Origin: Candidatus Omnitrophota bacterium
GTDB lineage: Bacteria; Omnitrophota; Omnitrophia; Omnitrophales; Aquincolibacteriaceae
NCBI GenBank assembly: GCA_022711115.1
Contig: JAKLFP010000003.1
Coordinates: forward strand, 201,199-265,198
Direction: 5' to 3'
Length of the DNA: 64,000 nt
How positions within the stretch are numbered: the first letter of the stretch is position 1; each line of letters begins with the position of its first letter. A model generated the notes under the pieces. It did not search any database. It was not told the DNA's origin and saw nothing but the letters and a program-made list of their open reading frames with translations. The position numbers were made by a program, and so were the translations under genes. This document shows, in pieces, positions 1 to 64,000 of the stretch.

Positions 1-242
1 CCATCTTGAAAGAAACCAATTGCGGTTATGAAGCCCCTAAGGACCCGAACACAAAAAAACTGCTGGCACAAAACATCAAGGGGGAGCAGTGCGCGATCGA
101 AACCTACAAAAGCCTTCTTGATTTTGTCAAAGGCAAGGACGCCATCACGGAAAAGATAGTCCTTGAGATCCTGGAAGACGAGGTGGAGCATGAAGAAGAT
201 CTCCAGGCGATGCTCGACGACATGAAATCGCCGGTCAAGTAA
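1..242 (+). CDS. ferritin-like diiron-carboxylate protein, C-terminal fragment (gene continues upstream of window start)
   Basis: The reading frame is open to the window edge, and the listed ORF 6..242 merely starts at an internal TTG. The C-terminal pattern ...AIETYKSLLDFV...ITEKIVLEILEDEVEHEEDLQAML resembles the last helices of bacterioferritin/ferritin-like proteins. Confidence 0.4.
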   Translation, partial: ILKETNCGYEAPKDPNTKKLLAQNIKGEQCAIETYKSLLDFVKGKDAITEKIVLEILEDEVEHEEDLQAMLDDMKSPVK

Positions 243-254
243 GGGCAGGATTTT

Positions 255-1070
255 GTGACAGACTCATTCGGACAGCCCCACATCCTCCTGCAGGCTCTTC
301 TCGCGGGGCTTTTTACCTGGGGGATGACGGGACTCGGTGCGGCAACGATCTTCGCGTTCAAAAAGATCAATCAGAAAATTCTGGATGTTATGCTTGGATT
401 CGCAGCCGGCGTGATGATCGCGGCAAGTTTCTGGTCGCTTCTAACCCCTTCGATCGAAATGGCCGAAGCGCAAGGCATGATCCCATGGTTGCCGGCCTTG
501 ACCGGATTCCTTCTCGGTGCCGCGTTCTTCCGCGGCATCGACAAGATCCTGCCGCACCTCCATCCCCTGCTCCCGGATGAAAAAATTGAAGGCATCAAAA
601 CCACATGGCCGAAATGCACCCTGCTGGTGTTGGCTCTGACTATCCACAATATCCCGGAAGGCCTCGCGGTCGGGGTCGCTTTTGGATCGACAGGCTCCGG
701 CGCTCATTCGATGCCGATCATGGCCGCGCTGGCGCTCGCCGTCGGGATCGGGATCCAGAATTTCCCGGAGGGATTGGCGGTCTCCTTCCCTCTTCACCGG
801 GACGGTTTCTCAAAAGGAAAAAGTTTTTGGTATGGGCTTCTTTCTGGAGTCGTTGAGCCGATTGCCGCGGTGATCGGCGCGGCTATTGTCGTGCTGGTCC
901 AGCCGCTTCTGCCTTACGCCCTGGCGTTCGCGGCGGGAGCCATGATCTTCGTGGTGGTGGAAGAGGTGATCCCCGAATCCCAACAAGGCGGCAACGGCGA
1001 TCTCGCGACTACCGGGACCATCCTTGGATTCGCTACCATGATGCTTCTCGACGTCGCGTTCGGAGCTTGA
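255..1070 (+). CDS. zupT: ZIP family divalent metal transporter (ZupT-like)
   Basis: A 271-aa polytopic membrane protein with the HNIPEGLAVG and NFPEGLAV signatures typical of ZIP/ZupT transporters. Confidence 0.8.
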   Translation: MTDSFGQPHILLQALLAGLFTWGMTGLGAATIFAFKKINQKILDVMLGFAAGVMIAASFWSLLTPSIEMAEAQGMIPWLPALTGFLLGAAFFRGIDKILPHLHPLLPDEKIEGIKTTWPKCTLLVLALTIHNIPEGLAVGVAFGSTGSGAHSMPIMAALALAVGIGIQNFPEGLAVSFPLHRDGFSKGKSFWYGLLSGVVEPIAAVIGAAIVVLVQPLLPYALAFAAGAMIFVVVEEVIPESQQGGNGDLATTGTILGFATMMLLDVAFGA

Positions 1071-1104
1071 CGGTGTGAGAAGGCCCGAACTATCAGAATA
1101 TGCC

Positions 1105-1134
1105 TTGACAGGTATATTCCATTATTGGTATATT
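1105..1134 (+). promoter_or_regulatory. putative sigma70-type promoter (-35 TTGACA 1105-1110, -10 TATATT 1129-1134) flanked by a 9-bp direct repeat, upstream of the ArsR-family gene
   Basis: TTGACA is followed by an 18-nt spacer and then TATATT. The direct repeat ggtatattc occurs at 1111-1119 and 1127-1135. The first ATG of the ArsR ORF (1140) lies 6 nt after the -10, so the transcript may be leaderless. Confidence 0.35.
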
Positions 1135-1139
1135 CAAAC

Positions 1140-1442
1140 ATGTCAAAACCTTTGATTGATCCTAAAATACTTCAAACTGCCGCAAAGATCCTTCGAGCAC
1201 TGGCGCATCCTTTGCGTCTGCGTATCATTGAAAAGCTAAAAAAAAGGAAATATTCCGTCGGGGAACTGGTCACCGCTTTGGACTTGCCTCAAGCGGTTGT
1301 CTCAAAACATTTGGCGCTTCTTAAAAACACGGGGATCTTAACCAGTAAAACAGACTGCAATTTCCGCTACTATTCGATCGCCAACAGTAAGGTCCTTGAC
1401 GTCCTGAGCTGCATCCAAAAAAGCTGTTCTAAGGAGAATTGA
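1140..1442 (+). CDS. ArsR/SmtB family transcriptional regulator
   Basis: A winged-HTH pattern LAHPLRLRIIEKL...YSVGELVTALDLPQAVVSKHLALLKNTGIL is present. The listed ORF starts at TTG 1125, but the first ATG at 1140 is more plausible. The stop overlaps the next gene's start (ATGA at 1439-1442). Confidence 0.8.
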   Translation: MSKPLIDPKILQTAAKILRALAHPLRLRIIEKLKKRKYSVGELVTALDLPQAVVSKHLALLKNTGILTSKTDCNFRYYSIANSKVLDVLSCIQKSCSKEN

Positions 1443-3898
1443 CCATGCGCATTTTAATCGTAGGAGGAGTGGCAGGAGGCGCCTCCGCGGCCGCCCGCGC
1501 GAGACGCTTATCGGAAGATGCCGAGATCATTATCTTCGAGCGGGGCGACTACGTTTCTTTCGCTAATTGCGGGCTTCCTTATCATATCGGGGGCGTCATC
1601 AAAGACCGCGAACGATTGATCGTCCAAAGCCCGAACAGCATGCGAAAAAATTTCAGGATCGATGTGCGAACCGGAACGGAAGTCCTCAAGATCGACCCAG
1701 TCAAAAAGCTCATTGTTACCAAGGAACTTTCGACAGGAACCGAACGTAAAGAACCTTATGATTTCTTGATCCTGAGCCCCGGCGCGGAACCGGCGCGTCC
1801 TCCCCTGCCAGGCATTAATTCCAGAAAAATCATGACCCTGCGAAGCTTGAATGACATGGACGCGATCAAAAAAGCCATCGATACGGATCGTCCCGAACGA
1901 GTCTTGATCCTCGGTGGCGGCTACATCGGACTGGAAATGGCGGAGGCCCTCAGAGAACGGCAGGTCAACGTGACGCTTGTCGAACTCATGAACCAGGTCA
2001 TGGGGCCCACGGACCCTGAAATGGCGGCACCCCTTCATCAAGAACTTACCCTTCACGGCGTGGATCTCCGGCTGGGGACCTCGGTCAAAGGTTTCCGTGA
2101 AGAAAAAAATATTCTTTACGCCGACCTCAGCACCGGAGAATCCCTGGCTTTCGGTTTGGCTGTCCTTGCCGTTGGCGTTAAACCGGAAACCCGCCTTGCG
2201 CGTGACGCGGGGCTGAAACTCGGAACACGCGGAGGTATTTCGGTTGACGCAGGCATGCGAACCAGCGACCCGTTCATTTACGCGGTAGGCGACGCTGTGG
2301 AGGTGAAAGATCTCGTCACAAACGAACCCTCTCTCATCCCCCTTGCCGGTCCCGCGAACCGGCAAGGACGGATCGCCGCGGATAATATTTTCGGCAGGAA
2401 CTCGACATACAAAGACACTCAAGGTACGGCGATCTGCAAAGTCTTCGGCCTTACGATCGGCATGACCGGAACAAACGAGAAAAACCTGAAGCGGCTGAAG
2501 GTCCCTTATGAAAAAATCTATATTCATGCCGCATCCCACGCAAGCTATTACCCCGGCGCGTCACCCATTAATTTAAAATTGATCTTCGATCCCAAAACAG
2601 GAAAAATCCTCGGGGCTCAAGCTGTCGGACCGGACGGGGTGGACAAGCGGATCGATGTGATCGCGGTAGCTCTGCGTGCCGGGCTGACAGTCTATGATCT
2701 TGAGGACATGGAGCTTTCTTACGCCCCGCCCTACGGCTCGGCAAAAGACCCTGTCAATTACGCCGGATTTGTCGCGGCAAATGTTCTCCGCAAAGACGTG
2801 CTTGTCTGCCACGCGGAAGACGCCTTGCATCCCAGAAAAGACCAGCAGCTTTTGGATGTCCGTACTTCCGCTGAAATCACTTCCGGCATGATCCCGGGCG
2901 CGATCCATGTCCCTCTCGACCAACTTCGGGAAAGATTGCCGGAACTTTCAAAAGATAAAGAATACCTCCCCTACTGTAAAGTCGGCCTGCGCGGCTATCT
3001 TGCCTGCCGGATCCTTTCCCAGCACGGGTTCAAATGCCGCAACCTGACCGGAGGTTATGACACTTATCAGGCAAGCCTCGGGCTTGCGGTGAAGCGACCG
3101 GTCATAAAAGACATGAGAGACGACACCGGAGCTCACGGATTCCTTGCGACAAACGAAAATCCTCACACTTCGCTTGTCAAAGAAATTGACGCATGCGGCC
3201 TGCAATGCCCAGGCCCGATCCTGCGCATCAAAACCGAGATCTCAAAGATCCAGACCGGAGAAGCTCTCCGGATCTCCGCCACGGATCCCGGGTTCGTCAC
3301 TGACATTCAGGCGTGGTGCAAAAGCACGGGGCATCAATTGCTTGAATTGAAGCCCGTTTCGGGAAAATACCAAGCCACGATCGTCAAACAGCAACCGGGA
3401 GATCCCAAGGAAACCTCCATGGATTATTCCAAAAAGAAAACCATAGTAGTCTTTAGTTCGGATTTTGATAAAGTGATGGCCGCGTTCGTCATCGCCAACG
3501 GGGCGTTGGCCATGGAAAGTGACGTAACGATGTTTTTTACTTTTTGGGGGTTGAACGTCCTGCGAAAACCCAGCCCCGGGCGCGTAAGCAAAAACTTGAT
3601 TGAAAAAATGTTCGGTTTCATGATGCCTCGCGGCGCCGACAAACTTTCCCTTTCCAAAATGAACATGGGCGGCATGGGACTTCAGATGATCAAGGGCATC
3701 ATGAAGAAAAAGAACGTCGCTTCCCTGCGCGAATTGATCGCCAGCGCCCAAGCTTCGGGCGTCCGGTTTGTCGCTTGCTCCATGTCTATGGACTTGATGG
3801 GGATCAAGAAAGAAGAATTAATCGACGGCGTCGAGACTGGCGGCGTCGCCATGTATCTTGATAACGCCCAGCAAGGCAATGTGAATCTTTTCATTTAA
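1439..3898 (+). CDS. multidomain sulfur-trafficking oxidoreductase: CoA-disulfide reductase-like FAD/NAD(P) pyridine nucleotide-disulfide oxidoreductase + rhodanese + TusA-like + DsrE/DsrF-like
   Basis: The N-terminus has the FAD-binding motif ILIVGGVAGGASAA and the redox-active SFANCGLPY. The middle has a rhodanese segment (QQLLDVRTSAEI...CKVGLRGY). This is followed by a TusA CPGP motif (CGLQCPGPILRIK) and a DsrE-like C-terminus (TIVVFSSDFDKVMAAFVIANGA). The protein is 819 aa. Confidence 0.8.
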   Translation: MTMRILIVGGVAGGASAAARARRLSEDAEIIIFERGDYVSFANCGLPYHIGGVIKDRERLIVQSPNSMRKNFRIDVRTGTEVLKIDPVKKLIVTKELSTGTERKEPYDFLILSPGAEPARPPLPGINSRKIMTLRSLNDMDAIKKAIDTDRPERVLILGGGYIGLEMAEALRERQVNVTLVELMNQVMGPTDPEMAAPLHQELTLHGVDLRLGTSVKGFREEKNILYADLSTGESLAFGLAVLAVGVKPETRLARDAGLKLGTRGGISVDAGMRTSDPFIYAVGDAVEVKDLVTNEPSLIPLAGPANRQGRIAADNIFGRNSTYKDTQGTAICKVFGLTIGMTGTNEKNLKRLKVPYEKIYIHAASHASYYPGASPINLKLIFDPKTGKILGAQAVGPDGVDKRIDVIAVALRAGLTVYDLEDMELSYAPPYGSAKDPVNYAGFVAANVLRKDVLVCHAEDALHPRKDQQLLDVRTSAEITSGMIPGAIHVPLDQLRERLPELSKDKEYLPYCKVGLRGYLACRILSQHGFKCRNLTGGYDTYQASLGLAVKRPVIKDMRDDTGAHGFLATNENPHTSLVKEIDACGLQCPGPILRIKTEISKIQTGEALRISATDPGFVTDIQAWCKSTGHQLLELKPVSGKYQATIVKQQPGDPKETSMDYSKKKTIVVFSSDFDKVMAAFVIANGALAMESDVTMFFTFWGLNVLRKPSPGRVSKNLIEKMFGFMMPRGADKLSLSKMNMGGMGLQMIKGIMKKKNVASLRELIASAQASGVRFVACSMSMDLMGIKKEELIDGVETGGVAMYLDNAQQGNVNLFI

Positions 3899-3930
3899 CC
3901 AACGTTTTCAACTACACATAAAGGAGATTT

Positions 3931-4722
3931 TTGATGAAAAATAAGAATATCATCGCATCGCTCTTAACCGTGATGTGCCTGGTTTCGGGCCTGGCTTTTC
4001 CCGTATACGCGGAAGAAACTGCGGCCACGCATCTTCCGCTGATCGGAGATGACGCCCCGGCTTTTACGGCCAAAACAACTCAAGGGACGATCAATTTTCC
4101 GGAGGATTATAAAGGGAAATGGATCATCCTCTTCAGCCATCCCGCGGACTTCACGCCGGTCTGTACGACGGAATTTATGACGTTCGCAACTATGCAGCTG
4201 GAATTCGAAAAACTCAACACGCAACTTGTCGGTCTTTCCATCGACAGCGGTTACAGCCATATCGCATGGCTCCGGACCATCAAAGAGAAAGTCGAATTTA
4301 AAGACATGAAAAATGTCGAAGTGACTTTCCCGTTAATTGAAGATATTAAAATGGATGTGGCTAAAAAGTACGGCATGCTCCAACCCACGGCAAGCACCAC
4401 GCAGGCTGTACGCGCTGTCTTTTTTATCGACCCGGCAGGAAAGATCCGGGCGATCCTTTATTATCCGCTCTCTAACGGACGCAATTTCGACGAGATCAAG
4501 CGGCTTCTGATCGCGATGCAAACCTCAGACGCTTACAAGATCGCCACCCCCGCCAACTGGCAGCCGGGCGACGACGTGATCGTCCCTCCCGCAGGTTCGT
4601 GCGGAACGGCGAAGGAACGCATGGAAAAATCCGGGCAGGGTGAACTGGACTGCAAGGACTGGTTCATGTGTTTCAAAAAGCTGTCCAAGGAGCAAGTCGA
4701 AGAAGGGCTTAAAAAGAAATAA
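3931..4722 (+). CDS. secreted 1-Cys peroxiredoxin (Prx6-like) with N-terminal signal peptide
   Basis: The signal peptide is MMKNKNIIASLLTVMCLVSGLAFPVYA. The peroxidatic motif is FTPVCTTE. A consensus RBS AAGGAG lies at 3921-3926. Confidence 0.8.
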   Translation: MMKNKNIIASLLTVMCLVSGLAFPVYAEETAATHLPLIGDDAPAFTAKTTQGTINFPEDYKGKWIILFSHPADFTPVCTTEFMTFATMQLEFEKLNTQLVGLSIDSGYSHIAWLRTIKEKVEFKDMKNVEVTFPLIEDIKMDVAKKYGMLQPTASTTQAVRAVFFIDPAGKIRAILYYPLSNGRNFDEIKRLLIAMQTSDAYKIATPANWQPGDDVIVPPAGSCGTAKERMEKSGQGELDCKDWFMCFKKLSKEQVEEGLKKK

Positions 4723-4754
4723 AGCAGACTTTCTTCAGCCTGCTTCATTGACAA

Positions 4755-4786
4755 GGGACGGTTCTCAAAAAAACCGTCCCTTTTTT
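4755..4786 (+). terminator. rho-independent terminator after the peroxiredoxin gene
   Basis: A 9-bp stem gggacggtt/aaccgtccc (4755-4763 and 4772-4780) has an 8-nt loop and is followed by the T6 tract 4781-4786. Confidence 0.6.
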
Positions 4787-4803
4787 CTTGCCATCCCCTC
4801 ACC

Positions 4804-4847
4804 TTGACAAAAAATCCTTGGAAGGATATTATTAGCATATGCTAATA
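4804..4847 (+). promoter_or_regulatory. sigma70-like promoter (-35 TTGACA 4804-4809, 17-nt spacer, -10 TATTAT 4827-4832) overlapped by a perfect 18-bp palindromic operator (tattagcatatgctaata, 4830-4847)
   Basis: This was read directly from the sequence. The palindrome is perfectly self-complementary, overlaps the -10 hexamer and the predicted transcription start, and lies 17 bp upstream of the DUF134 start codon (4864). Confidence 0.5.
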
Positions 4848-4863
4848 ACTAAACGGAAAACTC

Positions 4864-5238
4864 ATGCCTCGCCCTTTTAAATGCCGCCGCGTTTCAGGAA
4901 CCCCGGGCTCGCAATATTTCAAACCAAGGGGCATCCCGCTCCTTGACCTTGAAGAAGTCGACCTGACGCTCGACGAGTTCGAAGCGATCCGGCTCGCGGA
5001 CCTGGAGGATTTCTATCAGGAAAACGCCGCAAAAAAGATGGGCATCTCAAGACAAACATTCGGAAACATTATCGCCGGCGCACATAAAAAAATTGCCGAC
5101 GCCCTTGTGAACGGCAAGGCCCTGAAGATCTCAGAGAGCGCTTTCGCGAAAACAGCGGGACGGTCGTGTTTCCGCCACCGTAAAAAGTGCGGGCAAAACA
5201 AACTTCTTAGGGCAAAAACTGATGGAATCCACGCATGA
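4864..5238 (+). CDS. DUF134/UPF0251 family putative DNA-binding protein
   Basis: The N-terminal MPRPFKCRRV signature and a sigma-70 region-4-like HTH (MGISRQTFGNIIAGAHKKIA) are present. The stop overlaps the next start (ATGA). Confidence 0.7.
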   Translation: MPRPFKCRRVSGTPGSQYFKPRGIPLLDLEEVDLTLDEFEAIRLADLEDFYQENAAKKMGISRQTFGNIIAGAHKKIADALVNGKALKISESAFAKTAGRSCFRHRKKCGQNKLLRAKTDGIHA

Positions 5239-5417
5239 TCAGGATCGAAGAGACGCTATGCGATGGCTGCGGCATTTGCAAAGAGATCTGTCCCGTAGAC
5301 GGTGTCAGGGTCATCAACGGCAAAGCTGTTGCCAATTTGAAATGCATGGACTGCGGGACTTGCATAAGCTCTTGCCCTCCCCAGGCAATTTCCGCGAACA
5401 AGGTTGAAGCATCATGA
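5235..5417 (+). CDS. 2x[4Fe-4S] ferredoxin
   Basis: Two cysteine clusters are present, CDGCGICKEICP and CMDCGTCISSCP. The protein is 60 aa and is ATGA-coupled on both sides. Confidence 0.8.
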   Translation: MIRIEETLCDGCGICKEICPVDGVRVINGKAVANLKCMDCGTCISSCPPQAISANKVEAS

Positions 5418-6013
5418 GCCACGATTCGGTTATTCTTTCTCTTTATAAGCGAATCCGGTTATTCAGAAAATATGGCTATGATCTTCCCGCATCGAGAAAG
5501 TACCTTTTGGAAAAGTGCATCCCCTTTGTCGGGAAAGTCCTGGAAATCGGCAGCGGCAAGGGACATTTCACGGCTTGTTTGGCAAAAAAGCGTTTTAAAA
5601 TCATTTCCGTGGATCTGGATCCTGATGCATTGAGGATCTCAAAAAAACATCTCACCGCGTTAAAACTATCAAAACAGGTCCTGTTCCGAAAAATCAACGC
5701 GGAAAAACTCCCCTTCCCTTCCCGGAGTTTTAACCAGGTCGTTTCAATAGACTTTTTCCATCACGCGAAGAATCCCTTTCGGTGTCTTCGCGAAATGATG
5801 CGTGTCACGCAAAAAAATTTACTGATCGCGGACCTGAACAAAAAAGGCATGCGGGTCATGGACCGCGTCCACCAACTCGAAGGGAAAAAACATGAATCCA
5901 GCCGAATCTCATTCAAGGCTTTGAAACGGCACCTTGAGAGAAACGGATTCCTTGTCAAAAGCTACCGTCACAACTGTCATCAGATCTTTCAAGCTCAAAG
6001 GAGGGACTTATGA
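5414..6013 (+). CDS. class I SAM-dependent methyltransferase
   Basis: SAM-binding motif I VLEIGSGKGHF is followed by an acidic loop VDLD. Confidence 0.7.
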   Translation: MSHDSVILSLYKRIRLFRKYGYDLPASRKYLLEKCIPFVGKVLEIGSGKGHFTACLAKKRFKIISVDLDPDALRISKKHLTALKLSKQVLFRKINAEKLPFPSRSFNQVVSIDFFHHAKNPFRCLREMMRVTQKNLLIADLNKKGMRVMDRVHQLEGKKHESSRISFKALKRHLERNGFLVKSYRHNCHQIFQAQRRDL

Positions 6014-6375
6014 GAATCTGCATTCCAACCACCACCCGAGAAGGGAAATCCGCCCGTGTTCACGAACATTTCGGAAGCGCCCCTTTCTTCACGATATGGG
6101 ATAAGGAAAAAGACGTCATGGAGATCATCGATAATGCCAATCAGCACCACAGCCACGGCATGTGCCATCCCATGACGTCACTGGCAGAAAAGAGGATTGA
6201 TGCTGTGGTCACAGGCGGCATGGGCGCTCGTGCCGTCCAAAAACTGAACGAGGGAGGCATCAGGGCCTATCGGGCCGTTCCCGGAACCGTCGATAATACC
6301 TTGAAGCAATTTTCATATGGCGGACTTCAGGAACTGACCATTGAGAACGCCTGCGCTCAGCACGGCTGCCATTAA
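6010..6375 (+). CDS. NifX/NifB-like dinitrogenase FeMo-cofactor-binding domain protein
   Basis: MRICIPTT...HFGSAPFFTIWD...AVVTGGMGARA is typical of the NifX/NafY/NifB C-terminal (DUF269-like) family. The protein is 121 aa. Confidence 0.7.
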   Translation: MRICIPTTTREGKSARVHEHFGSAPFFTIWDKEKDVMEIIDNANQHHSHGMCHPMTSLAEKRIDAVVTGGMGARAVQKLNEGGIRAYRAVPGTVDNTLKQFSYGGLQELTIENACAQHGCH

Positions 6376-6387
6376 ACATTCCGGTTT

Positions 6388-6855
6388 ATGCGGCAAGCCC
6401 AAGAAAAGCTTAAATCCTTACAAAAACTCTTTCATTCCGCCTGCGTAGTTTGCGGAAGAAAAAATCCTCAGGGCATGAAATTGCCTTTTCAGACTTGTAA
6501 GGATGGTTCGGTCAAGGCGCGATTCTTTTGCGACCGACTCTTACAAGGCTATCCGGGTTTGATACACGGGGGCATGACTGCGGCGATCCTTGACGGGGCC
6601 ATGATGAACTGCCTTTTTGCCCACGGCCGCATCGCCGTCACGGGAGCTCTTGCGGTACGTTTTTTGTCTCCTCTTGCCGTAGAACGAACGGTCACCGTCC
6701 GAGCACGGATCAAAAAATCGATCTCCATGTGGCATATCCTGGAATCCGAACTCCGGCAGGGCAAGCGAATCCTCGCGAAAGGAACCGCCAAATTCATGGA
6801 ATGTACCGAATATTTCTTTAAACAACATGAAAGGACGCGCGAAGAAAGAAAATGA
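6388..6855 (+). CDS. PaaI/4HBT hotdog-fold thioesterase
   Basis: The pattern GLIHGGMTAAILDGAMMN is typical of PaaI-type thioesterases. An N-terminal CxxC (CVVCG) is also present. Confidence 0.65.
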   Translation: MRQAQEKLKSLQKLFHSACVVCGRKNPQGMKLPFQTCKDGSVKARFFCDRLLQGYPGLIHGGMTAAILDGAMMNCLFAHGRIAVTGALAVRFLSPLAVERTVTVRARIKKSISMWHILESELRQGKRILAKGTAKFMECTEYFFKQHERTREERK

Positions 6856-7034
6856 ATCCTTGGATCCGGTTTCTCGCTTTGGTCTGCGAACGATGTCCCC
6901 TGTGCGCGATGGCCAGACGTTTTCCGAAATCTTCATTTGCCCAGCATATGAAACGCATAGAAAAATTCTGCCCTTTTTGTTTGGCTCACGAAAAATCAAA
7001 ACAGCATGATGGAAACAGCAAAAGCTTATTCTAA
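6852..7034 (+). CDS. small Cys-rich (CxxCxxC...CxxC) zinc-ribbon-like protein, possible sixth gene of the DUF134 operon
   Basis: The start overlaps the thioesterase stop by ATGA, the same coupling pattern seen upstream. The motifs are CERCPLC and CPFC. The protein is 60 aa, and coding is uncertain. Confidence 0.3.
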   Translation: MNPWIRFLALVCERCPLCAMARRFPKSSFAQHMKRIEKFCPFCLAHEKSKQHDGNSKSLF

Positions 7035-7055
7035 ATGGAAATTTGAAGAACCGTT

Positions 7056-7994
7056 TTAGGTCAGGAGGGCAAAGCTGAAAATCCCGGACGTGGTCTGGAC
7101 CTTGTTGCTTCCGAAAACATCCTGTTGAACACCGAGCTCAAGGCGAAAATGATCGCCAAACGGCATGATGAATCCGAGAACAACGCTGGCGAGGTTCGCC
7201 GTGGCCCCGTGCCCGCCGAAATCATGAAGATAAATGAACTCGGCCTCGGGCTGCAGCCAAGATAAAACTTGATATCCCACCGCGAAATTCGAATGGGCGG
7301 TCCCGTAATAGTGCCCCGTCCGCTCCCAATGCGCGAGCGGTGAATTAAATCCGAGATTGATTGTTCCGTTCCAGCGGCCGATGTCCTTGGTAAACGCGAA
7401 CGAATTGTCCAGACTTGTATACCCCTGGCTCGCGCCGATATGATCCAGATTGCTGCGCCGGCCCGTCGGAACAAATATCGTCGGCATGTACGCGATCTCC
7501 AACCTTTTCTCCGCGGAATCATAGAACCGCCAGCGCCCCGCGATCCCAAGATCTCCCCATCCAAACCCGTGGGTTGGGCCTTCGGTTTCATCTTCCATAG
7601 AAGAACCCGTGTCCGGATCCATCATGTCCCTGAATTCGTTGTAATTATTGTTCTTATCCAAGGTGTGCTGGTACCACTGAATAATCCCGATATCGACCCC
7701 TTCATAAAGACCGATCGTCACCTGCGAATCAAAAGTTTGAGTTAAATAAGTCCCGCGTTTTTCTCGACTCCCGTTCGATTTCCATGCGAATTTCCCTCCC
7801 TGCAATGAATAGGAACTCCAGATTTCCACTTGCCCCGGATCATTGGTTGTCGCATCACTCGTCACGACCTTGGAATGTTCTTCGATCACAATATTCTCAG
7901 CCGCGTGCGTGGCGTAAACCGGGATCTGCCCGAGACAAAGCAAAAGAGTCAGCGTTATCGAAAGTTTGGAAACATTGACGCCCGATGATATCAT
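7056..7994 (-). CDS. outer-membrane beta-barrel protein (MetA-pathway/phenol-degradation-like transporter family), signal peptide
   Basis: The likely start is MISSGVNVSKLSITLTLLLCLGQIPVYA, an internal Met of ORF 7056..8042. The C-terminal pattern GIFSFALLT and aromatic-rich alternating segments support a beta-barrel. Confidence 0.45.
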   Translation of the reverse strand: MISSGVNVSKLSITLTLLLCLGQIPVYATHAAENIVIEEHSKVVTSDATTNDPGQVEIWSSYSLQGGKFAWKSNGSREKRGTYLTQTFDSQVTIGLYEGVDIGIIQWYQHTLDKNNNYNEFRDMMDPDTGSSMEDETEGPTHGFGWGDLGIAGRWRFYDSAEKRLEIAYMPTIFVPTGRRSNLDHIGASQGYTSLDNSFAFTKDIGRWNGTINLGFNSPLAHWERTGHYYGTAHSNFAVGYQVLSWLQPEAEFIYLHDFGGHGATANLASVVLGFIMPFGDHFRLELGVQQDVFGSNKVQTTSGIFSFALLT

Positions 7995-8170
7995 TTTTTT
8001 TCGGGAGGTTTCCCAGGCTTGAAGCAGTCCTTGGAACAACACCCGCCTCCTTTTTGTTTGATGAAATAAACAATCACAAGTAATACAGCCAACGCCACAA
8101 TGCCTAATGCAATCATCTCGCCTTTATCCATAAATTTCCCCCAAAAGAGAATCGTTTCGAACCCCAGAGT

Positions 8171-10159
8171 TTACTCGAACCCCAAAAGTTTACCGCCCTG
8201 GTAGACCACAAAAGAACTCGTCCACGCGAGTCCCGTCATGTACGCGATCATGAAAATCATCCATCCCCAAGAACTTGTTTCGCGTTTCACGACCGCGAAG
8301 GTTGAAAAACACTGACAGGCCAGCACATAAAATATCATAAGCGACAATCCCACCAACGGCGTATAAAGCGGTTGCCCGGTCTCCAGGGACTTGGCCTGCT
8401 GAAGAGCATGAATCAACCCTGTGGCAGATCCCTCGCCTTCCGTACGCACATGATGCACAATCGCCAGTGTACTGATCAGAAGTTCTCGCGCCGCAAAAGA
8501 AGCGATGATCCCGATCCCGATCTCCCAGTTGAATCCAAGCGGACGAATCACCGGTTCAATAATTTTTCCGAGGCGCCCGGCATAACTCGAAACAAGTTTT
8601 TGATTTTTTTCTTCATGTTCAAGAATGTCCAACCGTTCGGCCAGGGCCTCTCCCTGAAAAACAGCCGCCACTTGCTGCCGCTCATCGTAAAACTTTTTTT
8701 CGACGCTGGGGTCCTTGGGATAACTCATTAAAAACCACAAAATAATCGAGAACAGAAAAATAATACTCCCTGCCCTGTAAATGAACTCTTTGCTCCGGTC
8801 CCACATTGTCGCCAGAATCGTTTTAAAATGCGGGAAACGGTAAGGCGGTAATTCAAACACAAAAGGCATCCGGTTCCCTTTCAGGAAGGTCTTCCTGAAA
8901 AGAGCGGCCATGCCAAGCCCCGCTCCGATGCTCAGACCATACATGCCGAGCAGCGTAAAACCCTGAAGAGAGAGAACGTTGAGCAGCATGATATTCGGAA
9001 TGAACGCGGCGATCAGCAGCGTGTAAATCGGCAGTCTCGCGCTGCAACTCATGAGCGGTGCGACAAGGATTGTGGCAAGGCGGTCATTACGGTCTTCGAT
9101 CGTCCGTGTCGCCAGCACTCCGGGGACCGTGCACGCAAACGAGCTTAAAAGCGGCAAAAATGCCTTGCCGTTTAATCCTACCGCTTTCATGATACGATCC
9201 AGAACAAACACCGCGCGGGCCATATACCCCGTATCTTCAAAGAAGGCTATAAAAAAAAACAAAAGAAAGATCTGGGGCAAAAAAACAACCACATTCCCCA
9301 CACCTCCGATGACTCCGTCCACCACAAGGCTTTGGAGCGCTCCGGCGGGCAACAACTCCTTGGCCCCATGCGCCGCATATTCCACCCCGTGGGAGATCCA
9401 TTCCATAGGAATTTGCGCCCATGAGAAAATCGACTGAAAAATGAACGCCATGACTCCGAGGAAGGTCAAAATCCCCCAAAACCGGTGCGTCAAAACTTTG
9501 TCGAGTTTTTCAGACCCTGTGAACTCTTTTTTCGGGACCCATCGCAAAACTTTTCCCAAGACTGCTTCGATCCTCTGGTAGCGGACCTCGGGAGCCAAGT
9601 CAGGTTGAAACGTGTTTTCTTTTTCAGCCGCAACCGTCTTGTTCAATTCTTGTTCGATAACTTCTTTCAACTTCCGAATATTTTCACGTCTCATGCCCAC
9701 CGTAAAAACACACGGCACTTTGAGCTGCGCGCTCAACTGTTCCAGATCGATTTCCGCTCCGTTCTCTTTGGCCATATCCCACATATTCAATGTCAGCACC
9801 ACAGGAAGACCCAACTCGATTACCTGGGTCGCGAGATAAAGGTTCCGTTCGAGATTGTTGGCATCGATCACCACAACGACGAGATCCGGAAGCGGCGTGT
9901 CTTTCTGCTTTCCAAACAAAACATTTTGAACGACTTCTTCGTCAAGAGAACGCGGGATCAGGCTGTAAGCCCCAGGAAGATCCAATACTGCTATTTCTTC
10001 ACCGCTGGAAAGGGTCATTTGCCCGACACGTTTTTCCACGGTCACACCCGGATAATTGGCCGTACTATGGCGGAGCCCTGTCAACGCGTTGAAGATCGTA
10101 GTCTTCCCGGTATTGGGATTTCCGACAAGCGCAATCTCCCTTTTCTTATTGGTCTTCAT
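8171..10159 (-). CDS. feoB: ferrous iron transport protein B
   Basis: The G-domain has the P-loop GNPNTGKTT plus DLPG and TLNMWD motifs, followed by a large polytopic membrane domain. The start was chosen at MKTNKKREIALVGNPNTGKT. Confidence 0.9.
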   Translation of the reverse strand: MKTNKKREIALVGNPNTGKTTIFNALTGLRHSTANYPGVTVEKRVGQMTLSSGEEIAVLDLPGAYSLIPRSLDEEVVQNVLFGKQKDTPLPDLVVVVIDANNLERNLYLATQVIELGLPVVLTLNMWDMAKENGAEIDLEQLSAQLKVPCVFTVGMRRENIRKLKEVIEQELNKTVAAEKENTFQPDLAPEVRYQRIEAVLGKVLRWVPKKEFTGSEKLDKVLTHRFWGILTFLGVMAFIFQSIFSWAQIPMEWISHGVEYAAHGAKELLPAGALQSLVVDGVIGGVGNVVVFLPQIFLLFFFIAFFEDTGYMARAVFVLDRIMKAVGLNGKAFLPLLSSFACTVPGVLATRTIEDRNDRLATILVAPLMSCSARLPIYTLLIAAFIPNIMLLNVLSLQGFTLLGMYGLSIGAGLGMAALFRKTFLKGNRMPFVFELPPYRFPHFKTILATMWDRSKEFIYRAGSIIFLFSIILWFLMSYPKDPSVEKKFYDERQQVAAVFQGEALAERLDILEHEEKNQKLVSSYAGRLGKIIEPVIRPLGFNWEIGIGIIASFAARELLISTLAIVHHVRTEGEGSATGLIHALQQAKSLETGQPLYTPLVGLSLMIFYVLACQCFSTFAVVKRETSSWGWMIFMIAYMTGLAWTSSFVVYQGGKLLGFE

Positions 10160-10472
10160 GCCCCCCTCGATGGCGATGCTGTCTCCTGCGTTCGCAGCAA
10201 GAATCTTCGCCGTTCCTTTCCGTGTCTTTTTCGACAAGAATGCACTTCGCATCCTGCTTTCGTATAGACAAATAATAACCACGGATCCTCAGCTCCATGG
10301 GATCGGCCAGAGGCGCGCATCGCCGAACCTTGATCCATGTGCCTGGAACAAGCCCCAGCTCTTTCAGACGATAATGAAGATCCTGAGTTTCCGTAAATCC
10401 CCGGATCACACCGCTTTCTCCGGGTAATAGTCGGTCCAGGGTCGTAAGCTTTAAGTCCGGCATTTGGTGCAA
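10146..10472 (-). CDS. feoA: ferrous iron transport protein A
   Basis: An SH3-like FeoA pattern is present (LPGESGVIRGF...LKELGLVPGTWIKV). It overlaps the feoB start in a different frame. Confidence 0.7.
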   Translation of the reverse strand: MHQMPDLKLTTLDRLLPGESGVIRGFTETQDLHYRLKELGLVPGTWIKVRRCAPLADPMELRIRGYYLSIRKQDAKCILVEKDTERNGEDSCCERRRQHRHRGGHEDQ

Positions 10473-10888
10473 AGCCCCACAAGCTGGTGACAGTGAAATT
10501 CAACTTTAAATTCGAACCGCTCAGCGATCTTTTTCTGAAGTTTCTCAATGATCGGATCGCTGAACTCAACAACTTTGCTGCAAGTCCGGCAATAAAGATG
10601 ATCATGATGTTTCTTTTGATTCGCTGCCTCATAATAAGTGTCACGACTCGTTTTAAAACTCTGCTCGATCACTCCGGCCTCAAGAAGGATCGGAATGTTG
10701 CGGTAGATCGTATCGCGGGAAACACGGAGTCCTTGTTTTCCCAACCGGCGGACAAGCTCATCCACGTTAAAATGCCCGCGCTGTCGGCTGACGCCCTCAA
10801 GGAGTCTGAGACGCTCTTCCGTCACACGGAGATTTTTCTTTCGAAGAAAAGTATGGAATCGATCGTTTTTTACCGCCTGCATAAACAT
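10451..10888 (-). CDS. fur: Fur family transcriptional regulator
   Basis: A winged HTH (RVTEERLRLLEGV) and the metal-binding motifs HHDHLYCRTC...HCHQLVGLCTKC are present. It lies immediately upstream of feoAB. Confidence 0.85.
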   Translation of the reverse strand: MFMQAVKNDRFHTFLRKKNLRVTEERLRLLEGVSRQRGHFNVDELVRRLGKQGLRVSRDTIYRNIPILLEAGVIEQSFKTSRDTYYEAANQKKHHDHLYCRTCSKVVEFSDPIIEKLQKKIAERFEFKVEFHCHQLVGLCTKCRT

Positions 10889-10889
10889 C

Positions 10890-10914
10890 CTTATTAAGAT
10901 TGAGTCTTAATAAA
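10890..10914. promoter_or_regulatory. Fur-box-like AT-rich palindrome abutting the fur start
   Basis: cTTATTAAGA-ttgag-TCTTAATAAa is a 9-bp perfect inverted repeat with a 5-bp spacer, sitting 2 bp from the annotated ATG. The true start may be the downstream Met. Confidence 0.35.
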
Positions 10915-10979
10915 GATTGTACGAGGAAGAGAGGTTCCTGTCAAATAATTAGGCTTTAAGCGGCTGGGAACTGCCCAAG

Positions 10980-11840
10980 CTACGGCAAGCCGGTAAGCTG
11001 AGAAATGGATTGGCTGATACTGTAGTCGTTGATTTTAGAATCTGCAGAGTTGGTGTGAGTTTGCGTCTTCATGACCTTCGCAACCACGGTACCCGTCCGA
11101 TAGTCCAGATAGCATGTTTCTTGAACCTTAGAGCGGATATAAAGCGTGAGATTTTTAAACAACACTTTCAGGCGTTGCGTCTGGATCTGATCGGTTGTTG
11201 TTTCGACCACCGCGCAACGTCTTCCCTTGATCTCCGCGAACCCGGTGAGCGTACTTTTAGCTTGCACCTTATAGGGAGATTCCTCGATCTGCTTTACAAA
11301 AATCGAATTGAGACGAAGTGACATCGATTCCTCATAGCTCCATGCATCACCTGTTTTTACGGGATGCTCCGGAAAAAGCGGGGTCCGGGTCCAATTCATG
11401 ATCGTAAATTTTCCCTCTCTGGAATCATGTTTTCCTTGAACCAGTTTTAAGATCTCTCCGCGAGTGGAAATTTCGGTCTCTTCAATGATCTTTCCGGAAT
11501 GCCCTTCAAAAGAAGACTCCGCTAATAGCAAATAAGAATCGTTTCGCGATCCCTTCCGGTAAGTTTCAACCCGCTGATCCTTCAAATCAATCAACTTGCC
11601 GCGGCCATCCCGAACCTGCGCATAAATCTTGGTTTCTTCGCGGATTCTCAGAATGTTTCCCTCAGGAACCGATAGTCGGAGCGTCACGCCCGCCTGTTCT
11701 TCCGGACTGGGCTGCACATGCACGATCCCAAGCCTGGTAAAAGGATCCTCAAAACTCAAAGGACCTATACGGCCGCCAAGCCCCGCACATCCTGATGTAA
11801 AAACAATACTGACAAATATGAAAACAAAAGCTTTTTCCAT
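10980..11840 (-). CDS. hypothetical lipoprotein
   Basis: A lipobox is present (MEKAFVFIFVSIVFTSGC). I recognise no conserved domain. Confidence 0.45.
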   Translation of the reverse strand: MEKAFVFIFVSIVFTSGCAGLGGRIGPLSFEDPFTRLGIVHVQPSPEEQAGVTLRLSVPEGNILRIREETKIYAQVRDGRGKLIDLKDQRVETYRKGSRNDSYLLLAESSFEGHSGKIIEETEISTRGEILKLVQGKHDSREGKFTIMNWTRTPLFPEHPVKTGDAWSYEESMSLRLNSIFVKQIEESPYKVQAKSTLTGFAEIKGRRCAVVETTTDQIQTQRLKVLFKNLTLYIRSKVQETCYLDYRTGTVVAKVMKTQTHTNSADSKINDYSISQSISQLTGLP

Positions 11841-11859
11841 AAACACGACTTTTGGGAAA

Positions 11860-12147
11860 TCAGAATTTCGATTGAGCCACAACAAACATAACAGAGCTCA
11901 AAATTCCAAGCGCAGCGCCTAAAATCACTGTGTTGCGGACTTCACGCGGCTCATCGATCGGTGCGACTTGCCAATTAAACTGTTTCATGATCCACTGGTA
12001 TAAAGCTATGGATCGTTTTGGCCAAAAAATCGAAAGAACGCTAAGACCGATTCCCAAAAAACTGATCGCTAGGAAAATTATCTTAGGTGAAAAGCAACAG
12101 CACGCGAATTTACTGAGCGGACATTGCGTCATTTTGTTTCCTCCCAT
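11860..12147 (-). CDS. small hypothetical membrane protein
   Basis: Two hydrophobic segments are present. Coding is uncertain. Confidence 0.25.
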   Translation of the reverse strand: MGGNKMTQCPLSKFACCCFSPKIIFLAISFLGIGLSVLSIFWPKRSIALYQWIMKQFNWQVAPIDEPREVRNTVILGAALGILSSVMFVVAQSKF

Positions 12148-12163
12148 TCATGTTTCAAAATAA

Positions 12164-13093
12164 TCACGCTTCTGTTTTTTCCAACACAAAAAGCGGCACC
12201 GGCCCCTTAGGCGTATCATAGACAATGGTTTGACGAGGCATGCGGCCACGCATAAATGCTTCGATGTTGACCTGTCCTCCTTTTTGAAGAATCAAGGTAA
12301 CCGGTTTAAAAGATGGACCCGACTCGCTCCGAATAAAACCCATATGCACTACGTGATAATGTGATTCAATATATTTTTTTATTTCTTCCGGCAATCGATC
12401 GAAATAATGAACGGGACAAAAAGTGATAAACTCGACATTTCTTTTGAACTCTTTCAATTTGAAATCGCTTATATCCCGAGGCCACCCGCATTTTTTTTGC
12501 GCTACCACACAAACGCTATAACTCTGCACATCGCCTCTGTGAAAAAAATAACCATTTCCCGGAATCCTCTTTTTAAGATACTCGCCTGCCACATCAGAAC
12601 CATAATCCATGATCTGATAAGAAGCACGAACCGAAGCAACCACCGAAGGCATAGAGCCTATAAAAAAAGCTACTATCAAAAGATAACCAGACCTATCCTT
12701 GAGTCGCCGGTTGCACGCACGTGCGACATGCCAAAGCAAGTAAGCCGTAGAGAACGCTACGAGGAAAAGAAAAGGCATCTGATAATAGGTATGTTGATAA
12801 ATATAATCTGAAAAAATCATCCCATAGAGAAGCATCATGATAAGCCATCCGCCCACAAATCCTCTAAGTAATGGACGTCCACGGTCCCATATCATCATAG
12901 CCCCTACTCCCAAAACTGCCGCGATCAAGTAATAACGTGTAAAATTATAGTTGAGTATGCCCTCTATCATCCAGGGACTGTATTTAGCCCAGTAGGCAGG
13001 TGAAAAAATACGAAATAAATGGACACGACGCCCAATAACGTCGAAAGTGGAAGGATCTCTCCAAACAGTGAGCCAAAATAAAAAAACGATCAA
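12164..13093 (-). CDS. GT-C fold (family 39/ArnT-PMT-like) glycosyltransferase, C-terminal portion; probably the same gene as 13090..13767 (split)
   Basis: It begins with TTG and overlaps the upstream ORF's TGA stop (TTGA). A T7 homopolymer (13080-13086) sits at the junction. The combined length of 534 aa matches ArnT-like enzymes. Confidence 0.5.
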   Translation of the reverse strand: MIVFLFWLTVWRDPSTFDVIGRRVHLFRIFSPAYWAKYSPWMIEGILNYNFTRYYLIAAVLGVGAMMIWDRGRPLLRGFVGGWLIMMLLYGMIFSDYIYQHTYYQMPFLFLVAFSTAYLLWHVARACNRRLKDRSGYLLIVAFFIGSMPSVVASVRASYQIMDYGSDVAGEYLKKRIPGNGYFFHRGDVQSYSVCVVAQKKCGWPRDISDFKLKEFKRNVEFITFCPVHYFDRLPEEIKKYIESHYHVVHMGFIRSESGPSFKPVTLILQKGGQVNIEAFMRGRMPRQTIVYDTPKGPVPLFVLEKTEA

Positions 13094-13767
13094 TAACAGC
13101 GCTCCCCAAAATGAATTCTAAAAAATTTCTTAGGCAAGGTCTCCGCGTAAACACACATCCCCAAAAGAGGAATCATTCCTAACAAAAATGAGACTTTTAA
13201 AAGCAGGATGGCCATACAAGCGAGAACGCCGAGATAAAAATCCATCATTTTCCGAGAAACAATAAATTGTGCTCCGTGGTATTGAAACATAAGCATAAAA
13301 AAGAGGCCGGCAGATTCGGGCTGGAGATTTTTTGCGAAATAATTACCAAGGGGAAGAATCGCCATTATGAATGCCGTCAGTAATCCGATAAAAGAAGATC
13401 TGGAAACATAAGCAGCTAAGAGATAAGCATAAAGAATCGCTCCCAGAAAAAACAGAAGATTAAGCCCTCGAGCCGCTGCTAAAAAGTTCTCCCCAAAAAT
13501 ATGCAGGCAAAGAACCGTTTGCCATGCCGTAAGATAGCCCCCTGACATGGGCAAATATTCCTGAAAATCGACTCTGCGCGTCCAGTAATCCCCGCTTTTT
13601 ACCATGTTTCGGGCCATACTGATAAATACGTTTTCTTTCATACTGTGAAATCCAATAGCAGGAAAACTTAAATGATAGAGGCGAATCACGCAGGCAAAGA
13701 CAAGAATTGCAAGAAGTGTTAGGATTATTTTTTTACTCATGAAAACAGCAGGCTCTTTGTTTTCCAA
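13090..13767 (-). CDS. GT-C fold (family 39/ArnT-PMT-like) glycosyltransferase, N-terminal portion
   Basis: The N-terminal membrane region with KENVFISMARNMVKSGDYW resembles the GT39 DE/ARxM region. Confidence 0.5.
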   Translation of the reverse strand: MENKEPAVFMSKKIILTLLAILVFACVIRLYHLSFPAIGFHSMKENVFISMARNMVKSGDYWTRRVDFQEYLPMSGGYLTAWQTVLCLHIFGENFLAAARGLNLLFFLGAILYAYLLAAYVSRSSFIGLLTAFIMAILPLGNYFAKNLQPESAGLFFMLMFQYHGAQFIVSRKMMDFYLGVLACMAILLLKVSFLLGMIPLLGMCVYAETLPKKFFRIHFGERCY

Positions 13768-13771
13768 GATT

Positions 13772-15808
13772 CTAGGCTTCCCACGCGCTCTGATAACCGT
13801 TCACGGATTCGACATATTTCAGAAGATCATTATAAAAGGTGAGATTTGAAAGCGTCGCGCTGTCGCCGATCACGATCAGCTTGCGGCGTGCCCGCGTCAT
13901 GGCTACATTCATGCGCCGTGTATCGTTCAAAAAACCGAGCTGCCCTTCATGGTTAGACCGCACCAGTGAAACAATCACCACTTCTTTTTCCCGGCCCTGA
14001 AAAGCATCCACGCTGTCGATCTCAAGCCCCTTTAAATTTCCCGGATCATTTTTATCACCCAAAATCATGCCGTTCAAAAGCTTGACCTGGGCGTTGTAAG
14101 GGCTGATCACCGCAATCTCTTCCGAAGAAACACCGGCCTTTATCAAACGATCCAATGCTTTCACCACCAATGTTGCCTCCTGCGAGTTGTAACGGCTTTC
14201 GGTCCCCTCTTCCACTTCTTCTTCATAACCCATCCCGGCTGTGTCCAGGAATACAAAGGGTGTTAAATCCAACATCTCCGGATTGACATGCGGCAGATCC
14301 TTCAGTGTGTGGTGAATGGCGGAAGCATCCGCGTAAAGCGCACCGTCATAAAATTCCTGGGACGAAAAATTCATGATGTTTTCATGCATGCGGTATTGTT
14401 GATCCAGACGGAGCTTGGATTTTTTATCCAGGATTTCATGCAACCGCTCGAACAACGTAAACGTCAAATCTTTTTTATCGCGCTGGAACCCGCAGACCGT
14501 CGGCGGAAGCTGACAATGATCTCCGGCCATCACCACTTTGCCGGCATGAAGCAGCGGGATCCAGGTCGCCGGTTCGATCCCCTGCGTAGCCTCGTCCAAA
14601 ATCACCCAATCAAAGGCTTTGGCCTTGATCAGAGGGTCCCCACAGATCGTATGTGTGGCCACAATCACATCTGAAGCGTTCCACACCTGCTTAAAAATCT
14701 GCGCGCGGAGATCCCGGATATCATCCCGCAATTGATACACTTCTTCGCGCATTTCCCGTTTTTCTTCCCAGGACATTTCGCGCCGGTCCTGGCGGCGCTC
14801 CTTCTGTCGCGCGAATTGTTCCAGTTTCGCTTCGTTTTCATCGATCATTTTGGCAAAGGGATGCCTGGCAAGTTTATAGCTCAGGGTATGTTCTCGGATC
14901 CGTTCGCTGACGCGTGCCGGCTGTCCCAGCCGTGTCACCGGGACTTGCTTGTCGATAAGGCATTCCACCAAATGATCGCACGCCGCATTGCTCGGCGCGG
15001 AAACCAGAATGGTTTCTCCCTTTTGGAATGCTTGACGAATGATCTCCGTCAGCACCCGTGTTTTGCCTGTTCCCGGCGGTCCATGGATCAAAAGAATATC
15101 TTCCATGCTTAATGCCATGGCAACCGCTTGTTTCTGGTCTTCATTGAGTGTTTTGTCTGAAAACTCTATTTTTGCAAGCTCTATCGAATCGTTCAAACGC
15201 GGCTTTTTCAGCGCCAGGCTGATATCCCGAAGATACGCAACCTTGGAATGGTCGGCCGTACGAACCGCTTGGAGAGCTTCGTACATCCGTTCATAGGTCG
15301 TTCGGTTACCAGCACGATTCAGCTGGTAATTTTTTTCACGGCCTACCCAAGCAGGGATCCTGCCGCTGAATGCCACCGTAATTTTCCAGCGGTCCTTCTC
15401 GTAAACCGTGCCTGTCGGACAATCCAGAACCGGTGTTTGAAACCCGGAAAGCGTGACCATATCGCCAACGCTTAGGGAATATCGCGGTAAGGGACGACCG
15501 TTCTCGAAGGCAAAGGTCAGAAGCCGCTGACCGGAAGGGTTGTAATGTGTTTCCAAAAGGTCGAGACGAAAAAGGGCTTTCCCCCGTTTTTCTCTTTGGT
15601 CGGGATCCTGATCCAAAACTTCTGCTTTAAAGCGAGTTTGCTCTTCGCGCTCTTCATGGCGAAGCAGCCGCGTCAACGACAAGAAATGTTTTTCAATGAA
15701 AACCTCATCGCCAATCCAGATCCTGCGTTCCTCTTTTTTCTCCGCCGGTTTGGGCGGTAGCGGCGGAAGCTTTTTTTTATGAGGTTTATCGCGAAAGGTT
15801 CTCGACAT
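13772..15808 (-). CDS. superfamily 1 helicase, Upf1/IGHMBP2-like (AAA_11/AAA_12)
   Basis: Walker A LIHGPPGTGKT, Walker B VILDEATQ, and the motifs QYRMH and VDAFQGREKEVVIVS are present. The protein is 678 aa. Confidence 0.8.
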   Translation of the reverse strand: MSRTFRDKPHKKKLPPLPPKPAEKKEERRIWIGDEVFIEKHFLSLTRLLRHEEREEQTRFKAEVLDQDPDQREKRGKALFRLDLLETHYNPSGQRLLTFAFENGRPLPRYSLSVGDMVTLSGFQTPVLDCPTGTVYEKDRWKITVAFSGRIPAWVGREKNYQLNRAGNRTTYERMYEALQAVRTADHSKVAYLRDISLALKKPRLNDSIELAKIEFSDKTLNEDQKQAVAMALSMEDILLIHGPPGTGKTRVLTEIIRQAFQKGETILVSAPSNAACDHLVECLIDKQVPVTRLGQPARVSERIREHTLSYKLARHPFAKMIDENEAKLEQFARQKERRQDRREMSWEEKREMREEVYQLRDDIRDLRAQIFKQVWNASDVIVATHTICGDPLIKAKAFDWVILDEATQGIEPATWIPLLHAGKVVMAGDHCQLPPTVCGFQRDKKDLTFTLFERLHEILDKKSKLRLDQQYRMHENIMNFSSQEFYDGALYADASAIHHTLKDLPHVNPEMLDLTPFVFLDTAGMGYEEEVEEGTESRYNSQEATLVVKALDRLIKAGVSSEEIAVISPYNAQVKLLNGMILGDKNDPGNLKGLEIDSVDAFQGREKEVVIVSLVRSNHEGQLGFLNDTRRMNVAMTRARRKLIVIGDSATLSNLTFYNDLLKYVESVNGYQSAWEA

Positions 15809-15823
15809 GGATTGTCCTGAAAA

Positions 15824-16240
15824 TCATTCTCCGATGATCTTGACGATCACCCGTTTACGCCTTTGACCGTCGAACTCGGCATAAAAAATCCTCTCCCAAG
15901 TCCCGAGATCCAGCCGGCCCTTCGTGATGGCAACCACGACTTCACGGCCAAAAAGCTGGCGTTTGACATGGGCGTCGCCGTTGTCTTCTCCGGTCCGGTG
16001 ATGGCGATAGCCTTTCAGATCGTAGGGCGCGATTTTTTCAAGAAAGCCGTCAAAGTCCTGGATCAGCCCATCTTCATCATCATTGATGTAAACGCTTGCG
16101 GTGATGTGCATCGGATTCACAAGACAAAGACCTTCCTGGACGCCGCTATTGCGGACCGCTTCCTCCACTTGATTTGTAATATTCATGTAGTCTCGCTTTT
16201 TCTTGGTCTCAAAATAAAGATATTCGGTGTGTGTTTTCAT
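15824..16240 (-). CDS. YjbQ/UPF0047 family secondary thiamine-phosphate synthase-like protein
   Basis: Typical YjbQ segments are present ([16 protein letters not shown]...[19 protein letters not shown]). Confidence 0.75.
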
Positions 16241-16303
16241 CAGAACCCCTCCCTCGAGAATACGCGCAGATTATACAGCGAAAAGGCAGGGGCGAGAATA
16301 GGA

Positions 16304-18034
16304 TCAAACCTTGGAATTGAATTTGGAAGCCAGCTTTGTTTTTTCAGGATCCACAGAAAGCACAAAAAAATAGAACCGATTCGTGAACATATCGGATTTT
16401 ATTTTCCGACTAAATCCTTCCATTGCTTCCGATTCGAATTTTTTTTCATAAACCACGTAAAGATCAGAACACGATGGCAACTTCAGCTTGTCATCCTTGA
16501 GAGCTTTTCCGTAGACCCAAAGACAATTTTCACACATGGCCCTCAGTGAGGGTACCGGATAGCGCGTAATGATCGCAAAGGTCCGAAAATCAGGGCTGTT
16601 TTTGCTTTGTATTTTTTGACGTAAAGCCGCAACCCGCTTCATAAACTGCATCTGAAAGGTCCTTTGATCAAAAAAAAGCTCGTCCACATCATAGGTCTCT
16701 AAAACATCCACAATTTCTTCTTCAATAATAGGATTTTTTCTCTCCTTAAGAAATTGGCCGTAATAAGCCAGAAAAAAAATAATCACCAGCATTCCCAATC
16801 CCATCCAAATCTGCCGCTGCCTGAAGGCTGATATTTCCTTGCCCGCAAAGCGTCCAAGAAGTCTCGATAGGCCTTCGATCCCCTCAGCCGTAGTCACCGC
16901 CAAAAAAGGCAGAAGGATCAGAGTGTGCCGGGAAGGTCCATAGGGCAAATTCTTGAGAGGGACCATCCCCCACCAGGTCAAGATCGCTAACCCGATAAAA
17001 AGCCCTAAAAAACGCGTCTTTTTTTCAGGACTCAAAACGAAATTCACAACCCCAAATAGGAAACTCACAAACAATCCTATTGCAAAAAACTTGAAAAGAG
17101 GATGTGTTTCGGGGAAAAAGCCCGTTTTGGCTTCAATGATCACGAAAAGATTATGAAAGTAGAACCAGAGAACATATTTTATCTGCGCCCAAAGTCCGGA
17201 CGGAAAATTTTTACCGGGCAACCCGTATTCTCCGGAAGCTCCCAAAGCCCATTGAGTCCCCTGATAAAAATCGTAAAAACGCTTCTCCAGAAAAAAGTGC
17301 CAAATCGGCCAAAGAAAGATGAGGCACAGGATACCGCTGAAAAGAAAATTTCGTAAGACGAGGGCCTTATTTTCCGAGTCGGGGAAATAAAACAAAAAAA
17401 GAGAAAGATAAAAGGCCGGAATGAACAGAAACATCTGATATTGCATGGAACATGTCACAGCGATCACAACACTTGTCACGCATGCACTTCGGAGATTGAA
17501 GGAGGGCGCATGATAATACAGGGCTAAAAGAAAAAAAAGAATGACGACCCCCAAAACTCCGATGGCATAGCTATGCATTTGCTTGGCGTACGCAATGTTA
17601 TCCCAGGAACACGCAACAAGAACAATCGCAAGAAAAGCCTTATGCCAGTTCTTTTTATCATAGACCCTGTAAAAAGCCCATAACATGACAAGGGCAAGAC
17701 ATCCTGCCACGCATGAAGGAAGTCTCCCCCAAAATAAAAACTCACGGTAATTCATGTCCGGTGACACCAGAAAATATGTGAAAAGATATTCAAAAGGGGC
17801 GTTGGTTAAAGCCCTTGAAAGATGGAGGGGATCCTGCATTTTTTTTCCATCAAGAACACCAAGCAAAATCCCCAGATCGTCGGTATTTGTGAAATACCCT
17901 TCCAGTTGATAGAAACGCGCAAAAAAACCGATGCTAAAGACAACGCTGAATAGCAGGACAATGCCTTTGTTCTTTCGTAACCTTTCAGCAAGTTTTAAAA
18001 AAAAGTCGCGCATAGGCCTCATCATCTCTGGCAC
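16304..18034 (-). CDS. polytopic membrane protein, putative GT-C fold glycosyltransferase
   Basis: The protein is 576 aa with more than 10 predicted TM segments and an aromatic-rich loop pattern. Confidence 0.4.
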   Translation of the reverse strand: MPEMMRPMRDFFLKLAERLRKNKGIVLLFSVVFSIGFFARFYQLEGYFTNTDDLGILLGVLDGKKMQDPLHLSRALTNAPFEYLFTYFLVSPDMNYREFLFWGRLPSCVAGCLALVMLWAFYRVYDKKNWHKAFLAIVLVACSWDNIAYAKQMHSYAIGVLGVVILFFLLALYYHAPSFNLRSACVTSVVIAVTCSMQYQMFLFIPAFYLSLFLFYFPDSENKALVLRNFLFSGILCLIFLWPIWHFFLEKRFYDFYQGTQWALGASGEYGLPGKNFPSGLWAQIKYVLWFYFHNLFVIIEAKTGFFPETHPLFKFFAIGLFVSFLFGVVNFVLSPEKKTRFLGLFIGLAILTWWGMVPLKNLPYGPSRHTLILLPFLAVTTAEGIEGLSRLLGRFAGKEISAFRQRQIWMGLGMLVIIFFLAYYGQFLKERKNPIIEEEIVDVLETYDVDELFFDQRTFQMQFMKRVAALRQKIQSKNSPDFRTFAIITRYPVPSLRAMCENCLWVYGKALKDDKLKLPSCSDLYVVYEKKFESEAMEGFSRKIKSDMFTNRFYFFVLSVDPEKTKLASKFNSKV

Positions 18035-18167
18035 CTATCGATATTTTTATTATCCTTCACTCCGCTAAAACAGTTGCGGATCCATCCCCTTCCAAAAAGG
18101 AAGCAATAAAAAGAAAACCGCCATTCAGGGATCGAATGGCGGTCAAAAACACATTCCTCTAAAAATT

Positions 18168-18599
18168 TTACTTCGTCAGGAAATCACCCACCGGAAGCAA
18201 GATCGTTTCTGGTTCGATGGAGGACCTGTAGTTTGTTTTCCCGGGGAAAGGCGACGTAAAAACATCATAGACCCCTGAGCCTAATCTGCGAAACATATAG
18301 ATGGTCCCCCAAAAAATATCTGTGAAAAAACCCGTCATAACATCCGGGGTCTTTTCCATCGAGGGAGGGATCTGATAAAAGTATTCGCCGGGGCTTGTGA
18401 CAATATTCGTAAGACCGCGAGAAAGTTTTCCGATAGCCTTACCGGTATCACAAGGATATCCTTTCTTGCTGATGTAGGAAGTATCTACCGTATTGTTCGT
18501 TTCTTCGGCATAAGCAGAAAAACTTGATACCATCACAATCAAAAGCATAAGAACTATGATCTTCCTGCGCATTTTTTTCTCCTTTTCCTTATTAAACAA
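18168..18599 (-). CDS. secreted protein, resembles exosortase-system-associated TIGR04073 family
   Basis: A signal peptide is present. The paired motifs KLSRGLTNIVTSPGE and RRLGSGVYDVFTSPFP recall that family. The call is made from memory. Confidence 0.35.
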   Translation of the reverse strand: MFNKEKEKKMRRKIIVLMLLIVMVSSFSAYAEETNNTVDTSYISKKGYPCDTGKAIGKLSRGLTNIVTSPGEYFYQIPPSMEKTPDVMTGFFTDIFWGTIYMFRRLGSGVYDVFTSPFPGKTNYRSSIEPETILLPVGDFLTK

Positions 18600-18655
18600 T
18601 TTTACCCTCTACATACATCGGCTATTCTTGATGTTCTTTTACTATTTTCGGCAGC

Positions 18656-19207
18656 CTAGGAAGAGTACCCTTCTTCCTCGAAATTTTCTGTCTGAAACAC
18701 CTCGAGAGTGGCTTTATCAAGTTCTGCTGCAGTCATCTGTGCTTTCTCCAACGCACAGCTTGTAAAAAAAGTCCGCTGGTCCCAGCCCGTCTCAACCGCC
18801 ACTTCAGGAAGATAAACGCCTTTTTTCCGGCCGCAATTAACAATGATCCCATCCAGACCTATCCGGATATCCTTGTAAGAGGCCACGGGTTTCGGTACAG
18901 TCAAAATAGAAATGTGAATCTTGATAAGCCTGAGCTCATTCAGGTTTACAGGGGGAAATCGCGGATCATCAAAAGCCGCGGCAAGCGTCATTTCCCGAAT
19001 ACTTTGCCGGAGTGGTTCATAACCGAGGATCTGGCCGATGCAGCCGCGAAGCATTTTTTCTTTCTTGAGTGTCACAAAAATTCCACGCTTTGCTTCCAGC
19101 AGATCGGCGCTTAGGCACAGTTCTGGTTCGGGATTCCTTTGCAAACTCACCTCTAAAATCTTTCGCGAATAACCCAAGATTGTTTTTTTATCGCTCTCAC
19201 TGAACAC
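18656..19207 (-). CDS. amrA: AmmeMemoRadiSam system protein A (AMMECR1 domain)
   Basis: The AMMECR1 signature RGCIG is present, and the architecture is typical. Confidence 0.85.
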   Translation of the reverse strand: MFSESDKKTILGYSRKILEVSLQRNPEPELCLSADLLEAKRGIFVTLKKEKMLRGCIGQILGYEPLRQSIREMTLAAAFDDPRFPPVNLNELRLIKIHISILTVPKPVASYKDIRIGLDGIIVNCGRKKGVYLPEVAVETGWDQRTFFTSCALEKAQMTAAELDKATLEVFQTENFEEEGYSS

Positions 19208-19254
19208 GTTTTTCAGGGCCTCCTTTTTATAATCCAGTCCGCAAGCTAAAAACT

Positions 19255-20079
19255 TTATTGAAACGCCATGGCCGCATAACCGACTACCGATCCACGTTCT
19301 CCCGTCACATCTCCTGAATTCGCATACCGAATCAATGAAGGGCTTTTCCAGTTCATTTTTTTCGCAAGCGAGAGCAGGGTCAGGACAGGTCCCATGCCGC
19401 AGGCTTCCGCTTCTTCTTTTTGGTAGGCCTCATAAATGGCTTCGACATTTCCGCTTTCGAAGAGTGAAATTACTTTTTGGTCCTTCGCCACGGCAATTTG
19501 ATAAGGATAAAAATGAGAAAGGTCCGTCGTCGCCACAACCAGCACATTCTTTTCTTTGATTCCTTCGGCCAAACCCTCCGCCAGCGCTTTAGCCGTGACC
19601 CTATCTTGCATCCCGATATAGACCGGTACGATTTTCAATCCCGGAAGCACTATCTGGAGAAAAGGGATCTGGACCTCCAAAGAATGTTCTTCAAGACGTC
19701 CCGCGAACGCATGGGCCAGCAAGGGATGAAAACCTTGTATTTTGTGAGCCAGCTCCCGGTCTACCGGCACGGATCCAAGAGGCGTTTCGTAGGCATCGAC
19801 ATCATCCACCCAAACACCGCGAAGAAAGAGGTGATGCAAAAAAGCTATGATCACAACGCTATCGAATGTCCGCCCTTCGATCATCTTGTACGCCTCGGCG
19901 GCAATTTGACCGGAATAATCGTACCCTGCATGCGGAACGATCAAGGCGTGAACATCCGGATTCGATTTCGTGGAAGCTCTGGAAAGAAAGTTTTTGATTT
20001 GGTGTTCCAGGACATGAGGCTCGTCCGGATAGAATTGCCCGCTTACAAACGGCTTACGAACCTTCCCTTGTTCCTTCAT
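19255..20079 (-). CDS. amrB: AmmeMemoRadiSam system protein B (MEMO1 family)
   Basis: Memo-like motifs are present (VSGQFYP, ALIVPHAGYDYSG). Confidence 0.85.
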   Translation of the reverse strand: MKEQGKVRKPFVSGQFYPDEPHVLEHQIKNFLSRASTKSNPDVHALIVPHAGYDYSGQIAAEAYKMIEGRTFDSVVIIAFLHHLFLRGVWVDDVDAYETPLGSVPVDRELAHKIQGFHPLLAHAFAGRLEEHSLEVQIPFLQIVLPGLKIVPVYIGMQDRVTAKALAEGLAEGIKEKNVLVVATTDLSHFYPYQIAVAKDQKVISLFESGNVEAIYEAYQKEEAEACGMGPVLTLLSLAKKMNWKSPSLIRYANSGDVTGERGSVVGYAAMAFQ

Positions 20080-20149
20080 AGGCAGCCATTCTCCGGGCGA
20101 TTTTTTATTCCGGCGCGGCGGTAATCTTTCTGAAAAAAATACAACTGCT

Positions 20150-21661
20150 CTATTTAAAAACAGTGTTGTCAGGGCCCTGCGAAGATGCTTGCTTGATGAT
20201 CTGGAGAAAAACTTTTACTATCTGCGGATCAAAATGCGTTCCGGACCCTGCCTCTATGATTTTGATCGCTTCCTCTTGGCTGAGCGCCTTACGGTATGGC
20301 CGGCCTGTTGTCAGGGCATCATAAGTATCGACAATCGATAGAATCCTGGCGCTCAAGGAGATTTCATTCCCTTTGACTCCGTCAGGATAACCGGAGCCAT
20401 CGTAGTATTCATGATGATGACGGATAATCTCACGGAGATTCTTGAAAGAGCTGAGTGGGGCAATAATTTTCTCACCTTTCTCGGCATGACTTTGCATCAC
20501 TTTCAATTCTTCCGGAGTCAGCTGGTTCGGTTTTAAAAGCACATCGTCCTCAATCGCGACTTTTCCCACATCATGAAGAAAGGCAGCATCCCGCAAGGTT
20601 TGAATGTCTTTGATATCCATATTCAAAGTCTCAGCAATGCGGACTGCATATTTCGAGACACGTTCCAAATGTCCTCGCGTATACGAATCCCGCTCCTCTA
20701 CAGCGACCGCCAGCGCTCCGATCGTTTCGACATAACTCCGTTCGGCGCTTTCCATAAGTCTGGAATTTTCCGCCGCAACAGCAACCTGGCTCGCGACATT
20801 TTCTAATAACGCTGTATCCTCCGATGTAAAAACCTGTTCATTTTTCTTATTCAGCACCATCGCGCAACCTCGATGCTGACTTTGAAAACGGAGAGGGATG
20901 CAGAGCAGGGATCTGTAGGACAGTTCCGACGGATCTTGAGAAGTTCCGTTGTCTTCTTTCGTGTGATTGATGATCAGGGGTCTTTTTTCCTGGCTCATCC
21001 AGTTCAGCGTTGAGTTTTTCTGAGCCGCCATGGATAATATTTTTTCGCGTTCTTTCCCCCAAGCCACCACTTTCCGGAAGTGTTTTTCCTCGCCTTTTTC
21101 ATCAACCATGATCAAAACGCCGCTCTCGGCATCCATGGCTTTGGTCATGCTTTCCACGATCAAGTCCAAAAAACTTTCTTCTTTCTGTTCGGAAGTGATC
21201 ACATTCCCGATCTTTTTAAGAAGGTCTTGAATCACAGCCTTGGATTGTTCCAGTTTGGAAACCTGCTGCTCCAGATCCTGGTTTACATTATTAAAGACCT
21301 TGACCAGACTGCGAATTTCCTCGGATTGATCCTTCATATCCATCTGAAGTGCCTGAACCTTGCCTTCCGCAAGCTGGTTTGCCGTTCTGGCCATCGTCTT
21401 AATCACGGAAGCAATCCTCCGGATGATCCAATAACCCACCAGCGACGAAGCAAGTGCAAGAACACCGAGCCATTGCAAGTCGACGCGATACCCTTGACGC
21501 GACATGGGATTCAAGTGGAATAAAATCATATAGGTCATGAGCCCGATCGGGACAAGGGCCATCAGGAAAAAAGCTATCCCAGCCTGATGGGCAATCGTGG
21601 CATTTTCGATGGATTGCAGCTTTATTAACTTTTTGGTATGTTCTTCGGCTTTTTGCGTCAT
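20150..21661 (-). CDS. HD-GYP domain c-di-GMP phosphodiesterase with N-terminal TM/HAMP and GAF-like region
   Basis: HD and GYP signatures are present (HDVGKVAI... HHHEYYDGSGYPDG). Two TM helices are followed by a coiled-coil HAMP-like region. Confidence 0.85.
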   Translation of the reverse strand: MTQKAEEHTKKLIKLQSIENATIAHQAGIAFFLMALVPIGLMTYMILFHLNPMSRQGYRVDLQWLGVLALASSLVGYWIIRRIASVIKTMARTANQLAEGKVQALQMDMKDQSEEIRSLVKVFNNVNQDLEQQVSKLEQSKAVIQDLLKKIGNVITSEQKEESFLDLIVESMTKAMDAESGVLIMVDEKGEEKHFRKVVAWGKEREKILSMAAQKNSTLNWMSQEKRPLIINHTKEDNGTSQDPSELSYRSLLCIPLRFQSQHRGCAMVLNKKNEQVFTSEDTALLENVASQVAVAAENSRLMESAERSYVETIGALAVAVEERDSYTRGHLERVSKYAVRIAETLNMDIKDIQTLRDAAFLHDVGKVAIEDDVLLKPNQLTPEELKVMQSHAEKGEKIIAPLSSFKNLREIIRHHHEYYDGSGYPDGVKGNEISLSARILSIVDTYDALTTGRPYRKALSQEEAIKIIEAGSGTHFDPQIVKVFLQIIKQASSQGPDNTVFK

Positions 21662-21854
21662 CAGAAATAGTGACTCCCGTCATGACAATTCAAGCCAGCA
21701 GACTTCATCCGGTCGGTGCCGGAAAAACCTTCTAAAACCAGATGAAAGCTCTTTTAACTCTTTACGCCTTGATTATTCTATCCTAAAAAGACTCCCTTCA
21801 CCTGGATTTTATAGGACTAATGGATTATAATAACATAAACATAAGGATTCAACT

Positions 21855-22919
21855 ATGGATGCAATATTATCTCAAAAACTCAAAATTGCATTTTTCGATG
21901 CAAAACCTTATGACATCGATACGTTCGACGGTATCCAAAAAGATCCCTCTTTCCAGATCACCTATTTCAACAGCCACCTGAATTTACAGACCGCCCCGTT
22001 GACCAAAGGATTTGATGTCGTGTGCATTTTCGTCAACGACACCGTCACAAAAGAAGTTGCCGAAATTCTTTACCAAAACGGGATCAAACTCATCGCCATC
22101 CGCGCGGCCGGCTACAACAATATCGATCTTCAGGCCATTTTCAAAAAAATTCATGTGGTCCGCGTTCCGGCTTATTCCCCTCACGCCGTTGCCGAGCATG
22201 CCGTCGCACTGATGCTGACTCTGAACAGGAAAATCCATAAGGCTTACTACCGGACAAGAGATAATAATTTTACGCTCGGAGGGCTTTTGGGATTCGATAT
22301 GCACAAGAAAACCGCGGGCGTCATCGGCACGGGACAGATCGGAAAAGCAGCGATCGAGATTCTGAAAGGATTCGGCATGAAAGTCCTTGCCTATGATCTT
22401 TTTCAGGACAAGGCATTCCAGGCAAAAACAGGTTTTGACTATGTGGACCTCGATACACTTTTTAAAAACTCCGATATCATTACCCTGCATTGCCCGCTCA
22501 CCAAAGAAACTCACCATCTGATTCATGACCAAACCCTTGCCAAAATGAAGCAAGGCGTCATGATCATCAACACCGGTCGCGGCATGCTCATCGATTCCAG
22601 GGCATTGATCGAAGGGTTGAAAACCGGTAAGGTCGGTTATGCGGGACTAGACGTTTATGAGGAAGAAAGCGAATATTTCTTTGAGGATTTTTCCAATTCC
22701 GTCATCACGGATGACGTACTCGCCAGGCTTTTATCGTTTAATAATGTCGTGATCACGTCCCACCAGGGATTTTTTACCAAAGAAGCCCTGCACAATATTG
22801 CTGAAACAACTTTGAACAATATCAAGGAATATTTCATGAAGCAAAATCTGCCGAATGAAATCTGCTACAAATGCAGTACCACTTCATGCCCGCGCAAAAC
22901 CACAGGGCAATGTTTCTAG
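21855..22919 (+). CDS. ldhA: D-isomer-specific 2-hydroxyacid dehydrogenase (D-lactate dehydrogenase-like) with extra Cys-rich C-terminal tail
   Basis: The NAD-binding motif GVIGTGQIGKAA and the catalytic region around LHCPLTKETHHLI are present. An unusual roughly 20-aa tail CYKCSTTSCPRKTTGQCF follows. Confidence 0.8.
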   Translation: MDAILSQKLKIAFFDAKPYDIDTFDGIQKDPSFQITYFNSHLNLQTAPLTKGFDVVCIFVNDTVTKEVAEILYQNGIKLIAIRAAGYNNIDLQAIFKKIHVVRVPAYSPHAVAEHAVALMLTLNRKIHKAYYRTRDNNFTLGGLLGFDMHKKTAGVIGTGQIGKAAIEILKGFGMKVLAYDLFQDKAFQAKTGFDYVDLDTLFKNSDIITLHCPLTKETHHLIHDQTLAKMKQGVMIINTGRGMLIDSRALIEGLKTGKVGYAGLDVYEEESEYFFEDFSNSVITDDVLARLLSFNNVVITSHQGFFTKEALHNIAETTLNNIKEYFMKQNLPNEICYKCSTTSCPRKTTGQCF

Positions 22920-23001
22920 CGGTGTGTTATTTAAACTTGATGGGCTTACAGCGCTGTCCCGCAAAAGCGATCGTAAAGCGGTATGAACTTCAGGAGATAT
23001 T

Positions 23002-23361
23002 ATGGAAAAAAATCTAAAAAAAACCGTCATGGAATCACAGAATTTTATCGGCAGGTCTTTATCACTCAACACGTTGGTGGATTATCAAAAAAATTCCGTT
23101 GTCAGCAAACAGATCCTGAATAAAAAAGCCGGGACTCTCACGCTGTTCGCCTTTGACAAAGGCGAAGGGCTAAGCGAGCACACGGCCCCCTACGACGCCT
23201 CGATCCTGATCCTGGACGGCAAAGCCCAGATCCTGATCGACGGCAAGCCTCACGAAGTCAAAAAAAACGAGCTGATCATCATGCCCGCTCATATTCCCCA
23301 TGCGGTCAAAGCCGTCGAGCGTTTTAAAATGTTGCTCATCATGATCCGATCTGTAGAATAA
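23002..23361 (+). CDS. cupin domain protein
   Basis: A cupin two-motif pattern is present (G.GLSEHTAP...IIMPAHIPHAV). Confidence 0.6.
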   Translation: MEKNLKKTVMESQNFIGRSLSLNTLVDYQKNSVVSKQILNKKAGTLTLFAFDKGEGLSEHTAPYDASILILDGKAQILIDGKPHEVKKNELIIMPAHIPHAVKAVERFKMLLIMIRSVE

Positions 23362-23431
23362 ACCCTGTCCGGCACCGGGTCTTGAATTCAAGATCTGGTG
23401 TCACATCGGTATTTAAGGCAAGGAGATTTTT

Positions 23432-24727
23432 TTGGTTCAATTTTTAAATCAGTTTTTTAAATTCAGCGAAAGAAAAACCACTCTCCTTACAGAAGTAATC
23501 GCTGGAAGCACGACCTTTCTGGCGATGGCCTACATCATTTTTGTCAATCCGAACATCCTGGCCGTCACCGGCATGGACAAAACAGCTTTGATCACCATCA
23601 CCTGTCTCGTGACCGCACTGGCGACCTTGATGACCGGCATTTTTGCAAACGCCCCGATCGCCATGGCGCCCGGCATGGGACTCAATGCCTTTTTTGCTTA
23701 TACGCTTGTGCTCTCGGGGCATATCCAATGGCCCACCGCTTTGGGGATCGTGTTCCTTTCCGGACTTTTCTTTTTCATCCTGACTTTGCTGGACCTCCGC
23801 CAAAAGATCGTGGAGGCCATTCCCCGCCCCATCATTTCAGCCGTTTCGGTGGGTATCGGTTTTTTCATCACCTTTATTGGCCTCGTGAATCTTGGCATTG
23901 TCCAAAAGAACGACGTCACCATCGTTTCCGCCGGACCGATCACCCCGACCGTGCTCATCGGTTTGGCGGGTTTTTTCGTCATGATCTTTTTGGAAACAAA
24001 AAAGGTCAAAGGCGCGATGATCCTCGGTATTTTGACCGCAACGTTGATCGCGCTCCTTACGGGAAATGCCCCATGGCCAAAGGAATTATTCTCGTTCGAT
24101 ATCAAGCTCTTGCCGATCGCCTTCAAAATGGATCTGGATGGCGCGGTCAAATGGAGTTTCATGAGCGCGATTTTCAGTTTGATGTTCATGCACTTGTTTG
24201 ACAGCATCGGTTCGCTCGTTGCCTGTTGTAATCAGGCGAAATTTGTGGACAAAAACGGGCGCATCCGCAGCCTAGACCGTCTGCTGTCGCTGGATGCCTT
24301 AGCCAGTATGTTGGGCGCATGGCTTGGAAGTTCTACAATCACGGCTTATGTCGAATCCGCGACCGGCATCGGCCAAGGCGGCCGAACGGGATTTACTTCC
24401 GTGATTACCGCGTTTTTATTCTTGCTGGGTATTTTGTTCATTCCTGTCATCATGATCGTCCCGACTTACGCGACAGCGCCCGCGCTGATCCTGGTGGGTT
24501 TTTACATGATGAGAGAAGTTAAAGATATTGATTTTGCCAATATCGAGGAAGGATTCCCGGCCTTTGTGATCATCGTGATGATCGCGCTGAGTTACAGCAT
24601 CGCCACTGGTTTGGCGTTCGGATTCCTCAGTCACGTACTCTTTAAAAGCATGCGATTAAAGTTCCGCGAGATTAATCCCGTGATGTGGGTCATTGCAGGT
24701 TTATCTTTGCTCCATTTTGTTTTTTAA
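23432..24727 (+). CDS. NCS2 family purine permease (AzgA-like adenine/guanine/hypoxanthine permease)
   Basis: The N-terminal pattern FKFSERKTTLLTEVIAGSTTFLAMAYIIFVNP is typical of the AzgA/PbuG subfamily. There are about 12-14 TM helices. Confidence 0.85.
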   Translation: MVQFLNQFFKFSERKTTLLTEVIAGSTTFLAMAYIIFVNPNILAVTGMDKTALITITCLVTALATLMTGIFANAPIAMAPGMGLNAFFAYTLVLSGHIQWPTALGIVFLSGLFFFILTLLDLRQKIVEAIPRPIISAVSVGIGFFITFIGLVNLGIVQKNDVTIVSAGPITPTVLIGLAGFFVMIFLETKKVKGAMILGILTATLIALLTGNAPWPKELFSFDIKLLPIAFKMDLDGAVKWSFMSAIFSLMFMHLFDSIGSLVACCNQAKFVDKNGRIRSLDRLLSLDALASMLGAWLGSSTITAYVESATGIGQGGRTGFTSVITAFLFLLGILFIPVIMIVPTYATAPALILVGFYMMREVKDIDFANIEEGFPAFVIIVMIALSYSIATGLAFGFLSHVLFKSMRLKFREINPVMWVIAGLSLLHFVF

Positions 24728-24815
24728 ACCCGAAAAAACTAAAATCCCTTTTCCATCACCCATTCAGAAAAATTCTTACTGTTTTTAACTTGCGCGATCG
24801 AAATCGGTTTTTCGA

Positions 24816-26129
24816 TTATTGACTCCAGAGATGTTTGCGGGTTTCGCTGACAATTACCCTATTCAGAAGAATAAGAGACATAAGATTGGGAATGGCCATG
24901 AATGCATTCGCAATATCAGCAAAAGCCCAGACCGTGGGCATGGTCACGACCGAACCCACCATCACTGCCGCAACCCAAAGCCAACGGTAGGGCAGAACAG
25001 CCGCATGACCCAAGAGATATTCGATCGCCCGTTCCCCGTAATAAGACCAGCCAAGAATCGTTGAGAAAACAAATGTAAGTAAGCCTGCACAGAGAATGAT
25101 CGGCCCAATCACCGGAATATCCGCAAAGGCGGCCTTCGTCAGTGTGGCGCCATTGAGACCGTTCATCCATTCCCCGGAATTGACCAACACCAGACCGGTC
25201 ATAGCGCATACCACGACCGTATCCCAAAAGGTGCCGGTCGAGGACACAAGCGCTTGATCTACGGGATTTTTTGTTTTTGCAACCGCGGCCACAATCGGCG
25301 CGCTACCGAGTCCTGATTCATTGGAAAAAAGCCCGCGCGCCACACCGTAGCGCATGGCATCGCGAATACCCGCGCCAATAAATCCACCGACTGCGGCTTG
25401 CCCGTGAAAAGCGCTGCTGAGAATAAGAGCCACGGTGGTAGGAAGGGTCTGCCAGTGCATGCAAAGAATGATCAAGCACCCGCCGCAATAACTGATTGCC
25501 ATGAAAGGAACAAGCATGCCGCAGACTTTTGAGATCGATTGAATACCGCCCAAGATGACAAGCGCCGTGAAAAAGGTCATGATCACGCCGCTGATCCATG
25601 GCGAAATATGAAAGGTTTCTTGTACAAGAGATGAAATCGAATTAGCCTGCACCGTATTGCCAATCCCGAACGCCGCAATCGAAGTGAAGACCGCAAAACA
25701 GATCCCCATCCATTTCGACTTAAGACCAAGGCTCATGACATACATCGGCCCGCCGGCAAAATGTCCTTTGTGCGTTTTGATCCTGTATTTGATGGAAAGC
25801 ACGGCTTCCGCGTATTTGGTCGCAATCCCGAACACGCCCGTAAGCCACATCCACAGGACGGCTCCCGGACCGCCCAGGGCAATGGCGGTGGCAACACCGA
25901 CAATATTCCCCGTGCCGATCGTCGCCGCGAGCGCCGTGGTCAGCGCTCCGAAGTGCCCCACGTCACCTCGGCCATCGGAACTTTTTCGCAAAGACAGACG
26001 GATAGCCTTCCCGATATAACCCTGAATCCATCGCAGCCGAAAGGTAAGAAAAAGGTGCGTACCGAAAAGCAGAAGAATAAGCGGCCAACCCCAAACGATA
26101 TCGCTGATACTGCCAAGAATTTTCCCCAA
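24816..26129 (-). CDS. alanine/glycine:cation symporter (AGCS family)
   Basis: The conserved segment GHFGALTTALAATIGTGNIVGVATAI is typical of sodium:alanine symporters. Confidence 0.85.
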   Translation of the reverse strand: MGKILGSISDIVWGWPLILLLFGTHLFLTFRLRWIQGYIGKAIRLSLRKSSDGRGDVGHFGALTTALAATIGTGNIVGVATAIALGGPGAVLWMWLTGVFGIATKYAEAVLSIKYRIKTHKGHFAGGPMYVMSLGLKSKWMGICFAVFTSIAAFGIGNTVQANSISSLVQETFHISPWISGVIMTFFTALVILGGIQSISKVCGMLVPFMAISYCGGCLIILCMHWQTLPTTVALILSSAFHGQAAVGGFIGAGIRDAMRYGVARGLFSNESGLGSAPIVAAVAKTKNPVDQALVSSTGTFWDTVVVCAMTGLVLVNSGEWMNGLNGATLTKAAFADIPVIGPIILCAGLLTFVFSTILGWSYYGERAIEYLLGHAAVLPYRWLWVAAVMVGSVVTMPTVWAFADIANAFMAIPNLMSLILLNRVIVSETRKHLWSQ

Positions 26130-26193
26130 AAAATCTCCTATTTCATCTCAAACACGCTCTGGCAGTGCGTTTGCTTGCACTTGTGTCTGTCTT

Positions 26194-26751
26194 TTAAAAC
26201 TGAATCTTGACGTCCTGGGTATCTTCTTTCGGGATTTCCAAGAGAGTACGACGCTGATAGCCGAGCGAATTGGCGACAAACACATCCGGCAGCTGCTGAA
26301 TCCTGATGTTGTAAACATTAACGCTTTCGTTGAAGAATTCACGCCGATCCGCAATTTCGTTTTCAAGACCGGAAATACGGCCTTGTAATTGTAAAAAATT
26401 CTGGTTCGCTTTCAGGTCCGGATAATTTTCCGAAACAGCAAAAAGCGTTTTGAGTCCGGCGGCAAGCTGGTTTTCGGCCTTGGTTTTGTCTTCGATAGAG
26501 GTCGCGTTCATAAAAGCCGTCCGTGCCTGCGTGAGCTTCTCCAAAAGACCTTGTTCATATTGCATGTAGCCTTTGCAGGTATCGATCAGCTTCGGCAATT
26601 CATCATGCCGCTGCTTCAAAAGTACGTCGATATTGGCCCACGCCTTGTCGATATTGTTCCGAACCTGAATTAATCCGTTGTAAATCCCCACAAAATAACC
26701 GACCAGACCCATCACCGCAAAAATCACCACCGCAAGAATCACGAGGCTCAT
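26194..26751 (-). CDS. LemA family protein
   Basis: An N-terminal TM helix is followed by the LemA signature (IYNGLIQVRNNIDKAWANIDVLLKQRHDELPKLI). Confidence 0.85.
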   Translation of the reverse strand: MSLVILAVVIFAVMGLVGYFVGIYNGLIQVRNNIDKAWANIDVLLKQRHDELPKLIDTCKGYMQYEQGLLEKLTQARTAFMNATSIEDKTKAENQLAAGLKTLFAVSENYPDLKANQNFLQLQGRISGLENEIADRREFFNESVNVYNIRIQQLPDVFVANSLGYQRRTLLEIPKEDTQDVKIQF

Positions 26752-26787
26752 AAGAATTCTCCTTTTTCAGAGGGACTTTTCCCTTTT

Positions 26788-27561
26788 TTAAAAAATACTC
26801 GGAAAATACTGTTTGATTAAAATAAAAAGGCACACCACCGTAAGGATGGGGCCTCCGTACAAAAAAAGATACAACTGCCAGGTCATCGAATCCAGCAATT
26901 CTTTTTCGCTCTTGTCCGAAAGACAAAAAAAAGAACCTTCTTTCTGGATGCAAATATTCTCGCTGCTTTTTTCGGAAAGTTCCACGAGAGGGTTTTTTGT
27001 CGCGGTCCCCATGACATAAAGGTTGTCGCCGGGACAAACATAATGTTCCGTACAGCGGAGCGGCTTGTCAAAACCCATAAACCCGCGCGGCGATATCCCC
27101 AACTCGATCAACCCTTGTTCAAAAGCGGCTTTATCCGGACCACGGCTTAACGACCCCATATTAAACTTCCGGTCGTCCTTCAGATAAAGTTCGGCGCCCA
27201 CGGGATTCACCAAGGTCTTGCCCGTTTCATCCTCCAAATAAAACCATTCGGGCGTGCAAAACTCCTTGAGGGTTACCCAGTGGCTGCTTTTGCCAGAACT
27301 CCGTTTTTCTTCGACCTTATAATGAAAAAAAACGCAATCTGTTTTGGAAAAGGGCGTCTTCATCGTGCCTTTAAACGGCTTGGCAGTCCCGTTGATTTCT
27401 ACAAGCCCCATCGCCATCGCACGGATGGTGGAGGTCGGAATGTTTTCGATCAGTTTTCGTTTGTTGCGGATTTTGAATCCTCGAAAAAAGCCGATCACAC
27501 CACAAACGATACCTGCGAGCAGCCAAAATAAAAGGTCATTGTCAGAATTTCTAGTACTCAT
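26788..27561 (-). CDS. membrane-anchored protein, possibly GIDE-domain (LemA-associated)
   Basis: There is an N-terminal TM helix and a C-terminal TM helix. The position next to LemA matches the common bacterial LemA/GIDE pairing. The domain call is from memory only. Confidence 0.4.
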   Translation of the reverse strand: MSTRNSDNDLLFWLLAGIVCGVIGFFRGFKIRNKRKLIENIPTSTIRAMAMGLVEINGTAKPFKGTMKTPFSKTDCVFFHYKVEEKRSSGKSSHWVTLKEFCTPEWFYLEDETGKTLVNPVGAELYLKDDRKFNMGSLSRGPDKAAFEQGLIELGISPRGFMGFDKPLRCTEHYVCPGDNLYVMGTATKNPLVELSEKSSENICIQKEGSFFCLSDKSEKELLDSMTWQLYLFLYGGPILTVVCLFILIKQYFPSIF

Positions 27562-27583
27562 GGATACTCTTTACTGTCTGGCA

Positions 27584-27961
27584 CTATGGTTTCGAATTAC
27601 CCTGCTTTTCTAAAATCCACTGCATGATGATATCGACTACTTTGGAGATCTCTTCACCTGTAAGTACCCGACCCTTGGCAATCCCGTACCATTTCAACAA
27701 ACATCCGCGGCAACAAGTAGCCGTGGCATGTTGCGCCTTGAATGCCGGATGGCCTTTGAATGGAGTTTGTTGACCATCGTTCGGAGGCTCTGCAGGAGCA
27801 AGCCGTTTCTCAATAAAATCAACCGTATGTTCCCTGATCTTTGCGATTCCGATGCGCTTTATATAATCATGGTCTTTTTGATCGAGTTTGAAACGTGAGC
27901 GGAATTTAGAAGAGGCTAATAAGCTTGCGCGATTTTCATCGTTGATCATGATGGATCCCAT
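27584..27961 (-). CDS. DUF4186 family protein
   Basis: This is the conserved small-protein pattern with the CCRGCLLKWYGI motif. Confidence 0.55.
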   Translation of the reverse strand: MGSIMINDENRASLLASSKFRSRFKLDQKDHDYIKRIGIAKIREHTVDFIEKRLAPAEPPNDGQQTPFKGHPAFKAQHATATCCRGCLLKWYGIAKGRVLTGEEISKVVDIIMQWILEKQGNSKP

Positions 27962-28012
27962 TTAAAATATTTTACCATTTCAGCCGAACAAAATTGAGCG
28001 CATAATATTCTT

Positions 28013-29086
28013 ATGAAAGATATTGTCCCGACTCGATACTGGCAAAAAGTAAACGACACTCATATCCAGTGCACCCTTTGCCCGCGCCATTGTAAATTGG
28101 CGGAAGGCCAGCGCGGTTTTTGTTTTGTGCGCGCCTGCCAGAATGGCCAGATCGTGCTTACCACCTACGGCCGCTCCAGCGGTTTTTGTGTGGATCCCAT
28201 CGAAAAAAAGCCTCTTTATCATTTCCTGCCGGGAACACCAATCCTTTCGTTCGGCACTGCGGGCTGCAACCTCGGCTGCCAATTCTGCCAGAACTGGGAT
28301 ATCAGCAAAGCGAATGAAACCGATGTCCTCGCAGATACCGCATCACCGGAAAAAATCGCCATGACGGCAAAAAACTTGAAATGCCGCAGTGTGGCCTTCA
28401 CCTATAATGAACCGCATGTTTTTCATGAATACGCCATTGACTCGGCCAAGGAATGTCGCAAACTCGGGATTAGAACCGTAGCCGTCACGGCTGGTTATGT
28501 TTGCAAGGAACCACGCATTGAATTCTACGAATGGATAGATGCGGCGAACGTGGATTTGAAAGCCTTCACGGATGATTTCTACCAAAAATATACGGCCAGT
28601 CATCTTGCGCCTGTTCTGGAAACTTTGCTCTATATTAAAAAAGAAACCAAGGTGTGGCTGGAAATCACAACGCTTCTGATCCCATCCCTGAATGATTCCG
28701 AAAAAGAGATTCACGCCATGACAAACTGGATCCTGGAAAATCTCGGACCTGACGTCCCGCTTCATTTCACGGCATTTCATCCGGCCTGGAAAGTGGACTT
28801 CCCGCCTACTCCGCTTGCAACGCTTCAAAAAGCCCGCGCGATCGCCCTGAAGAACGGCCTCCGCTATGTCTACACCGGCAATGTCGACAATCCCGAAGGC
28901 GAAACGACTTATTGTCATGCCTGCAATAAAAAATTGATCGGCCGGGATGGATTTGAAATCACGGATTGGAATTTAAAAGAGAACGGCGCCTGCAAATCCT
29001 GCGGGACAATGGGTTCGGGCATTTTGGAACCCCAGCCAGGCACCTGGGGCTCGAAGCGATTGCCGGTCAGAATGAAGGAAGATTGA
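28013..29086 (+). CDS. amrS: AmmeMemoRadiSam system radical SAM enzyme
   Basis: The N-terminal CxxC is CTLCPRHC, the radical SAM CxxxCxxC is CNLGCQFCQNW, and the C-terminal Cys-rich region is CHACN...CKSCG. Confidence 0.85.
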   Translation: MKDIVPTRYWQKVNDTHIQCTLCPRHCKLAEGQRGFCFVRACQNGQIVLTTYGRSSGFCVDPIEKKPLYHFLPGTPILSFGTAGCNLGCQFCQNWDISKANETDVLADTASPEKIAMTAKNLKCRSVAFTYNEPHVFHEYAIDSAKECRKLGIRTVAVTAGYVCKEPRIEFYEWIDAANVDLKAFTDDFYQKYTASHLAPVLETLLYIKKETKVWLEITTLLIPSLNDSEKEIHAMTNWILENLGPDVPLHFTAFHPAWKVDFPPTPLATLQKARAIALKNGLRYVYTGNVDNPEGETTYCHACNKKLIGRDGFEITDWNLKENGACKSCGTMGSGILEPQPGTWGSKRLPVRMKED

Positions 29087-29090
29087 AACG

Positions 29091-32000
29091 CTATTCGTTG
29101 GCCAAATAAAATTTGATGGCTCGCTCGAGCAGATAATGCAAAAGCACATCTTTATAAGAAAGCGACTCGTGATAAAAAGGTTTGATACTGACATCTTCTT
29201 TTTTTAGAAGCCGGCTGCTTAGTCGAAAAAATCTGATAGAACCATCGCCGGCATTGGGAATACGTTTGACACTATTTTGGGAACGCACTTGCTTTCTTGG
29301 GTCACTCGTTTGCGCCAACACATCCTGCAGAGTATTTTGCTCAGAAGTGATTTCAGATTGTTTGGCTAACGGCTGACTTTCGGTTTGAGAACCGGCGATC
29401 ATGGTTGCCGCGAGTCCTATCACACCGGCGGGAACGGTGCGGTCATAATAGGAAAAATTGTCCTGAATCTGGCTCCAAGCAAAATTCAAAAGCCCATAGC
29501 CGATGCCCCAAGGGTTAAATAATGAAAAAATTTGAGTCACGGAATTGTAGTTGACCAACGCATAAGTATGACTAGGAACGACGCCGCTTCCGGAGACAGG
29601 ATTGCTTTTGGCCGTGAAGGTGAGGAGCGTATTCGGAGTGTTCCACGAATTCACGACCACGTTCCATTGGCTCGGATCCGGCAACCAGCCTGTTGTAACC
29701 GCATTTCCGGAAATAGCCTCGAGCGCATATGAGGAACTTCCCCATCCGATCGCGCGGTAACTATTCGAGTTTTTACCCCACTTTTCATGGATCTGGACAA
29801 ACGCCTTCTCGGCAAGAGCTGCCCATAATTCGGCATTATAATCGTAGGCAAAAGCACCGCGATTGGCGTATACAAAAACCCACGACGGTTCAACCGGCAC
29901 CTGACGATCCACGGTGACATAATCTGCAATACCCTCCTTAAAAAATCGTACGGTATAAGTTCCGTCACCGTTATCGATGAACATATCTGCGATGACATCC
30001 GGAGTCCGGCGAGCCGTTTCCGCAAGAGCGGCCAGAAAATAGCAGTCTGATGTAGCCCCCTGCACAATATCGGAATAACTGATCCCATTGACAAAAAGAC
30101 GTCCCACAGCAGCTCCACGATAGCTGCCGTCTTCCGCAACCGGACGGTCGAGTCCTAGAAACCATTTATTCACAAGCTTTTGAAGTTGCGCGGCCGAAGA
30201 TCCGGGCATTAAATTCCCCAAGGCCGTCTCCTGATAAACAGCATTAGCCTGGTTCCCAAGAATAACGGCATTCGCGAGGACATGAACATAATCAAGTTCT
30301 TTATAAAAAGCAGGACGATTTTGCATCTCCTGCAAGAGTGAAAATTCCACTGCCGAAACAAGACCTTCATCCTGAACCGCGTTTAAAATGGACAACAGAT
30401 CAGCCCGATTCAAAATGCCGTCGGATAAATCCGCCTGAATCAAAGAAGCCAAAGCAGTATCCGGACTCACGGTATAGTTGGACCCGTTTACTCTAAAATA
30501 AATCGTTTGGCCATTGAGTTGCGTGATTTGGATTCGGGTCATCAAGGCAAAGGTCTGTATATCGCTGGCCCAGGTACGGAACGTGTCCATGATCCCGTCA
30601 AAGAGCAGTTTTGCATTGATGGCCGTGCCGGTGCGATAATCGGCCGTTAGGGTCGTGAAATCGGGAACCGCATTCGGTGAAATATCAAAAGAAAGCTGAC
30701 TCAGCGTACCCATCAGAAAACCACTCCCCGTTACGGTAATTTGACATCTTGGAGGCACACTTCCGCTGATATAGGCCGCGCTCACTATTGTCCCAGCACT
30801 CAAGGCCGCTTGAAACTGAGCCACGTAATTTTTAACTTGAGGAGACGGTTGCTGCTCGAGATGAACGCCAGTAGCGTCACGATAGGCCTTGTAGTAGGAG
30901 TTCTCCAGTCTAAAGTATGTCGTTTGATCCTCATCTTTGCCCGTAATCATGAGCTGCATCATCGCGTAAAGTGTCTGAATATCGTTCAGTTTTGAGATCG
31001 GCGACATTTTCAAAGCCTGGAATAACATGCTCGCAGGAACTGTGATGTCAGCCGCCGAACCTTTATAGTTAGCCCGAATCGAACCTGCCACCAATTGACC
31101 GTTCGGCGAAAGATTGAAGAACAGATCCTTGAAGGAACCTTGCATGTTCGGCCAGGGGTCATAAACATGCACTTCATATTCAGGATTGGCGCAAAGAGAG
31201 CAAAAAGATATTTGTGTTTCATAGTTATATGTAAAGAGAGCTTGCAATTGAGTCACATAATTCTGAACCGCGGTTCTGAAGGCTTGATACGATTGATTTT
31301 GATAATTGAAATAAATCACACCGTTGACAATAGAAGTCACATTCAATTGCGTCAAGGCCACAAGGGATGCGACATCATTTTTAAGAAAAGGCGATTGATG
31401 GAATGTGAGAAAAAGCAGATTCGAATCGATGCCAGCAATACCCTGATAACTTACCTGAAGGGTCGGAATATCGAGCGTTCCATTCTGTTTAATTACAAAT
31501 TCCATCCGGTTCAAGGCACCGGTCGCTGCGGCAGCATTGGTCACAATGACTTTATAGCCGGAGGTCCTGTAAACGTAGTGAAACGTCAAACTTCCGATGC
31601 TGTTTTTAAACGAAGAGAGTGTGGCCACAACAGGTGCCGGAATATCCATATCGGTTGATTGTTTGATAAGATCAACAAGATAACTTGTCCGGACCGACAT
31701 CGGATCTGTCCACACAAGCCATGAAGGTGAAGATACGGAAGTAATGTTCGCTGTGATGCTGCCGCTGGCCGAATCAACAACGATCCGGGTGATCTGAGAT
31801 CTCCAATTCCCTCCCTGACAATTGATATCACTACAGGTGGTCCGCCAGATGGAAGAAAGAACATAACCTGCCGCATAATTAAATTGGGCCTGCGTACCGG
31901 TCTTCAAATCCACCACTTGTTTGATGTTGTATTGACCACCATAAGTCATTATGACGATCTTGCCCACATCCATCAAAACACCATTTCGGGTTTCAGATAT

Positions 32001-32354
32001 AAATGCATTGATCTCATTGGAGTTCTGGGGATTCACAGAGACTCGGATATTCAACGGCACGCCGTTTGTACCATAATATTTTTGCAAGGCCGGCATCACC
32101 TGTGATGTGAGATTATCCATGGGTGTTGCCACACTAAGCGGTCCAAAAGGCACAAGGCTTCCGGAGGGAATCGATGTCTGCGTTGAAGTTTGTGAAGAAG
32201 TAGAGTTCGTTTGCGTTCCTTCAAAAGTCTGTGTGGGCATACTTTGGGCAAGCGGGTCCTTCTGCGTAGTTGGGGCCAAAAGTGCAAACCCCGTCGGCAT
32301 TATTTGGGTACTCACTAACAGGAAAGCCATTAGAACTGCTAAAGATTTTTTCAT
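29091..32354 (-). CDS. large secreted protein with C-terminal calpain-like cysteine protease (peptidase C2) domain; N-terminal region paralogous to a segment of the adjacent 2462-aa protein
   Basis: The signal peptide is MKKSLAVLMAFLLVSTQIMPTGFA. The calpain triad context is QGATSDCYFLAALA (Cys codon 30042-30044), SHTYALV (His) and FNPWG (Asn codon 29514-29516). The protein is 1087 aa. Confidence 0.8.
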   Translation of the reverse strand: MKKSLAVLMAFLLVSTQIMPTGFALLAPTTQKDPLAQSMPTQTFEGTQTNSTSSQTSTQTSIPSGSLVPFGPLSVATPMDNLTSQVMPALQKYYGTNGVPLNIRVSVNPQNSNEINAFISETRNGVLMDVGKIVIMTYGGQYNIKQVVDLKTGTQAQFNYAAGYVLSSIWRTTCSDINCQGGNWRSQITRIVVDSASGSITANITSVSSPSWLVWTDPMSVRTSYLVDLIKQSTDMDIPAPVVATLSSFKNSIGSLTFHYVYRTSGYKVIVTNAAAATGALNRMEFVIKQNGTLDIPTLQVSYQGIAGIDSNLLFLTFHQSPFLKNDVASLVALTQLNVTSIVNGVIYFNYQNQSYQAFRTAVQNYVTQLQALFTYNYETQISFCSLCANPEYEVHVYDPWPNMQGSFKDLFFNLSPNGQLVAGSIRANYKGSAADITVPASMLFQALKMSPISKLNDIQTLYAMMQLMITGKDEDQTTYFRLENSYYKAYRDATGVHLEQQPSPQVKNYVAQFQAALSAGTIVSAAYISGSVPPRCQITVTGSGFLMGTLSQLSFDISPNAVPDFTTLTADYRTGTAINAKLLFDGIMDTFRTWASDIQTFALMTRIQITQLNGQTIYFRVNGSNYTVSPDTALASLIQADLSDGILNRADLLSILNAVQDEGLVSAVEFSLLQEMQNRPAFYKELDYVHVLANAVILGNQANAVYQETALGNLMPGSSAAQLQKLVNKWFLGLDRPVAEDGSYRGAAVGRLFVNGISYSDIVQGATSDCYFLAALAETARRTPDVIADMFIDNGDGTYTVRFFKEGIADYVTVDRQVPVEPSWVFVYANRGAFAYDYNAELWAALAEKAFVQIHEKWGKNSNSYRAIGWGSSSYALEAISGNAVTTGWLPDPSQWNVVVNSWNTPNTLLTFTAKSNPVSGSGVVPSHTYALVNYNSVTQIFSLFNPWGIGYGLLNFAWSQIQDNFSYYDRTVPAGVIGLAATMIAGSQTESQPLAKQSEITSEQNTLQDVLAQTSDPRKQVRSQNSVKRIPNAGDGSIRFFRLSSRLLKKEDVSIKPFYHESLSYKDVLLHYLLERAIKFYLANE
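31274..32093. repeat. paralogous segment (copy 1) shared between the two giant genes, about 80% DNA identity with 36507..37326
   Basis: The encoded peptide LQKYYGTNGVPLNIRVSVNPQNSNEINAFISE...GKIVIMTYGGQYNIKQVVDLKTGTQAQFNYAAGYVLSSIWRTTCSDINC is nearly identical to the copy in the 2462-aa gene. Antisense ORFs 31884..32105 and 37117..37302 mirror each other. Boundaries are approximate. Confidence 0.75.
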
Positions 32355-32682
32355 TCTAAAGCCTCCGATAAAATTTATAAATCTCGATCAAATTTCTCTA
32401 CATTAAAGAGTTTTATTTTGTGTTAAAAAAGTTAAAACCATTTTAACTTTCTTTCGCTAAAAGATAGCATTTCTCTCATTAATGTCAAAAATGCGTTTAT
32501 GGAAGATTCTTCTTGCTATGAATTGATTTTTGGTATTTTAAGGAGTAACTTTTACAAAATTCTAAGAGGAAATCTTTAAACCAAAACGTGGAATTGTGAA
32601 TCAAAATAATCCATTGGCAGGATGAAGGTCTTTGATTAAAAACACCTGGTTCATACAACTAATGTTTGTGTCGTGATCCTTT

Positions 32683-35600
32683 TCAGACTGTAGCAGAAAG
32701 CAACGACCCCATAAGAACCCACACACCATTTATAAGCTGATACCAATTACTGTTATAGTAGATCCATTGCCCTGCCGGTTCAGAAAAAGCCGTATAGGAA
32801 ATCCCGTTATATCTAAAAACGATATCAAAACCCTGAATATTCGCCCCAGACCGAGACCTTGTGTTGGAAGTGCTCGATAAGTATTCAAAACTTTTGGCCC
32901 GAAGTGATAACTGCATCATTAAAAATTGTTCCGCACTTTCCAGGGGCTGCATCACTTCCGCTTCTGCCTCAGCATAGGTATAAAATGTTCCGGTCCTCGG
33001 ATTTATCACATCCCGGATCGCACCCGTCACCAGTTTCGATGCCAACCCATGAAAGCTGCTATCCGGAATCCGGTCCACAAGCCACTGCTGTCGATTGATA
33101 TCATGCTTATTGAAATTTAAAAGCCGCATCCAGTTCGCTGTCACCTGGTGTGCCCGCCATTCCATATGCGCTGCATCATCAACGACATCGATCGAGTGTT
33201 TCATTTCATGTGCCAGGATCGGTAAGGCAAGACGAGCTGAGGCAGCGCCTTGCGTTCCGCTGAGCGCCGTTAAATCACAGTAAAAGATAAGCACTTTATC
33301 AACAGTCGCTTGGATTGCAACACCCATCCCTGAAAAAATCCAACTAGCACTCGCTGAAGCATAAAAAGGATGTTCCTGCAATTGTCTTAAGACCAGATGA
33401 TACGGACTGCGTAAATAAGTGAGAAACGTCGCACTGTCTGTCTGCATGCCCAAGGCAATCATTTGTCTCATGGCGTTTCTCGCTTGGGCGTTGATCCCCT
33501 CCGCCACGAAGGTTTCATAGGTCGTCGTGACAAAATAGCTGGCCGGTTGTATCGAGCGAAAACTATTTTGAATATTGGTATACAGTTCCCTCGAAAAATT
33601 CTGCCGGCTTAGCAGCACATCCACAAAAAGCTGTCCCGATGAGTTGTAATAATCTGTGGTGTCCCCGTTCGCGTAGGTCCGCTTCGAATAATCCGGTGTG
33701 GTGTTGGTGCCCGTATAGCAATACTGCTGGGTCCATGCTGGCGTGCCGTTTGCGGCATATTGTGTCCTGACACTTAATCTCCCGAAAACGTCATTTTGAA
33801 CAACCGAGATCTGGGAACCCGCCGGCGCGGCAACGTCCACATCCACCAGCTTAGTCTGGCCGTTCCAATGCAAGCTGATCCTCACAACCGACCCACCCGG
33901 CAGCTGGATGCTTTCATATCCGACAAACCGGAAATTCTGGATCCCGGTACCAAAAATTTGCGCCACAATCTGTGGATTACCTGAGAGAATGCTGAAGGCC
34001 GCAGCTGTTTTTTCCTGCCTCGCAATTATGTCAGGCGATGCTCCGAGAACTCTGACGGCTTGAAAGGTTGCGGCATAGGCGTTCGCTTCCGAAACAAGAA
34101 TCGCTACATTAGGGTCTGCCGCTACATCAACCGAATGGGTTGCTTCATGAGCCACTCTCGGCACTATCCAGTTTCTTCGAGTCATGGAGTCTTGAGGAAG
34201 CGCAAGAAAAGGCTCGAGGGGCATTACAACGATATCGTAAGCTTCCGACGACATTGCGAATTGACTCAAAGCTTCGGGAGTGAGATTGATCCCTTTTAAG
34301 AACAGCACGGGAAACGAAGCTCCTGCCGGGAGAATGTGATTAACCGGATCCGTCATAAAAGCATAGGCTTGCGCCACAAGGTCCAAGTTTTGAGCGGTTG
34401 CCTGCACAGATTCCAGGAACTGCGCGGCAGTGATCTGTGTAAGAGGATCCTCCTGCCGCAACCCCGCAAACAAAGCGTCATAAGGAAGATACGTGCCCTG
34501 CAGGTTCACGATCCATTGGCCATTGTAATAGATCAATCCGCCGGAGAGATCGGAAAAAATATTTTGAAAAATATTTTGATTGGTACCGCTGTAAGAAAAA
34601 ACCATGTCATACCCGTTGTTCATTATTCCAAAATGATCTCTGTTTGCAGACGAGCTTGAGATGAACTGCAAAGAATTCATGCCCATACTCGCCAAATAAA
34701 GAATGGCGCTAGATTGATAAGGCGGTAAAAATTGAGAAAAAACAACACTTCGCAACCGACGTTCATTCCATTCGGTATTGTAAGTCGCCATTGCATTCGC
34801 AAGATCTTGGCTGGCAGAATTCAATTGGGCCAAGAGCGCCTGGAGTTCTGCCTCGCTCTTATAATTCAAATCACCGATGATCATCATCTGTGGATTTCGA
34901 GCGCTAAGCCCTAACATCTGAGCTCTTTGCATTTCAATTGATTCGAAATTAACCACTTGATCAAATTGATTCTGCGCGAGGCATTTCCAGTTCCAAATCA
35001 TTTTTTTCAGAGTATTGTAGGTTAGCAGGGTGTCTGCCTGCATGGGCGGCTCGATCACTGTACCGAAAACCTGAACTTTTGCGGCAGCAAAAGTCGCCCC
35101 TATCGCATTGATTTCCTGACTGAAAACAGAAAAATCCTGCGCTCTTCGGGCATTAAATTCTGTGGATTGGGTTATAAGAGATTGGATGACAGACTGAACA
35201 TTGTTGATCAAGGACATTTGGATATTTACCGAATGCCATGACGAGTCAACAAAAACCCAAAAACTCGTATCGGAAATTGCATGAACAAAAACAGTCTTAT
35301 GCCCGCCTCCTGGAAGCTGGAAGGTAAGTTCGCGCCCTGTAAGAATGACTGAATCCTTTGTCATAGACGCAACACGACTCGACTCAAAGACCATTTTCGT
35401 AATGCCCGATGCAAGAAGATTCAGTTGCGCGGCCCAAACAAGCCGGATGGCTCTTTCCCGTGAAATACCGTTCGCGAAATAATAATTTTGGACCAGAGTT
35501 CCTTCCGTGGATCCATCACCGGCAACATCGATCATATATTTTTCTTCGTTGATGGAGACTTGCGGGCTACCTAACATCTCCATCCATCTTACGGTTTCCG

Positions 35601-38600
35601 CTCTCGCATATTTTTCCGACGCCACCATCGGAGAATTGCAAATGCCTTTAACCCCGCAGTAAACATGCGCCATTTCATGCGCCATAAAGCTAGCCATTCC
35701 TCCCTTGGTGTTATCATTAAGTAAGGGGACAGAACCCAAATCAAGCGTAACGGTTGCCGTGGCAGCGACGCCATATCCGCCGCCGACATGAGGGGAACTG
35801 GGATTCGTCAAAATAATGAAATGGCGAAGCGTACTTAAAAGCTGCCCGAACCTTGCCGCATCTCGGTTCATTGCATACGCTATGAGATCTGTTAGGAAAT
35901 TCCGTTCAGAAGTTGTAGGCGCATGCGCGATAAACTCAGCGTAAGTCATGTTGCCAAAACTTTCTCGAATATAAGGAAATGCATTTTTTGTATTATTAAA
36001 TTCGATTTCCGTCATGGTCGTCCGATCCAGAAGCGCATCGACAAAACGCTGGCCGGCAGAATTATAATAATCGATATCGCCATTCGCATAAGTCCGCTTG
36101 GAATAATCCGGCGTGATGTTCGCGCCGGTGTAGTAATACTGCTGCGTCCATAAAAGCGTCCGGTTATCATATTGAGTCATCAGAGCTAAACGACCGATGG
36201 AATCATATCGTTTGATCGTCGCCTGAGAACCACTGACAAGCCATTGATACCACACGCCGTTGTAATAGATCCATTGACCGGATAGATCTGAAAAAGCATT
36301 GTAGAGAGTACTGCCGCGTCTGAAGACGATATTGTAGCCCTGAACACTTGTCCCAAAGCGGGAGGCCGTCGTGGAAGTGCTTGAAATATATTCAAAGCTA
36401 TTGGGGGCAAAGCTGAACTGGGTCATAAGAAATTGCTCCGCGCTATCCAGCGGCACTGACGGAAGAAGATAAATCTGTGTGGACGGTGCCGGGGCTTTAA
36501 AAATCACATAGGAAAGAGTTTGATACACAAATTTGATAGAACCGCTGGAGCCCGCCTGAACGTTACTGATTCGTGGCAACATGGTCAGCGCAGCCACATC
36601 ACTAATGCCGGGTTGTAAAAGTTTCATGCCCTCGAATAACAATGAACCGTTTGGCGTTAGATTTGTTGTCGCGCCTTTATAAGTCAACTGAAGAGTCGTT
36701 AAGTCGATGGTTCCATTCCGCCTGACCACAAATTCCATCCGGCTTAAGCCACCGACAATCGCGGTTGGATTGGTGACAATAACTTTATAACCTCCGGTGA
36801 CATAGAAATAATGAAATGTCAAACTGCCGATATTGTTCTTAAATGAGGAGAGTGTGGCCGCAACAGGTACGGGAATGTCCATGTCTGTTGATTTTTTGAT
36901 AAGATCCGCAAAACTGGTGAAACTCACGGACGTTGCATCTGTCCATACAAGGAATGTAGGCGACGAAACTGAAGTAACAGTCGCAGTGCCACTGCTGGTC
37001 GAAGAATCAAGGGTGGTAACACTGATCTGTGATTTCCAATACCCTCCTCGACAATTGATATCACTGCAGGTCGTTCGCCAGATAGAAGAAAGGACATAGC
37101 CTGCCGCGTAATTGAATTGAGCCTGCGTGCCAGTCTTGAGATCCACAACGCGGCTGATGTTATACTGGCCACCATAGGTCATGATCACGATCTTCCCCAC
37201 ATCTTTCATGACGCCATTCTGGAGTTCGGATATAAATACATTGATCTCGTTAGAGTTTTGAGGATTCACAGAAACACGGATATTCGCCGGCAACCCGCTT
37301 AGCCCATAATATTTCTGCAACGTCTGCATCAAGGGCGTTTCATCCTGATACGTCACAATCGTACCATTGCGATAGATCTTATAAAACTTCCCCTGCCACC
37401 CAAGATGAATAGCTCCTGTCGGTTCCACGCTGTAAATCGTACTTTGAGTGAGGCGGATAAGTGCATCTCGATCCGCAGTAATGGCTGGAGTTAAAAGTTT
37501 GATCGCGGAAAACAATAATTGCTGATCCAAAGATGTGATATCCTGATAGCTGATACTTTGGATGGCGTCCAGACTTCCATTGGCAAGCAGTGAAAAAGAT
37601 GCGGATACAAAGGTCCCTCTCGGATGAGTGTTGTTATTGATAATCTCGGTAAGAAGTTTGCCAGCACCCGTGTCATAACGCAAACTGACCTTCAAACCAC
37701 TAGGAAGCATGGATTGTAACGTGATGGCATTCTGTAAACTGTAAGCAGCTGTTTGAAGGATTTTGTTTGTTTTTGCATTGGTATGCCAAACAATTGCCGC
37801 ATCCATGCTTTGAGCAATCGAAGTCAATTGCTGTTGGGTTTGGAGAAGTTCAGTTCGCGTGGCAAAATAAACATTGGTCATAAACTGTGCGGCCTGCTGC
37901 AACACGTAACCATCAAGGCCCAATTCATTGGCTCGCTGGACCTCGGCGATGCTGAATTCGACCACGCTGTCATATGCATTAGTCAGCATCTTTTTCCCGT
38001 TCCACAAAATCTTCAGAATTGTGGTAAACGATAGAAGAAGATCGGGATCCGTCGGCGGAGTAACAATAGTCCCGTTAATTGTTAATACAGCACTTGCAAA
38101 TGTGGAGCCCGACACATCGATCGGTCCGAAAAGAGCGGTAAAAGTTTGATTTAAAAGGGTCGTGATCGTATTGGCTTTTGTTGCGAGCTGTTGCTGCAAG
38201 GCTTCGATCGAGGTTATTAATTCGAAATTATTATAAAAATCATGCCAGGTGCCGTCAAAGAGTGAAATAGTTTCATTGGAAGTACCAGGATTGATGATAT
38301 TCGAAACAAAAATGGTAGCGGTCTGAAATTCAACCGTATGACCAGTAACCGTGCCAGAACCACGTGTCATAGATCCCGCGGTCACCGAGACCAGTTGCGG
38401 GACTACTTTGGAATCGCTCGTCTGCTGCGCTACTTGGTAGATTCTGGCAATTTCTTCGGGCGAGCGCATGAAGAGCGCGCTTTCATTAAAAACAACCTGC
38501 CTTCCGGAATAAAATGTCTCAGCAAAAAGCGGCCCTGTGATAACTTCTTGCCAATGAGATCCGTTCAAATAAATTTGGCTATTCCAGGGATCGATCCACC

Positions 38601-40071
38601 AATATCTTCCGAAAGCAGGTCGATCGCCGCCCATCCAATAACGCATGTTATCTAGTGGTATCTCGCCGAAATTATAATAAACCCGAGAACTTACTGTTGA
38701 TGTGCCCGGAATTAAAAAAGTTTGATAAGCATAACCGGAGAGATTGCTTTGACCATACTCGGGAATAAAATGATACGAATCATTGCCTCCGAAGATTTCC
38801 GCCCAGCCAGCATGTTCTTTGATCCAATTGATGGCGTTGATTTCTCGCCACTCCGTATATTGCTCATTATGCCCAAAGCCTGCTTGCCCGAATTCGCCGG
38901 GAACATCGAGAGGATCAATCCCATAAAGAGAATCTGTCTCGCCGCCAATAGCATGATATCCTTCATGAAGAATGATCCCTATCACACCGGAACGACCAGC
39001 GCCCAAAGTTTGATCCGGTTTAAACATACGAGCCCCTAAGGAGATTTGCGCGCTTGCCCAACCCATGCTGGAATACCAAAACCTTGTAGAACCACAAACA
39101 GGCCTGACGTAATCGGCGCTTATCACGTGAACAGTCTGTTTAAATTTATTCCAGAAATCAGCTGCAAAATGCCTGAGAGATGTTAATACATCCAATATGA
39201 CTTGAGTGGTGCTGGCTAAGAAACCACTGATATACCCGAAAATCATGGATCGGTAATGTTCCGTCCATTCTGCATACCATTCGTCTCGAGTGATATCACG
39301 CTCCGCCTGACTGTACATTAGATTTGGCTCATTGGGCTGACTAAGCGTTCCATCGCCAGGAGATAGGTCATACGCTTCTCCTGCACTTTGATCGAAAATC
39401 GCACTGCCCTGTTCATCCCGATAAACCATGTAGCGTTGATTATTTTGTTCGTAATAAATAACTCCTTTTTCATTGACTGTTTCAATTTTGATTTCAGTAA
39501 GCTTACTTAGCGCATTTTGAACATTGATATCATTTTGCGTTGATTCGCTCATTCCCTTAAAAATCAGATCGCCGTCGACATTCTCCACACCGGAATAAAC
39601 AGTTTCTTTGACTTCGCTGAATGTTCCGTCTGCTTTTAAACTAACCTTCATGAATTTGAATTTGCCATTTCCTTGAACATCTGAAAGGTTGTGAACTACA
39701 ACAAAATACTCATTCGCTTCCGGATCGTACCGGGTTTCAATGGAATAGCTTTTCCCAAGGTTCTTTTGAAGCTGATCCACCAAAGCCTTCGCGGTAACAG
39801 GTAATTCAGGTTGAAGTTTATCTTCCGGCATTGCGGGTGAAATCGGACTCGGCTCTTGAAGGCTTCCGGAGGGAAGTTCCGGTGCAGATTTATCCGGCAA
39901 CACGGTACTGGATAGGGCATCTACAGTTTTAGTTTGCTGGCTTCTTGGATCTGAAAGTGTAATGGGTTCATCCGCATAGACCGGAGACAGAGGGGTGACG
40001 GAAAAAAAGCACATCAAAATACTCAGGTATAAAGATATCCCCTTAGTGCACAGCCTCATGTTAAATTTCAC
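32683..40071 (-). CDS. giant secreted multi-module protein (2462 aa) with four HExxH zincin-like motifs, YD-repeat-like segments and a triplicated beta-rich module
   Basis: The signal peptide ends ...PLSPVYA. A Pro-rich linker follows. The HExxH motifs are HEGYH (codons about 38953-38967), HEMAH, HEATH and HEMKH. The YD-like segments are YDSIGRLALMTQYDNRTL...PDYSKRTYANGD and a second copy. The three copies of the SFEY..SSTS..QG..IVF..AFS..GQWIYYN module are detailed in the findings. Confidence 0.8.
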   Translation of the reverse strand: MKFNMRLCTKGISLYLSILMCFFSVTPLSPVYADEPITLSDPRSQQTKTVDALSSTVLPDKSAPELPSGSLQEPSPISPAMPEDKLQPELPVTAKALVDQLQKNLGKSYSIETRYDPEANEYFVVVHNLSDVQGNGKFKFMKVSLKADGTFSEVKETVYSGVENVDGDLIFKGMSESTQNDINVQNALSKLTEIKIETVNEKGVIYYEQNNQRYMVYRDEQGSAIFDQSAGEAYDLSPGDGTLSQPNEPNLMYSQAERDITRDEWYAEWTEHYRSMIFGYISGFLASTTQVILDVLTSLRHFAADFWNKFKQTVHVISADYVRPVCGSTRFWYSSMGWASAQISLGARMFKPDQTLGAGRSGVIGIILHEGYHAIGGETDSLYGIDPLDVPGEFGQAGFGHNEQYTEWREINAINWIKEHAGWAEIFGGNDSYHFIPEYGQSNLSGYAYQTFLIPGTSTVSSRVYYNFGEIPLDNMRYWMGGDRPAFGRYWWIDPWNSQIYLNGSHWQEVITGPLFAETFYSGRQVVFNESALFMRSPEEIARIYQVAQQTSDSKVVPQLVSVTAGSMTRGSGTVTGHTVEFQTATIFVSNIINPGTSNETISLFDGTWHDFYNNFELITSIEALQQQLATKANTITTLLNQTFTALFGPIDVSGSTFASAVLTINGTIVTPPTDPDLLLSFTTILKILWNGKKMLTNAYDSVVEFSIAEVQRANELGLDGYVLQQAAQFMTNVYFATRTELLQTQQQLTSIAQSMDAAIVWHTNAKTNKILQTAAYSLQNAITLQSMLPSGLKVSLRYDTGAGKLLTEIINNNTHPRGTFVSASFSLLANGSLDAIQSISYQDITSLDQQLLFSAIKLLTPAITADRDALIRLTQSTIYSVEPTGAIHLGWQGKFYKIYRNGTIVTYQDETPLMQTLQKYYGLSGLPANIRVSVNPQNSNEINVFISELQNGVMKDVGKIVIMTYGGQYNISRVVDLKTGTQAQFNYAAGYVLSSIWRTTCSDINCRGGYWKSQISVTTLDSSTSSGTATVTSVSSPTFLVWTDATSVSFTSFADLIKKSTDMDIPVPVAATLSSFKNNIGSLTFHYFYVTGGYKVIVTNPTAIVGGLSRMEFVVRRNGTIDLTTLQLTYKGATTNLTPNGSLLFEGMKLLQPGISDVAALTMLPRISNVQAGSSGSIKFVYQTLSYVIFKAPAPSTQIYLLPSVPLDSAEQFLMTQFSFAPNSFEYISSTSTTASRFGTSVQGYNIVFRRGSTLYNAFSDLSGQWIYYNGVWYQWLVSGSQATIKRYDSIGRLALMTQYDNRTLLWTQQYYYTGANITPDYSKRTYANGDIDYYNSAGQRFVDALLDRTTMTEIEFNNTKNAFPYIRESFGNMTYAEFIAHAPTTSERNFLTDLIAYAMNRDAARFGQLLSTLRHFIILTNPSSPHVGGGYGVAATATVTLDLGSVPLLNDNTKGGMASFMAHEMAHVYCGVKGICNSPMVASEKYARAETVRWMEMLGSPQVSINEEKYMIDVAGDGSTEGTLVQNYYFANGISRERAIRLVWAAQLNLLASGITKMVFESSRVASMTKDSVILTGRELTFQLPGGGHKTVFVHAISDTSFWVFVDSSWHSVNIQMSLINNVQSVIQSLITQSTEFNARRAQDFSVFSQEINAIGATFAAAKVQVFGTVIEPPMQADTLLTYNTLKKMIWNWKCLAQNQFDQVVNFESIEMQRAQMLGLSARNPQMMIIGDLNYKSEAELQALLAQLNSASQDLANAMATYNTEWNERRLRSVVFSQFLPPYQSSAILYLASMGMNSLQFISSSSANRDHFGIMNNGYDMVFSYSGTNQNIFQNIFSDLSGGLIYYNGQWIVNLQGTYLPYDALFAGLRQEDPLTQITAAQFLESVQATAQNLDLVAQAYAFMTDPVNHILPAGASFPVLFLKGINLTPEALSQFAMSSEAYDIVVMPLEPFLALPQDSMTRRNWIVPRVAHEATHSVDVAADPNVAILVSEANAYAATFQAVRVLGASPDIIARQEKTAAAFSILSGNPQIVAQIFGTGIQNFRFVGYESIQLPGGSVVRISLHWNGQTKLVDVDVAAPAGSQISVVQNDVFGRLSVRTQYAANGTPAWTQQYCYTGTNTTPDYSKRTYANGDTTDYYNSSGQLFVDVLLSRQNFSRELYTNIQNSFRSIQPASYFVTTTYETFVAEGINAQARNAMRQMIALGMQTDSATFLTYLRSPYHLVLRQLQEHPFYASASASWIFSGMGVAIQATVDKVLIFYCDLTALSGTQGAASARLALPILAHEMKHSIDVVDDAAHMEWRAHQVTANWMRLLNFNKHDINRQQWLVDRIPDSSFHGLASKLVTGAIRDVINPRTGTFYTYAEAEAEVMQPLESAEQFLMMQLSLRAKSFEYLSSTSNTRSRSGANIQGFDIVFRYNGISYTAFSEPAGQWIYYNSNWYQLINGVWVLMGSLLSATV
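36507..37326. repeat. paralogous segment (copy 2) inside the 2462-aa gene, homologous to 31274..32093
   Basis: See copy 1. The coordinates were derived from the 5233-bp offset between mirrored antisense ORFs and are approximate. Confidence 0.75.
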
Positions 40072-40289
40072 ATCTCCCTTTCTTCTTAAAATAGTGTTCC
40101 TAGCTCTATTTAAAAAGTAGCTCTAAAAGCTATAGAAGTAAAATTATAGTTATTAATAGACATTAATTTTTAGTTTTTACTATAAATTATATGCGCCTCT
40201 TAAATGCCTTTAAGCATCCGATAATCGCTTATGAAGGATAGCTGCCAGAAAGCCAAGAGATTAGATTTCAGGAATGTGAATGATTGCTC

Positions 40290-40835
40290 TCAACGATTTT
40301 TTCTGAGAAGCTGATCACTGTAGGAGTCGGCGATGAGGTCGCGTTTTTTGACACCTAAAAGCTGTTGATAATATTCACATCGCGCTTTAAGTTTTATGGC
40401 TTGTTTTGCAGGACCAAACACTTCGATCTCTACAAATTTTCCGAGTCCTCTCACCTGATCGATATGGAATTTTGTATTGCGAATGAAATAGATTTCGCGC
40501 TTTTTATCGACCACAGTCAAAATCCCCAAGGCATGAGAAAGAAGCTTCTTCAGGACGGTCAGGGACGGTTCTCTTGCGGAGAACCGTCCCTGTTTGCTAA
40601 GCTTACAGAGAATGGCGTCGCAGCGCTTGGAATTCTTCTGATCCGTGCGCTTGTAATAAATGAGGGCATTCTCGATATTCCCCTTGCGGAGCTTTAAACG
40701 ACCGGTCGGGACGCAGAAGTAGGTATCGATCTGGTGGTCGAGGCCTTTATAAACGGCTTTTTGGCCTCTGAGAATCTGGCGCACACCGGCCGGATTATGA
40801 CACCTAGCTTTGATCTCGATACTGATGCGGTTCAT
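40290..40835 (-). CDS. CYTH domain protein (class IV adenylate cyclase CyaB-like / triphosphatase)
   Basis: It starts SIEIKARC, matching the EIE(R/I)K CYTH signature. Its length of 181 aa and the C-terminal FVEIEV motif fit the family. Confidence 0.65.
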   Translation of the reverse strand: MNRISIEIKARCHNPAGVRQILRGQKAVYKGLDHQIDTYFCVPTGRLKLRKGNIENALIYYKRTDQKNSKRCDAILCKLSKQGRFSAREPSLTVLKKLLSHALGILTVVDKKREIYFIRNTKFHIDQVRGLGKFVEIEVFGPAKQAIKLKARCEYYQQLLGVKKRDLIADSYSDQLLRKNR

Positions 40836-40966
40836 GAAACGACTCCTCTATAAACGTCGTCGCGAGGCCGTCGCAGACGTGCCGTGGCGATCTCCCGATT
40901 TGGGGCTTGAATATTAAGAGATTGCTTCCTTCCTGTCTTGCTGTCGCAATGACACTCTCAAAATCT

Positions 40967-41788
40967 TTAGAACGGAAGCTTTATTTTTTTCTTGAGGTCG
41001 CTCGCCGTGTGGGTCACGCTCTTGGCTAGTGTCTTAGCCTGTTCTTCCACAACATCTCCGGCTTGACCGGCAAACTGGCCTGCGTATTGGCTTGCCATAT
41101 CCGTGGCACTGCCCAGAACCCCGGAAATGCTTCCGGTGAGGGCATTCACATTGAAACCGCTGAGCATGGCAAGCGGCGTTTTGGTCATGACCTTGTAAAC
41201 AATCAACTTCACAAGCTGGTTCGGGTCCGTAATATTTTGAAAAGTTTCATCCAATCCCACGTTAAAATCCGTGGTAGAAGCCGTGCCGCCGGTATAATTG
41301 ATAAAAGCGGCTTTCCCGACCTTGAGATGGAGCAAATCGACTTGAAACGCCAGGCCCTTTCCCTTTTGCTCAGGTGCCGGTTGGGCAGGCTGTTGGGCCT
41401 CACCGCCTTTTTGTTGCAATGCCTTTAACGAATCAAGATTGAGCGCTCCCTTCTCGTTCCGCACCACATTGAATTGTTTCAAATCAAATTCGACTTGCTT
41501 GAAATGGAGCTTTCCGGTCAAAATGGCGGCGCGCTGATAAGCTATAAGGATTTTCGGAATTTCTACCAGGATTGTGTCATGAAAACCGGCGGGATTCTTG
41601 AGCACTAAGCCTTCCATGTCCACCGAGGTATTCAGGATATCTAGATCAAACTTCTGAATGGAAAGCGACATCCCCGTCAAGATTTTTGCGCCGGTCTCCA
41701 ACACGGCCTTGATCACAATATTGCGCGCGAGCAATAACACGGCAAGCAAAGCAAGAACGATCACAAAAAAACCTACTATTTTTTTCAT
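40967..41788 (-). CDS. membrane-anchored hypothetical protein (AsmA-like/DUF748-like N-terminal anchor)
   Basis: It has a single N-terminal TM helix and a Gln/Ala-rich linker. I recognise no catalytic motif. Confidence 0.35.
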   Translation of the reverse strand: MKKIVGFFVIVLALLAVLLLARNIVIKAVLETGAKILTGMSLSIQKFDLDILNTSVDMEGLVLKNPAGFHDTILVEIPKILIAYQRAAILTGKLHFKQVEFDLKQFNVVRNEKGALNLDSLKALQQKGGEAQQPAQPAPEQKGKGLAFQVDLLHLKVGKAAFINYTGGTASTTDFNVGLDETFQNITDPNQLVKLIVYKVMTKTPLAMLSGFNVNALTGSISGVLGSATDMASQYAGQFAGQAGDVVEEQAKTLAKSVTHTASDLKKKIKLPF

Positions 41789-41799
41789 ATCCCCCCCTT

Positions 41800-42486
41800 T
41801 TATTTGTTGAATGAGTTCGAAATGGGTATGACTTGACTGCCATCCGGACTGATTTGAGAAGCAATGTCGGCCCGGCCATTGGCTTCACACCAACGCCTGA
41901 CCGTTCTCAAAACAGCCGGGAGCCATTCCTGATGATAGCCCAGCATCAACATTTCCCGGTAGATATCTTCGAATTTTTCGTCTGTGTATTTGATCTTGTA
42001 GATCGCAGCAATCAATCCCGTACGGTCCTTACCTGCAGCGCAGTGAATCAATACCGGTTGCTCCGACGGATTGGATACCACGTCAAGGATCTGATCGATC
42101 AGACCCAGATCCTGATCTTCCCTAGCATCCATCGGGAAATAATAGTATCGCAATCCCAATTTCTGAGCCAATTTCTTTTCAACGCCTTGTTTTTCTTCAT
42201 CCTCACGCAAGTTGACGACTGTTTTTAGCCCGTGCACTTTCATCCGCCTCAAGGACTCTTCGTTGGGCTGTGCGGAACGCCAAATCCCAGGGGACACAAG
42301 ATGGAAGTTATGCTGTTTCGCAACAACGGATGTGGTTGAGGCCTTATCCTTGGGAAATCGCGCAATGGATTGGGAAAGTCCGTGAGGGCGGACAACCATG
42401 CTGGTTTTTAAAACAGATAACACACCGACCATCAGAAAAAAACCAACCAGGCTTCCGAGCAATATCCTGAAAAAGCTTTTTTTCAT
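41800..42486 (-). CDS. secreted protein-tyrosine/dual-specificity phosphatase
   Basis: It has an N-terminal signal/TM segment and the CX5R P-loop HCAAGKDRTG. Confidence 0.75.
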   Translation of the reverse strand: MKKSFFRILLGSLVGFFLMVGVLSVLKTSMVVRPHGLSQSIARFPKDKASTTSVVAKQHNFHLVSPGIWRSAQPNEESLRRMKVHGLKTVVNLREDEEKQGVEKKLAQKLGLRYYYFPMDAREDQDLGLIDQILDVVSNPSEQPVLIHCAAGKDRTGLIAAIYKIKYTDEKFEDIYREMLMLGYHQEWLPAVLRTVRRWCEANGRADIASQISPDGSQVIPISNSFNK

Positions 42487-42496
42487 CTTCCAGACC

Positions 42497-44290
42497 TCAT
42501 GTTTTGACGGGTTGCTGACTCATTCTTTTAAAAATCGCTTCTTCCACGACCATTTCTTTCCGCGCGCGAATACGGGCCAGATGCTGTTCCAGGCGTTCGG
42601 CGGGCACACCCAGTTGTTCCAGCACCACGCGGTTAAGCTCATGACTCGCTTCCCATTCCTCCATGACTACCATATCGGCCCCAAGCTCGTAAAGCGGAGC
42701 CGTCTGATTTTCATAACGGGTCCGGACTGCGAGAATGACTTCCGGATTCAAGTCCTGAACCACACGGATAATTTGTGACATGCTGAGTGTGTCAGGAAAA
42801 CTGACGACCACGGCTTTTGCCCGGGATATGCCGACACGTTTCATGACCTCCCGATTAGCGGCATCGCCATAAATCACCTTCATATGCAACTTCTTGGCTT
42901 CACGCACCTTCAAAGGATTCATTTCAATGATCACAAAAGGAATCTTTTCCGTTATAAAGGCATTCGCAAGATCCCGGCCCGTAGGCCCGAACCCGCAAAG
43001 AATAACATGCCCTGTAAGTGAAGATAAAGAACGATCCTCTCGGGTCCAGTTCTTGGGCGGTACTCCGAAGATCACGAACCTTCCGAGAATCTTGAGCATC
43101 AGCGGAATGGAAGCGAACAAAAGCGGCGTCAGCAACATGGTCAAAAACGCTGTCGAAAGCAAAACCTGATAAAGCTCCAGATTAATATGTCCGGAACTGC
43201 GAGCCATTTCGATCAAAAGGAACGAAAATTCCCCGATCTGAGAAAGAATCACTCCGGTCATCATCGCCACTCGAGGCGGGAACCCGAAGGCCATGATGAT
43301 GATAGTCATAATGACAAAGTTGATAAAAAGCACGAAGCTTACTGTCAAAAAGACTAGTTCAATATGCTGGAAGAAGAAACCTATGTCAAAAAGGAGGCCT
43401 ATCGAAACAAAAAAGATACTCACGAAAAGATGGCGAAACGGTATGATATCGCCTATGAGCTGATGCGAAAAACCCGTGTTCGCAAACATGAATCCCGCCA
43501 AAAGGGCTCCGATCGCCATCGAAAGTCCCAAGGCGCTGCTCAGCCAGGTCATGCCGAGACAGACCACCACCGAAAAAAGAAAAAAAATCTCGCGGCTACG
43601 GATCACCGCAACGCGATACAGCAGCTGCGGCAAAAGAAAGCGGGAAAACACAAAAGCGCTTAAGAGAAGCAGGAGTGTTTTAAGAAAAGCAAAAATCAGC
43701 GCGATTTCGATGGATTCGATCGATTGCCCGAAAACAGAAAGGAAAATCATGATCGGCACAACCGCCAAGTCCTGGAAGATCAGGATCGAGATTGAAATAC
43801 GCCCGTGCGGCGTGTCGATCTCCCCCCTGTCCATGAGGTATTTCAGAACGATCGCTGTGGAACTAAGTGCAATCACAGCCCCAAGGAAAAAACCTTCGTA
43901 AAAACCCCAGCCGCACCACCACCCAAAAATCAAAGACAGTCCGATGGAAACCAGAATTTGCATTGTCCCACCCCAAATCGCAATATTCTGCATCCCACGC
44001 AAGCGTTCAAAGGAAAACTCCAGTCCAATAGTCAGCATCAAAAGAACGACACCCATCTCGGCGAGTGAGCGGATATGTTCGGGATCGGAAAGGATTCTGA
44101 AACCATGAGGTCCGATAAGGACCCCGGTCAGAAGAAAGCCAAGGATTGCGGGCAACCGGAATTTTTCAAAAAAAACAGCGACGGCCGTAGCGATCATCAA
44201 AACCAGAAGAAGTTCATTAAAAAAAGCCGTATTCGCCATGGGCCCCGTCAGATTGGTGGATTGAGATGTGCTGCTGCTGATATTATACAA
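42497..44290 (-). CDS. CPA2 family monovalent cation:proton antiporter (KefB/KefC-like) with C-terminal RCK/TrkA-N domain
   Basis: A 13-TM Na_H exchanger domain is followed by the Rossmann motif HVILCGFGPTGRDLA. Confidence 0.85.
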   Translation of the reverse strand: MYNISSSTSQSTNLTGPMANTAFFNELLLVLMIATAVAVFFEKFRLPAILGFLLTGVLIGPHGFRILSDPEHIRSLAEMGVVLLMLTIGLEFSFERLRGMQNIAIWGGTMQILVSIGLSLIFGWWCGWGFYEGFFLGAVIALSSTAIVLKYLMDRGEIDTPHGRISISILIFQDLAVVPIMIFLSVFGQSIESIEIALIFAFLKTLLLLLSAFVFSRFLLPQLLYRVAVIRSREIFFLFSVVVCLGMTWLSSALGLSMAIGALLAGFMFANTGFSHQLIGDIIPFRHLFVSIFFVSIGLLFDIGFFFQHIELVFLTVSFVLFINFVIMTIIIMAFGFPPRVAMMTGVILSQIGEFSFLLIEMARSSGHINLELYQVLLSTAFLTMLLTPLLFASIPLMLKILGRFVIFGVPPKNWTREDRSLSSLTGHVILCGFGPTGRDLANAFITEKIPFVIIEMNPLKVREAKKLHMKVIYGDAANREVMKRVGISRAKAVVVSFPDTLSMSQIIRVVQDLNPEVILAVRTRYENQTAPLYELGADMVVMEEWEASHELNRVVLEQLGVPAERLEQHLARIRARKEMVVEEAIFKRMSQQPVKT

Positions 44291-44866
44291 AATCTGAAAG
44301 GAAATGAAAATGAAGCTTTGTGGGTTGTATCAATAATGCTGTTGTCTTAATCATTCATGCCGTTATTATTTTCCTGTATCGTTTTTTAGCACGAGATTTA
44401 TTCCATGCCGTTTCTAAAATCGCTCAGCATTTCACGTTTAAAAGAATCCACCCCTTTCATCCCTGTGACCCTCCCAGCTTCGCTGCCCAGGGTTCTTCTT
44501 TAACCGTTTCCGCAATCGCCAGCACCACCTAACCAAACATAAAAAGCTCGATTAGACACAGCCAAACTATTTTTATGCAGTTTTCCTTAGTGAATAAATT
44601 TGAATTTAAGACGTTTATAGAATGGGATGGGCTATTTGTACCGCTTTTGAATGTATCAAAAAAATTATCGCCTGAGGCCTTATAAATTTCAAGATATATG
44701 ATCAAAATTGCTATAAGGATACTTTTTAAAATGTATGAAAGACTTTTTTTGCTATAAAATGGATCTTGAATCTGAATTGATACTTGTCTAAACTTAGTAG
44801 TAGGAACAAGGGGCATGAGACCCCGGAGGCAAGACGATGAAAAAAGCAAAGTTCTTGATAAAAAAA

Positions 44867-45283
44867 ATGAATGATTCCAGAAAAAAATTTCCTAACCAAC
44901 AAACAGGCTTTACCCTTATAGAGGTCATGCTTGCTTTACTTATCATGGCCGTTGCGATCGGCAGCTACGTGGGGACCAATATGCTTATCCAACGGAACGC
45001 GGAAGTTCAGTTTGAACGCAGTATTGCCGTCCAAGACGCCAACAGGGTCATTGAGAGAATGCGGAATGCCGCCATCAGTGGAATATTTCCCGGTAATGTT
45101 GTGGCGGCATTCCCGAATGGCGGTTTTGTCCTCGGATTCACAAACCTGACCAGTGAGGTCGTGAATGTTCATTATACCTCGACAACTTCCGACCCGCTGG
45201 ATGCAACGGTAACTGTGAATTGGCAGTCCCATACCGGGCGAGGTTCAACTTTAGCATTGAGATCCATGCTAACACAGAGGTGA
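44867..45283 (+). CDS. prepilin-type N-terminal cleavage/methylation domain protein (minor pilin/pseudopilin-like)
   Basis: GFTLIEVMLALLIMAVAIGSY is the class III signal-peptide motif G|FTLIE. The start was chosen at the internal Met (MNDSRKK) of ORF 44837..45283. Confidence 0.65.
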   Translation: MNDSRKKFPNQQTGFTLIEVMLALLIMAVAIGSYVGTNMLIQRNAEVQFERSIAVQDANRVIERMRNAAISGIFPGNVVAAFPNGGFVLGFTNLTSEVVNVHYTSTTSDPLDATVTVNWQSHTGRGSTLALRSMLTQR

Positions 45284-45288
45284 CAGGC

Positions 45289-45843
45289 ATGTTAAAACGA
45301 CTAGGGAAAAAGCATCGCGGCTTTACGATCATTGAACTTGTTCTTGTGGCGTTTTTATCATCGTTCATCATCCTTGGCTCTTTCGCAGCCTTCACCGTCG
45401 GCAATGAACAAGCCCAACTGAGCCAAACTAAAATGACTCTTGAAAGTTCTGCGCGGGACGCACTTTATAAAATGGCGCAGGAGATACGCCAGTCGGCGCC
45501 GAGCAGGATCACGATTGCTGCTGGCGGAGCCAGCATCCTGTTTGCGGTACCCGATCCGGCCAATCTCATCACAGCAACTTACGGCGTTAATTGGGCGGGT
45601 TGTCACATGATTCGTTATGCTCTCGGAGGCGTTAATAACCGACAACTCATCCGAACGGATGTATCGGCAAATCAATCATCCGTTATCGCAAACGATATCA
45701 CAGCCCTTCAGTTTGCAATGGGTGTTTCTCAAATTCGCGTTATTTCTATAACACTCTCGACCCAACGGACGCTGATCAGCGGACGTCCGGTCCCGGACAC
45801 TCCCCTGCAGCTGACGGCACAAGTGGAGGTACGCAACACATGA
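45289..45843 (+). CDS. prepilin-type N-terminal domain protein (minor pilin-like)
   Basis: The motif is RGFTIIELVLVAFLSSFIILG. The start was chosen at MLKRLGKK, internal to ORF 45220..45843. Confidence 0.65.
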   Translation: MLKRLGKKHRGFTIIELVLVAFLSSFIILGSFAAFTVGNEQAQLSQTKMTLESSARDALYKMAQEIRQSAPSRITIAAGGASILFAVPDPANLITATYGVNWAGCHMIRYALGGVNNRQLIRTDVSANQSSVIANDITALQFAMGVSQIRVISITLSTQRTLISGRPVPDTPLQLTAQVEVRNT

Positions 45844-47027
45844 AAAAATTTCCAAGAGCAAGAGCTCAACGAGGGTTTATTCTTGTTTCTGTTTATCTGG
45901 TCATTACAGGTCTTTCGATCGCGTCGGTGGCCTATTTCGCCAGAAGCAACGCCTTTCTGCAATCTGCCGAACGTGACCGAAACAGACTGATTGCTTTTAA
46001 TATGGCTGAAACGGCCGTCGATGTTGCTCTCACTCAGCTGAACATGAATAAAAGCTACACGGGAACCAACGGCTATGTTCCGTTTGACACGACTTCGGTG
46101 CCCGGAGGTTATTCGGTGGTAGTCACCACGCCCAACGGCAACCCGAGTATCCGAGTGATTCAAGCTTCAGGATTTGCTCCGGATAATACTGCAACATCCC
46201 GTGCCGCCCAAAGCGCAAACATTATCGCGTATGCCGAGATCCAGCCAAATCCTCTTTTTAATTTTGCGGTCTTTGCAAAAGATTCCATCAGCTTGACCAG
46301 CAGCGGCAGTGTTGCAAGCGTGGATAGTTACAACTCAACCAATGGCGCCTACAATCCTGCTACTGCCGGGAGTAATGGGCACATCGCTGCAAATTCCATT
46401 ACCCTCGACACGATTTCCCTTTCTGGAAATACTTTGGTTAAAGGAGACGCCTTTGTCGGTCCTGGAGGGGATCCTGACATGGGAATTAAGATTGGTCCGA
46501 ATTCGAGCATCACAGGCACCAAATCGGTATTACCCGCACCCATTGTTTATCAGCCTATCACTACAACGCTTCCGGTTTCCGGTGCAATCAGCATCAGCGG
46601 AAATACTGTGCAAAATCTGCTTCCGGGCACTTATCATTTTTCGTCTATCAGTATTACCGGACAGGCTTTGCTCAATATTACGGGGGCCGTAAAGATTTAC
46701 GTGGACGGTCCAGTGGACATCAGCGGACAAGGCATTGCCACCGCGGGCAATCTTCCGACTAATTTTCTTCTTTATGCCAGTGGAACCGACACGGTAAAAA
46801 TTAACGGCCAAGGAAACCTTTATGCAGGCATCTATGCCCCCAATGCGGTGGTAGAAAACGTTGGAAACGCCGCCTTTCTCGGCGCGGCAATCGCCAGTGA
46901 TTACAAACAGACCGGCAATAGCACCATCCACTTTGATGAAGCGCTCATGACGGTACAGAACGATGAGTTCGCTAAGATGAAAGTCAAGTCATGGCAGGAA
47001 TTGAACAGCTTGACTTGGGGGACTTAA
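45840..47027 (+). CDS. PilX-like N-terminal domain protein with Gly/Asn/Thr-rich beta-helix-like repeats (putative pilus tip/adhesin), paralog 1
   Basis: The N-terminal segment is QRGFILVSVYLVITGLSIASVAYF. The repetitive segment is G-N-T...I-x-G. The last 11 aa are identical to paralog 2. Confidence 0.5.
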   Translation: MKKFPRARAQRGFILVSVYLVITGLSIASVAYFARSNAFLQSAERDRNRLIAFNMAETAVDVALTQLNMNKSYTGTNGYVPFDTTSVPGGYSVVVTTPNGNPSIRVIQASGFAPDNTATSRAAQSANIIAYAEIQPNPLFNFAVFAKDSISLTSSGSVASVDSYNSTNGAYNPATAGSNGHIAANSITLDTISLSGNTLVKGDAFVGPGGDPDMGIKIGPNSSITGTKSVLPAPIVYQPITTTLPVSGAISISGNTVQNLLPGTYHFSSISITGQALLNITGAVKIYVDGPVDISGQGIATAGNLPTNFLLYASGTDTVKINGQGNLYAGIYAPNAVVENVGNAAFLGAAIASDYKQTGNSTIHFDEALMTVQNDEFAKMKVKSWQELNSLTWGT

Positions 47028-47031
47028 TCCA

Positions 47032-48222
47032 ATGTCCATCATACGAGGAAGTTCAAAAATCCCTCGTAACGAACAGGGTTTTATATTAGTGGCTGTTTAT
47101 TTGGTGGTGATGGCGCTTTCGATAGGATCTTTTAGTCATTTTGAGCGCAGTAACGTCTTTTTCCAAGCGGCAGAAAGGGATCGCAACAAAGTTATCGCGT
47201 TTAATATGGCAGAAACTGCTTTGGATGTTGCGCTAGCTCAACTCGCATCAGATAAAAACTATTCCGGAACCAACGGTTATGTTTCGTTTGATACCCCGTC
47301 TTTCCCCGGCGGCTATAGCATTGCCATCACCACGCCAGACAATCATCCGAATATTCGAACGGTTCAAGCAACAGGATTCGCTCCGGATAACACCATGACT
47401 TCCCGCGCCGCCCAACGATCAAGTATCGTTGCTTATGCTAAAATTCAGGCAAATCCCCGCTTTAATTTTGCCGTATTCGCAGAGGATAGTGCCCGCTTTA
47501 CGGGAAATGCAGAAGTCGATAGCTATAATTCAAATAATGGCAACTATGGCGGTACTAACAAAGCAGATGAGGGGGATGTAGGCACAAACAGCATCGTGGC
47601 AGGATCCGTCACTTTAAATGGCAATGCCACTATTAAAGGAGATGTATCCATTGGTCCCGCTGGAAATCCCAATACAGCCATTGCTACGTCAGGCAATGCG
47701 ATGATTACTGGTACCAGAACCGCAGCATCACAACTCACCGAGATTCCGGTTGCTTCCACCAATATTGTTTCTTCAGGAGCTCTAAGCATCAGTGGGAATA
47801 ATACGGTTACTTTAATGCCCGGCGCATACCGTTATGCTTCTCTGAAAATTACGGGGAATGGTCAGCTTAATCTCGCGGGGGCTGTAACCATCTATGTGGA
47901 TGGAAGCGTGGATATTGCTGGAAATGGTATCGCCACATCGGCCAATAAACCTCCCAACTTCCTACTTTACGTGACCACTGCCACTACTGTTAAAATTGCC
48001 GGCAACGGGGATCTTTACGCGGGTATTTATGCTCCCACTTCGGATATCAAAAATACAGGCAATGGAACTATTTATGGAGCTGCCGTCGGTAAAACCTATG
48101 ATCAAACTGGAAACGGTGCTATTCATTTTGATGAGGCTCTGAAACAAGTGCAGGGAGACGGTGGAGGAAAACTCAAAGTCACTGCATGGCAGGAATTGAA
48201 CAGCTTGACTTGGGGGACTTAA
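47032..48222 (+). CDS. PilX-like N-terminal domain protein, paralog 2
   Basis: The architecture is the same as 45840..47027. The final 38 nt of coding DNA are identical between the two copies. Confidence 0.5.
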   Translation: MSIIRGSSKIPRNEQGFILVAVYLVVMALSIGSFSHFERSNVFFQAAERDRNKVIAFNMAETALDVALAQLASDKNYSGTNGYVSFDTPSFPGGYSIAITTPDNHPNIRTVQATGFAPDNTMTSRAAQRSSIVAYAKIQANPRFNFAVFAEDSARFTGNAEVDSYNSNNGNYGGTNKADEGDVGTNSIVAGSVTLNGNATIKGDVSIGPAGNPNTAIATSGNAMITGTRTAASQLTEIPVASTNIVSSGALSISGNNTVTLMPGAYRYASLKITGNGQLNLAGAVTIYVDGSVDIAGNGIATSANKPPNFLLYVTTATTVKIAGNGDLYAGIYAPTSDIKNTGNGTIYGAAVGKTYDQTGNGAIHFDEALKQVQGDGGGKLKVTAWQELNSLTWGT

Positions 48223-48242
48223 TGAATGAAGGGTGTAGGGGT

Positions 48243-48310
48243 GAAATTTAGGGTATAGGGAAAATAACAACAATCATCTATGGCCATTCGCTATACCCTC
48301 TCCCCTGGCC
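48243..48310. terminator. putative bidirectional terminator/stem-loop between convergent genes
   Basis: The imperfect long hairpin aggggtgaaatttagggtatag...ctataccctctcccct is followed by ccctatttttttt. Confidence 0.35.
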
Positions 48311-48661
48311 CTATTTTTTTTCTTCCCAAACGCATAACTTCGGAAATTGTAAAAATCCTTCCCACTTAAGGTAAGAAACTCCCAGATAAGTTTTCCCGGT
48401 CGCTTTTTCGAGGAACCGGAAAACCCCGGGCGCCAGATCAGCGATTTTGGTGTATTTTTCACCTTTCGGAATCTCACCCATCGGAATATGAGTAGCGCCG
48501 TGACAGTCTTTGCAGAATTTATCGTTTACCATGAAACTATAGGCCCGAAAATAAAACTGATTCGCAGGATGGTTTTTGTCAATACCGGGAATATCCTTAG
48601 GCGACGGCGCACAACCGGCCATGAACACAACCGTAAGCATCCAAAAGATTTGATGCTTCAT
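48311..48661 (-). CDS. small lipoprotein with c-type heme-binding motif (CxxCH)
   Basis: The lipobox is LTVVFMAGC. A single CKDCHG motif is present. Confidence 0.4.
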   Translation of the reverse strand: MKHQIFWMLTVVFMAGCAPSPKDIPGIDKNHPANQFYFRAYSFMVNDKFCKDCHGATHIPMGEIPKGEKYTKIADLAPGVFRFLEKATGKTYLGVSYLKWEGFLQFPKLCVWEEKK

Positions 48662-48737
48662 TTTCCACCTTCATGCGCCTTTTAAAAAGGCAACGCGGAT
48701 TAGCGGATTATTGGACTCCCGTTTTATTTTTTAAAAA

Positions 48738-50129
48738 CTACCAATTCCCCGTTTTTTGCAATTTGGGTTGAGGGTGATGCCGGATGGCAGCGATTGCTTC
48801 CTGGAGAAGCGATTCCGGGAGTGACGAATCCTTGAGTTCTCCGTTCAGGAACTTTTCATAACCGCTCAAGTCCATGAGGCCATGCCCGCTATAACAAAAG
48901 AGGATGTTTTTCTGCTTCCCTTCTTCACGCGCTTTGACCGCTTCCTCAATCGTGCAGGCAATCGCATGACTCGTTTCAGGAGCGCAGATAGCCCCTTCCG
49001 TCCTGGCCCAAAGCAACGCAGCTTCATAACATTTCACCTGATCGATCGCCTGCGGCTCCAGGAGCCCTTCGATGACACCCTGACTCACCAGCGGCGCCAT
49101 GCCGTGATAGCGCAAACCGCCGGCATGGATCGGCTCCGGAATGAAAGAATGTCCGAGCGTGTGCATGGGAAGCAGCGGGGTCATGCGTGCCACATCGCCA
49201 AAATCGTAGGAAAAAGGACCGCGCGTCAATGTGGGGCAGGCCGTCGGTTCCACGGGAATAATTTTGATCTTTGCTCCGTGGATTTTTTCGCACACAAAGG
49301 GAAACGAAATGCCGGCAAAATTACTGCCGCCCCCCGCACATCCGATCACAATATCCGGATTCTTGATACCTGCCATTTTTAGCTGCTTCTGCGCTTCGAG
49401 CCCGATAATGGTCTGATGAAGCATCACATGATTGAGCACACTACCCAAACAATAGCGTGTCTTCCCGCTCGGGTCCATGACCGCTTCCTCAATGGCTTCG
49501 CTAATAGCAATCCCAAGGCTGCCCGGCGTTCGTGGGTCTTTTTTGAGGACCTCGCGCCCCGCACGGGTTTCATGACTCGGACTCGCGACACAATTGGCAC
49601 CCCAAACTCGCATCATGATTTTGCGAAACGGTTTTTGATCAAAACTGATCCGGACCATGAATACTTTGCATTCAAGGCCAAGAAGCTGGCTGGCAAAAGC
49701 AATCGCACTGCCCCACTGACCGGCCCCGGTTTCAGTCGTAAGTTTCTTGATCCCGAACTGTTTGTTATACCAAGCTTGAGCTACGGCAGTATTGGGTTTA
49801 TGACTTCCGGCCGGGCTGAGACTTTCATCTTTGTAATAGATATGGGCCGGCGTTTTAAGATATTGCTCCAGATACACTGCGCGTTTGAGCGGGGCAGGAC
49901 GCCACCGGTAAAGCAATTCGAGCACTTCTTCCGGGATATCAATCCATCGCTCGGTACTCACCTCTTGTTCAATCAAGTTCATGGGAAATACTTTTTCGAG
50001 CATATCCGGAGAAATGGGCTTTCCGTCCGGGCCGAGCGGCGGCTGCAACGGTGTCGGAAGGTCCGCGGCCAGGTTATACCATCTTTTCGGAATATCTCTA
50101 TCGCTCAGCGTCACCTTGATTTCTTTCAC
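48738..50129 (-). CDS. TrpB2-type tryptophan synthase beta subunit-like PLP-dependent enzyme
   Basis: The PLP lysine lies in the context SLSPAGSHKPNTA. The protein is 463 aa with the typical TrpB2 N-terminal extension. Confidence 0.85.
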   Translation of the reverse strand: MKEIKVTLSDRDIPKRWYNLAADLPTPLQPPLGPDGKPISPDMLEKVFPMNLIEQEVSTERWIDIPEEVLELLYRWRPAPLKRAVYLEQYLKTPAHIYYKDESLSPAGSHKPNTAVAQAWYNKQFGIKKLTTETGAGQWGSAIAFASQLLGLECKVFMVRISFDQKPFRKIMMRVWGANCVASPSHETRAGREVLKKDPRTPGSLGIAISEAIEEAVMDPSGKTRYCLGSVLNHVMLHQTIIGLEAQKQLKMAGIKNPDIVIGCAGGGSNFAGISFPFVCEKIHGAKIKIIPVEPTACPTLTRGPFSYDFGDVARMTPLLPMHTLGHSFIPEPIHAGGLRYHGMAPLVSQGVIEGLLEPQAIDQVKCYEAALLWARTEGAICAPETSHAIACTIEEAVKAREEGKQKNILFCYSGHGLMDLSGYEKFLNGELKDSSLPESLLQEAIAAIRHHPQPKLQKTGNW

Positions 50130-50758
50130 TATTTTTTCCTTTCTATTTGAGTGGGTCCCAAAAATAAAAAATCGATGAGAAACAAAGCCCCTATTAAAAC
50201 AGCTTTCCCCGCTACATCCGCATTAAAAGGAAACACAATCCCGAAATGATCGTGCTTCATGATCCCTTCTTCGACCGTGCTTGTCGGTCTTTTTGAGATT
50301 TTTCCCGTCACTTCATTGGCTTTATAAATATGGAATATTTCCGGATCGTTCAGATGTTCTCTGACTTCATACATTTCTTGCCCCGCGGCATTCAGGATCT
50401 GATAGCGATACATCACGGGTTGTTTTGCTTTTGTTTTTATTTTTATTTTTTTAACCAAACCTAAAAAATTCTCCGATTCGCCTGAAACCTCCATTTCGTC
50501 CCGGAAAAAACCGATTTTTTTTTGGTAATACAAAACTTGCTTGCCCTTTTTATCCAAAACATGGAGCGTGTATGATTTGCCGGCGCTCAACGTTTCTATG
50601 GCAGGCACCGACTTCTTGAAAGGCGCCACATAAAAAACCTCTTCGTCCATGATGCCGGTCAGACAGAAAATGGGTTTCCACTCCGCCGTCGACGGCAAAC
50701 TGGTATATTCTTTTTTTTCACGTATCGCCAATGAATCAAGCTCTTTAAGCATTTCCAT
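50129..50758 (-). CDS. hypothetical protein (stop overlaps trpB2-like start)
   Basis: The ORF is 209 aa. Its C-terminus is hydrophobic. I recognise no motifs. Confidence 0.35.
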   Translation of the reverse strand: MEMLKELDSLAIREKKEYTSLPSTAEWKPIFCLTGIMDEEVFYVAPFKKSVPAIETLSAGKSYTLHVLDKKGKQVLYYQKKIGFFRDEMEVSGESENFLGLVKKIKIKTKAKQPVMYRYQILNAAGQEMYEVREHLNDPEIFHIYKANEVTGKISKRPTSTVEEGIMKHDHFGIVFPFNADVAGKAVLIGALFLIDFLFLGPTQIERKK

Positions 50759-51034
50759 GTTTTTATCAGCCTTAATAAGTTTTATTGAAGCAACGCTGCT
50801 TACGAAAAATCAATCGCCGGATTTGATCTGCCATTGAAATAATTTTTAAAAGGTTGCAAGCTGCGAACGAATGCGCCATGGCTTTTAAAACGCCCGGCAC
50901 GCGTCCTGAATTTGTTTTGATGGCATGAAAGAATTTTTTGGCATTTCTATATTTTTTCCAAGACCCAATGATTGAATCCGTCTCATGGCTTCTCTTTCTT
51001 TGATAAAATACGGCGAATGTCATTCTATCTTCTA

Positions 51035-51865
51035 TCAAGACATTCGCAAATAGCGGCGTGCCATAGCGATCAGGAAAAGAGGGGTAAATAAAATCCCGGA
51101 CAAGGCCTCGGCCGCAGCAATACCTCGGACCCATCCCATCGGCAAATAATCACCGTACCCGACTGTCGTATAGGTGATCATACTCAAATAAAGTGATTCG
51201 CCGAATCCGATTTTCTGGACAAACCCTCCCGTTAAAATCATTCCTGAAAAGTGGTAAAAAAGCGCGCTAAAAAAAATAACACCGGCTGCGAGGCCTAAAA
51301 CACGGAACGGCTTTTCCCCATAGCCCCAAATAAAACCATGCAAGGAACCCAAAAACCATTTGGAAAAAATCAAAAACCTCTCTTTAAAAGAAATACCCGA
51401 AAGATGAATGGCTTCAGGACCTTGACCTGCGCTTCCTTGGGTAAAAGTCTTCCAGAGGCGCATCAGCCGCGCATCCTGGGATCGGATATAGCAATAAGAA
51501 TATTTTCTGAAGTCTCCTTCTTTCTCATAAAGAAGTGCGGCTTCATGAAAAAGCGTTTCCGTATAGGCGTAATCTTTGGCCTCGAAGGCCTGGATCGCGG
51601 CAAGTTCATTGCGGGTCGCGGCATTACGGAGCGGCTGCCAACCAGTATGGATATTCCAACAAGCCGCCGCAGAGGCATAACAAGCAGCGGCTTTCCTATG
51701 TTCTCCGAGATCCTGGTACTTCTTTGCGGCACGTTCAAATGCCTGAAAGGCTTGATCTATTTTGCCTTCCGCCCGAAGCCTGTGGGCTTCGCGCTCCATG
51801 GCAATCGTAGATTCCATTTTTGATATAGGTTCACTCGGAATGATATTCAAAGTTTTAAAATCCAT
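51035..51865 (-). CDS. two-TM potassium channel (Ion_trans_2) with N-terminal soluble helical-repeat domain
   Basis: The selectivity filter TTVGYGD is flanked by two TM helices. Confidence 0.7.
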   Translation of the reverse strand: MDFKTLNIIPSEPISKMESTIAMEREAHRLRAEGKIDQAFQAFERAAKKYQDLGEHRKAAACYASAAACWNIHTGWQPLRNAATRNELAAIQAFEAKDYAYTETLFHEAALLYEKEGDFRKYSYCYIRSQDARLMRLWKTFTQGSAGQGPEAIHLSGISFKERFLIFSKWFLGSLHGFIWGYGEKPFRVLGLAAGVIFFSALFYHFSGMILTGGFVQKIGFGESLYLSMITYTTVGYGDYLPMGWVRGIAAAEALSGILFTPLFLIAMARRYLRMS

Positions 51866-51957
51866 GGGCGGTATTTTACCTTATCAGCACGTTTGCCACC
51901 AGCGACAACTTCCAGTCCCGTTCCCAAACCACGCCCTGCGGCCATCGGGAACAAGGT

Positions 51958-52605
51958 CTAACTCAATTCGTCAACACAATCCATAATAAACTTTGTCTTT
52001 TTGGCAATCATCTCGTCGGTGACTTGCTCCGGTTCAGGCGGATCAAAGTGAAAAGGCTTTCCGATCCTAAGCCCCAACTTCTTTCTTTTCATCGAAAACG
52101 AATAAGGCGGCAAAGCTTCTTCCGTTCCAAAAATCCCGATAGGGATAATGAGACATCCCGTTTTAAGCCCAAGAATGGCGGCGCTGTTTCCTATCCTTCT
52201 CTCCGGAACCGGCTTCCCTTCTCGCACGCAATCGCACCGATGCCAGGCATAGTAACCCTCCGGGAAAATAATAAGGATCCGGCCCTCCTTCAACGCATGA
52301 CTTGCTTTCACAACCGTGCCGTTCACAACAATCACCGGCCAAAGCCGGCAGAACCATTGAAGGTGTGGGTTATGATATGTTTTCTTGCCGATGACCCAGG
52401 AAACTCTGGCAAGAGTCTTTCCTTTAAGAAGCCATGTCCCGATCAGTGGTACATCGAGATAACTTTGATGATTGGCAACAACGATGACAGGGCCGCCCTT
52501 TGGAAAATTTTCGGAACCTTCGACCCAAAAACCGAAGTAATGTTCTATGAGAAACGCAAGGAGTTTGGTCGCTATACGGAATATCAAGTTTCGAAAGAAT
52601 CCCAT
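51958..52605 (-). CDS. plsC: 1-acyl-sn-glycerol-3-phosphate acyltransferase (lysophospholipid acyltransferase)
   Basis: The HX4D motif VVANHQSYLD and the FPEG motif are present. Confidence 0.8.
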   Translation of the reverse strand: MGFFRNLIFRIATKLLAFLIEHYFGFWVEGSENFPKGGPVIVVANHQSYLDVPLIGTWLLKGKTLARVSWVIGKKTYHNPHLQWFCRLWPVIVVNGTVVKASHALKEGRILIIFPEGYYAWHRCDCVREGKPVPERRIGNSAAILGLKTGCLIIPIGIFGTEEALPPYSFSMKRKKLGLRIGKPFHFDPPEPEQVTDEMIAKKTKFIMDCVDELS

Positions 52606-52638
52606 AAAATCCCCCTGTGGGCACCTCTTAAATGACGA

Positions 52639-54021
52639 TCACTTTTCTATATAAAGATGTGCGCTTATTTTACAAGCTATTTCTTTTGCTTGGAAGATGC
52701 AATCTGAGATCCCAAAACCATAAAAACTATTTCCGGTGAGATAAAGTCCGGGAAACAGCTTTAGTTTTTCCTGCAGGGTTGCCATCCGGCCGGCATGCCC
52801 CACCTGATACTGGGGCAATACATCCGGATAACGCTCTACAGACATGAAACAAGGCCGTGCCATAATGCCAAAAATCTTCCGCAAATCCTCCATGACCTTA
52901 GGCAGAAGCAGGTCATCTTTCACCTCAGCATTTTCCCCATGGATAAAAGCCCGCAGGTAAAGATGCTGGCCATCCGGCGTTTTGCCTAACCATTTCAGAC
53001 TCGAAAAAATATTTTTCCGATCATCCGCCGGCACGATAAACCCGAAATCCAAATTGGGATGCAGGATATCCTCGGTTTTGAAAATAACATTCACTGCTAC
53101 GATGGTACCGTAAGAGATGCCTGACAATTCCCGGAAAAGTTCGGGCATAGATCCTTTTATAAGCTTTGAGGCATCAGAGGCCGTCATCGCCAGACAGACA
53201 TCATCCGCCGGCAACATCTCCCCATGCTCCAGAATCACTTTCCATCCGGCATCGTATTCGCAACTTTGCACTTTTGAATGAGTCCTTAGCTCACAGTCCT
53301 CTAATTGCCGAACAAGCCCGTGAATAAAAGTTTCCAGACCGCCACGAAAAGTGAAAAATCTGTTTCGTTGTAAACATTTGTTTTTCTCCCGCCAGAAAGC
53401 TTTTCCCAAACTCCCGCATGTCCGCTCCGCTTTTTTAAACCCTGGGAAAACCTCCTGCACGCTTAAGGTTTCCGGATCCGCCATATAGACGCCTCGAATC
53501 AGCGGACGAATCACCTCATGGAAAAAGCCGGTGCCTAATCGCCTTCTGAAAAAATACCCAACGCTTTCGTCCGAATTTTCTTTCCGGCAAGGAATCCACG
53601 GCTCAAGCGCCATACGACATTTTGCGGCAGGGCTTAAAAGGGGCAACCGAAAAATCTCTTTTATGCTCAAAGCGGAAAAAGAAGACAAATTTTCAGGAAT
53701 CGAGAAAATTTTTTGTCCCTTTAAAATAAAAAAACGCCGGAAACACGGATTGGCCTCAAGAAGTTCACCCTGGATCCCCAGTTCCCGACAAAGTGCCAAC
53801 GCTACTTCCCCTCCTTCGCCGCTGCCGTAAAAAGCGTCAGCCCCGGCCTCTATGAGAGTGTGGCCGCACGAAAGCGTCCGGACCACGCCTCCGAAACGGT
53901 GGTTAGCCTCTAGCACTTTGATTTGTACGGAAGATTTTTCTTGCCTCGCAAAGCGCGATAGATAATAGGCTGCACTGAGGCCTGAAATCCCTCCTCCGAT
54001 GATCACAATATGCCGGCTCAT
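52639..54021 (-). CDS. protoporphyrinogen/coproporphyrinogen III oxidase (HemY/CgoX family FAD-dependent amine oxidase)
   Basis: The N-terminal FAD motif HIVIIGGGISGLSAAYYL is present. The length of 460 aa fits the family. Confidence 0.75.
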   Translation of the reverse strand: MSRHIVIIGGGISGLSAAYYLSRFARQEKSSVQIKVLEANHRFGGVVRTLSCGHTLIEAGADAFYGSGEGGEVALALCRELGIQGELLEANPCFRRFFILKGQKIFSIPENLSSFSALSIKEIFRLPLLSPAAKCRMALEPWIPCRKENSDESVGYFFRRRLGTGFFHEVIRPLIRGVYMADPETLSVQEVFPGFKKAERTCGSLGKAFWREKNKCLQRNRFFTFRGGLETFIHGLVRQLEDCELRTHSKVQSCEYDAGWKVILEHGEMLPADDVCLAMTASDASKLIKGSMPELFRELSGISYGTIVAVNVIFKTEDILHPNLDFGFIVPADDRKNIFSSLKWLGKTPDGQHLYLRAFIHGENAEVKDDLLLPKVMEDLRKIFGIMARPCFMSVERYPDVLPQYQVGHAGRMATLQEKLKLFPGLYLTGNSFYGFGISDCIFQAKEIACKISAHLYIEK

Positions 54022-54065
54022 AACAATCTCAAAGAAATGATTTTTGTTGAAATTTGATGAGGGAT

Positions 54066-54653
54066 TTAATGGACCGCTGATTTTTCGGAAACATTCTTTG
54101 CCGTATCATCGGTTTCACCACCCGCGTTACGGTGCGCGGGAATACCCGCCGTCGAATCTGACGCGGCGTCATCGGCTGCCGATTTTTCAGTAATAGAAGA
54201 TCCTTCAGGAACTAGGACGCGTATCGTCACAGGATCGCTCCAAATCGGTTCCGCCACATCTCCATTTTCACTCATACGCTTAAATCCGAGACGAAAAGTG
54301 ACGGGACCTGTTTTTTCCGGTTTGGGGATATAAAGAATGATGTTTTTTGTATAAGCCGCTCCGTTCCCGAGCGTGATTTCTTCCATGCCATTGTCGGCAC
54401 AGGTCCAAGGCTGGATCAATACACCGGCATGATCTGTCACCCAGTGTTTCTCATAAGAACAGTCATTCGTCCAAAAACCAGCAAAAACTTTATCTTGATT
54501 GATCACTTGAACGTTGACCAGAAACATCATGCCGGCTTTGACAATACGTTGATCCGGAAACGCTTTCACCGCAAGCGTTGGATCCTCGGCCTGTACACAA
54601 AAAGGCACCATAAAAAAAAGAACGGCGGATAAAAAGCCGACGCTTTTTTTCAC
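54066..54653 (-). CDS. secreted hypothetical protein
   Basis: A signal peptide is present (MKKSVGFLSAVLFFMVPFCVQA). The C-terminus is acidic and disordered. Confidence 0.4.
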   Translation of the reverse strand: MKKSVGFLSAVLFFMVPFCVQAEDPTLAVKAFPDQRIVKAGMMFLVNVQVINQDKVFAGFWTNDCSYEKHWVTDHAGVLIQPWTCADNGMEEITLGNGAAYTKNIILYIPKPEKTGPVTFRLGFKRMSENGDVAEPIWSDPVTIRVLVPEGSSITEKSAADDAASDSTAGIPAHRNAGGETDDTAKNVSEKSAVH

Positions 54654-54658
54654 AGCTT

Positions 54659-54886
54659 TTAGCTGACCTTGAGATAGGGGTATTGGTTTTTAATGCACTT
54701 CTGGAAATAAGTCCCATGCGAAGGGGCGGCCATCAGCGCATAATAAACATCGGCTGGAATATTCCGATAACGATAGACACCCCCGGCGCGAAATACGACC
54801 TCTAAAATTGATGTCGTCTGATCATAACCGATCAAAGCGATATCACGCGACCTCACGGGTTTGACGTCCATTTCAGTAACCATCAC
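54659..54886 (-). CDS. KTSC domain protein
   Basis: The pattern ALIGYDQTTSILEVVFRAGGVYRYRNIPADVYYALMAAPSHGTYF is typical of the KTSC domain. Confidence 0.65.
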   Translation of the reverse strand: MMVTEMDVKPVRSRDIALIGYDQTTSILEVVFRAGGVYRYRNIPADVYYALMAAPSHGTYFQKCIKNQYPYLKVS

Positions 54887-54917
54887 TCACCTGTTCATTT
54901 TTATAGACTAAAAAAGT

Positions 54918-55382
54918 TTAAGGATTTTCCTTTAGAGCTTTTTCAAGTTCCTGAAAAAGCTCGATAAAAACATCGCGTACTGGACGAAAATTTCCATCCG
55001 GGAATTTAAAGTACATAATCTGATTCCCCACAAGCGACCGGTAGCAGTGCTTTTTGATCCACACCACAGGATCTTCATCATGATAATTCGTCATCAAATA
55101 AGCGAACCCGAGAGGATAACAAAACGTCATGGAATATTCGCTGCCTTCATATTGAAGAATGACCGGTAACGGTCTGAAATAATTCAAGCCAAAAACAAGT
55201 TTTGCAAGATTGTTTTGAGATGTCCGAAGATATTCCTGATAGGCCTCCGTCTGTTTCACCGGAGGCAACGGGCGCGAAGAGGCGTCCGAAGAAACATCGG
55301 AAGGCCTGCGTGCAGCTCCCATGGAAACCAACGAAAGCAAAATAATAAGAGTGATAATACCGCGATTCACATGTTGTTTCAT
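54918..55382 (-). CDS. secreted hypothetical protein
   Basis: A signal peptide is present. I recognise no domain. Confidence 0.35.
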   Translation of the reverse strand: MKQHVNRGIITLIILLSLVSMGAARRPSDVSSDASSRPLPPVKQTEAYQEYLRTSQNNLAKLVFGLNYFRPLPVILQYEGSEYSMTFCYPLGFAYLMTNYHDEDPVVWIKKHCYRSLVGNQIMYFKFPDGNFRPVRDVFIELFQELEKALKENP

Positions 55383-55441
55383 AACTGAAATCTCAATTCC
55401 CGCCGTGCTTATGAAGGCATTGTTGATGCATCATACGTATA

Positions 55442-55777
55442 TTAAATCGATTCGTCAAACGTCCAATTCACCTGCAAATGATAATTCTTGATTTCTTCTT
55501 TATGGCCTTTCAATTGAAAATAGAAATTTGCGATACCTCCCTGCGCGAGCTTTTCCGGATCCGTTGCCGTGCTGATCCCCATCATGGGCACCCGGCTCCC
55601 ATTGAAGATTACTAACTGTGCCCGGATATTTTTGATGGGATGACCGATATTGTTAATCACAATCCCGCGCAACCCCGCCCCATCCGTTTCATTAAAATGG
55701 GTGCTAGCGCCTTTAATGATGACTTCGCGAGGCAATTTTTGAAAATTTTCAATTTCCGGAAAAGATTCTATTCCCAT
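55442..55777 (-). CDS. hypothetical protein
   Basis: The ORF is 111 aa with no recognisable motif. Confidence 0.3.
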   Translation of the reverse strand: MGIESFPEIENFQKLPREVIIKGASTHFNETDGAGLRGIVINNIGHPIKNIRAQLVIFNGSRVPMMGISTATDPEKLAQGGIANFYFQLKGHKEEIKNYHLQVNWTFDESI

Positions 55778-55891
55778 AACCTTTTACCACGGCATGAAAT
55801 CCCCTCCACCTTCGCTTGACTTCTCTTATTTGAGAAGCCAGGGAATCCCGCCTGGCCACCTGTTATAGGAACGGCCAAAAAACCGAATTCT

Positions 55892-57358
55892 TCATACTAT
55901 TTTTTCTTCTTCGATCCCCCTCTCGCTTTCCGGTAAAAGATTGCTAAGAAACTCTTCAAATTCATCTTCAAGAGCCAAATACGGCATGGGCTTAAAGCCT
56001 GTGATCCGCTCCACTGTATCCAGGATCTTAATATCAAAAGGATCACACATCGCAAGCTTCACCGATCCTTCGACAATACCGATCGGCACCACCCTGTGGC
56101 GATGGATGAACTCCGAAGTGAAAAGGCGAAGAACCTCAGGCTCGGGGCTCCACTCTTTCAAACTGAAAAAAGGAACCTTCAGCTTTTTCTCAAGCATTTT
56201 CCCCACGTCATGGCTTGAGATAAGATTCATCGCGATCAAAGTCTGGCCGAGGCGCTGTCCGGTCTCAAAATGTTTTTTAAGTGCTAATCCCAGCTGTTCT
56301 TCCGTAATCAAGCCTGCATTCAAAAGAACCTGTCCAAAAGGATCCGTGCGCTTTTTGACCGTTTTCGATTTGACTTCGGGTTCCAAAATATGGACTGCAT
56401 CATCGAGTTTTTTAATGGGTGAAGAGCGGCGGTCCTGCAGATAATGACTCCCCGGTTGGGTCTTGAGAAAGGCTTTGACCTCAGCGGCATCCTGGGCCAT
56501 TTCCCGAAGGCTTACATAATTCCGGTAAAGATTCGTACACCCGGCCACGGAACAGGACATCAAAGCAAAATTTTCCATTTTGCCGCGGCGGTTCTCAACG
56601 CGAATGAATCCGGCTTCCCTGTCCGTTTTGCTGTAATAAGTCGGCATGATCCTGTCAAAATCATCAAGGAATTGCCTGGCAAAAACCTCTTCGAGTTCTG
56701 CCGGAAGCACGACCACAAAATCATCGCCTCCGATATGACCGACAAAACATTCTCCGTCCCCAGCGACGGCATAACTGACGGCCACCAGCAGTCTCGCCGT
56801 TTGAAGGATCACATCGTCACCTTTCTGGAAACCATACCGGTCATTGAAAGCTTTGAAATGATTAATATCGATGTAAAGAATGGAAAACTTTTCGCTGTTC
56901 TGGATCTTTTTGTTCACGATCTTTTCGATCGCATGATTTCCCGGCAAATGTGTCAGCGCATTTGCCTCAACGCGCTCCATGGTTTTCGCGATGTTGAGAT
57001 TCACGCGCAATTGGAGCACCAGCGGATTAAAGGGTTTGACGAGAAAATCATCAAAGCCTTTCTCATGGCCCATCATCAACTCCATGAGCTTCCCCTCTTC
57101 GGTCAGCATGATCACGGGAACGGCCATGAGATGCGATTTGGAACGTATGGCTTGAATCAACATCTTGCCATCCACGGGCTCCATGTCCGTTGAAATCAGG
57201 ATCAGATCGACCACATCGCGTTCCAGAAGTTTGAGGGCCTGCCTGCTTTTGGTAGCTTCGAAAACCTTGTGATGACGGGCTGTCAACCGCATAACAATAA
57301 GCTCTCGCGTCGCATTATCTTTTTCAGCCACTAGGATTTTTTTGCCTTTGTCTTTCAC
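55892..57358 (-). CDS. response regulator: REC + GGDEF-like (degenerate GGDDF) + C-terminal MshEN/GspE-N-like domain
   Basis: The REC acid pocket and a phospho-Asp region (LILISTDMEP) are present. The GGDEF-like motif reads HIGGDDFVVV. The C-terminal roughly 130 aa resemble the T2SSE_N/MshEN fold. Confidence 0.7.
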   Translation of the reverse strand: MKDKGKKILVAEKDNATRELIVMRLTARHHKVFEATKSRQALKLLERDVVDLILISTDMEPVDGKMLIQAIRSKSHLMAVPVIMLTEEGKLMELMMGHEKGFDDFLVKPFNPLVLQLRVNLNIAKTMERVEANALTHLPGNHAIEKIVNKKIQNSEKFSILYIDINHFKAFNDRYGFQKGDDVILQTARLLVAVSYAVAGDGECFVGHIGGDDFVVVLPAELEEVFARQFLDDFDRIMPTYYSKTDREAGFIRVENRRGKMENFALMSCSVAGCTNLYRNYVSLREMAQDAAEVKAFLKTQPGSHYLQDRRSSPIKKLDDAVHILEPEVKSKTVKKRTDPFGQVLLNAGLITEEQLGLALKKHFETGQRLGQTLIAMNLISSHDVGKMLEKKLKVPFFSLKEWSPEPEVLRLFTSEFIHRHRVVPIGIVEGSVKLAMCDPFDIKILDTVERITGFKPMPYLALEDEFEEFLSNLLPESERGIEEEKIV

Positions 57359-57442
57359 TTTATTTCCTTAATGGTGACAAGGGCTATCCTGATTACCTTC
57401 TGAAATAAATCAAAATCAGGGTTGCCCTTGTCTTTCATTCCC

Positions 57443-58228
57443 TTAGAAGCTTTCCTTCTTCGATGGGAACTGTCCCTTAATCACATCCTGGCAATAAGAT
57501 TGGACTGCTTTTTTGATGATAGTTTCGAGATCCGCGTAGCGGCGGACAAAGCGCGGACTCACATTGGAACGAATCCCGAGGATATCTTGAAGTACTAGAA
57601 CTTGCCCGTCGGTCTCAGGGCCCGCCCCGATCCCGATTGTCGGACACTTCACAGCTTGAGTAATCTCTGCAGCAAGCTTTGCGGGGATACATTCAAGAAC
57701 AATGGCAAAGACCCCTAAGCGGTCCAACATTTTGGCATCCTCCAGAATCACCTTGGCTTCTTCCGGAGTTTTCCCCTGAACATGAAATTGACTGCCGCTT
57801 GTCTGCGGCAACATACCAAGATGCCCCATGACAGGAATACCCAAGGCAATAAGTTTTTGAACTTGATTCAAAACTTTGCTGCCGCCTTCCAATTTCACCG
57901 CATCCGCATGGCCTTCCTCCAGGAATCTTTTTGCGTTTTTAAGCGCAATCTCCGGGTCATCATAAGAATGTGCGGGCATGTCTGCAACAACAAGGCCTTT
58001 TCGCACGGCCTGGGAAACCGCCACGGTGTGATAAAGCATATGCTCCATCGTCACGCCTAATGTATTCTCATGCCCGAGAAGCACCATCGCAACGGAGTCG
58101 CCGATCATCAGAATATCCACCCCCGCTTCATCCGCAATCCTGGCGCTTGGATAGTCATAAAGGCTGAGAACGGTAATTTTGCTGCCAGCTTGTTTTTTTT
58201 CGTAAATATTTTTGGGAGTTAGTTTCAT
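57443..58228 (-). CDS. panB: 3-methyl-2-oxobutanoate hydroxymethyltransferase
   Basis: The PanB signature is VDILMIGDSVAMVLLGHENT...GHLGMLPQ. Confidence 0.9.
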   Translation of the reverse strand: MKLTPKNIYEKKQAGSKITVLSLYDYPSARIADEAGVDILMIGDSVAMVLLGHENTLGVTMEHMLYHTVAVSQAVRKGLVVADMPAHSYDDPEIALKNAKRFLEEGHADAVKLEGGSKVLNQVQKLIALGIPVMGHLGMLPQTSGSQFHVQGKTPEEAKVILEDAKMLDRLGVFAIVLECIPAKLAAEITQAVKCPTIGIGAGPETDGQVLVLQDILGIRSNVSPRFVRRYADLETIIKKAVQSYCQDVIKGQFPSKKESF

Positions 58229-58288
58229 TTATCCTTGAGCGCAACGCTCAACGTGAGACAGTCGTTGCGCCTTACACGCTTAGCGATT

Positions 58289-59149
58289 CTATTTTTGCCA
58301 TTCATATGCGGTTATCAAATTTTCCATGAGCATCGTCACGGTCAACGGCCCGACACCGCCCGGAACCGGTGTCACAAACCCAGCCCTTTTCACGGTTTCC
58401 TCGAACTCGACATCGCCTTGAAGTTTCCCGTCCACTTCGGTTGTCCCGACATCAATCACAACCGCTCCCGGTTTGACCCATGCCCCCCGAACAATCCCTG
58501 GTTTCCCGACACAAGCCACCACCACTTCGCTCGCGCCAACGGTTTTCCGCAGATCTTCCGTTGAAGTACCTGAATTGCAGACAAACGTCGTCACACGCGA
58601 TTCTCCCAAAAGAAGCTGAAGAGGACGTCCGACAATCGCGCTCTGCCCGATGATGGTGGCTTTTTTCCCTCGCAACATCATTCCCGTGGACTTAATCAAT
58701 GTATAAGCCGCAAAAGCGGTGGGAGGGATAAGGCGACCACGGCGAAGCACGATCAGCCCAAGACTCGTCGGATGAATACCTTCCACATCTTTATGCGGGT
58801 CCATGGCAAGCAGTACTTTTTCCGAATCAAATCCCGCCGGAAGCGGCATGGAGATGAAAATGCCATGAACACTTTTGTCGACACTGAGTGCTTGAACTTT
58901 TCCGATAAGCTCTTTTTCTGTTTTGACCTGGTCTGCCGTCACACGGCGAAATTCGATGCCAAGTTTCGCCGCGAGTTTTTCCTGCTGATTGATATACCAA
59001 GCAGAAGACGGATTGTCGCTTGTCTGAACCGCAACAAGACACGGCCTCGGAAGCCCTGTGGAGGTCAGGGTCTGAATTTTATCCAAGATTTTTTGCTGGA
59101 GATCAGAGGCGATCACCTTTCCTTCAAGTCTTTTGGCTTCCACTTTCAA
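58289..59149 (-). CDS. folD: bifunctional methylenetetrahydrofolate dehydrogenase/methenyltetrahydrofolate cyclohydrolase
   Basis: The FolD motifs are GKVIASDL, ATIIGQSAIVGRP and VPGGVGPLT. Confidence 0.9.
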   Translation of the reverse strand: MKVEAKRLEGKVIASDLQQKILDKIQTLTSTGLPRPCLVAVQTSDNPSSAWYINQQEKLAAKLGIEFRRVTADQVKTEKELIGKVQALSVDKSVHGIFISMPLPAGFDSEKVLLAMDPHKDVEGIHPTSLGLIVLRRGRLIPPTAFAAYTLIKSTGMMLRGKKATIIGQSAIVGRPLQLLLGESRVTTFVCNSGTSTEDLRKTVGASEVVVACVGKPGIVRGAWVKPGAVVIDVGTTEVDGKLQGDVEFEETVKRAGFVTPVPGGVGPLTVTMLMENLITAYEWQK

Positions 59150-59751
59150 ATTCCTTTCTCAAAACGGTTCCGGAGCTCCGCGAGAGCTTTTTCAGCCCGT
59201 TCCTTGTGATCTTTGTTTTTCATATAAACGACGTTGATATGAGCGGTATGAAAAGCACCTTCAAATGCGGCTGCCAAAAGAGATTGGCTGACAATCAGGT
59301 CATTCGCCACAGCGCCTTTGACAAGACCTTTCATATGCGCGTTCCATTCCCTCGCCATTACGATCATGAGGGCAAGATCCGCCTGAAGACGAAAGGCGTT
59401 CTGAAGCGCATCCTCGAGCTTCTCGGGTCCCGTCTTGTCCCGGTAGCAAGCCATGACATCGTCATAAACCTTAGCGTCTAGATTGACAACCTGGAGCGTA
59501 TCCCCGCGCGTTTTTTCCAGGGAATCAATGATCTCCTGCATCCGTTGACGATTGGCTTCTTCTTGGAATTTCTGCTCTGGTGTCAGATCCGCCTTAAGTT
59601 TTCTTTTAAGAGCAATCCTCGCTACCATCTGTGTCAGCCCCATCCCCAATGCCCCGACATAAGCGGAAACACTACCGCCGCCCGGCACAGCTTCCTCGCT
59701 GGCTAGTTTGTCGAGATAAGTCGTCAGACTGAGCTCTGTGTAATTTTTCAT
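59146..59751 (-). CDS. cyclodeaminase/cyclohydrolase family protein (FtcD/FchA-like methenyl-THF cyclohydrolase)
   Basis: The N-terminal pattern LASEEAVPGGGSVSAYVGALG is typical. The stop overlaps the folD start. Confidence 0.75.
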   Translation of the reverse strand: MKNYTELSLTTYLDKLASEEAVPGGGSVSAYVGALGMGLTQMVARIALKRKLKADLTPEQKFQEEANRQRMQEIIDSLEKTRGDTLQVVNLDAKVYDDVMACYRDKTGPEKLEDALQNAFRLQADLALMIVMAREWNAHMKGLVKGAVANDLIVSQSLLAAAFEGAFHTAHINVVYMKNKDHKERAEKALAELRNRFEKGI

Positions 59752-59819
59752 AATATCCCCTTTAGATAAAAAAAATCACTTTTTCTTTTGCTTTCTCAGT
59801 TGCCTAAAACGGCTTGGAA

Positions 59820-60227
59820 CTATTTTTTCCGCAACGTCACCAGTGCTTTTTCGTTGTGATTTGTTGAAATGACCAAAAGACACGGCCCATAAGAGACCGG
59901 GGCGCTGGCATAAACATTCAGAATATCCACATTCCGGGCTGCAAGTTTCTTAGTCACGCGCATCAAAACACCCGGTTTATCCTCAACCTCCAGGAGCAAC
60001 ACCCCATTTTCCTGAGCTTTAAAACCGCCTTTGGCGAGCAAATCCTTGGTACGCAATGGATCATCGGTAACCAAATTCATCAGCGCCACACCTCCAGCCA
60101 CTTGGGCCGAGATCGCAAGAATATCGATCCCATGATCTGCCAAAATCGAAGTGACCTTGGAAAGCGCGCCGACTTTATTGGCCGTAACCACAACATGCTC
60201 CTTCCCCAACTTCACGCTTTGAATCAT
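59820..60227 (-). CDS. tandem ACT domain protein
   Basis: Two ACT-like beta-alpha-beta-beta-alpha-beta units are present (GALSKVTSILADHGIDI; GVLMRVTKKLAARNVDI). Confidence 0.65.
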   Translation of the reverse strand: MIQSVKLGKEHVVVTANKVGALSKVTSILADHGIDILAISAQVAGGVALMNLVTDDPLRTKDLLAKGGFKAQENGVLLLEVEDKPGVLMRVTKKLAARNVDILNVYASAPVSYGPCLLVISTNHNEKALVTLRKK

Positions 60228-60331
60228 GGTAAAGCCCTCCTTTTTGAATCATGGCTCATCAAAGCCACTGTCAACGAACGGATTATTATACTCTAGAGAA
60301 AAACTTTTTTATAGTTTCCCGAAGGAGGGTC

Positions 60332-61834
60332 TCAACTCCAAGCGGCACGGCGCTGAAGCGCTTTCTGGTAAACCTCTTCATATTTCTTCGCGGAATCCAG
60401 CCAGGAAAAATGCTCCAGCATCGCCCGCTTGCGCATCTGCGCCAGATGCTGCGGCCGGTCAAAAAAAGTGCTGACCGCCCATCCGATCGTGTCATAGATA
60501 GCCCTGGGCGTGGCGTCATAAAAAAGGAAACCTGTTCCCGAACCTGTTTTTTCGTCGTATTGGGCGACCGTATCCCGAAGCCCGCCTGTCGCTCGGACGA
60601 TCGGCAATGTCCCGTATTTCATGCTGTAAATCTGGTTCAGTCCGCACGGTTCATACAGCGACGGCATGAGAAAAAAATCCGCTCCAGCTTCCACCAAATG
60701 GGCCTTATGATTGTTATAACCGATCCATGTCCCGACCCTTCCCCCACAATATGCGGGAAGCCCGCCGAAAAAATCTTCCTGCCCTTTATCACCGCTCCCG
60801 ACAATCGCAAATTGTACGGACATATCCCGTAAAATACTGTGCATCACAATGGCAAGGTGTTGAAATCCTTTTTGTTCCGCAAAACGGGAGACGATTCCCA
60901 CGATCGGCACATTGTCTTTTTCTTCCAGCAAAAATTCTTTTTGAAGCGCTTGCTTGCATTTTTTCTTCCCCGACATATCTCGTGCAGAATAAGTTGTTGG
61001 AATAAGCTTGTCGGTCTCCGGATCCCAGTGATCGTAATCAGCCCCATTCAGAATTCCAAAAAGATCCGCCTGCCTTCTTTGGATATAAACCGAAAGCCCG
61101 TTTCCGCCCGGTTCGGACATAATTTCCTGAGCGTAACTTGGGCTGACAGTGGTGACGGCATCCGCGTAAAAAATCGCGCCTTTCATGAAATTAACACCGC
61201 CGAAATTCTCAAACTTGGAGTCCGTAAAATTTTCGGACCCAAGAGCCAGAAAAGGATAAACATCGGCTTTGAAAGTTCCTTGATAAGCAATGTTGTGTAT
61301 GGAAAAAACGCTCGCGGTTTTTTGAAAAAAAGGATTCCTGGATTCCCAGATCTTCAAATAAGGCGGGATCAACGCCGTTTGCCAATCGTGACAATGGATA
61401 ATATCCGGCTGGAATTTAAGGTCCTGACAAAGTTGGATACAGGCGCGTGCAAAAAAGCCGAAACGCTCGGGATTATCCAGAAATTCCCACCGACCGTCAT
61501 CATAAAGACCGGCGCGACCGAAATAATGTTCATGCTCGATAAAGTAAACTGTAAAACCATCGATCTGAGCTTCAAAAACCTGGCACCAGAGAACACCGTT
61601 CCCCGTTGCGACCCCCATGGATCCTAAGACCGATTTAAGTCCATATTGCTCATGACTGATCGCCCAGTAACGGGGCAAGACCAACCGGACATCATGACCG
61701 CGTTTTTTAAGGATCTTCGGCAACGCACCGCAGACATCTCCCAACCCTCCGGTCTTGACGAACGGGACTGCTTCCGACGCTGCAAAAAGGATTTTAAGAG
61801 GCTTTTTTTTAACTGATTTCGCTGGATGCTTCAT
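60332..61834 (-). CDS. glgA: glycogen synthase (ADP-glucose type)
   Basis: The N-terminal KTGGLGDV motif and the C-terminal GT-B motifs are present. The protein is 500 aa. Confidence 0.9.
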   Translation of the reverse strand: MKHPAKSVKKKPLKILFAASEAVPFVKTGGLGDVCGALPKILKKRGHDVRLVLPRYWAISHEQYGLKSVLGSMGVATGNGVLWCQVFEAQIDGFTVYFIEHEHYFGRAGLYDDGRWEFLDNPERFGFFARACIQLCQDLKFQPDIIHCHDWQTALIPPYLKIWESRNPFFQKTASVFSIHNIAYQGTFKADVYPFLALGSENFTDSKFENFGGVNFMKGAIFYADAVTTVSPSYAQEIMSEPGGNGLSVYIQRRQADLFGILNGADYDHWDPETDKLIPTTYSARDMSGKKKCKQALQKEFLLEEKDNVPIVGIVSRFAEQKGFQHLAIVMHSILRDMSVQFAIVGSGDKGQEDFFGGLPAYCGGRVGTWIGYNNHKAHLVEAGADFFLMPSLYEPCGLNQIYSMKYGTLPIVRATGGLRDTVAQYDEKTGSGTGFLFYDATPRAIYDTIGWAVSTFFDRPQHLAQMRKRAMLEHFSWLDSAKKYEEVYQKALQRRAAWS

Positions 61835-61922
61835 TTAGAGACCCATCCTTGTGCCTATGCTTTAAGGACGGAAGATTATAGCGAAGAAAAGAGAATTTCG
61901 CACCGCAAATCCGCACAGTCGT

Positions 61923-63044
61923 TTAGGCTGCGGGAAATGTGAAGAAAAAGGTGGAACCTTGGCCCGGTTGTGAATCGACCCAGATACGTCCATGGTAGCG
62001 TTCCACGATCTTTTGGCATGTCGCAAGGCCAATCCCGGAACCCGAATATTGTTTACGTGTTGTCAGTTTTTCGAACATAATAAAAACACGCTTAAGATCT
62101 TCCGGCGGAATTCCAATGCCGTTATCCTTCACGGAGAAAATCCATTCCTTCCCTCTAAGAACCCCAGAGATATGGACACAAGGTTTTGTTTCGCAATACT
62201 TTAAGGCATTTCCGATCAGATTCTGAAAAAGCAACCCTGCTAATCCGGGATTCATGGCAATCTCCGGTAAGGGGTCATAGGTTATTTTTGCTTCCTTCTC
62301 TTTGACCAGAGAAGCAAGGTTATCGACCACGCCAAGGATGGTTTTGTTGAGATCTACGGAAGGAACCGTCGTTTCTATTTTCATCACCCTTGAATAATCC
62401 AGCAGAGACCTGATAAAAATACGCATCCTTTCAATGTTTTTCAGAATCCTTCCCGTAAAGTCCTTGGATTCCACATCCGCCGAAGAGTTATATTTTTCAT
62501 CAAGTAATTCCGTGTATCCTAAAATAGTCGCCAAAGGCGATTGAAGGTCATGCGCGGCCTTGAAAGCGAAGGTCTCCAATTCATGGTTGGAACGGGCCAA
62601 CTCCTTGGATGCTTCCTCGAGTTTTTGTTCTTTTAAGCGAATCGCCAGCGTCATCCAGCAAATAATGCTAAAGGTCGCGATACGAATGGCGGCATTCCAG
62701 ATCAGAAGCAAAAATCTACCCGGATGTTCCACATGCCACTGCGCGAAAACCCACAGCAGTCCGGTTAACACGACCATCAGCCATCCATCCCGGCTCCCGA
62801 AATACCATGCCATCAGCATAATGGAAGGAATATAGAAAATATAGAAAGTAAGTTCTTCGCCGGTAAGACAATCCAGATAGAAAATGAGGAAAGTAGCCAG
62901 GAGAATAAAAACTCTCAAAAAGAATTTCTTGCTTCGAGGATTTTTGAAGAACCCGAGCTTCTGATTCATAGTAATCGATAGTATAAGCTGAGCATAACCG
63001 CTGTCAACGCACAACCATAGGCCTCCCTTCAAAACTTCCGCCAC
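61923..63044 (-). CDS. membrane sensor histidine kinase (HisKA + HATPase_c)
   Basis: The H-box is AHDLQSPL, the N box LFQNLIGNALKY, and the G boxes DNGIGI and GSGIGL. Four N-terminal TM helices are present. The likely start is the internal Met (about 62969). Confidence 0.8.
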   Translation of the reverse strand: MAEVLKGGLWLCVDSGYAQLILSITMNQKLGFFKNPRSKKFFLRVFILLATFLIFYLDCLTGEELTFYIFYIPSIMLMAWYFGSRDGWLMVVLTGLLWVFAQWHVEHPGRFLLLIWNAAIRIATFSIICWMTLAIRLKEQKLEEASKELARSNHELETFAFKAAHDLQSPLATILGYTELLDEKYNSSADVESKDFTGRILKNIERMRIFIRSLLDYSRVMKIETTVPSVDLNKTILGVVDNLASLVKEKEAKITYDPLPEIAMNPGLAGLLFQNLIGNALKYCETKPCVHISGVLRGKEWIFSVKDNGIGIPPEDLKRVFIMFEKLTTRKQYSGSGIGLATCQKIVERYHGRIWVDSQPGQGSTFFFTFPAA

Positions 63045-63070
63045 TAGCGTTCTCTTGCTATAATCTTTGC

Positions 63071-64000
63071 ATGTCTCTCTTAAGTGTGATTATCCCAACC
63101 TATAATCGGAAAGAACTTCTGCCTCGCGCGGTTCATTCTGTCCTCGCGCAAAAGGGTGTTCCTTTCGAACTGATCATTGTGGATGATGGATCAAGCGATG
63201 AAACAGACAACTTGGTTCGAGAAAAATTTAATTGTTGTCATTGCGAGCAAAGCGAAGCAATCTCGCCTTTAAAAACAGATTGCCACGTCGCCCTACGGGC
63301 TCCTCGCAATGACACAACTATAAGATATTTACATCAGGACCACCGCGGTCCTTCCGCAGCACGAAATCTGGGAATCCGACAGGCTAAAGGCGAATGGATC
63401 GCGTTTCTGGATTCGGATGATGAATGGAAAACGGGAAAACTCAAAGCGCAAATGGCTTTTTTTGAGAAAAATCCAGATTTCCTGATCTGCCAGACCGAAG
63501 AGATCTGGATTCGAAACGGCCAACGCGTCAATCCCATGAAAAAGCATCAAAAATACGGCGGCTGGATTTTTGAAAAATGCCTGCCGCTTTGTGTAATCAG
63601 CCCATCCGCGGTCATGCTGCACCGAAAACTTTTTGATGAAGTCGGTCCTTTTGACGAATCGCTCCCCGCCTGCGAAGACTACGATCTGTGGCTCAGGATC
63701 GCTTCATGTTATCCTGTCGGACTGATCGAAAAACCCTATGTGATCAAATACGGCGGTCACGCGGATCAGCGTTCCCGGGAATTTCCGGCCATGGATTTAT
63801 TCAGGATCCGTTCACTTTCAAAAATCCTCGCAGCCAATAGACTCACCTCCGCACAGTCTGATGCCGCACGCAAAACATTGGACGAAAAAGCCCGAATTTA
63901 TATTCAGGGCGCGCTTAAACGAGGAAAAACATCGGAAGCTAAAGAGGTTGAAGCATGGGTGCAACAATCGACGGGCAACGCGTCACACAAACCCTGCTAA
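63071..64000 (+). CDS. family 2 glycosyltransferase carrying an in-frame roughly 27-aa insertion from a palindromic repeat element
   Basis: The GT2 motifs are VIIPTYNR, DDGSSDET, the DSDD-type FLDSDDEW, and ARNLGI. The insert peptide is NCCHCEQSEAISPLKTDCHVALRAPRNDT. Confidence 0.8.
   Translation: MSLLSVIIPTYNRKELLPRAVHSVLAQKGVPFELIIVDDGSSDETDNLVREKFNCCHCEQSEAISPLKTDCHVALRAPRNDTTIRYLHQDHRGPSAARNLGIRQAKGEWIAFLDSDDEWKTGKLKAQMAFFEKNPDFLICQTEEIWIRNGQRVNPMKKHQKYGGWIFEKCLPLCVISPSAVMLHRKLFDEVGPFDESLPACEDYDLWLRIASCYPVGLIEKPYVIKYGGHADQRSREFPAMDLFRIRSLSKILAANRLTSAQSDAARKTLDEKARIYIQGALKRGKTSEAKEVEAWVQQSTGNASHKPC
63236..63314. mobile_element. MITE/REP-like 79-bp palindromic element with perfect 12-bp terminal inverted repeats, inserted in frame in the GT2 gene
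   Basis: The terminal repeats are tgtcattgcgag (63236-63247) and ctcgcaatgaca (63303-63314). The interior can fold partially (gcgaagcaatc / gattgc). Its conceptual translation (CHCEQSEAIS...LRAPRNDT) matches a repeat-derived peptide family I recall from many metagenome annotations. Confidence 0.5.

Follow-up and report, generated by a model that had tools for sequence, protein, structure and literature searches.

What would a calpain-type protease be doing at the C-terminal end of a predicted secreted protein in an Omnitrophota bacterium, next to a giant paralogue with which it shares part of its N-terminus? We address this question for a gene at 29091..32354 on the minus strand of the window (the whole 64,000-nt stretch of DNA that was analysed), which by the open reading frame list encodes 1087 aa and has its stop codon at 29091-29093. 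An identical protein, HOW59220.1, carries the NCBI name ‘C2 family cysteine protease [Candidatus Omnitrophota bacterium]’, and the family assignment pre-existed by automatic annotation. The protein is recorded in several assemblies independent of one another (contigs of 117-462 kb), and we therefore rejected a chimeric assembly of the calpain gene and the giant paralogue. In some records the start is annotated such that the protein has 1079 aa; a Shine-Dalgarno GGAGG at 32362..32366 (minus strand), 7 nt 5′ of the ATG at 32354, gives the gene a strong ribosome-binding site and favours the 1087-aa start. We found no intrinsic terminators around the calpain gene.

The calpain core and its active site

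The profile comparison that the original prediction had suggested for its calpain assignment matched aa 752-962 to positions 39-253 of the 297-position Pfam profile Peptidase_C2 (PF00648; E 2.1e-20), with 73.4 bits lying far above the gathering cutoff of 23.8. Against PDB sequences, both phmmer (best match 1kfu_L, E 1.4e-7) and a 61-sequence family profile (best E 2.3e-19) returned calpains only. A comparison of modelled structures, likewise suggested at the outset, agrees: the AlphaFold (AF2) model has a mean pLDDT of 82, rising above 90 over aa 640-985, and its top 40 PDB matches by Foldseek are all calpain protease cores (best E 6.6e-15), with target TM of 0.60-0.66, ~285 aligned columns, rmsd of 3.5-4 Å and identity of 17-20%, so that the predicted fold is that of the calpain protease core. 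This catalytic core, comprising PC1 and a shortened PC2, extends over aa 752-985 (29400..30101, minus strand).

The catalytic residues lie in motifs that could be read directly from the translation. The segment QGATSDCYFLAALA begins at aa 765 and contains Cys771, SHTYALV contains His929 and FNPWG contains Asn947, with 158 residues from Cys to His, 18 from His to Asn and 140 after Asn947; re-reading the 1087-aa frame returned the predicted motifs, their order and spacing and the Cys and Asn codons exactly. Invariance was judged in an alignment of 61 relatives (A2), in which Gln765, Cys771, His929, Asn947 and Trp949 are all invariant. Specifically, Gln765 (codon 30060..30062, column Q146) aligns with the Q of the calpain QGxxGDC motif and would be the oxyanion-hole glutamine, Cys771 (30042..30044, C152) aligns with m-calpain Cys105 and would be the catalytic nucleophile, and His929 (29568..29570, H310) would act as general base, oriented by Asn947 (29514..29516, N328). 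Trp949 (29508-29510) belongs to the NPWG motif, all four columns of which (N328, P329, W330 and G331) are invariant; all five codons are on the minus strand. The profile match, the ordered Cys, His and Asn together with the Gln, and the predicted PC1/PC2 fold support the calpain assignment and place the protein in peptidase family C2 (MEROPS clan CA), of which, judging from its sequence, it is most likely a catalytically competent member.

The core of calpain-2 holds two Ca2+ sites, site 1 formed by I89, G91, D96 and E175 and site 2 by E292, D299, Q319 and E323 (Rawlings 2015, PMC4631099). The site 1 equivalents here are Val755, Gly757, Asp762 and Glu842. By manual mapping through the HMMER alignment with 1kfu_L, Asp762 (30069..30071, minus strand) corresponds to calpain-2 Asp96, and Glu842 (29829..29831, minus strand) aligns with Glu175; both are invariant (D143 and E223 in A2). 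Site 2 is lacking: Ile/Gly/Tyr and Gln stand in place of Glu292 and Asp299, and the stretch that would carry Gln319 and Glu323 is missing, as is the end of subdomain PC2. Of the two sites of a classical calpain, then, site 1 is the only one found. EF-hand and C2-like domains had been predicted to be lacking, and Pfam indeed gave no EF-hand, C2 or calpain-III match at E<=1; because site 1 is conserved, however, a protein without EF-hands need not be calcium-independent.

Directly before the core lies a conserved, mostly helical pre-domain (aa 633-751; 30102..30458, minus strand), modelled with pLDDT of 89-98, which is present throughout the bacterial clade, N-terminal to the Pfam C2 match, with conserved columns from ~aa 632. 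In its NKWFLGLDRP segment, the K, W, G, D and P at aa 730-738 are invariant in both family alignments (A1 and A2). DGxI/VDxxD/E loop-helix motifs made this region a candidate EF-hand or dockerin, an assignment that we rejected as unproven, Pfam returning nothing apart from noise at E<=10; the dockerin matches in relatives are separate modules further towards the N-terminus.

The core has 45-55% identity with hundreds of proteins from planctomycetes and cyanobacteria; for core and pre-domain together (aa ~632-975) the figure within the clade is 45-53%. This clade comprises 601 cluster representatives at E<=1e-30 and more than 1000 proteins at E<=1e-10, and a scan with two clade-specific peptide patterns found 362 loci in GTDB species representatives. 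With such numbers the original description of these enzymes as rare in bacteria is only partly right; as poorly characterised it stands, there being no bacterial calpain among the PDB matches listed from either Foldseek or the family profile. The Omnitrophota protein has the features of the bacterial C2 clade, namely the NKWFLGLDRP pre-domain, a core at or near the C-terminus and Ca2+ site 1 only.

Predicted export signal, N-terminal modules and tail

The first 24 residues (32283..32354, minus strand) read MKK, SLAVLMAFLLVST and QIMPTGFA, and have the Sec features claimed for them: two basic residues, then a hydrophobic core of 13 residues (KD 2.8; 2.83 over 11 aa) that is the only hydrophobic segment in the 1087-aa protein, and a GFA after which cleavage would occur. 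Signal peptides were called throughout by eye and with a crude hydrophobicity rule, not with a trained predictor. The equivalent segment of P0002, a protein from a close relative, ends in MGFA, and signal-like N-termini were also seen in the closest subclade relatives P0007, P0272, P0162 and L006. By the crude test, 13 of 201 relatives pass, and most cyanobacterial and Planctomycetota relatives have no classical signal; extracellular-type modules occur in other relatives, with Planc_extracel in 14, PPC in 11, dockerin in 4 and RTX in 3 of 61, along with FN3. We identified no outer-membrane secretion route or sorting signal in the protein, and Sec alone reaches only the periplasm.

A linker rich in Ser, Thr, Gln and Pro (aa 25-85; 32100..32282, minus strand), without a family match, separates the signal from a region that we term module A (aa 86-239; 31638..32099, minus strand), which contains an invariant CSDxxC pair, Cys174/Cys179, and was delimited by similarity to the neighbouring giant, P0002 and P0003. 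Three repeats follow on the same strand, R1 at aa 240-360 (31275..31637), R2 at aa 362-493 (30876..31271) and R3 at aa 505-632 (30459..30842), each recovered by local alignment, a repeat HMM and the model. Pairwise local alignments between them score z of 15-18 against shuffles, the repeat HMM gives a domain E of ~1e-46, and the 125-aa unit is predicted to fold as alpha-beta4-alpha2-beta3. A repeat equivalent to R3 sits directly before the C2 cassette in a second Omnitrophota protein, L006.

Outside Omnitrophota-type sequences we found neither module A nor the R repeats. Pfam gave no match to them and NCBIfam none in aa 1-750; a homology search by word index yielded 3 matches for the full protein and 0 for aa 80-639, not even the protein itself, so that the N-terminal modules could not be expanded in this way. 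An alignment of module A and R1 found nothing in GTDB species genomes and one short partial locus (L001) in metagenomes. The AF2 model of aa 80-640, built from 5 alignment rows, has a pLDDT of 71.7 and a pTM of 0.46, with part of module A poorly modelled, and Foldseek against the PDB returned only noise for it (beta-propellers and DPP4; TM ~0.1, probability <0.35). Since neither Pfam nor the PDB folds offer a meaningful match, it is from architecture alone that these modules might be called a binding scaffold.

The upstream paralogous gene (32683..40071, minus strand; open reading frame list and similarity) encodes a 2462-aa giant with a signal-like N-terminus, three R repeats and four HExxH motifs. 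Its single copy of module A with R, at aa 914-1192 (36496-37332, minus strand), aligns with module A and R1 of the calpain-like protein at 63% identity over 279 aa (E 1e-103), and P0002 and P0003 are 58-64% identical to the same region. The original prediction of a module common to the protease and a ‘metalloprotease-like’ giant is thus borne out as to the module; the other half amounts to HExxH motifs and sub-threshold Pfam matches (Peptidase_M91, E 0.04; SprT-like, E 0.16). NCBIfam and phmmer against the PDB found nothing for the giant, and a profile of 7 HExxH modules yielded no significant match. We do not assign it as a metalloprotease on an HExxH with a Glu ~20 aa downstream and no family match above threshold.

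C-terminal to the core, the model is confidently folded to ~aa 985, so that of the ~140 aa predicted to follow the core, a count that holds from Asn947, the true extra tail is ~100 aa (aa 986-1087; 29094..29399, minus strand). It is predicted to be disordered at aa 988-1065 (pLDDT 30-50) and helical at aa 1067-1086, and has no Pfam match at E<=10, including to calpain-III/C2L and penta-EF-hand domains. Compared with relatives, in which a median of 25 residues follow NPWG, there are 137 here, and a conserved FYHESLSY motif (aa 1060-1067; 29154-29177, minus strand) recurs as E(P/S)LS(Y/F) in L006, P0156/P0272, P0128 and P0007. The tail could have an inhibitory role.

A candidate variable gene slot and its possible functions

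Related genomes carry different proteins in this position. P0002 matches aa 1-365 at 52% identity, beyond which HExxH modules take the place of the calpain core; its gene converges on the same radical-SAM gene, after which come DUF4186, Na/Ala symporter and xanthine/uracil permease genes, and its flanking genes are 70-89% identical to those of the window by tblastx. P0003 is found where the window has the giant, behind Na/H exchanger, PTPase, DUF748 and CYTH genes. Both lie on short contigs from different samples, and the swap is therefore read from synteny, not from complete genomes. A cassette of R repeat, pre-domain, C2 core and tail (aa 468-1080) shares 40% identity with the C-terminal part of L006, which has a different N-terminus.

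We consider it probable that the protein is a Sec-exported multidomain bacterial C2 protease, in which the core forms a C-terminal ‘warhead’ on a lineage-specific scaffold encoded in a swappable slot. Sec export and signal-peptidase cleavage would yield a thiol endopeptidase acting outside the cytoplasm, where environmental Ca2+ bound at site 1 may stabilise or activate the core without playing the part of a signalling switch. The elements common to the giant, module A and the R repeats, would direct the two enzymes to one target or surface, for which plausible candidates are proteins in the envelope of some other cell and extracellular protein taken as nutrient, and the variable slot would supply the same signal peptide and N-terminal module with different catalytic payloads in related genomes. 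Omnitrophota have no isolates and are thought to be host-dependent or predatory. A part in predation has been proposed for the peptidase domains of their giant proteins (bioRxiv 10.1101/2023.11.21.568195). On this basis one may speculate, tentatively and with more doubt than conviction, that the segment from CYTH to radical-SAM is a hypervariable ‘protease arsenal’ of host-dependent or predatory Omnitrophota, in which a structurally novel scaffold (signal peptide, module A and R repeats) would target interchangeable warheads, either calpain with its E(P/S)LSY tail or a minimal HExxH zincin, to a prey or host surface, with exchange by recombination between paralogues and between genomes.

The same pattern of a conserved N-terminus with differing C-termini in one syntenic slot could instead mark a polymorphic-toxin-like effector, whose N-terminal delivery region would carry interchangeable calpain or zincin toxin domains for injection into, or application to, competing bacteria or host cells. 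The GC3 of the variable genes (0.47-0.49) below that of the flanks (0.565-0.58), the mobile-element genes (ORF6N-like and serine recombinase) adjoining related genes in other genomes, and the known occurrence of C2 domains in WXG100, Tox-PL and YwqJ-deaminase architectures (Rawlings 2015, PMC4631099) all point that way. We nevertheless judge it unlikely, because the calpain stop codon at 29091 abuts the convergent radical-SAM gene (28013-29086), which ends 5 nt away and leaves no space for an immunity gene; the protein shows none of the known trafficking or pre-toxin domains and none of T5SS, T6SS or T7SS type, a weak RHS_repeat being seen only in L006; and the exchanged region is very large and multi-module rather than a compact tip, with the protease not at the extreme C-terminus but followed by the conserved ~100-aa tail.

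Adjacency on the same strand and the 63%-identical module might also suggest a dedicated processing protease, with the shared module A and R repeats co-assembling so that the C2 domain could cut the 2462-aa giant precursor, and C39 and S8 domains have been suggested to mature giant proteins of Omnitrophota by proteolysis (bioRxiv 10.1101/2023.11.21.568195). This would be a surprising outcome, as the P0002 and P0003 contigs hold giant-type genes and no calpain gene, L006 and P0156 carry the C2 cassette without a giant-type neighbour, and the 328-bp AT-rich region between the calpain and giant genes, with a promoter-like site (a consensus match only), suggests separate transcription. We give the smallest chance to a periplasmic or housekeeping protease for quality control, or to a binding protein that keeps the calpain fold without catalysis, even though Sec export alone would lead to the periplasm and non-peptidase calpain homologues exist in eukaryotes (PMC4631099). 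The protein has every catalytic residue together with the oxyanion Gln and the NPWG Trp, all of them invariant in the 61 relatives, and all but one of the bacterial homologues are predicted peptidases (Rawlings 2015, PMC4631099); the gene is missing from the same slot in a close relative (the P0002 locus), which argues against a housekeeping role, and ~600 aa of repeats with a Ser/Thr-rich linker would, in our view, be more typical of surface or extracellular proteins. We therefore retain the exported, scaffold-borne protease as our preferred reading.

Comparison with known systems

Bacterial calpains are almost unstudied, and the Omnitrophota protein adds a well-defined and, as far as its residues indicate, apparently active example. 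With site 1 only and the end of PC2 missing, the structure and enzymology of the clade would show what a minimal ancestral calpain core needs for activity, and the locus makes domain swapping on a common, predicted secreted scaffold concrete enough to test. Current views are not overturned by it: the bacterial C2 family is already named and well populated, and what is unusual here, and of modest interest, is only the lineage-specific scaffold and the swappable locus. The less ordinary features are the predicted Sec signal, the three 125-aa repeats, the E(P/S)LSY tail and the HExxH alternative in the same slot.

Polymorphic toxin systems (Zhang, Aravind et al. 2012) likewise combine a conserved N-terminus with C-terminal enzymatic domains that alternate at a single locus. 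Alternative C-termini are found here (P0002), but unlike in those systems there is no adjacent immunity gene and no recognised N-terminal trafficking or pre-toxin domain, and the payload does not form the extreme C-terminus. The eukaryotic calpain core (PC1-PC2 of CAPN1, 2, 3 and 9; 1kfu, 1zcm, 6bkj and 2p0r) has the same fold as that predicted here and the same QGxxxDC...H...NPWG layout and spacing, and its site 1 residues are kept; in contrast to classical calpains, which are cytosolic, the Omnitrophota protein is predicted to be exported and has no Ca2+ site 2, calpain-III/C2L domain, penta-EF-hand domain or small subunit.

To our knowledge, Tpr of Porphyromonas gingivalis is the only biochemically studied bacterial calpain homologue. 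It is ~55 kDa, without a long N-terminal repeat scaffold or tail motif, and we liken it to the present protein by description; its host is a Bacteroidota pathogen, whereas ours is an ultra-small environmental bacterium. Tpr also belongs to family C2 of clan CA and is without calpain-III and EF-hand domains. It is described as secreted or surface-associated and reported to be calcium-regulated (Staniec 2015, as cited in bioRxiv 10.1101/2025.09.05.674453; PMC4631099).

Within its own clade, the protein differs from relatives in Planctomycetota (Lacipirellulaceae/Pirellulales) and filamentous cyanobacteria (Calothrix, Scytonema and Fischerella) in its N-terminal modules, which are unrelated to their PPC, Planc_extracel, dockerin, RTX and FN3 modules, in its predicted classical Sec signal, which most of these relatives lack by the crude test, and in its ~100-aa E(P/S)LSY tail, where most members end ~25 aa after NPWG. 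Alr0369 of Nostoc, for example, is of the PPC~pC2 type (Rawlings 2015, PMC4631099). The catalytic and site 1 residues are the same in all these proteins, the protease domain likewise stands at or near the C-terminus after variable N-terminal modules, and the shortened PC2 is common to the clade, the Pfam match ending at around position 245-259 of 297 in every case.

Identity of the catalytic core

The calpain gene is an ORF of 1087 aa on the minus strand (29091..32354), whose start at ATG 32354 is credible because GGAGG lies 7 nt 5′ of it, within an AT-rich 328-bp intergenic region. Read from the translation (minus strand), the QGATSDCYFLAALA motif starts at aa 765 and contains Cys771 (codon 30042-30044), followed after 158 residues by His929 within SHTYALV (codon 29568-29570) and after another 18 by Asn947 within FNPWG (codon 29514-29516), with 140 residues remaining. 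Checking ORF and codons thus reproduced all coordinates and motifs of the original prediction, which had placed a calpain-like core at the C-terminus of a secreted protein.

Three independent lines of evidence, namely profile, PDB sequence and predicted fold, identify this core (aa 752-985) as calpain-type. The Pfam Peptidase_C2 profile, the check named with the original prediction, matched aa 752-962 along positions 39-253 of 297, well above its cutoff (73.4 vs 23.8 bits, E 2.1e-20). A phmmer search of the protein against all PDB chains returned calpains only, as did a profile from 61 relatives (E 2.3e-19). An AlphaFold2 model of aa 620-1087, built on the 61-sequence alignment, had a mean pLDDT of 82 (>90 across ~aa 640-985), and when the predicted fold was compared with the PDB by Foldseek, the best 40 matches were consecutive calpain protease cores (best E 6.6e-15, target TM 0.60-0.66, ~285 aligned columns), followed by primitive phytochelatin synthases at E ~1e-3. 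Invariant columns of the alignment include Gln765, Cys771, His929, Asn947, Pro948, Trp949 and Gly950. Together, these results establish family, fold and active site from sequence, and the calpain (C2) interpretation was correct, as was the claim that EF-hand and C2-like domains are missing: Pfam detected no EF-hand, C2 or calpain-III domains in the protein.

Scaffold, giant and tail

N-terminal to the core, the protein consists of a signal-peptide-like segment (aa 1-24), its sole hydrophobic segment; a Ser/Thr/Gln-rich linker (aa 25-85); module A (aa 86-239); three ~125-aa repeats, R1 (aa 240-360), R2 (aa 362-493) and R3 (aa 505-632), supported by pairwise z-scores of 15-18 and an HMM (domain E ~1e-46); and a helical pre-domain (aa 633-751) kept throughout the bacterial clade in the 61-sequence alignment. 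The repeat unit is predicted to comprise a helix, four strands, two helices and three strands. Module A and R1 (aa 86-360) share 63% identity with aa 914-1192 in the adjacent upstream 2462-aa ORF, bearing out the module that had been proposed to be shared with a metalloprotease-like giant, and 58-59% identity with N-terminal regions in the related proteins P0002 and P0003. We found three R copies in the giant and one each in P0002, P0003 and the Omnitrophota protein of L006, and none in the fetched planctomycete and cyanobacterial loci. Pfam has no family for module A, the R repeats, the pre-domain or the tail, and the N-terminal model had no meaningful neighbour in the PDB.

The giant (32683-40071, minus strand) carries HExxH at aa 369, 1465, 1975 and 2288, each within repeated modules also present in P0002 and P0003. 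In an alignment of seven modules HExxH is invariant, with a Glu ~20 aa downstream in most. As no above-threshold match was found in Pfam, NCBIfam or the PDB, the modules represent an uncharacterised family, putatively of minimal zincins.

A median of 25 residues follow NPWG among 255 relatives, vs 137 in the calpain protein. Its tail (aa 986-1087) is predicted to be disordered except for a terminal helix and carries a motif, [FY]x[DES]E[PS]LS[YF], ~25-45 aa before the C-terminus (tail at window 29094-29399, minus strand; L006 ~4150-4461), which is shared with the L006 protein and the relatives P0156/P0272, P0128 and P0007. Leaving out P0128, which is truncated, and P0156, a shortened version of P0272, all tail-motif proteins with complete N-termini (P0007, P0272, L006 and the calpain protein) have classical signal-like N-termini; among relatives overall, 13 of 201 passed a crude hydrophobicity test for a signal. 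Signal peptide, variable N-terminal modules, C2 core and tail define a subclade.

A putatively variable locus and its interpretation

Within the window, Na/H exchanger, DSP-type phosphatase, DUF748/AsmA and CYTH genes precede the giant and the calpain gene; beyond these come a radical-SAM gene in convergent orientation, then DUF4186, GIDE, LemA, Na/Ala symporter and permease genes. On contig L002, the radical-SAM gene converges instead with P0002, and the downstream genes are those of the window (70-89% identity, tblastx). P0002 shares the signal peptide, module A and R1 (52% identity over aa 1-365) and continues into HExxH modules, without a C2 domain. On contig L004, P0003 sits in the giant's slot, preceded by the same four genes as in the window. 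In the calpain protein, aa 468-1080 (R3, pre-domain, core and tail) match the C-terminal end of the L006 protein (40% identity, E 2e-115), which is 1484 aa long and has different N-terminal repeats. GC3 is 0.47-0.49 in the two variable genes (29094-40071) vs 0.565-0.58 in flanking transporter, radical-SAM and helicase genes.

Several neighbouring features were also recorded. In other genomes, genes of mobile-element type directly follow related variable genes: one for an ORF6N-like protein 3′ of P0003 (L004 8670-8900), and one for a 595-aa protein resembling, by eye, a large serine recombinase immediately 3′ of the L006 calpain gene (L006 4513-6300). The LemA and GIDE-like pair (26194-27561, minus strand), between DUF4186 and the symporter, is missing from syntenic L002, where the symporter is followed by a DPBB_1 gene instead. 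Elsewhere in the window are an 819-aa fusion protein of sulfur-transfer type, in which rhodanese, TusA and DsrE-like domains are joined to a pyridine nucleotide-disulphide oxidoreductase (1439-3898, plus strand); three consecutive ORFs of 301, 309 and 225 aa (10980-13767, minus strand) and a 576-aa ORF (16304-18034, minus strand), all without a Pfam match at E<=1e-5; and two tandem ~395-aa paralogues with DUF7305 and pAdhesive_15, the latter a putative ice-binding-like adhesive domain (45840-47027 and 47032-48222, plus strand), which may be surface adhesins.

In the best-supported reading, the calpain protein is a thiol endopeptidase from the bacterial C2 clade that would be active and exported, with a lineage-specific N-terminal scaffold common to it and the neighbouring, putatively zincin-like multi-module giant, in a gene slot that varies among related genomes. 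Protein architecture, the precedent of the Porphyromonas gingivalis thiol protease Tpr and proposals on Omnitrophota biology lead us to infer export, a calcium role at site 1, targeting via the scaffold and an extracellular or prey-directed role. A polymorphic-toxin effector, with which the exchanged C-terminal payloads could be reconciled, is less well supported; an immunity gene would not fit downstream of the calpain gene. Also less well supported are a maturation protease for the giant, its neighbour and scaffold-sharing partner, and a housekeeping or non-catalytic protein, the invariant active site counting against the latter. Beyond its family, the exported-endopeptidase candidate is moderately interesting for its uncharacterised repeat scaffold, conserved tail motif and evidence of payload exchange at one locus.

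Relation to known calpains

The family itself is already known, and this protein is already labelled by automated annotation: an identical sequence is on record as HOW59220.1, 'C2 family cysteine protease [Candidatus Omnitrophota bacterium]'. Searched exhaustively by HMMER, aa 680-1087 matched 6326 cluster representatives at E<=1e-3, possibly including eukaryotic calpains, and 601 of these at E<=1e-30; among the 150 matches listed (all E<=1e-51), identity was 37-55% over ~aa 688-975. Annotated relatives come from Planctomycetota (Lacipirellulaceae, Pirellulales) and from filamentous cyanobacteria (Calothrix, Scytonema, Fischerella), and many of them already bear the name C2 or calpain family protease. 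With just two clade-specific peptide patterns, 362 loci were recovered from GTDB species representatives, and the top one was in a second Omnitrophota MAG. The description of bacterial calpains as rare therefore holds as a fraction of species, but these cluster and locus counts and annotations indicate a well-populated, automatically recognised family. The HMMER search found several C2-like stretches per polypeptide in P0042 (six within 6902 aa), P0008 and P0010, so tandem bacterial calpain domains exist. The literature treats bacterial (Rawlings 2015, PMC4631099) and cyanobacterial calpains (PMC9380684); we found no mention of Omnitrophota and calpain together.

We mapped calcium sites by HMMER alignment to human m-calpain, with the sites defined as Rawlings quotes them (PMC4631099). 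Val755, Gly757, Asp762 and Glu842 correspond to Ile89, Gly91, Asp96 and Glu175 of site 1, and Asp762 and Glu842 are invariant across the 61-sequence alignment. The site 2 equivalents are non-acidic, and the core stops short of the Gln319/Glu323 segment, which fits the truncated Pfam match. Site 1 may have a calcium role, and its presence as the only site in the Omnitrophota core agrees with the remark that some bacterial homologues, cyanobacterial ones included, have site 1 only (Rawlings, PMC4631099).

What the first reader, a model, noticed from the sequence alone, without database searches (positions are those of the whole stretch)
32683..40071. Internal architecture of the 2462-aa protein: four zincin-like HExxH sites, two YD-repeat-like blocks and a triplicated beta-rich module
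I see four separate HExxH pentapeptides: HEGYH near residue 369, then HEMAH, HEATH and HEMKH. Each sits after a hydrophobic beta-like stretch, as in zincin active-site helices. The two blocks RYDSIGRLALMTQYDNRTLLWTQQYYYTGANITPDYSKRTYANGDIDYYNSAGQRFVDALL and VFGRLSVRTQYAANGTPAWTQQYCYTGTNTTPDYSKRTYANGDTTDYYNSSGQLFVDVLL fit the YxYDxxGRL logic of RHS/YD repeats. A roughly 60-aa module recurs three times, the last copy at the extreme C-terminus: QFLM.Q.S....SFEY.SSTS....G..IQG..IVF...G..Y.AFS...GQWIYYN..WYQ. The GQW/WYQW patterns recall QxW beta-trefoil lectin repeats. Several protease-like units fused to carbohydrate-binding-like repeats in one polypeptide is unusual.
Basis: seen in the sequence. 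Interest (0 to 1): 0.7.

Follow-up and report, generated by a model that had tools for sequence, protein, structure and literature searches.

The report
Secreted giant protein with four zincin-like units
A 2462-residue secreted protein of an uncultured Omnitrophota bacterium carries four copies of a previously undescribed metalloprotease-like domain; next to it lies a gene for a cysteine protease built on the same scaffold, so the two look like a pair of extracellular protease weapons.

Summary
The four HExxH motifs, both 60-aa blocks and the triplicated ~70-aa module are all present.

Three HExxH sites (HEMAH 1465, HEATH 1975, HEMKH 2288) belong to one domain family that matched no Pfam or NCBIfam family, and no PDB sequence, above threshold. 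Across relatives, HExxH is intact in 24/28 and 19/19 copies. A downstream Glu is invariant in 47/47.

The "QxW lectin" module is not a lectin. It is the C-terminal beta-sheet subdomain of each zincin-like unit. The "YD" blocks are three YD-like hairpins, not an Rhs cage.

The downstream gene encodes a calpain-type protease that shares a 279-aa scaffold stretch (63% identity).

Best reading: a secreted multi-headed metallohydrolase from an Omnitrophota-enriched family. Catalysis and substrate are untested.

The parts
32683..40071 (-). Whole ORF, 2462 aa from GTG (2458 aa from Met5 in the public annotation). Named 'hypothetical protein PLO78_05775', Candidatus Omnitrophota bacterium MAG.
39970..40071 (-). 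N-terminal Sec-type signal peptide (aa 1-34: basic n-region, hydrophobic core, VYA|DEP). Assigned by inspection only.
   Evidence: sequence read directly; no predictor was run
39415..39741 (-). A module, copy 1 (aa 111-219). A ~110-aa scaffold repeat of unknown function.
38152..39294 (-). Unit 1 (aa ~260-640). Probable very divergent zincin-like unit with HEGYH (aa 369-373; nt 38953-38967), candidate Glu 403 and a C-like beta part at ~547-589.
   Evidence: 13.7 bits, collinear match; hhalign E 0.017, same register; 0/2000 shuffles
37732..38154 (-). B module, part 1 (aa 640-780). Matches a protein that reads as coiled-coil by inspection (P0011).
37366..37689 (-). A module, copy 2 (aa 795-902).
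36757..37200 (-). X module (aa 958-1105). Lies inside the 279-aa stretch (aa 914-1192) that is 63% identical to the downstream calpain-like protein.
36493..36822 (-). A module, copy 3 (aa 1084-1193).
36226..36453 (-). C module, copy 1 (aa 1207-1282). A 'leading' beta module with no Z part directly before it.
36022..36225 (-). Y module 1 (aa 1283-1350). YD-like beta-hairpins containing RYDSIGRL.
35233..36021 (-). Unit 2 (aa 1351-1613). Zincin-like Z-C unit with HEMAH (aa 1465-1469; nt 35665-35679) and Glu 1486; its own C-like end is at ~1560-1613.
34735..35235 (-). B module, part 2 (aa 1613-1779).
34462..34704 (-). C module, copy 2 (aa 1790-1870).
33835..34440 (-). Unit 3 (aa 1878-2079). Compact zincin-like domain with HEATH (aa 1975-1979; nt 34135-34149) and invariant Glu 1995. 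The same domain type occurs in giant Omnitrophota proteins.
33604..33813 (-). Y module 2 (aa 2087-2156). YD-like hairpins, modelled as five strands.
32731..33603 (-). Unit 4 (aa 2157-2447). Canonical Z-C unit with HEMKH (aa 2288-2292; nt 33196-33210), invariant Glu 2304 and C module copy 3 (aa 2376-2447).
29091..32354 (-). Downstream partner gene, 1087 aa: signal peptide, X module, three A modules and a calpain-type (Peptidase_C2) domain. Cys, His and Asn motifs are visible (QGATSDCYFLAA, SHTYAL, NPWG).
   Evidence: (Pfam E 2e-20); motifs read directly

Best explanation
The gene encodes a Sec-exported, modular extracellular protein of an Omnitrophota bacterium. Its working parts are four copies of a previously undescribed zincin-like domain, which I call the Z-C unit.

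Each unit consists of a helical N-part, a three-stranded sheet, an active-site helix carrying HExxH, a following helix carrying a conserved Glu, further helices, and a six-stranded beta-sheet subdomain.

Inferred: the two His and the downstream Glu bind a divalent metal, most likely Zn. The motif Glu then acts as general base to hydrolyse peptide bonds, or a similar amide bond, in extracellular or cell-surface targets.

The A, X and B modules and the short YD-like hairpins are non-catalytic scaffold.

The neighbouring gene places a calpain-type cysteine protease on the same scaffold. The locus therefore looks like a pair of secreted proteases with interchangeable warheads, plausibly used on the envelope of a host or prey cell. 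An independent paralogue in the same genome and the Omnitrophota-enriched distribution fit a lineage-specific, diversifying effector family.

Shown here: module architecture, motif conservation, fold and gene neighbourhood. Inferred: export, metal binding, hydrolysis, target and biological role.
For: - Four HExxH motifs are observed against 0.023 expected.
- In 28 Z-C units, HExxH is intact in 24 and the downstream Glu in all 28.
- In 19 unit-3-type domains sharing 23-78% identity with the window copy, H, E, H and E are invariant with a fixed 15-residue spacer.
- The two domain types are homologous: hhalign probability 96.7%, E 3.5e-10, 145 columns including the beta part.
- AlphaFold2 models: aa 2087-2462 has pLDDT 90.1 and pTM 0.88; aa 1863-2087 has pLDDT 94.0 and pTM 0.89. 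Both show sheet, HExxH helix, then Glu helix.
- A signal-peptide-like N-terminus is visible in both genes.
- The downstream calpain-type protein shares 279 aa at 63% identity and three A modules.
- In tandem-unit relatives (for example P0005 and P0009) the unit is the recurrent payload rather than an accessory to something else.
- Named carriers are Omnitrophota, plus one Endomicrobiales.
Against: - No activity data exist.
- The single best structural match is an Fe/alpha-ketoglutarate oxygenase, not a peptidase.
- I could not inspect model coordinates, so ligand geometry is unverified.
- No Pfam or NCBIfam peptidase family reaches threshold. The best are Peptidase_M91 at E 0.04, DUF6782 at 0.012 and SprT-like at 0.047.
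- Four of 28 relative units have lost a His (RELAH twice, HDMAY, HEAGA). Three of those four are at the position of this protein's unit 4, so some copies can do without the full motif.
- Unit 1 is only weakly related to the family.
- The signal peptide was judged by eye.
- The predation or host-attack role is pure inference from what is published on Omnitrophota lifestyles (PMC10066038; bioRxiv 10.1101/2023.11.21.568195).
Confidence: 0.55

Rival explanations
1. The units are Fe(II)/alpha-ketoglutarate-dependent HExxH oxygenases like ChlH, BpmH and PflC. They would hydroxylate or oxidatively cleave peptide substrates rather than hydrolyse them.
For: - Two His plus one carboxylate is also the classic facial triad for Fe/alphaKG chemistry (established knowledge).
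- That family was itself first annotated as metallopeptidase and has a zincin-like fold (PMC12636437).
Against: - No match to any NCBIfam model, among which I expected the HEXXH-motif-domain model of this family (IPR026337 per PMC12636437). This holds for the whole protein and for 47 unit sequences.
- No PDB sequence-profile hit to 8s5f.
- Known members are cytoplasmic RiPP tailoring enzymes in gene clusters with precursor peptides, radical SAM or MNIO partners (PMC12636437, PMC13060819).
- Here there is a signal peptide, tandem copies, a calpain-like neighbour and no precursor-like or tailoring genes.
- An exported enzyme would lack a supply of alpha-ketoglutarate and Fe(II).
- PflC itself hydrolyses peptides with Zn, Co or Fe (PMC12636437), so fold similarity does not exclude hydrolysis.
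Confidence: 0.1
2. The units are cis-acting processing domains. They would cut the polyprotein into separate pieces after export, as pre-toxin metallopeptidase domains do in polymorphic toxins, rather than attacking foreign substrates.
For: - The architecture is modular with short linkers between units.
- C39 and S8 peptidase domains in giant Omnitrophota proteins have been proposed to self-process (bioRxiv 10.1101/2023.11.21.568195).
- The catalytic motifs are intact.
Against: - Nothing toxin-like or otherwise enzymatic is found between or after the units for them to release.
- Relatives consist of little besides tandem units (P0005, P0009, P0013).
- Four processing domains for one polypeptide is excessive.
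Confidence: 0.15
3. The units are non-catalytic: metal-stabilised structural or binding modules (pseudo-proteases) in a large surface or adhesin-like protein.
For: - Four of 28 units in relatives have lost a motif His while keeping the rest of the domain.
- The protein is dominated by scaffold repeats (A, B, X, Y).
- No known peptidase family is matched.
Against: - The general-base Glu of HExxH is kept in 27/28 and 19/19 units. The downstream Glu is kept in 47/47 across sequences as low as 16-25% identical.
- That pattern is typical of retained catalysis, not of a purely structural metal site.
- All four motifs in this protein are intact.
Confidence: 0.15
4. The HExxH occurrences are chance in a long, repeat-rich protein.
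For: Three of the four sites are paralogous, so they are not independent events.
Against: - Only 0.023 motifs are expected in the whole protein.
- The motif is column-conserved across 47 homologous units from other proteins.
- It sits on the predicted active-site helix of a zincin-like fold.
- Even the outlier, unit 1, aligns its HEGYH to the family's HExxH column, and 0/2000 shuffles reach its score.
Confidence: 0.01

Closest known systems
Gluzincin metallopeptidases (zincin fold with HExxH plus a downstream Glu: thermolysin M4, M1 aminopeptidases, M30 hyicolysin/lugdulysin, M48 BepA, minigluzincins such as selecase)
   Different: No sequence-level membership in any Pfam, NCBIfam or PDB peptidase family. 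The His-to-Glu spacer is short (11-31 residues, fixed at 15 in the unit-3 type). The N-terminal helical part and the obligatory C-terminal six-strand beta subdomain are the family's own. Units occur in tandem within one polypeptide.
alphaKG-dependent HExxH beta-hydroxylases (ChlH domain of ChlBH, PDB 8s5f; SjiH 22ob; BpmH, PflC/PosC, PesO; IPR026337)
   Different: 8-15% identity with no profile match. Those enzymes are cytoplasmic RiPP tailoring enzymes in biosynthetic clusters. This protein looks exported, is multi-copy, and has no such cluster around it.
Rhs / YD-repeat proteins (Tc toxin BC components, T6SS Rhs effectors, teneurins)
   Different: No PF05593 match. There are only about three hairpins per block, far too few for an encapsulating shell. 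No Rhs-type aspartyl autoprotease or C-terminal toxin was found by any family search.
Giant multi-enzyme proteins of Omnitrophota ('Archaeovorins' and relatives)
   Same: Same phylum, exported, modular, with hydrolase or peptidase domains, and proposed to act on other cells' envelopes (bioRxiv 10.1101/2023.11.21.568195; 10.64898/2026.06.07.730766). The unit-3-type domain is found inside such giants of 2,482-5,734 aa.
   Different: This protein is ten-fold or more smaller than the largest of those. None of the Pfam domains reported for them (C39, S8, dockerin, glycosyl hydrolases or transferases) was found in it. Its repeated unit is not mentioned in those papers: searches for HExxH, zincin and metalloprotease found nothing.

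Membership tests
Zincin / gluzincin fold superfamily | HExxH on an alpha-helix (the active-site helix) | tested here: met
   HEMKH lies at model residues 202-206 within helix 189-208. HEATH lies at 113-117 within helix 100-123.
Zincin / gluzincin fold superfamily | Third metal ligand Glu on the following helix, conserved in the family | tested here: met
   Glu 2304 (model residue 218, helix 214-231) is invariant in 28/28 units. Glu 1995 (model residue 133, helix 129-146) is invariant in 19/19.
Zincin / gluzincin fold superfamily | Beta-sheet before the active-site helix, and overall fold similarity to solved zincins | tested here: met
Zincin / gluzincin fold superfamily | Metal-dependent peptide hydrolysis | not testable with these tools
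   Needs biochemistry.
Zincin-like Z-C unit, applied to site 1 (HEGYH 369) | Significant profile match with HExxH in the family's column | tested here: inconclusive
   hmmsearch gives 13.7 bits with a collinear match, and 0/2000 shuffles reach it even with the motif kept. hhalign gives only E 0.017 at 2.6% probability. Against the unit-3 profile only the motif aligns. No homologue of this region was found, but that search did not even recover the protein itself.
alphaKG-HExxH hydroxylases (IPR026337) | Match to the family's sequence model | tested here: not met
   No NCBIfam hit at E<=1 for the whole protein or for 47 unit sequences. 8s5f is absent from the PDB profile searches at E<=10. That the HEXXH-motif-domain model is part of the NCBIfam library is my own recollection.
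alphaKG-HExxH hydroxylases (IPR026337) | Genomic context of a RiPP cluster (precursor peptide, radical SAM or MNIO partner); cytoplasmic enzyme | tested here: not met
   Neighbours are a calpain-like protease, CYTH, a DUF748/AsmA-like protein, a phosphatase and a Na/H exchanger. A radical SAM gene at 28013-29086 lies on the other strand beyond the calpain gene and is not fused. A signal peptide is present.
alphaKG-HExxH hydroxylases (IPR026337) | alphaKG-binding residues and Fe/alphaKG-dependent oxidation | not testable with these tools
Metzincins | Extended motif HExxHxxGxxH/D plus a Met-turn | tested here: not met
   Read from the sequence. Only HEGYHAIGGETD has the Gly at position 8, and it has Thr at position 11. 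The other three sites have no Gly or His in register.
Rhs / YD repeats (PF05593) | Repeated YD-type motif recognised by the family model; dozens of repeats forming a shell | tested here: not met
Ricin-type beta-trefoil lectins ((QxW)3) | Three ~40-aa subrepeats, each with QxW, forming a 12-strand trefoil; match to the lectin family models | tested here: not met
Calpain family (Peptidase_C2), for the neighbouring gene 29091-32354 | Pfam match above cut-off and a Cys/His/Asn triad | tested here: met
   PF00648 at E 2.1e-20, 73.4 bits against a cut-off of 23.8. The motifs QGATSDCYFLAA, SHTYAL and NPWG were read.

The most novel reading that the evidence does not exclude
The Z-C unit is a new, Omnitrophota-centred branch of the zincin-like fold. 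Its closest solved relative is the Fe/alphaKG HExxH oxygenase domain rather than any peptidase. On this reading the tandem units would perform a non-standard metal-dependent chemistry on the surface of another cell, for example oxidative or hydrolytic cleavage of unusual envelope amide bonds. Each of the four diverged units would have a different specificity, giving a 'multi-tool' effector. It would be paired with a calpain-type protease on an exchangeable delivery scaffold.
Probability: 0.15. Interest if true: 0.8.

Novelty: new variant of a known kind. Interest (0 to 1): 0.55.

Why it matters
Omnitrophota are uncultured, mostly ultra-small bacteria suspected of preying on or parasitising other microbes. 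How they attack is unknown, and most of their large proteins have no annotated function.

This work defines a repeatable ~200-300-aa unit with a conserved HExxH...E site and a confident zincin-like model. The unit recurs in tandem here, in a paralogue in the same genome, and inside giant proteins of up to 5,734 aa. That turns part of this 'dark' protein space into a testable enzyme hypothesis and gives alignments that could seed a new family model.

The unit's closest solved relative is the recently discovered alphaKG-HExxH oxygenase domain. The family may therefore help to trace how that unusual oxygenase fold relates to ordinary zincin peptidases.

Four zincin-like heads in one chain, next to a calpain-type protease on the same scaffold, is an uncommon architecture. 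It suggests modular swapping of protease warheads.

Tried and rejected
- **Plus strand.** Translating the given coordinates on the plus strand gives a frame full of stops. The gene is on the minus strand.
- **Whole-protein searches.** Pfam, NCBIfam, PADLOC, PHROGs and PDB-sequence searches gave only sub-threshold motif-level hits (Peptidase_M91 at E 0.04, SprT-like at 0.16) or nothing. Per-segment Pfam at E<=10 gave nothing meaningful.
- **Word-indexed homologue search.** It had poor recall. The whole protein returned itself plus one scaffold relative. The unit-1 region returned nothing, not even itself. The unit-3 profile returned one protein. The exhaustive HMMER search supplied the usable homologues.
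- **PDB profile searches** with A1 and A3 gave no significant hit.
- **Structure libraries.** The afdb50 fold library was not available. BFVD viral structures had nothing with E<=0.001.
- **GTDB genome scan.** It failed with the 28-sequence alignment and once by machine error. With a narrower alignment it gave a single locus, a 4.4-kb contig binned to 'Ca. Woesebacteria' that encodes P0005.
- **Operon structure.** The promoter and terminator scan of the flanks was not above chance, so this is undecided.
- **Unit 1 model.** I ran no further search on unit 1. With no homologues, a single-sequence model would probably be poor. Threading it into the family alignment would have biased the result.
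- **Rejected readings.** Beta-trefoil lectin, Rhs cage, metzincin, defence-system component and phage protein, for the reasons given in the membership table.
Full report
**1. The observation**

The ORF lies on the minus strand of 32683..40071. It has 2462 codons from a GTG start. The plus-strand translation is full of stops. The public record starts at Met5 (2458 aa) and calls it a hypothetical protein of a Candidatus Omnitrophota MAG. The same gene is found on five contigs, and the three loci fetched come from three independent assemblies.

The four HExxH pentapeptides are at residues 369 (HEGYH), 1465 (HEMAH), 1975 (HEATH) and 2288 (HEMKH). From the protein's composition only 0.023 are expected. 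Both quoted 60-aa blocks (1288-1348 and 2095-2154) and the three copies of the ~70-aa module (1207-1282, 1790-1870, 2376-2447) are present.

**2. Internal architecture**

Segment-wise self-BLAST and small iterated HMMs give this order:
- signal peptide (1-34, by inspection)
- A1 (111-219)
- unit 1 with HEGYH (~260-640)
- B part 1 (to 780)
- A2 (795-902)
- X (958-1105)
- A3 (1084-1193)
- C1 (1207-1282)
- Y1 (1283-1350)
- unit 2 with HEMAH (1351-1613)
- B part 2 (to 1779)
- C2 (1790-1870)
- unit 3 with HEATH (1878-2079)
- Y2 (2087-2156)
- unit 4 with HEMKH plus C3 (2157-2447)

The start of each 'B' repeat is itself a degenerate C-like beta segment that ends the preceding unit.

**3. Relatives**

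Pfam, NCBIfam and PDB-sequence searches of the whole protein and of ten segments gave nothing above threshold. The only hints were motif-level: Peptidase_M91 at E 0.04, DUF6782 at 0.012 and SprT-like at 0.047.

The word-indexed homologue search found only the protein itself and P0002, which shares just the A module.

The exhaustive HMMER search of 1.84 billion cluster representatives, using aa 1207-2406, found 34 proteins. They fall into two groups.

Group (i), about 16 proteins, is built from tandem Z-C units with a recurring pattern:
- 'LLDRTxITxxEF...' at the start
- HExxH
- SE(A/R)NAYAE
- ADHIPDNxY
- AMAPL
- a C module of the form 'YISS...GxxxxGYxFxF...FVDLSGEWIYYNGQW'

Group (ii) consists of proteins of 164-5,734 aa that carry one copy of the compact unit-3-type domain.

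Named carriers are Omnitrophota (P0006, P0014, P0018, P0039) and one Endomicrobiales (P0032). P0006 (2359 aa) is a paralogue in the same MAG (locus tag PLO78_07395). The GTDB representative-genome scan found a single locus, a 4.4-kb contig binned to 'Ca. Woesebacteria'.

**4. Conservation of the sites**

In an alignment of 28 Z-C units (A3), the downstream Glu (Glu 2304 here) is invariant and H, E, H are nearly invariant. HExxH is intact in 24/28 units. The exceptions are RELAH (twice), HDMAY and HEAGA.

In 19 unit-3-type domains (A4; 23-78% identity to the window copy), H1975, E1976, H1979 and E1995 are the only invariant columns, and the His-to-Glu spacer is fixed at 15.

The two profiles are homologous: hhalign probability 96.7%, E 3.5e-10, over 145 columns that include the terminal beta part. 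No member of either alignment reaches any Pfam or NCBIfam family.

**5. Fold**

AlphaFold2 on A3 (target aa 2087-2462) gave pLDDT 90.1 and pTM 0.88. The model shows, in order:
- five beta-strands (the Y module)
- a helical part
- three strands
- a helix carrying HEMKH
- a helix carrying Glu 2304
- more helices
- a six-strand sheet (the C module)

AlphaFold2 on A4 (aa 1863-2087) gave pLDDT 94.0 and pTM 0.89, with the same core and a three-strand terminal sheet.

| Match | aa 2087-2462 model | aa 1863-2087 model |
|---|---|---|

The sheet, HExxH helix and Glu helix arrangement is the gluzincin layout (established knowledge). I could not inspect coordinates, so ligand geometry is inferred.

**6. 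The fourth site**

Unit 1 (HEGYH) has no detectable homologue. However, that search did not recover even the query's own protein, so the negative is weak.

Against the Z-C profile it scores 13.7 bits in a collinear match. 'HVISADY' aligns to the family's 'HIVI' strand, HEGYH to the HExxH column, and aa 547-589 to the C module. hhalign gives the same register but only E 0.017. Of 2000 shuffles that keep HEGYH in place, none reaches 13.7 bits; the maximum is 10.4. I treat unit 1 as a probable but unproven divergent copy. Its candidate third ligand, Glu 403, is unverified.

**7. The other two claims**

YD-like blocks:
- No RHS_repeat model matches.
- Three hairpins cannot form a cage.

QxW lectin:
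- There is one GQW per module, and the module is modelled as a six-strand meander that is an integral subdomain of the unit.
- Not supported.

**8. Context**

The next gene downstream on the same strand (29091-32354) encodes a 1087-aa protein. It has a signal-peptide-like N-terminus, the X module, three A modules and a calpain-type domain (Pfam E 2e-20). The Cys, His and Asn motifs are visible. It shares 279 aa at 63% identity with aa 914-1192 of the big protein.

Upstream genes encode CYTH, DUF748/AsmA-like, phosphatase and Na/H-exchanger proteins. No RiPP-type, secretion-system, defence or phage signal was found. The flank scans do not settle whether the two genes are co-transcribed.

The paralogue P0006 sits next to a serine recombinase gene.

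**9. Interpretation**

The most likely reading is an exported, multi-headed metallohydrolase built from a new family of zincin-like units. It is paired with a calpain-type protease on the same scaffold. It plausibly acts on proteins of other cells, in line with the lifestyle proposed for Omnitrophota (PMC10066038; bioRxiv 10.1101/2023.11.21.568195).

What is shown:
- the architecture
- motif conservation
- the fold
- the gene neighbourhood

What is inferred:
- export
- metal identity
- hydrolysis
- target

Rivals:
- Fe/alphaKG oxygenase chemistry. It has the best structural match but lacks the sequence match, the genomic context and an intracellular location.
- Self-processing of the polyprotein.
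- Non-catalytic modules. A minority of units in relatives have lost a His.
- Chance, which is excluded.

**10. Novelty**

The fold class is known, but several things are not described in the libraries or papers I could search:
- the family itself
- its obligatory beta subdomain
- its tandem multi-copy use
- its presence in giant Omnitrophota proteins
- the calpain partner on a shared scaffold

I rate it a new variant of a known kind, of moderate to good interest.

Noticed in passing
window 29091-32354 (-): The downstream gene encodes a 1087-aa secreted-looking calpain-type cysteine protease (Pfam PF00648, E 2e-20; Cys/His/Asn motifs present). It shares the X module and three A modules with the big protein: 279 aa at 63% identity. 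Bacterial calpain-like proteases on a shared 'delivery' scaffold with a multi-zincin protein look like warhead swapping.
   Followed up: partly
L001 8001-15080 (P0006); neighbours at L001 5737-7783: P0006 is a 2359-aa paralogue in the same MAG (PLO78_07395). It uses the same modules in a different order, with four full Z-C units plus a leading C module, and one unit is degenerate (RELAH). It lies directly beside a serine recombinase (Resolvase/Recombinase/Zn_ribbon_recom) and a DUF2924 gene, which hints at mobility.
   Followed up: partly
P0017, P0018, P0023, P0024, P0029, P0030, P0031, P0034: The compact unit-3-type HExxH...E domain sits inside giant proteins of 1,887-5,734 aa. These also carry ART-PolyVal, Fic, CheB methylesterase, Peptidase_M48 and methyltransferase domains. 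Several of them share a conserved N-terminal region ('...H(V/I)Q(N/D)AH(A/C)NY...') that matches no Pfam family.
   Followed up: partly
P0005, P0006, P0012 units aligned to window aa 2288-2292: In relatives, the unit type corresponding to this protein's unit 4 (HEMKH) has repeatedly lost a motif His (RELAH in P0006 and P0012, HDMAY in P0005) while keeping the downstream Glu. This unit type may be drifting towards a non-catalytic role.
   Followed up: partly
window 40060-40071 (-): Start-codon ambiguity. The longest ORF starts at GTG (2462 aa), whereas the public annotation starts at the ATG for Met5 (2458 aa). This has no effect on the domains.
   Followed up: no
window 40290-44290 (-) and 45220-47027 (+): Upstream on the same strand lie a CYTH-domain protein, a DUF748/AsmA-like protein, a DSP-type phosphatase (which also matches the polymorphic-toxin Tc-R-P model) and a Na/H exchanger with TrkA_N. 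On the other strand is a prepilin-type N_methyl protein followed by a DUF7305 protein, suggesting a pilus or pseudopilus locus.
   Followed up: no
window 26788-27561 (-): A 257-aa protein matches the GIDE family (E 5.8e-9), described in Pfam as an E3 ubiquitin ligase. I did not expect to see this family in a bacterium.
   Followed up: no
L003 13-2949 (+): The only hit in the GTDB representative-genome scan is a 4.4-kb contig assigned to a 'Candidatus Woesebacteria' MAG. It encodes P0005 (three tandem Z-C units) next to what I read, untested, as an ATPase (AAA/DUF4143-like) gene. Such a short contig may be mis-binned.
   Followed up: partly
tool behaviour: The word-indexed homologue search missed relatives of 42-50% identity that the exhaustive HMMER search found. 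In one case it did not return the query's own protein. Negative results from it should be read as weak.
   Followed up: yes
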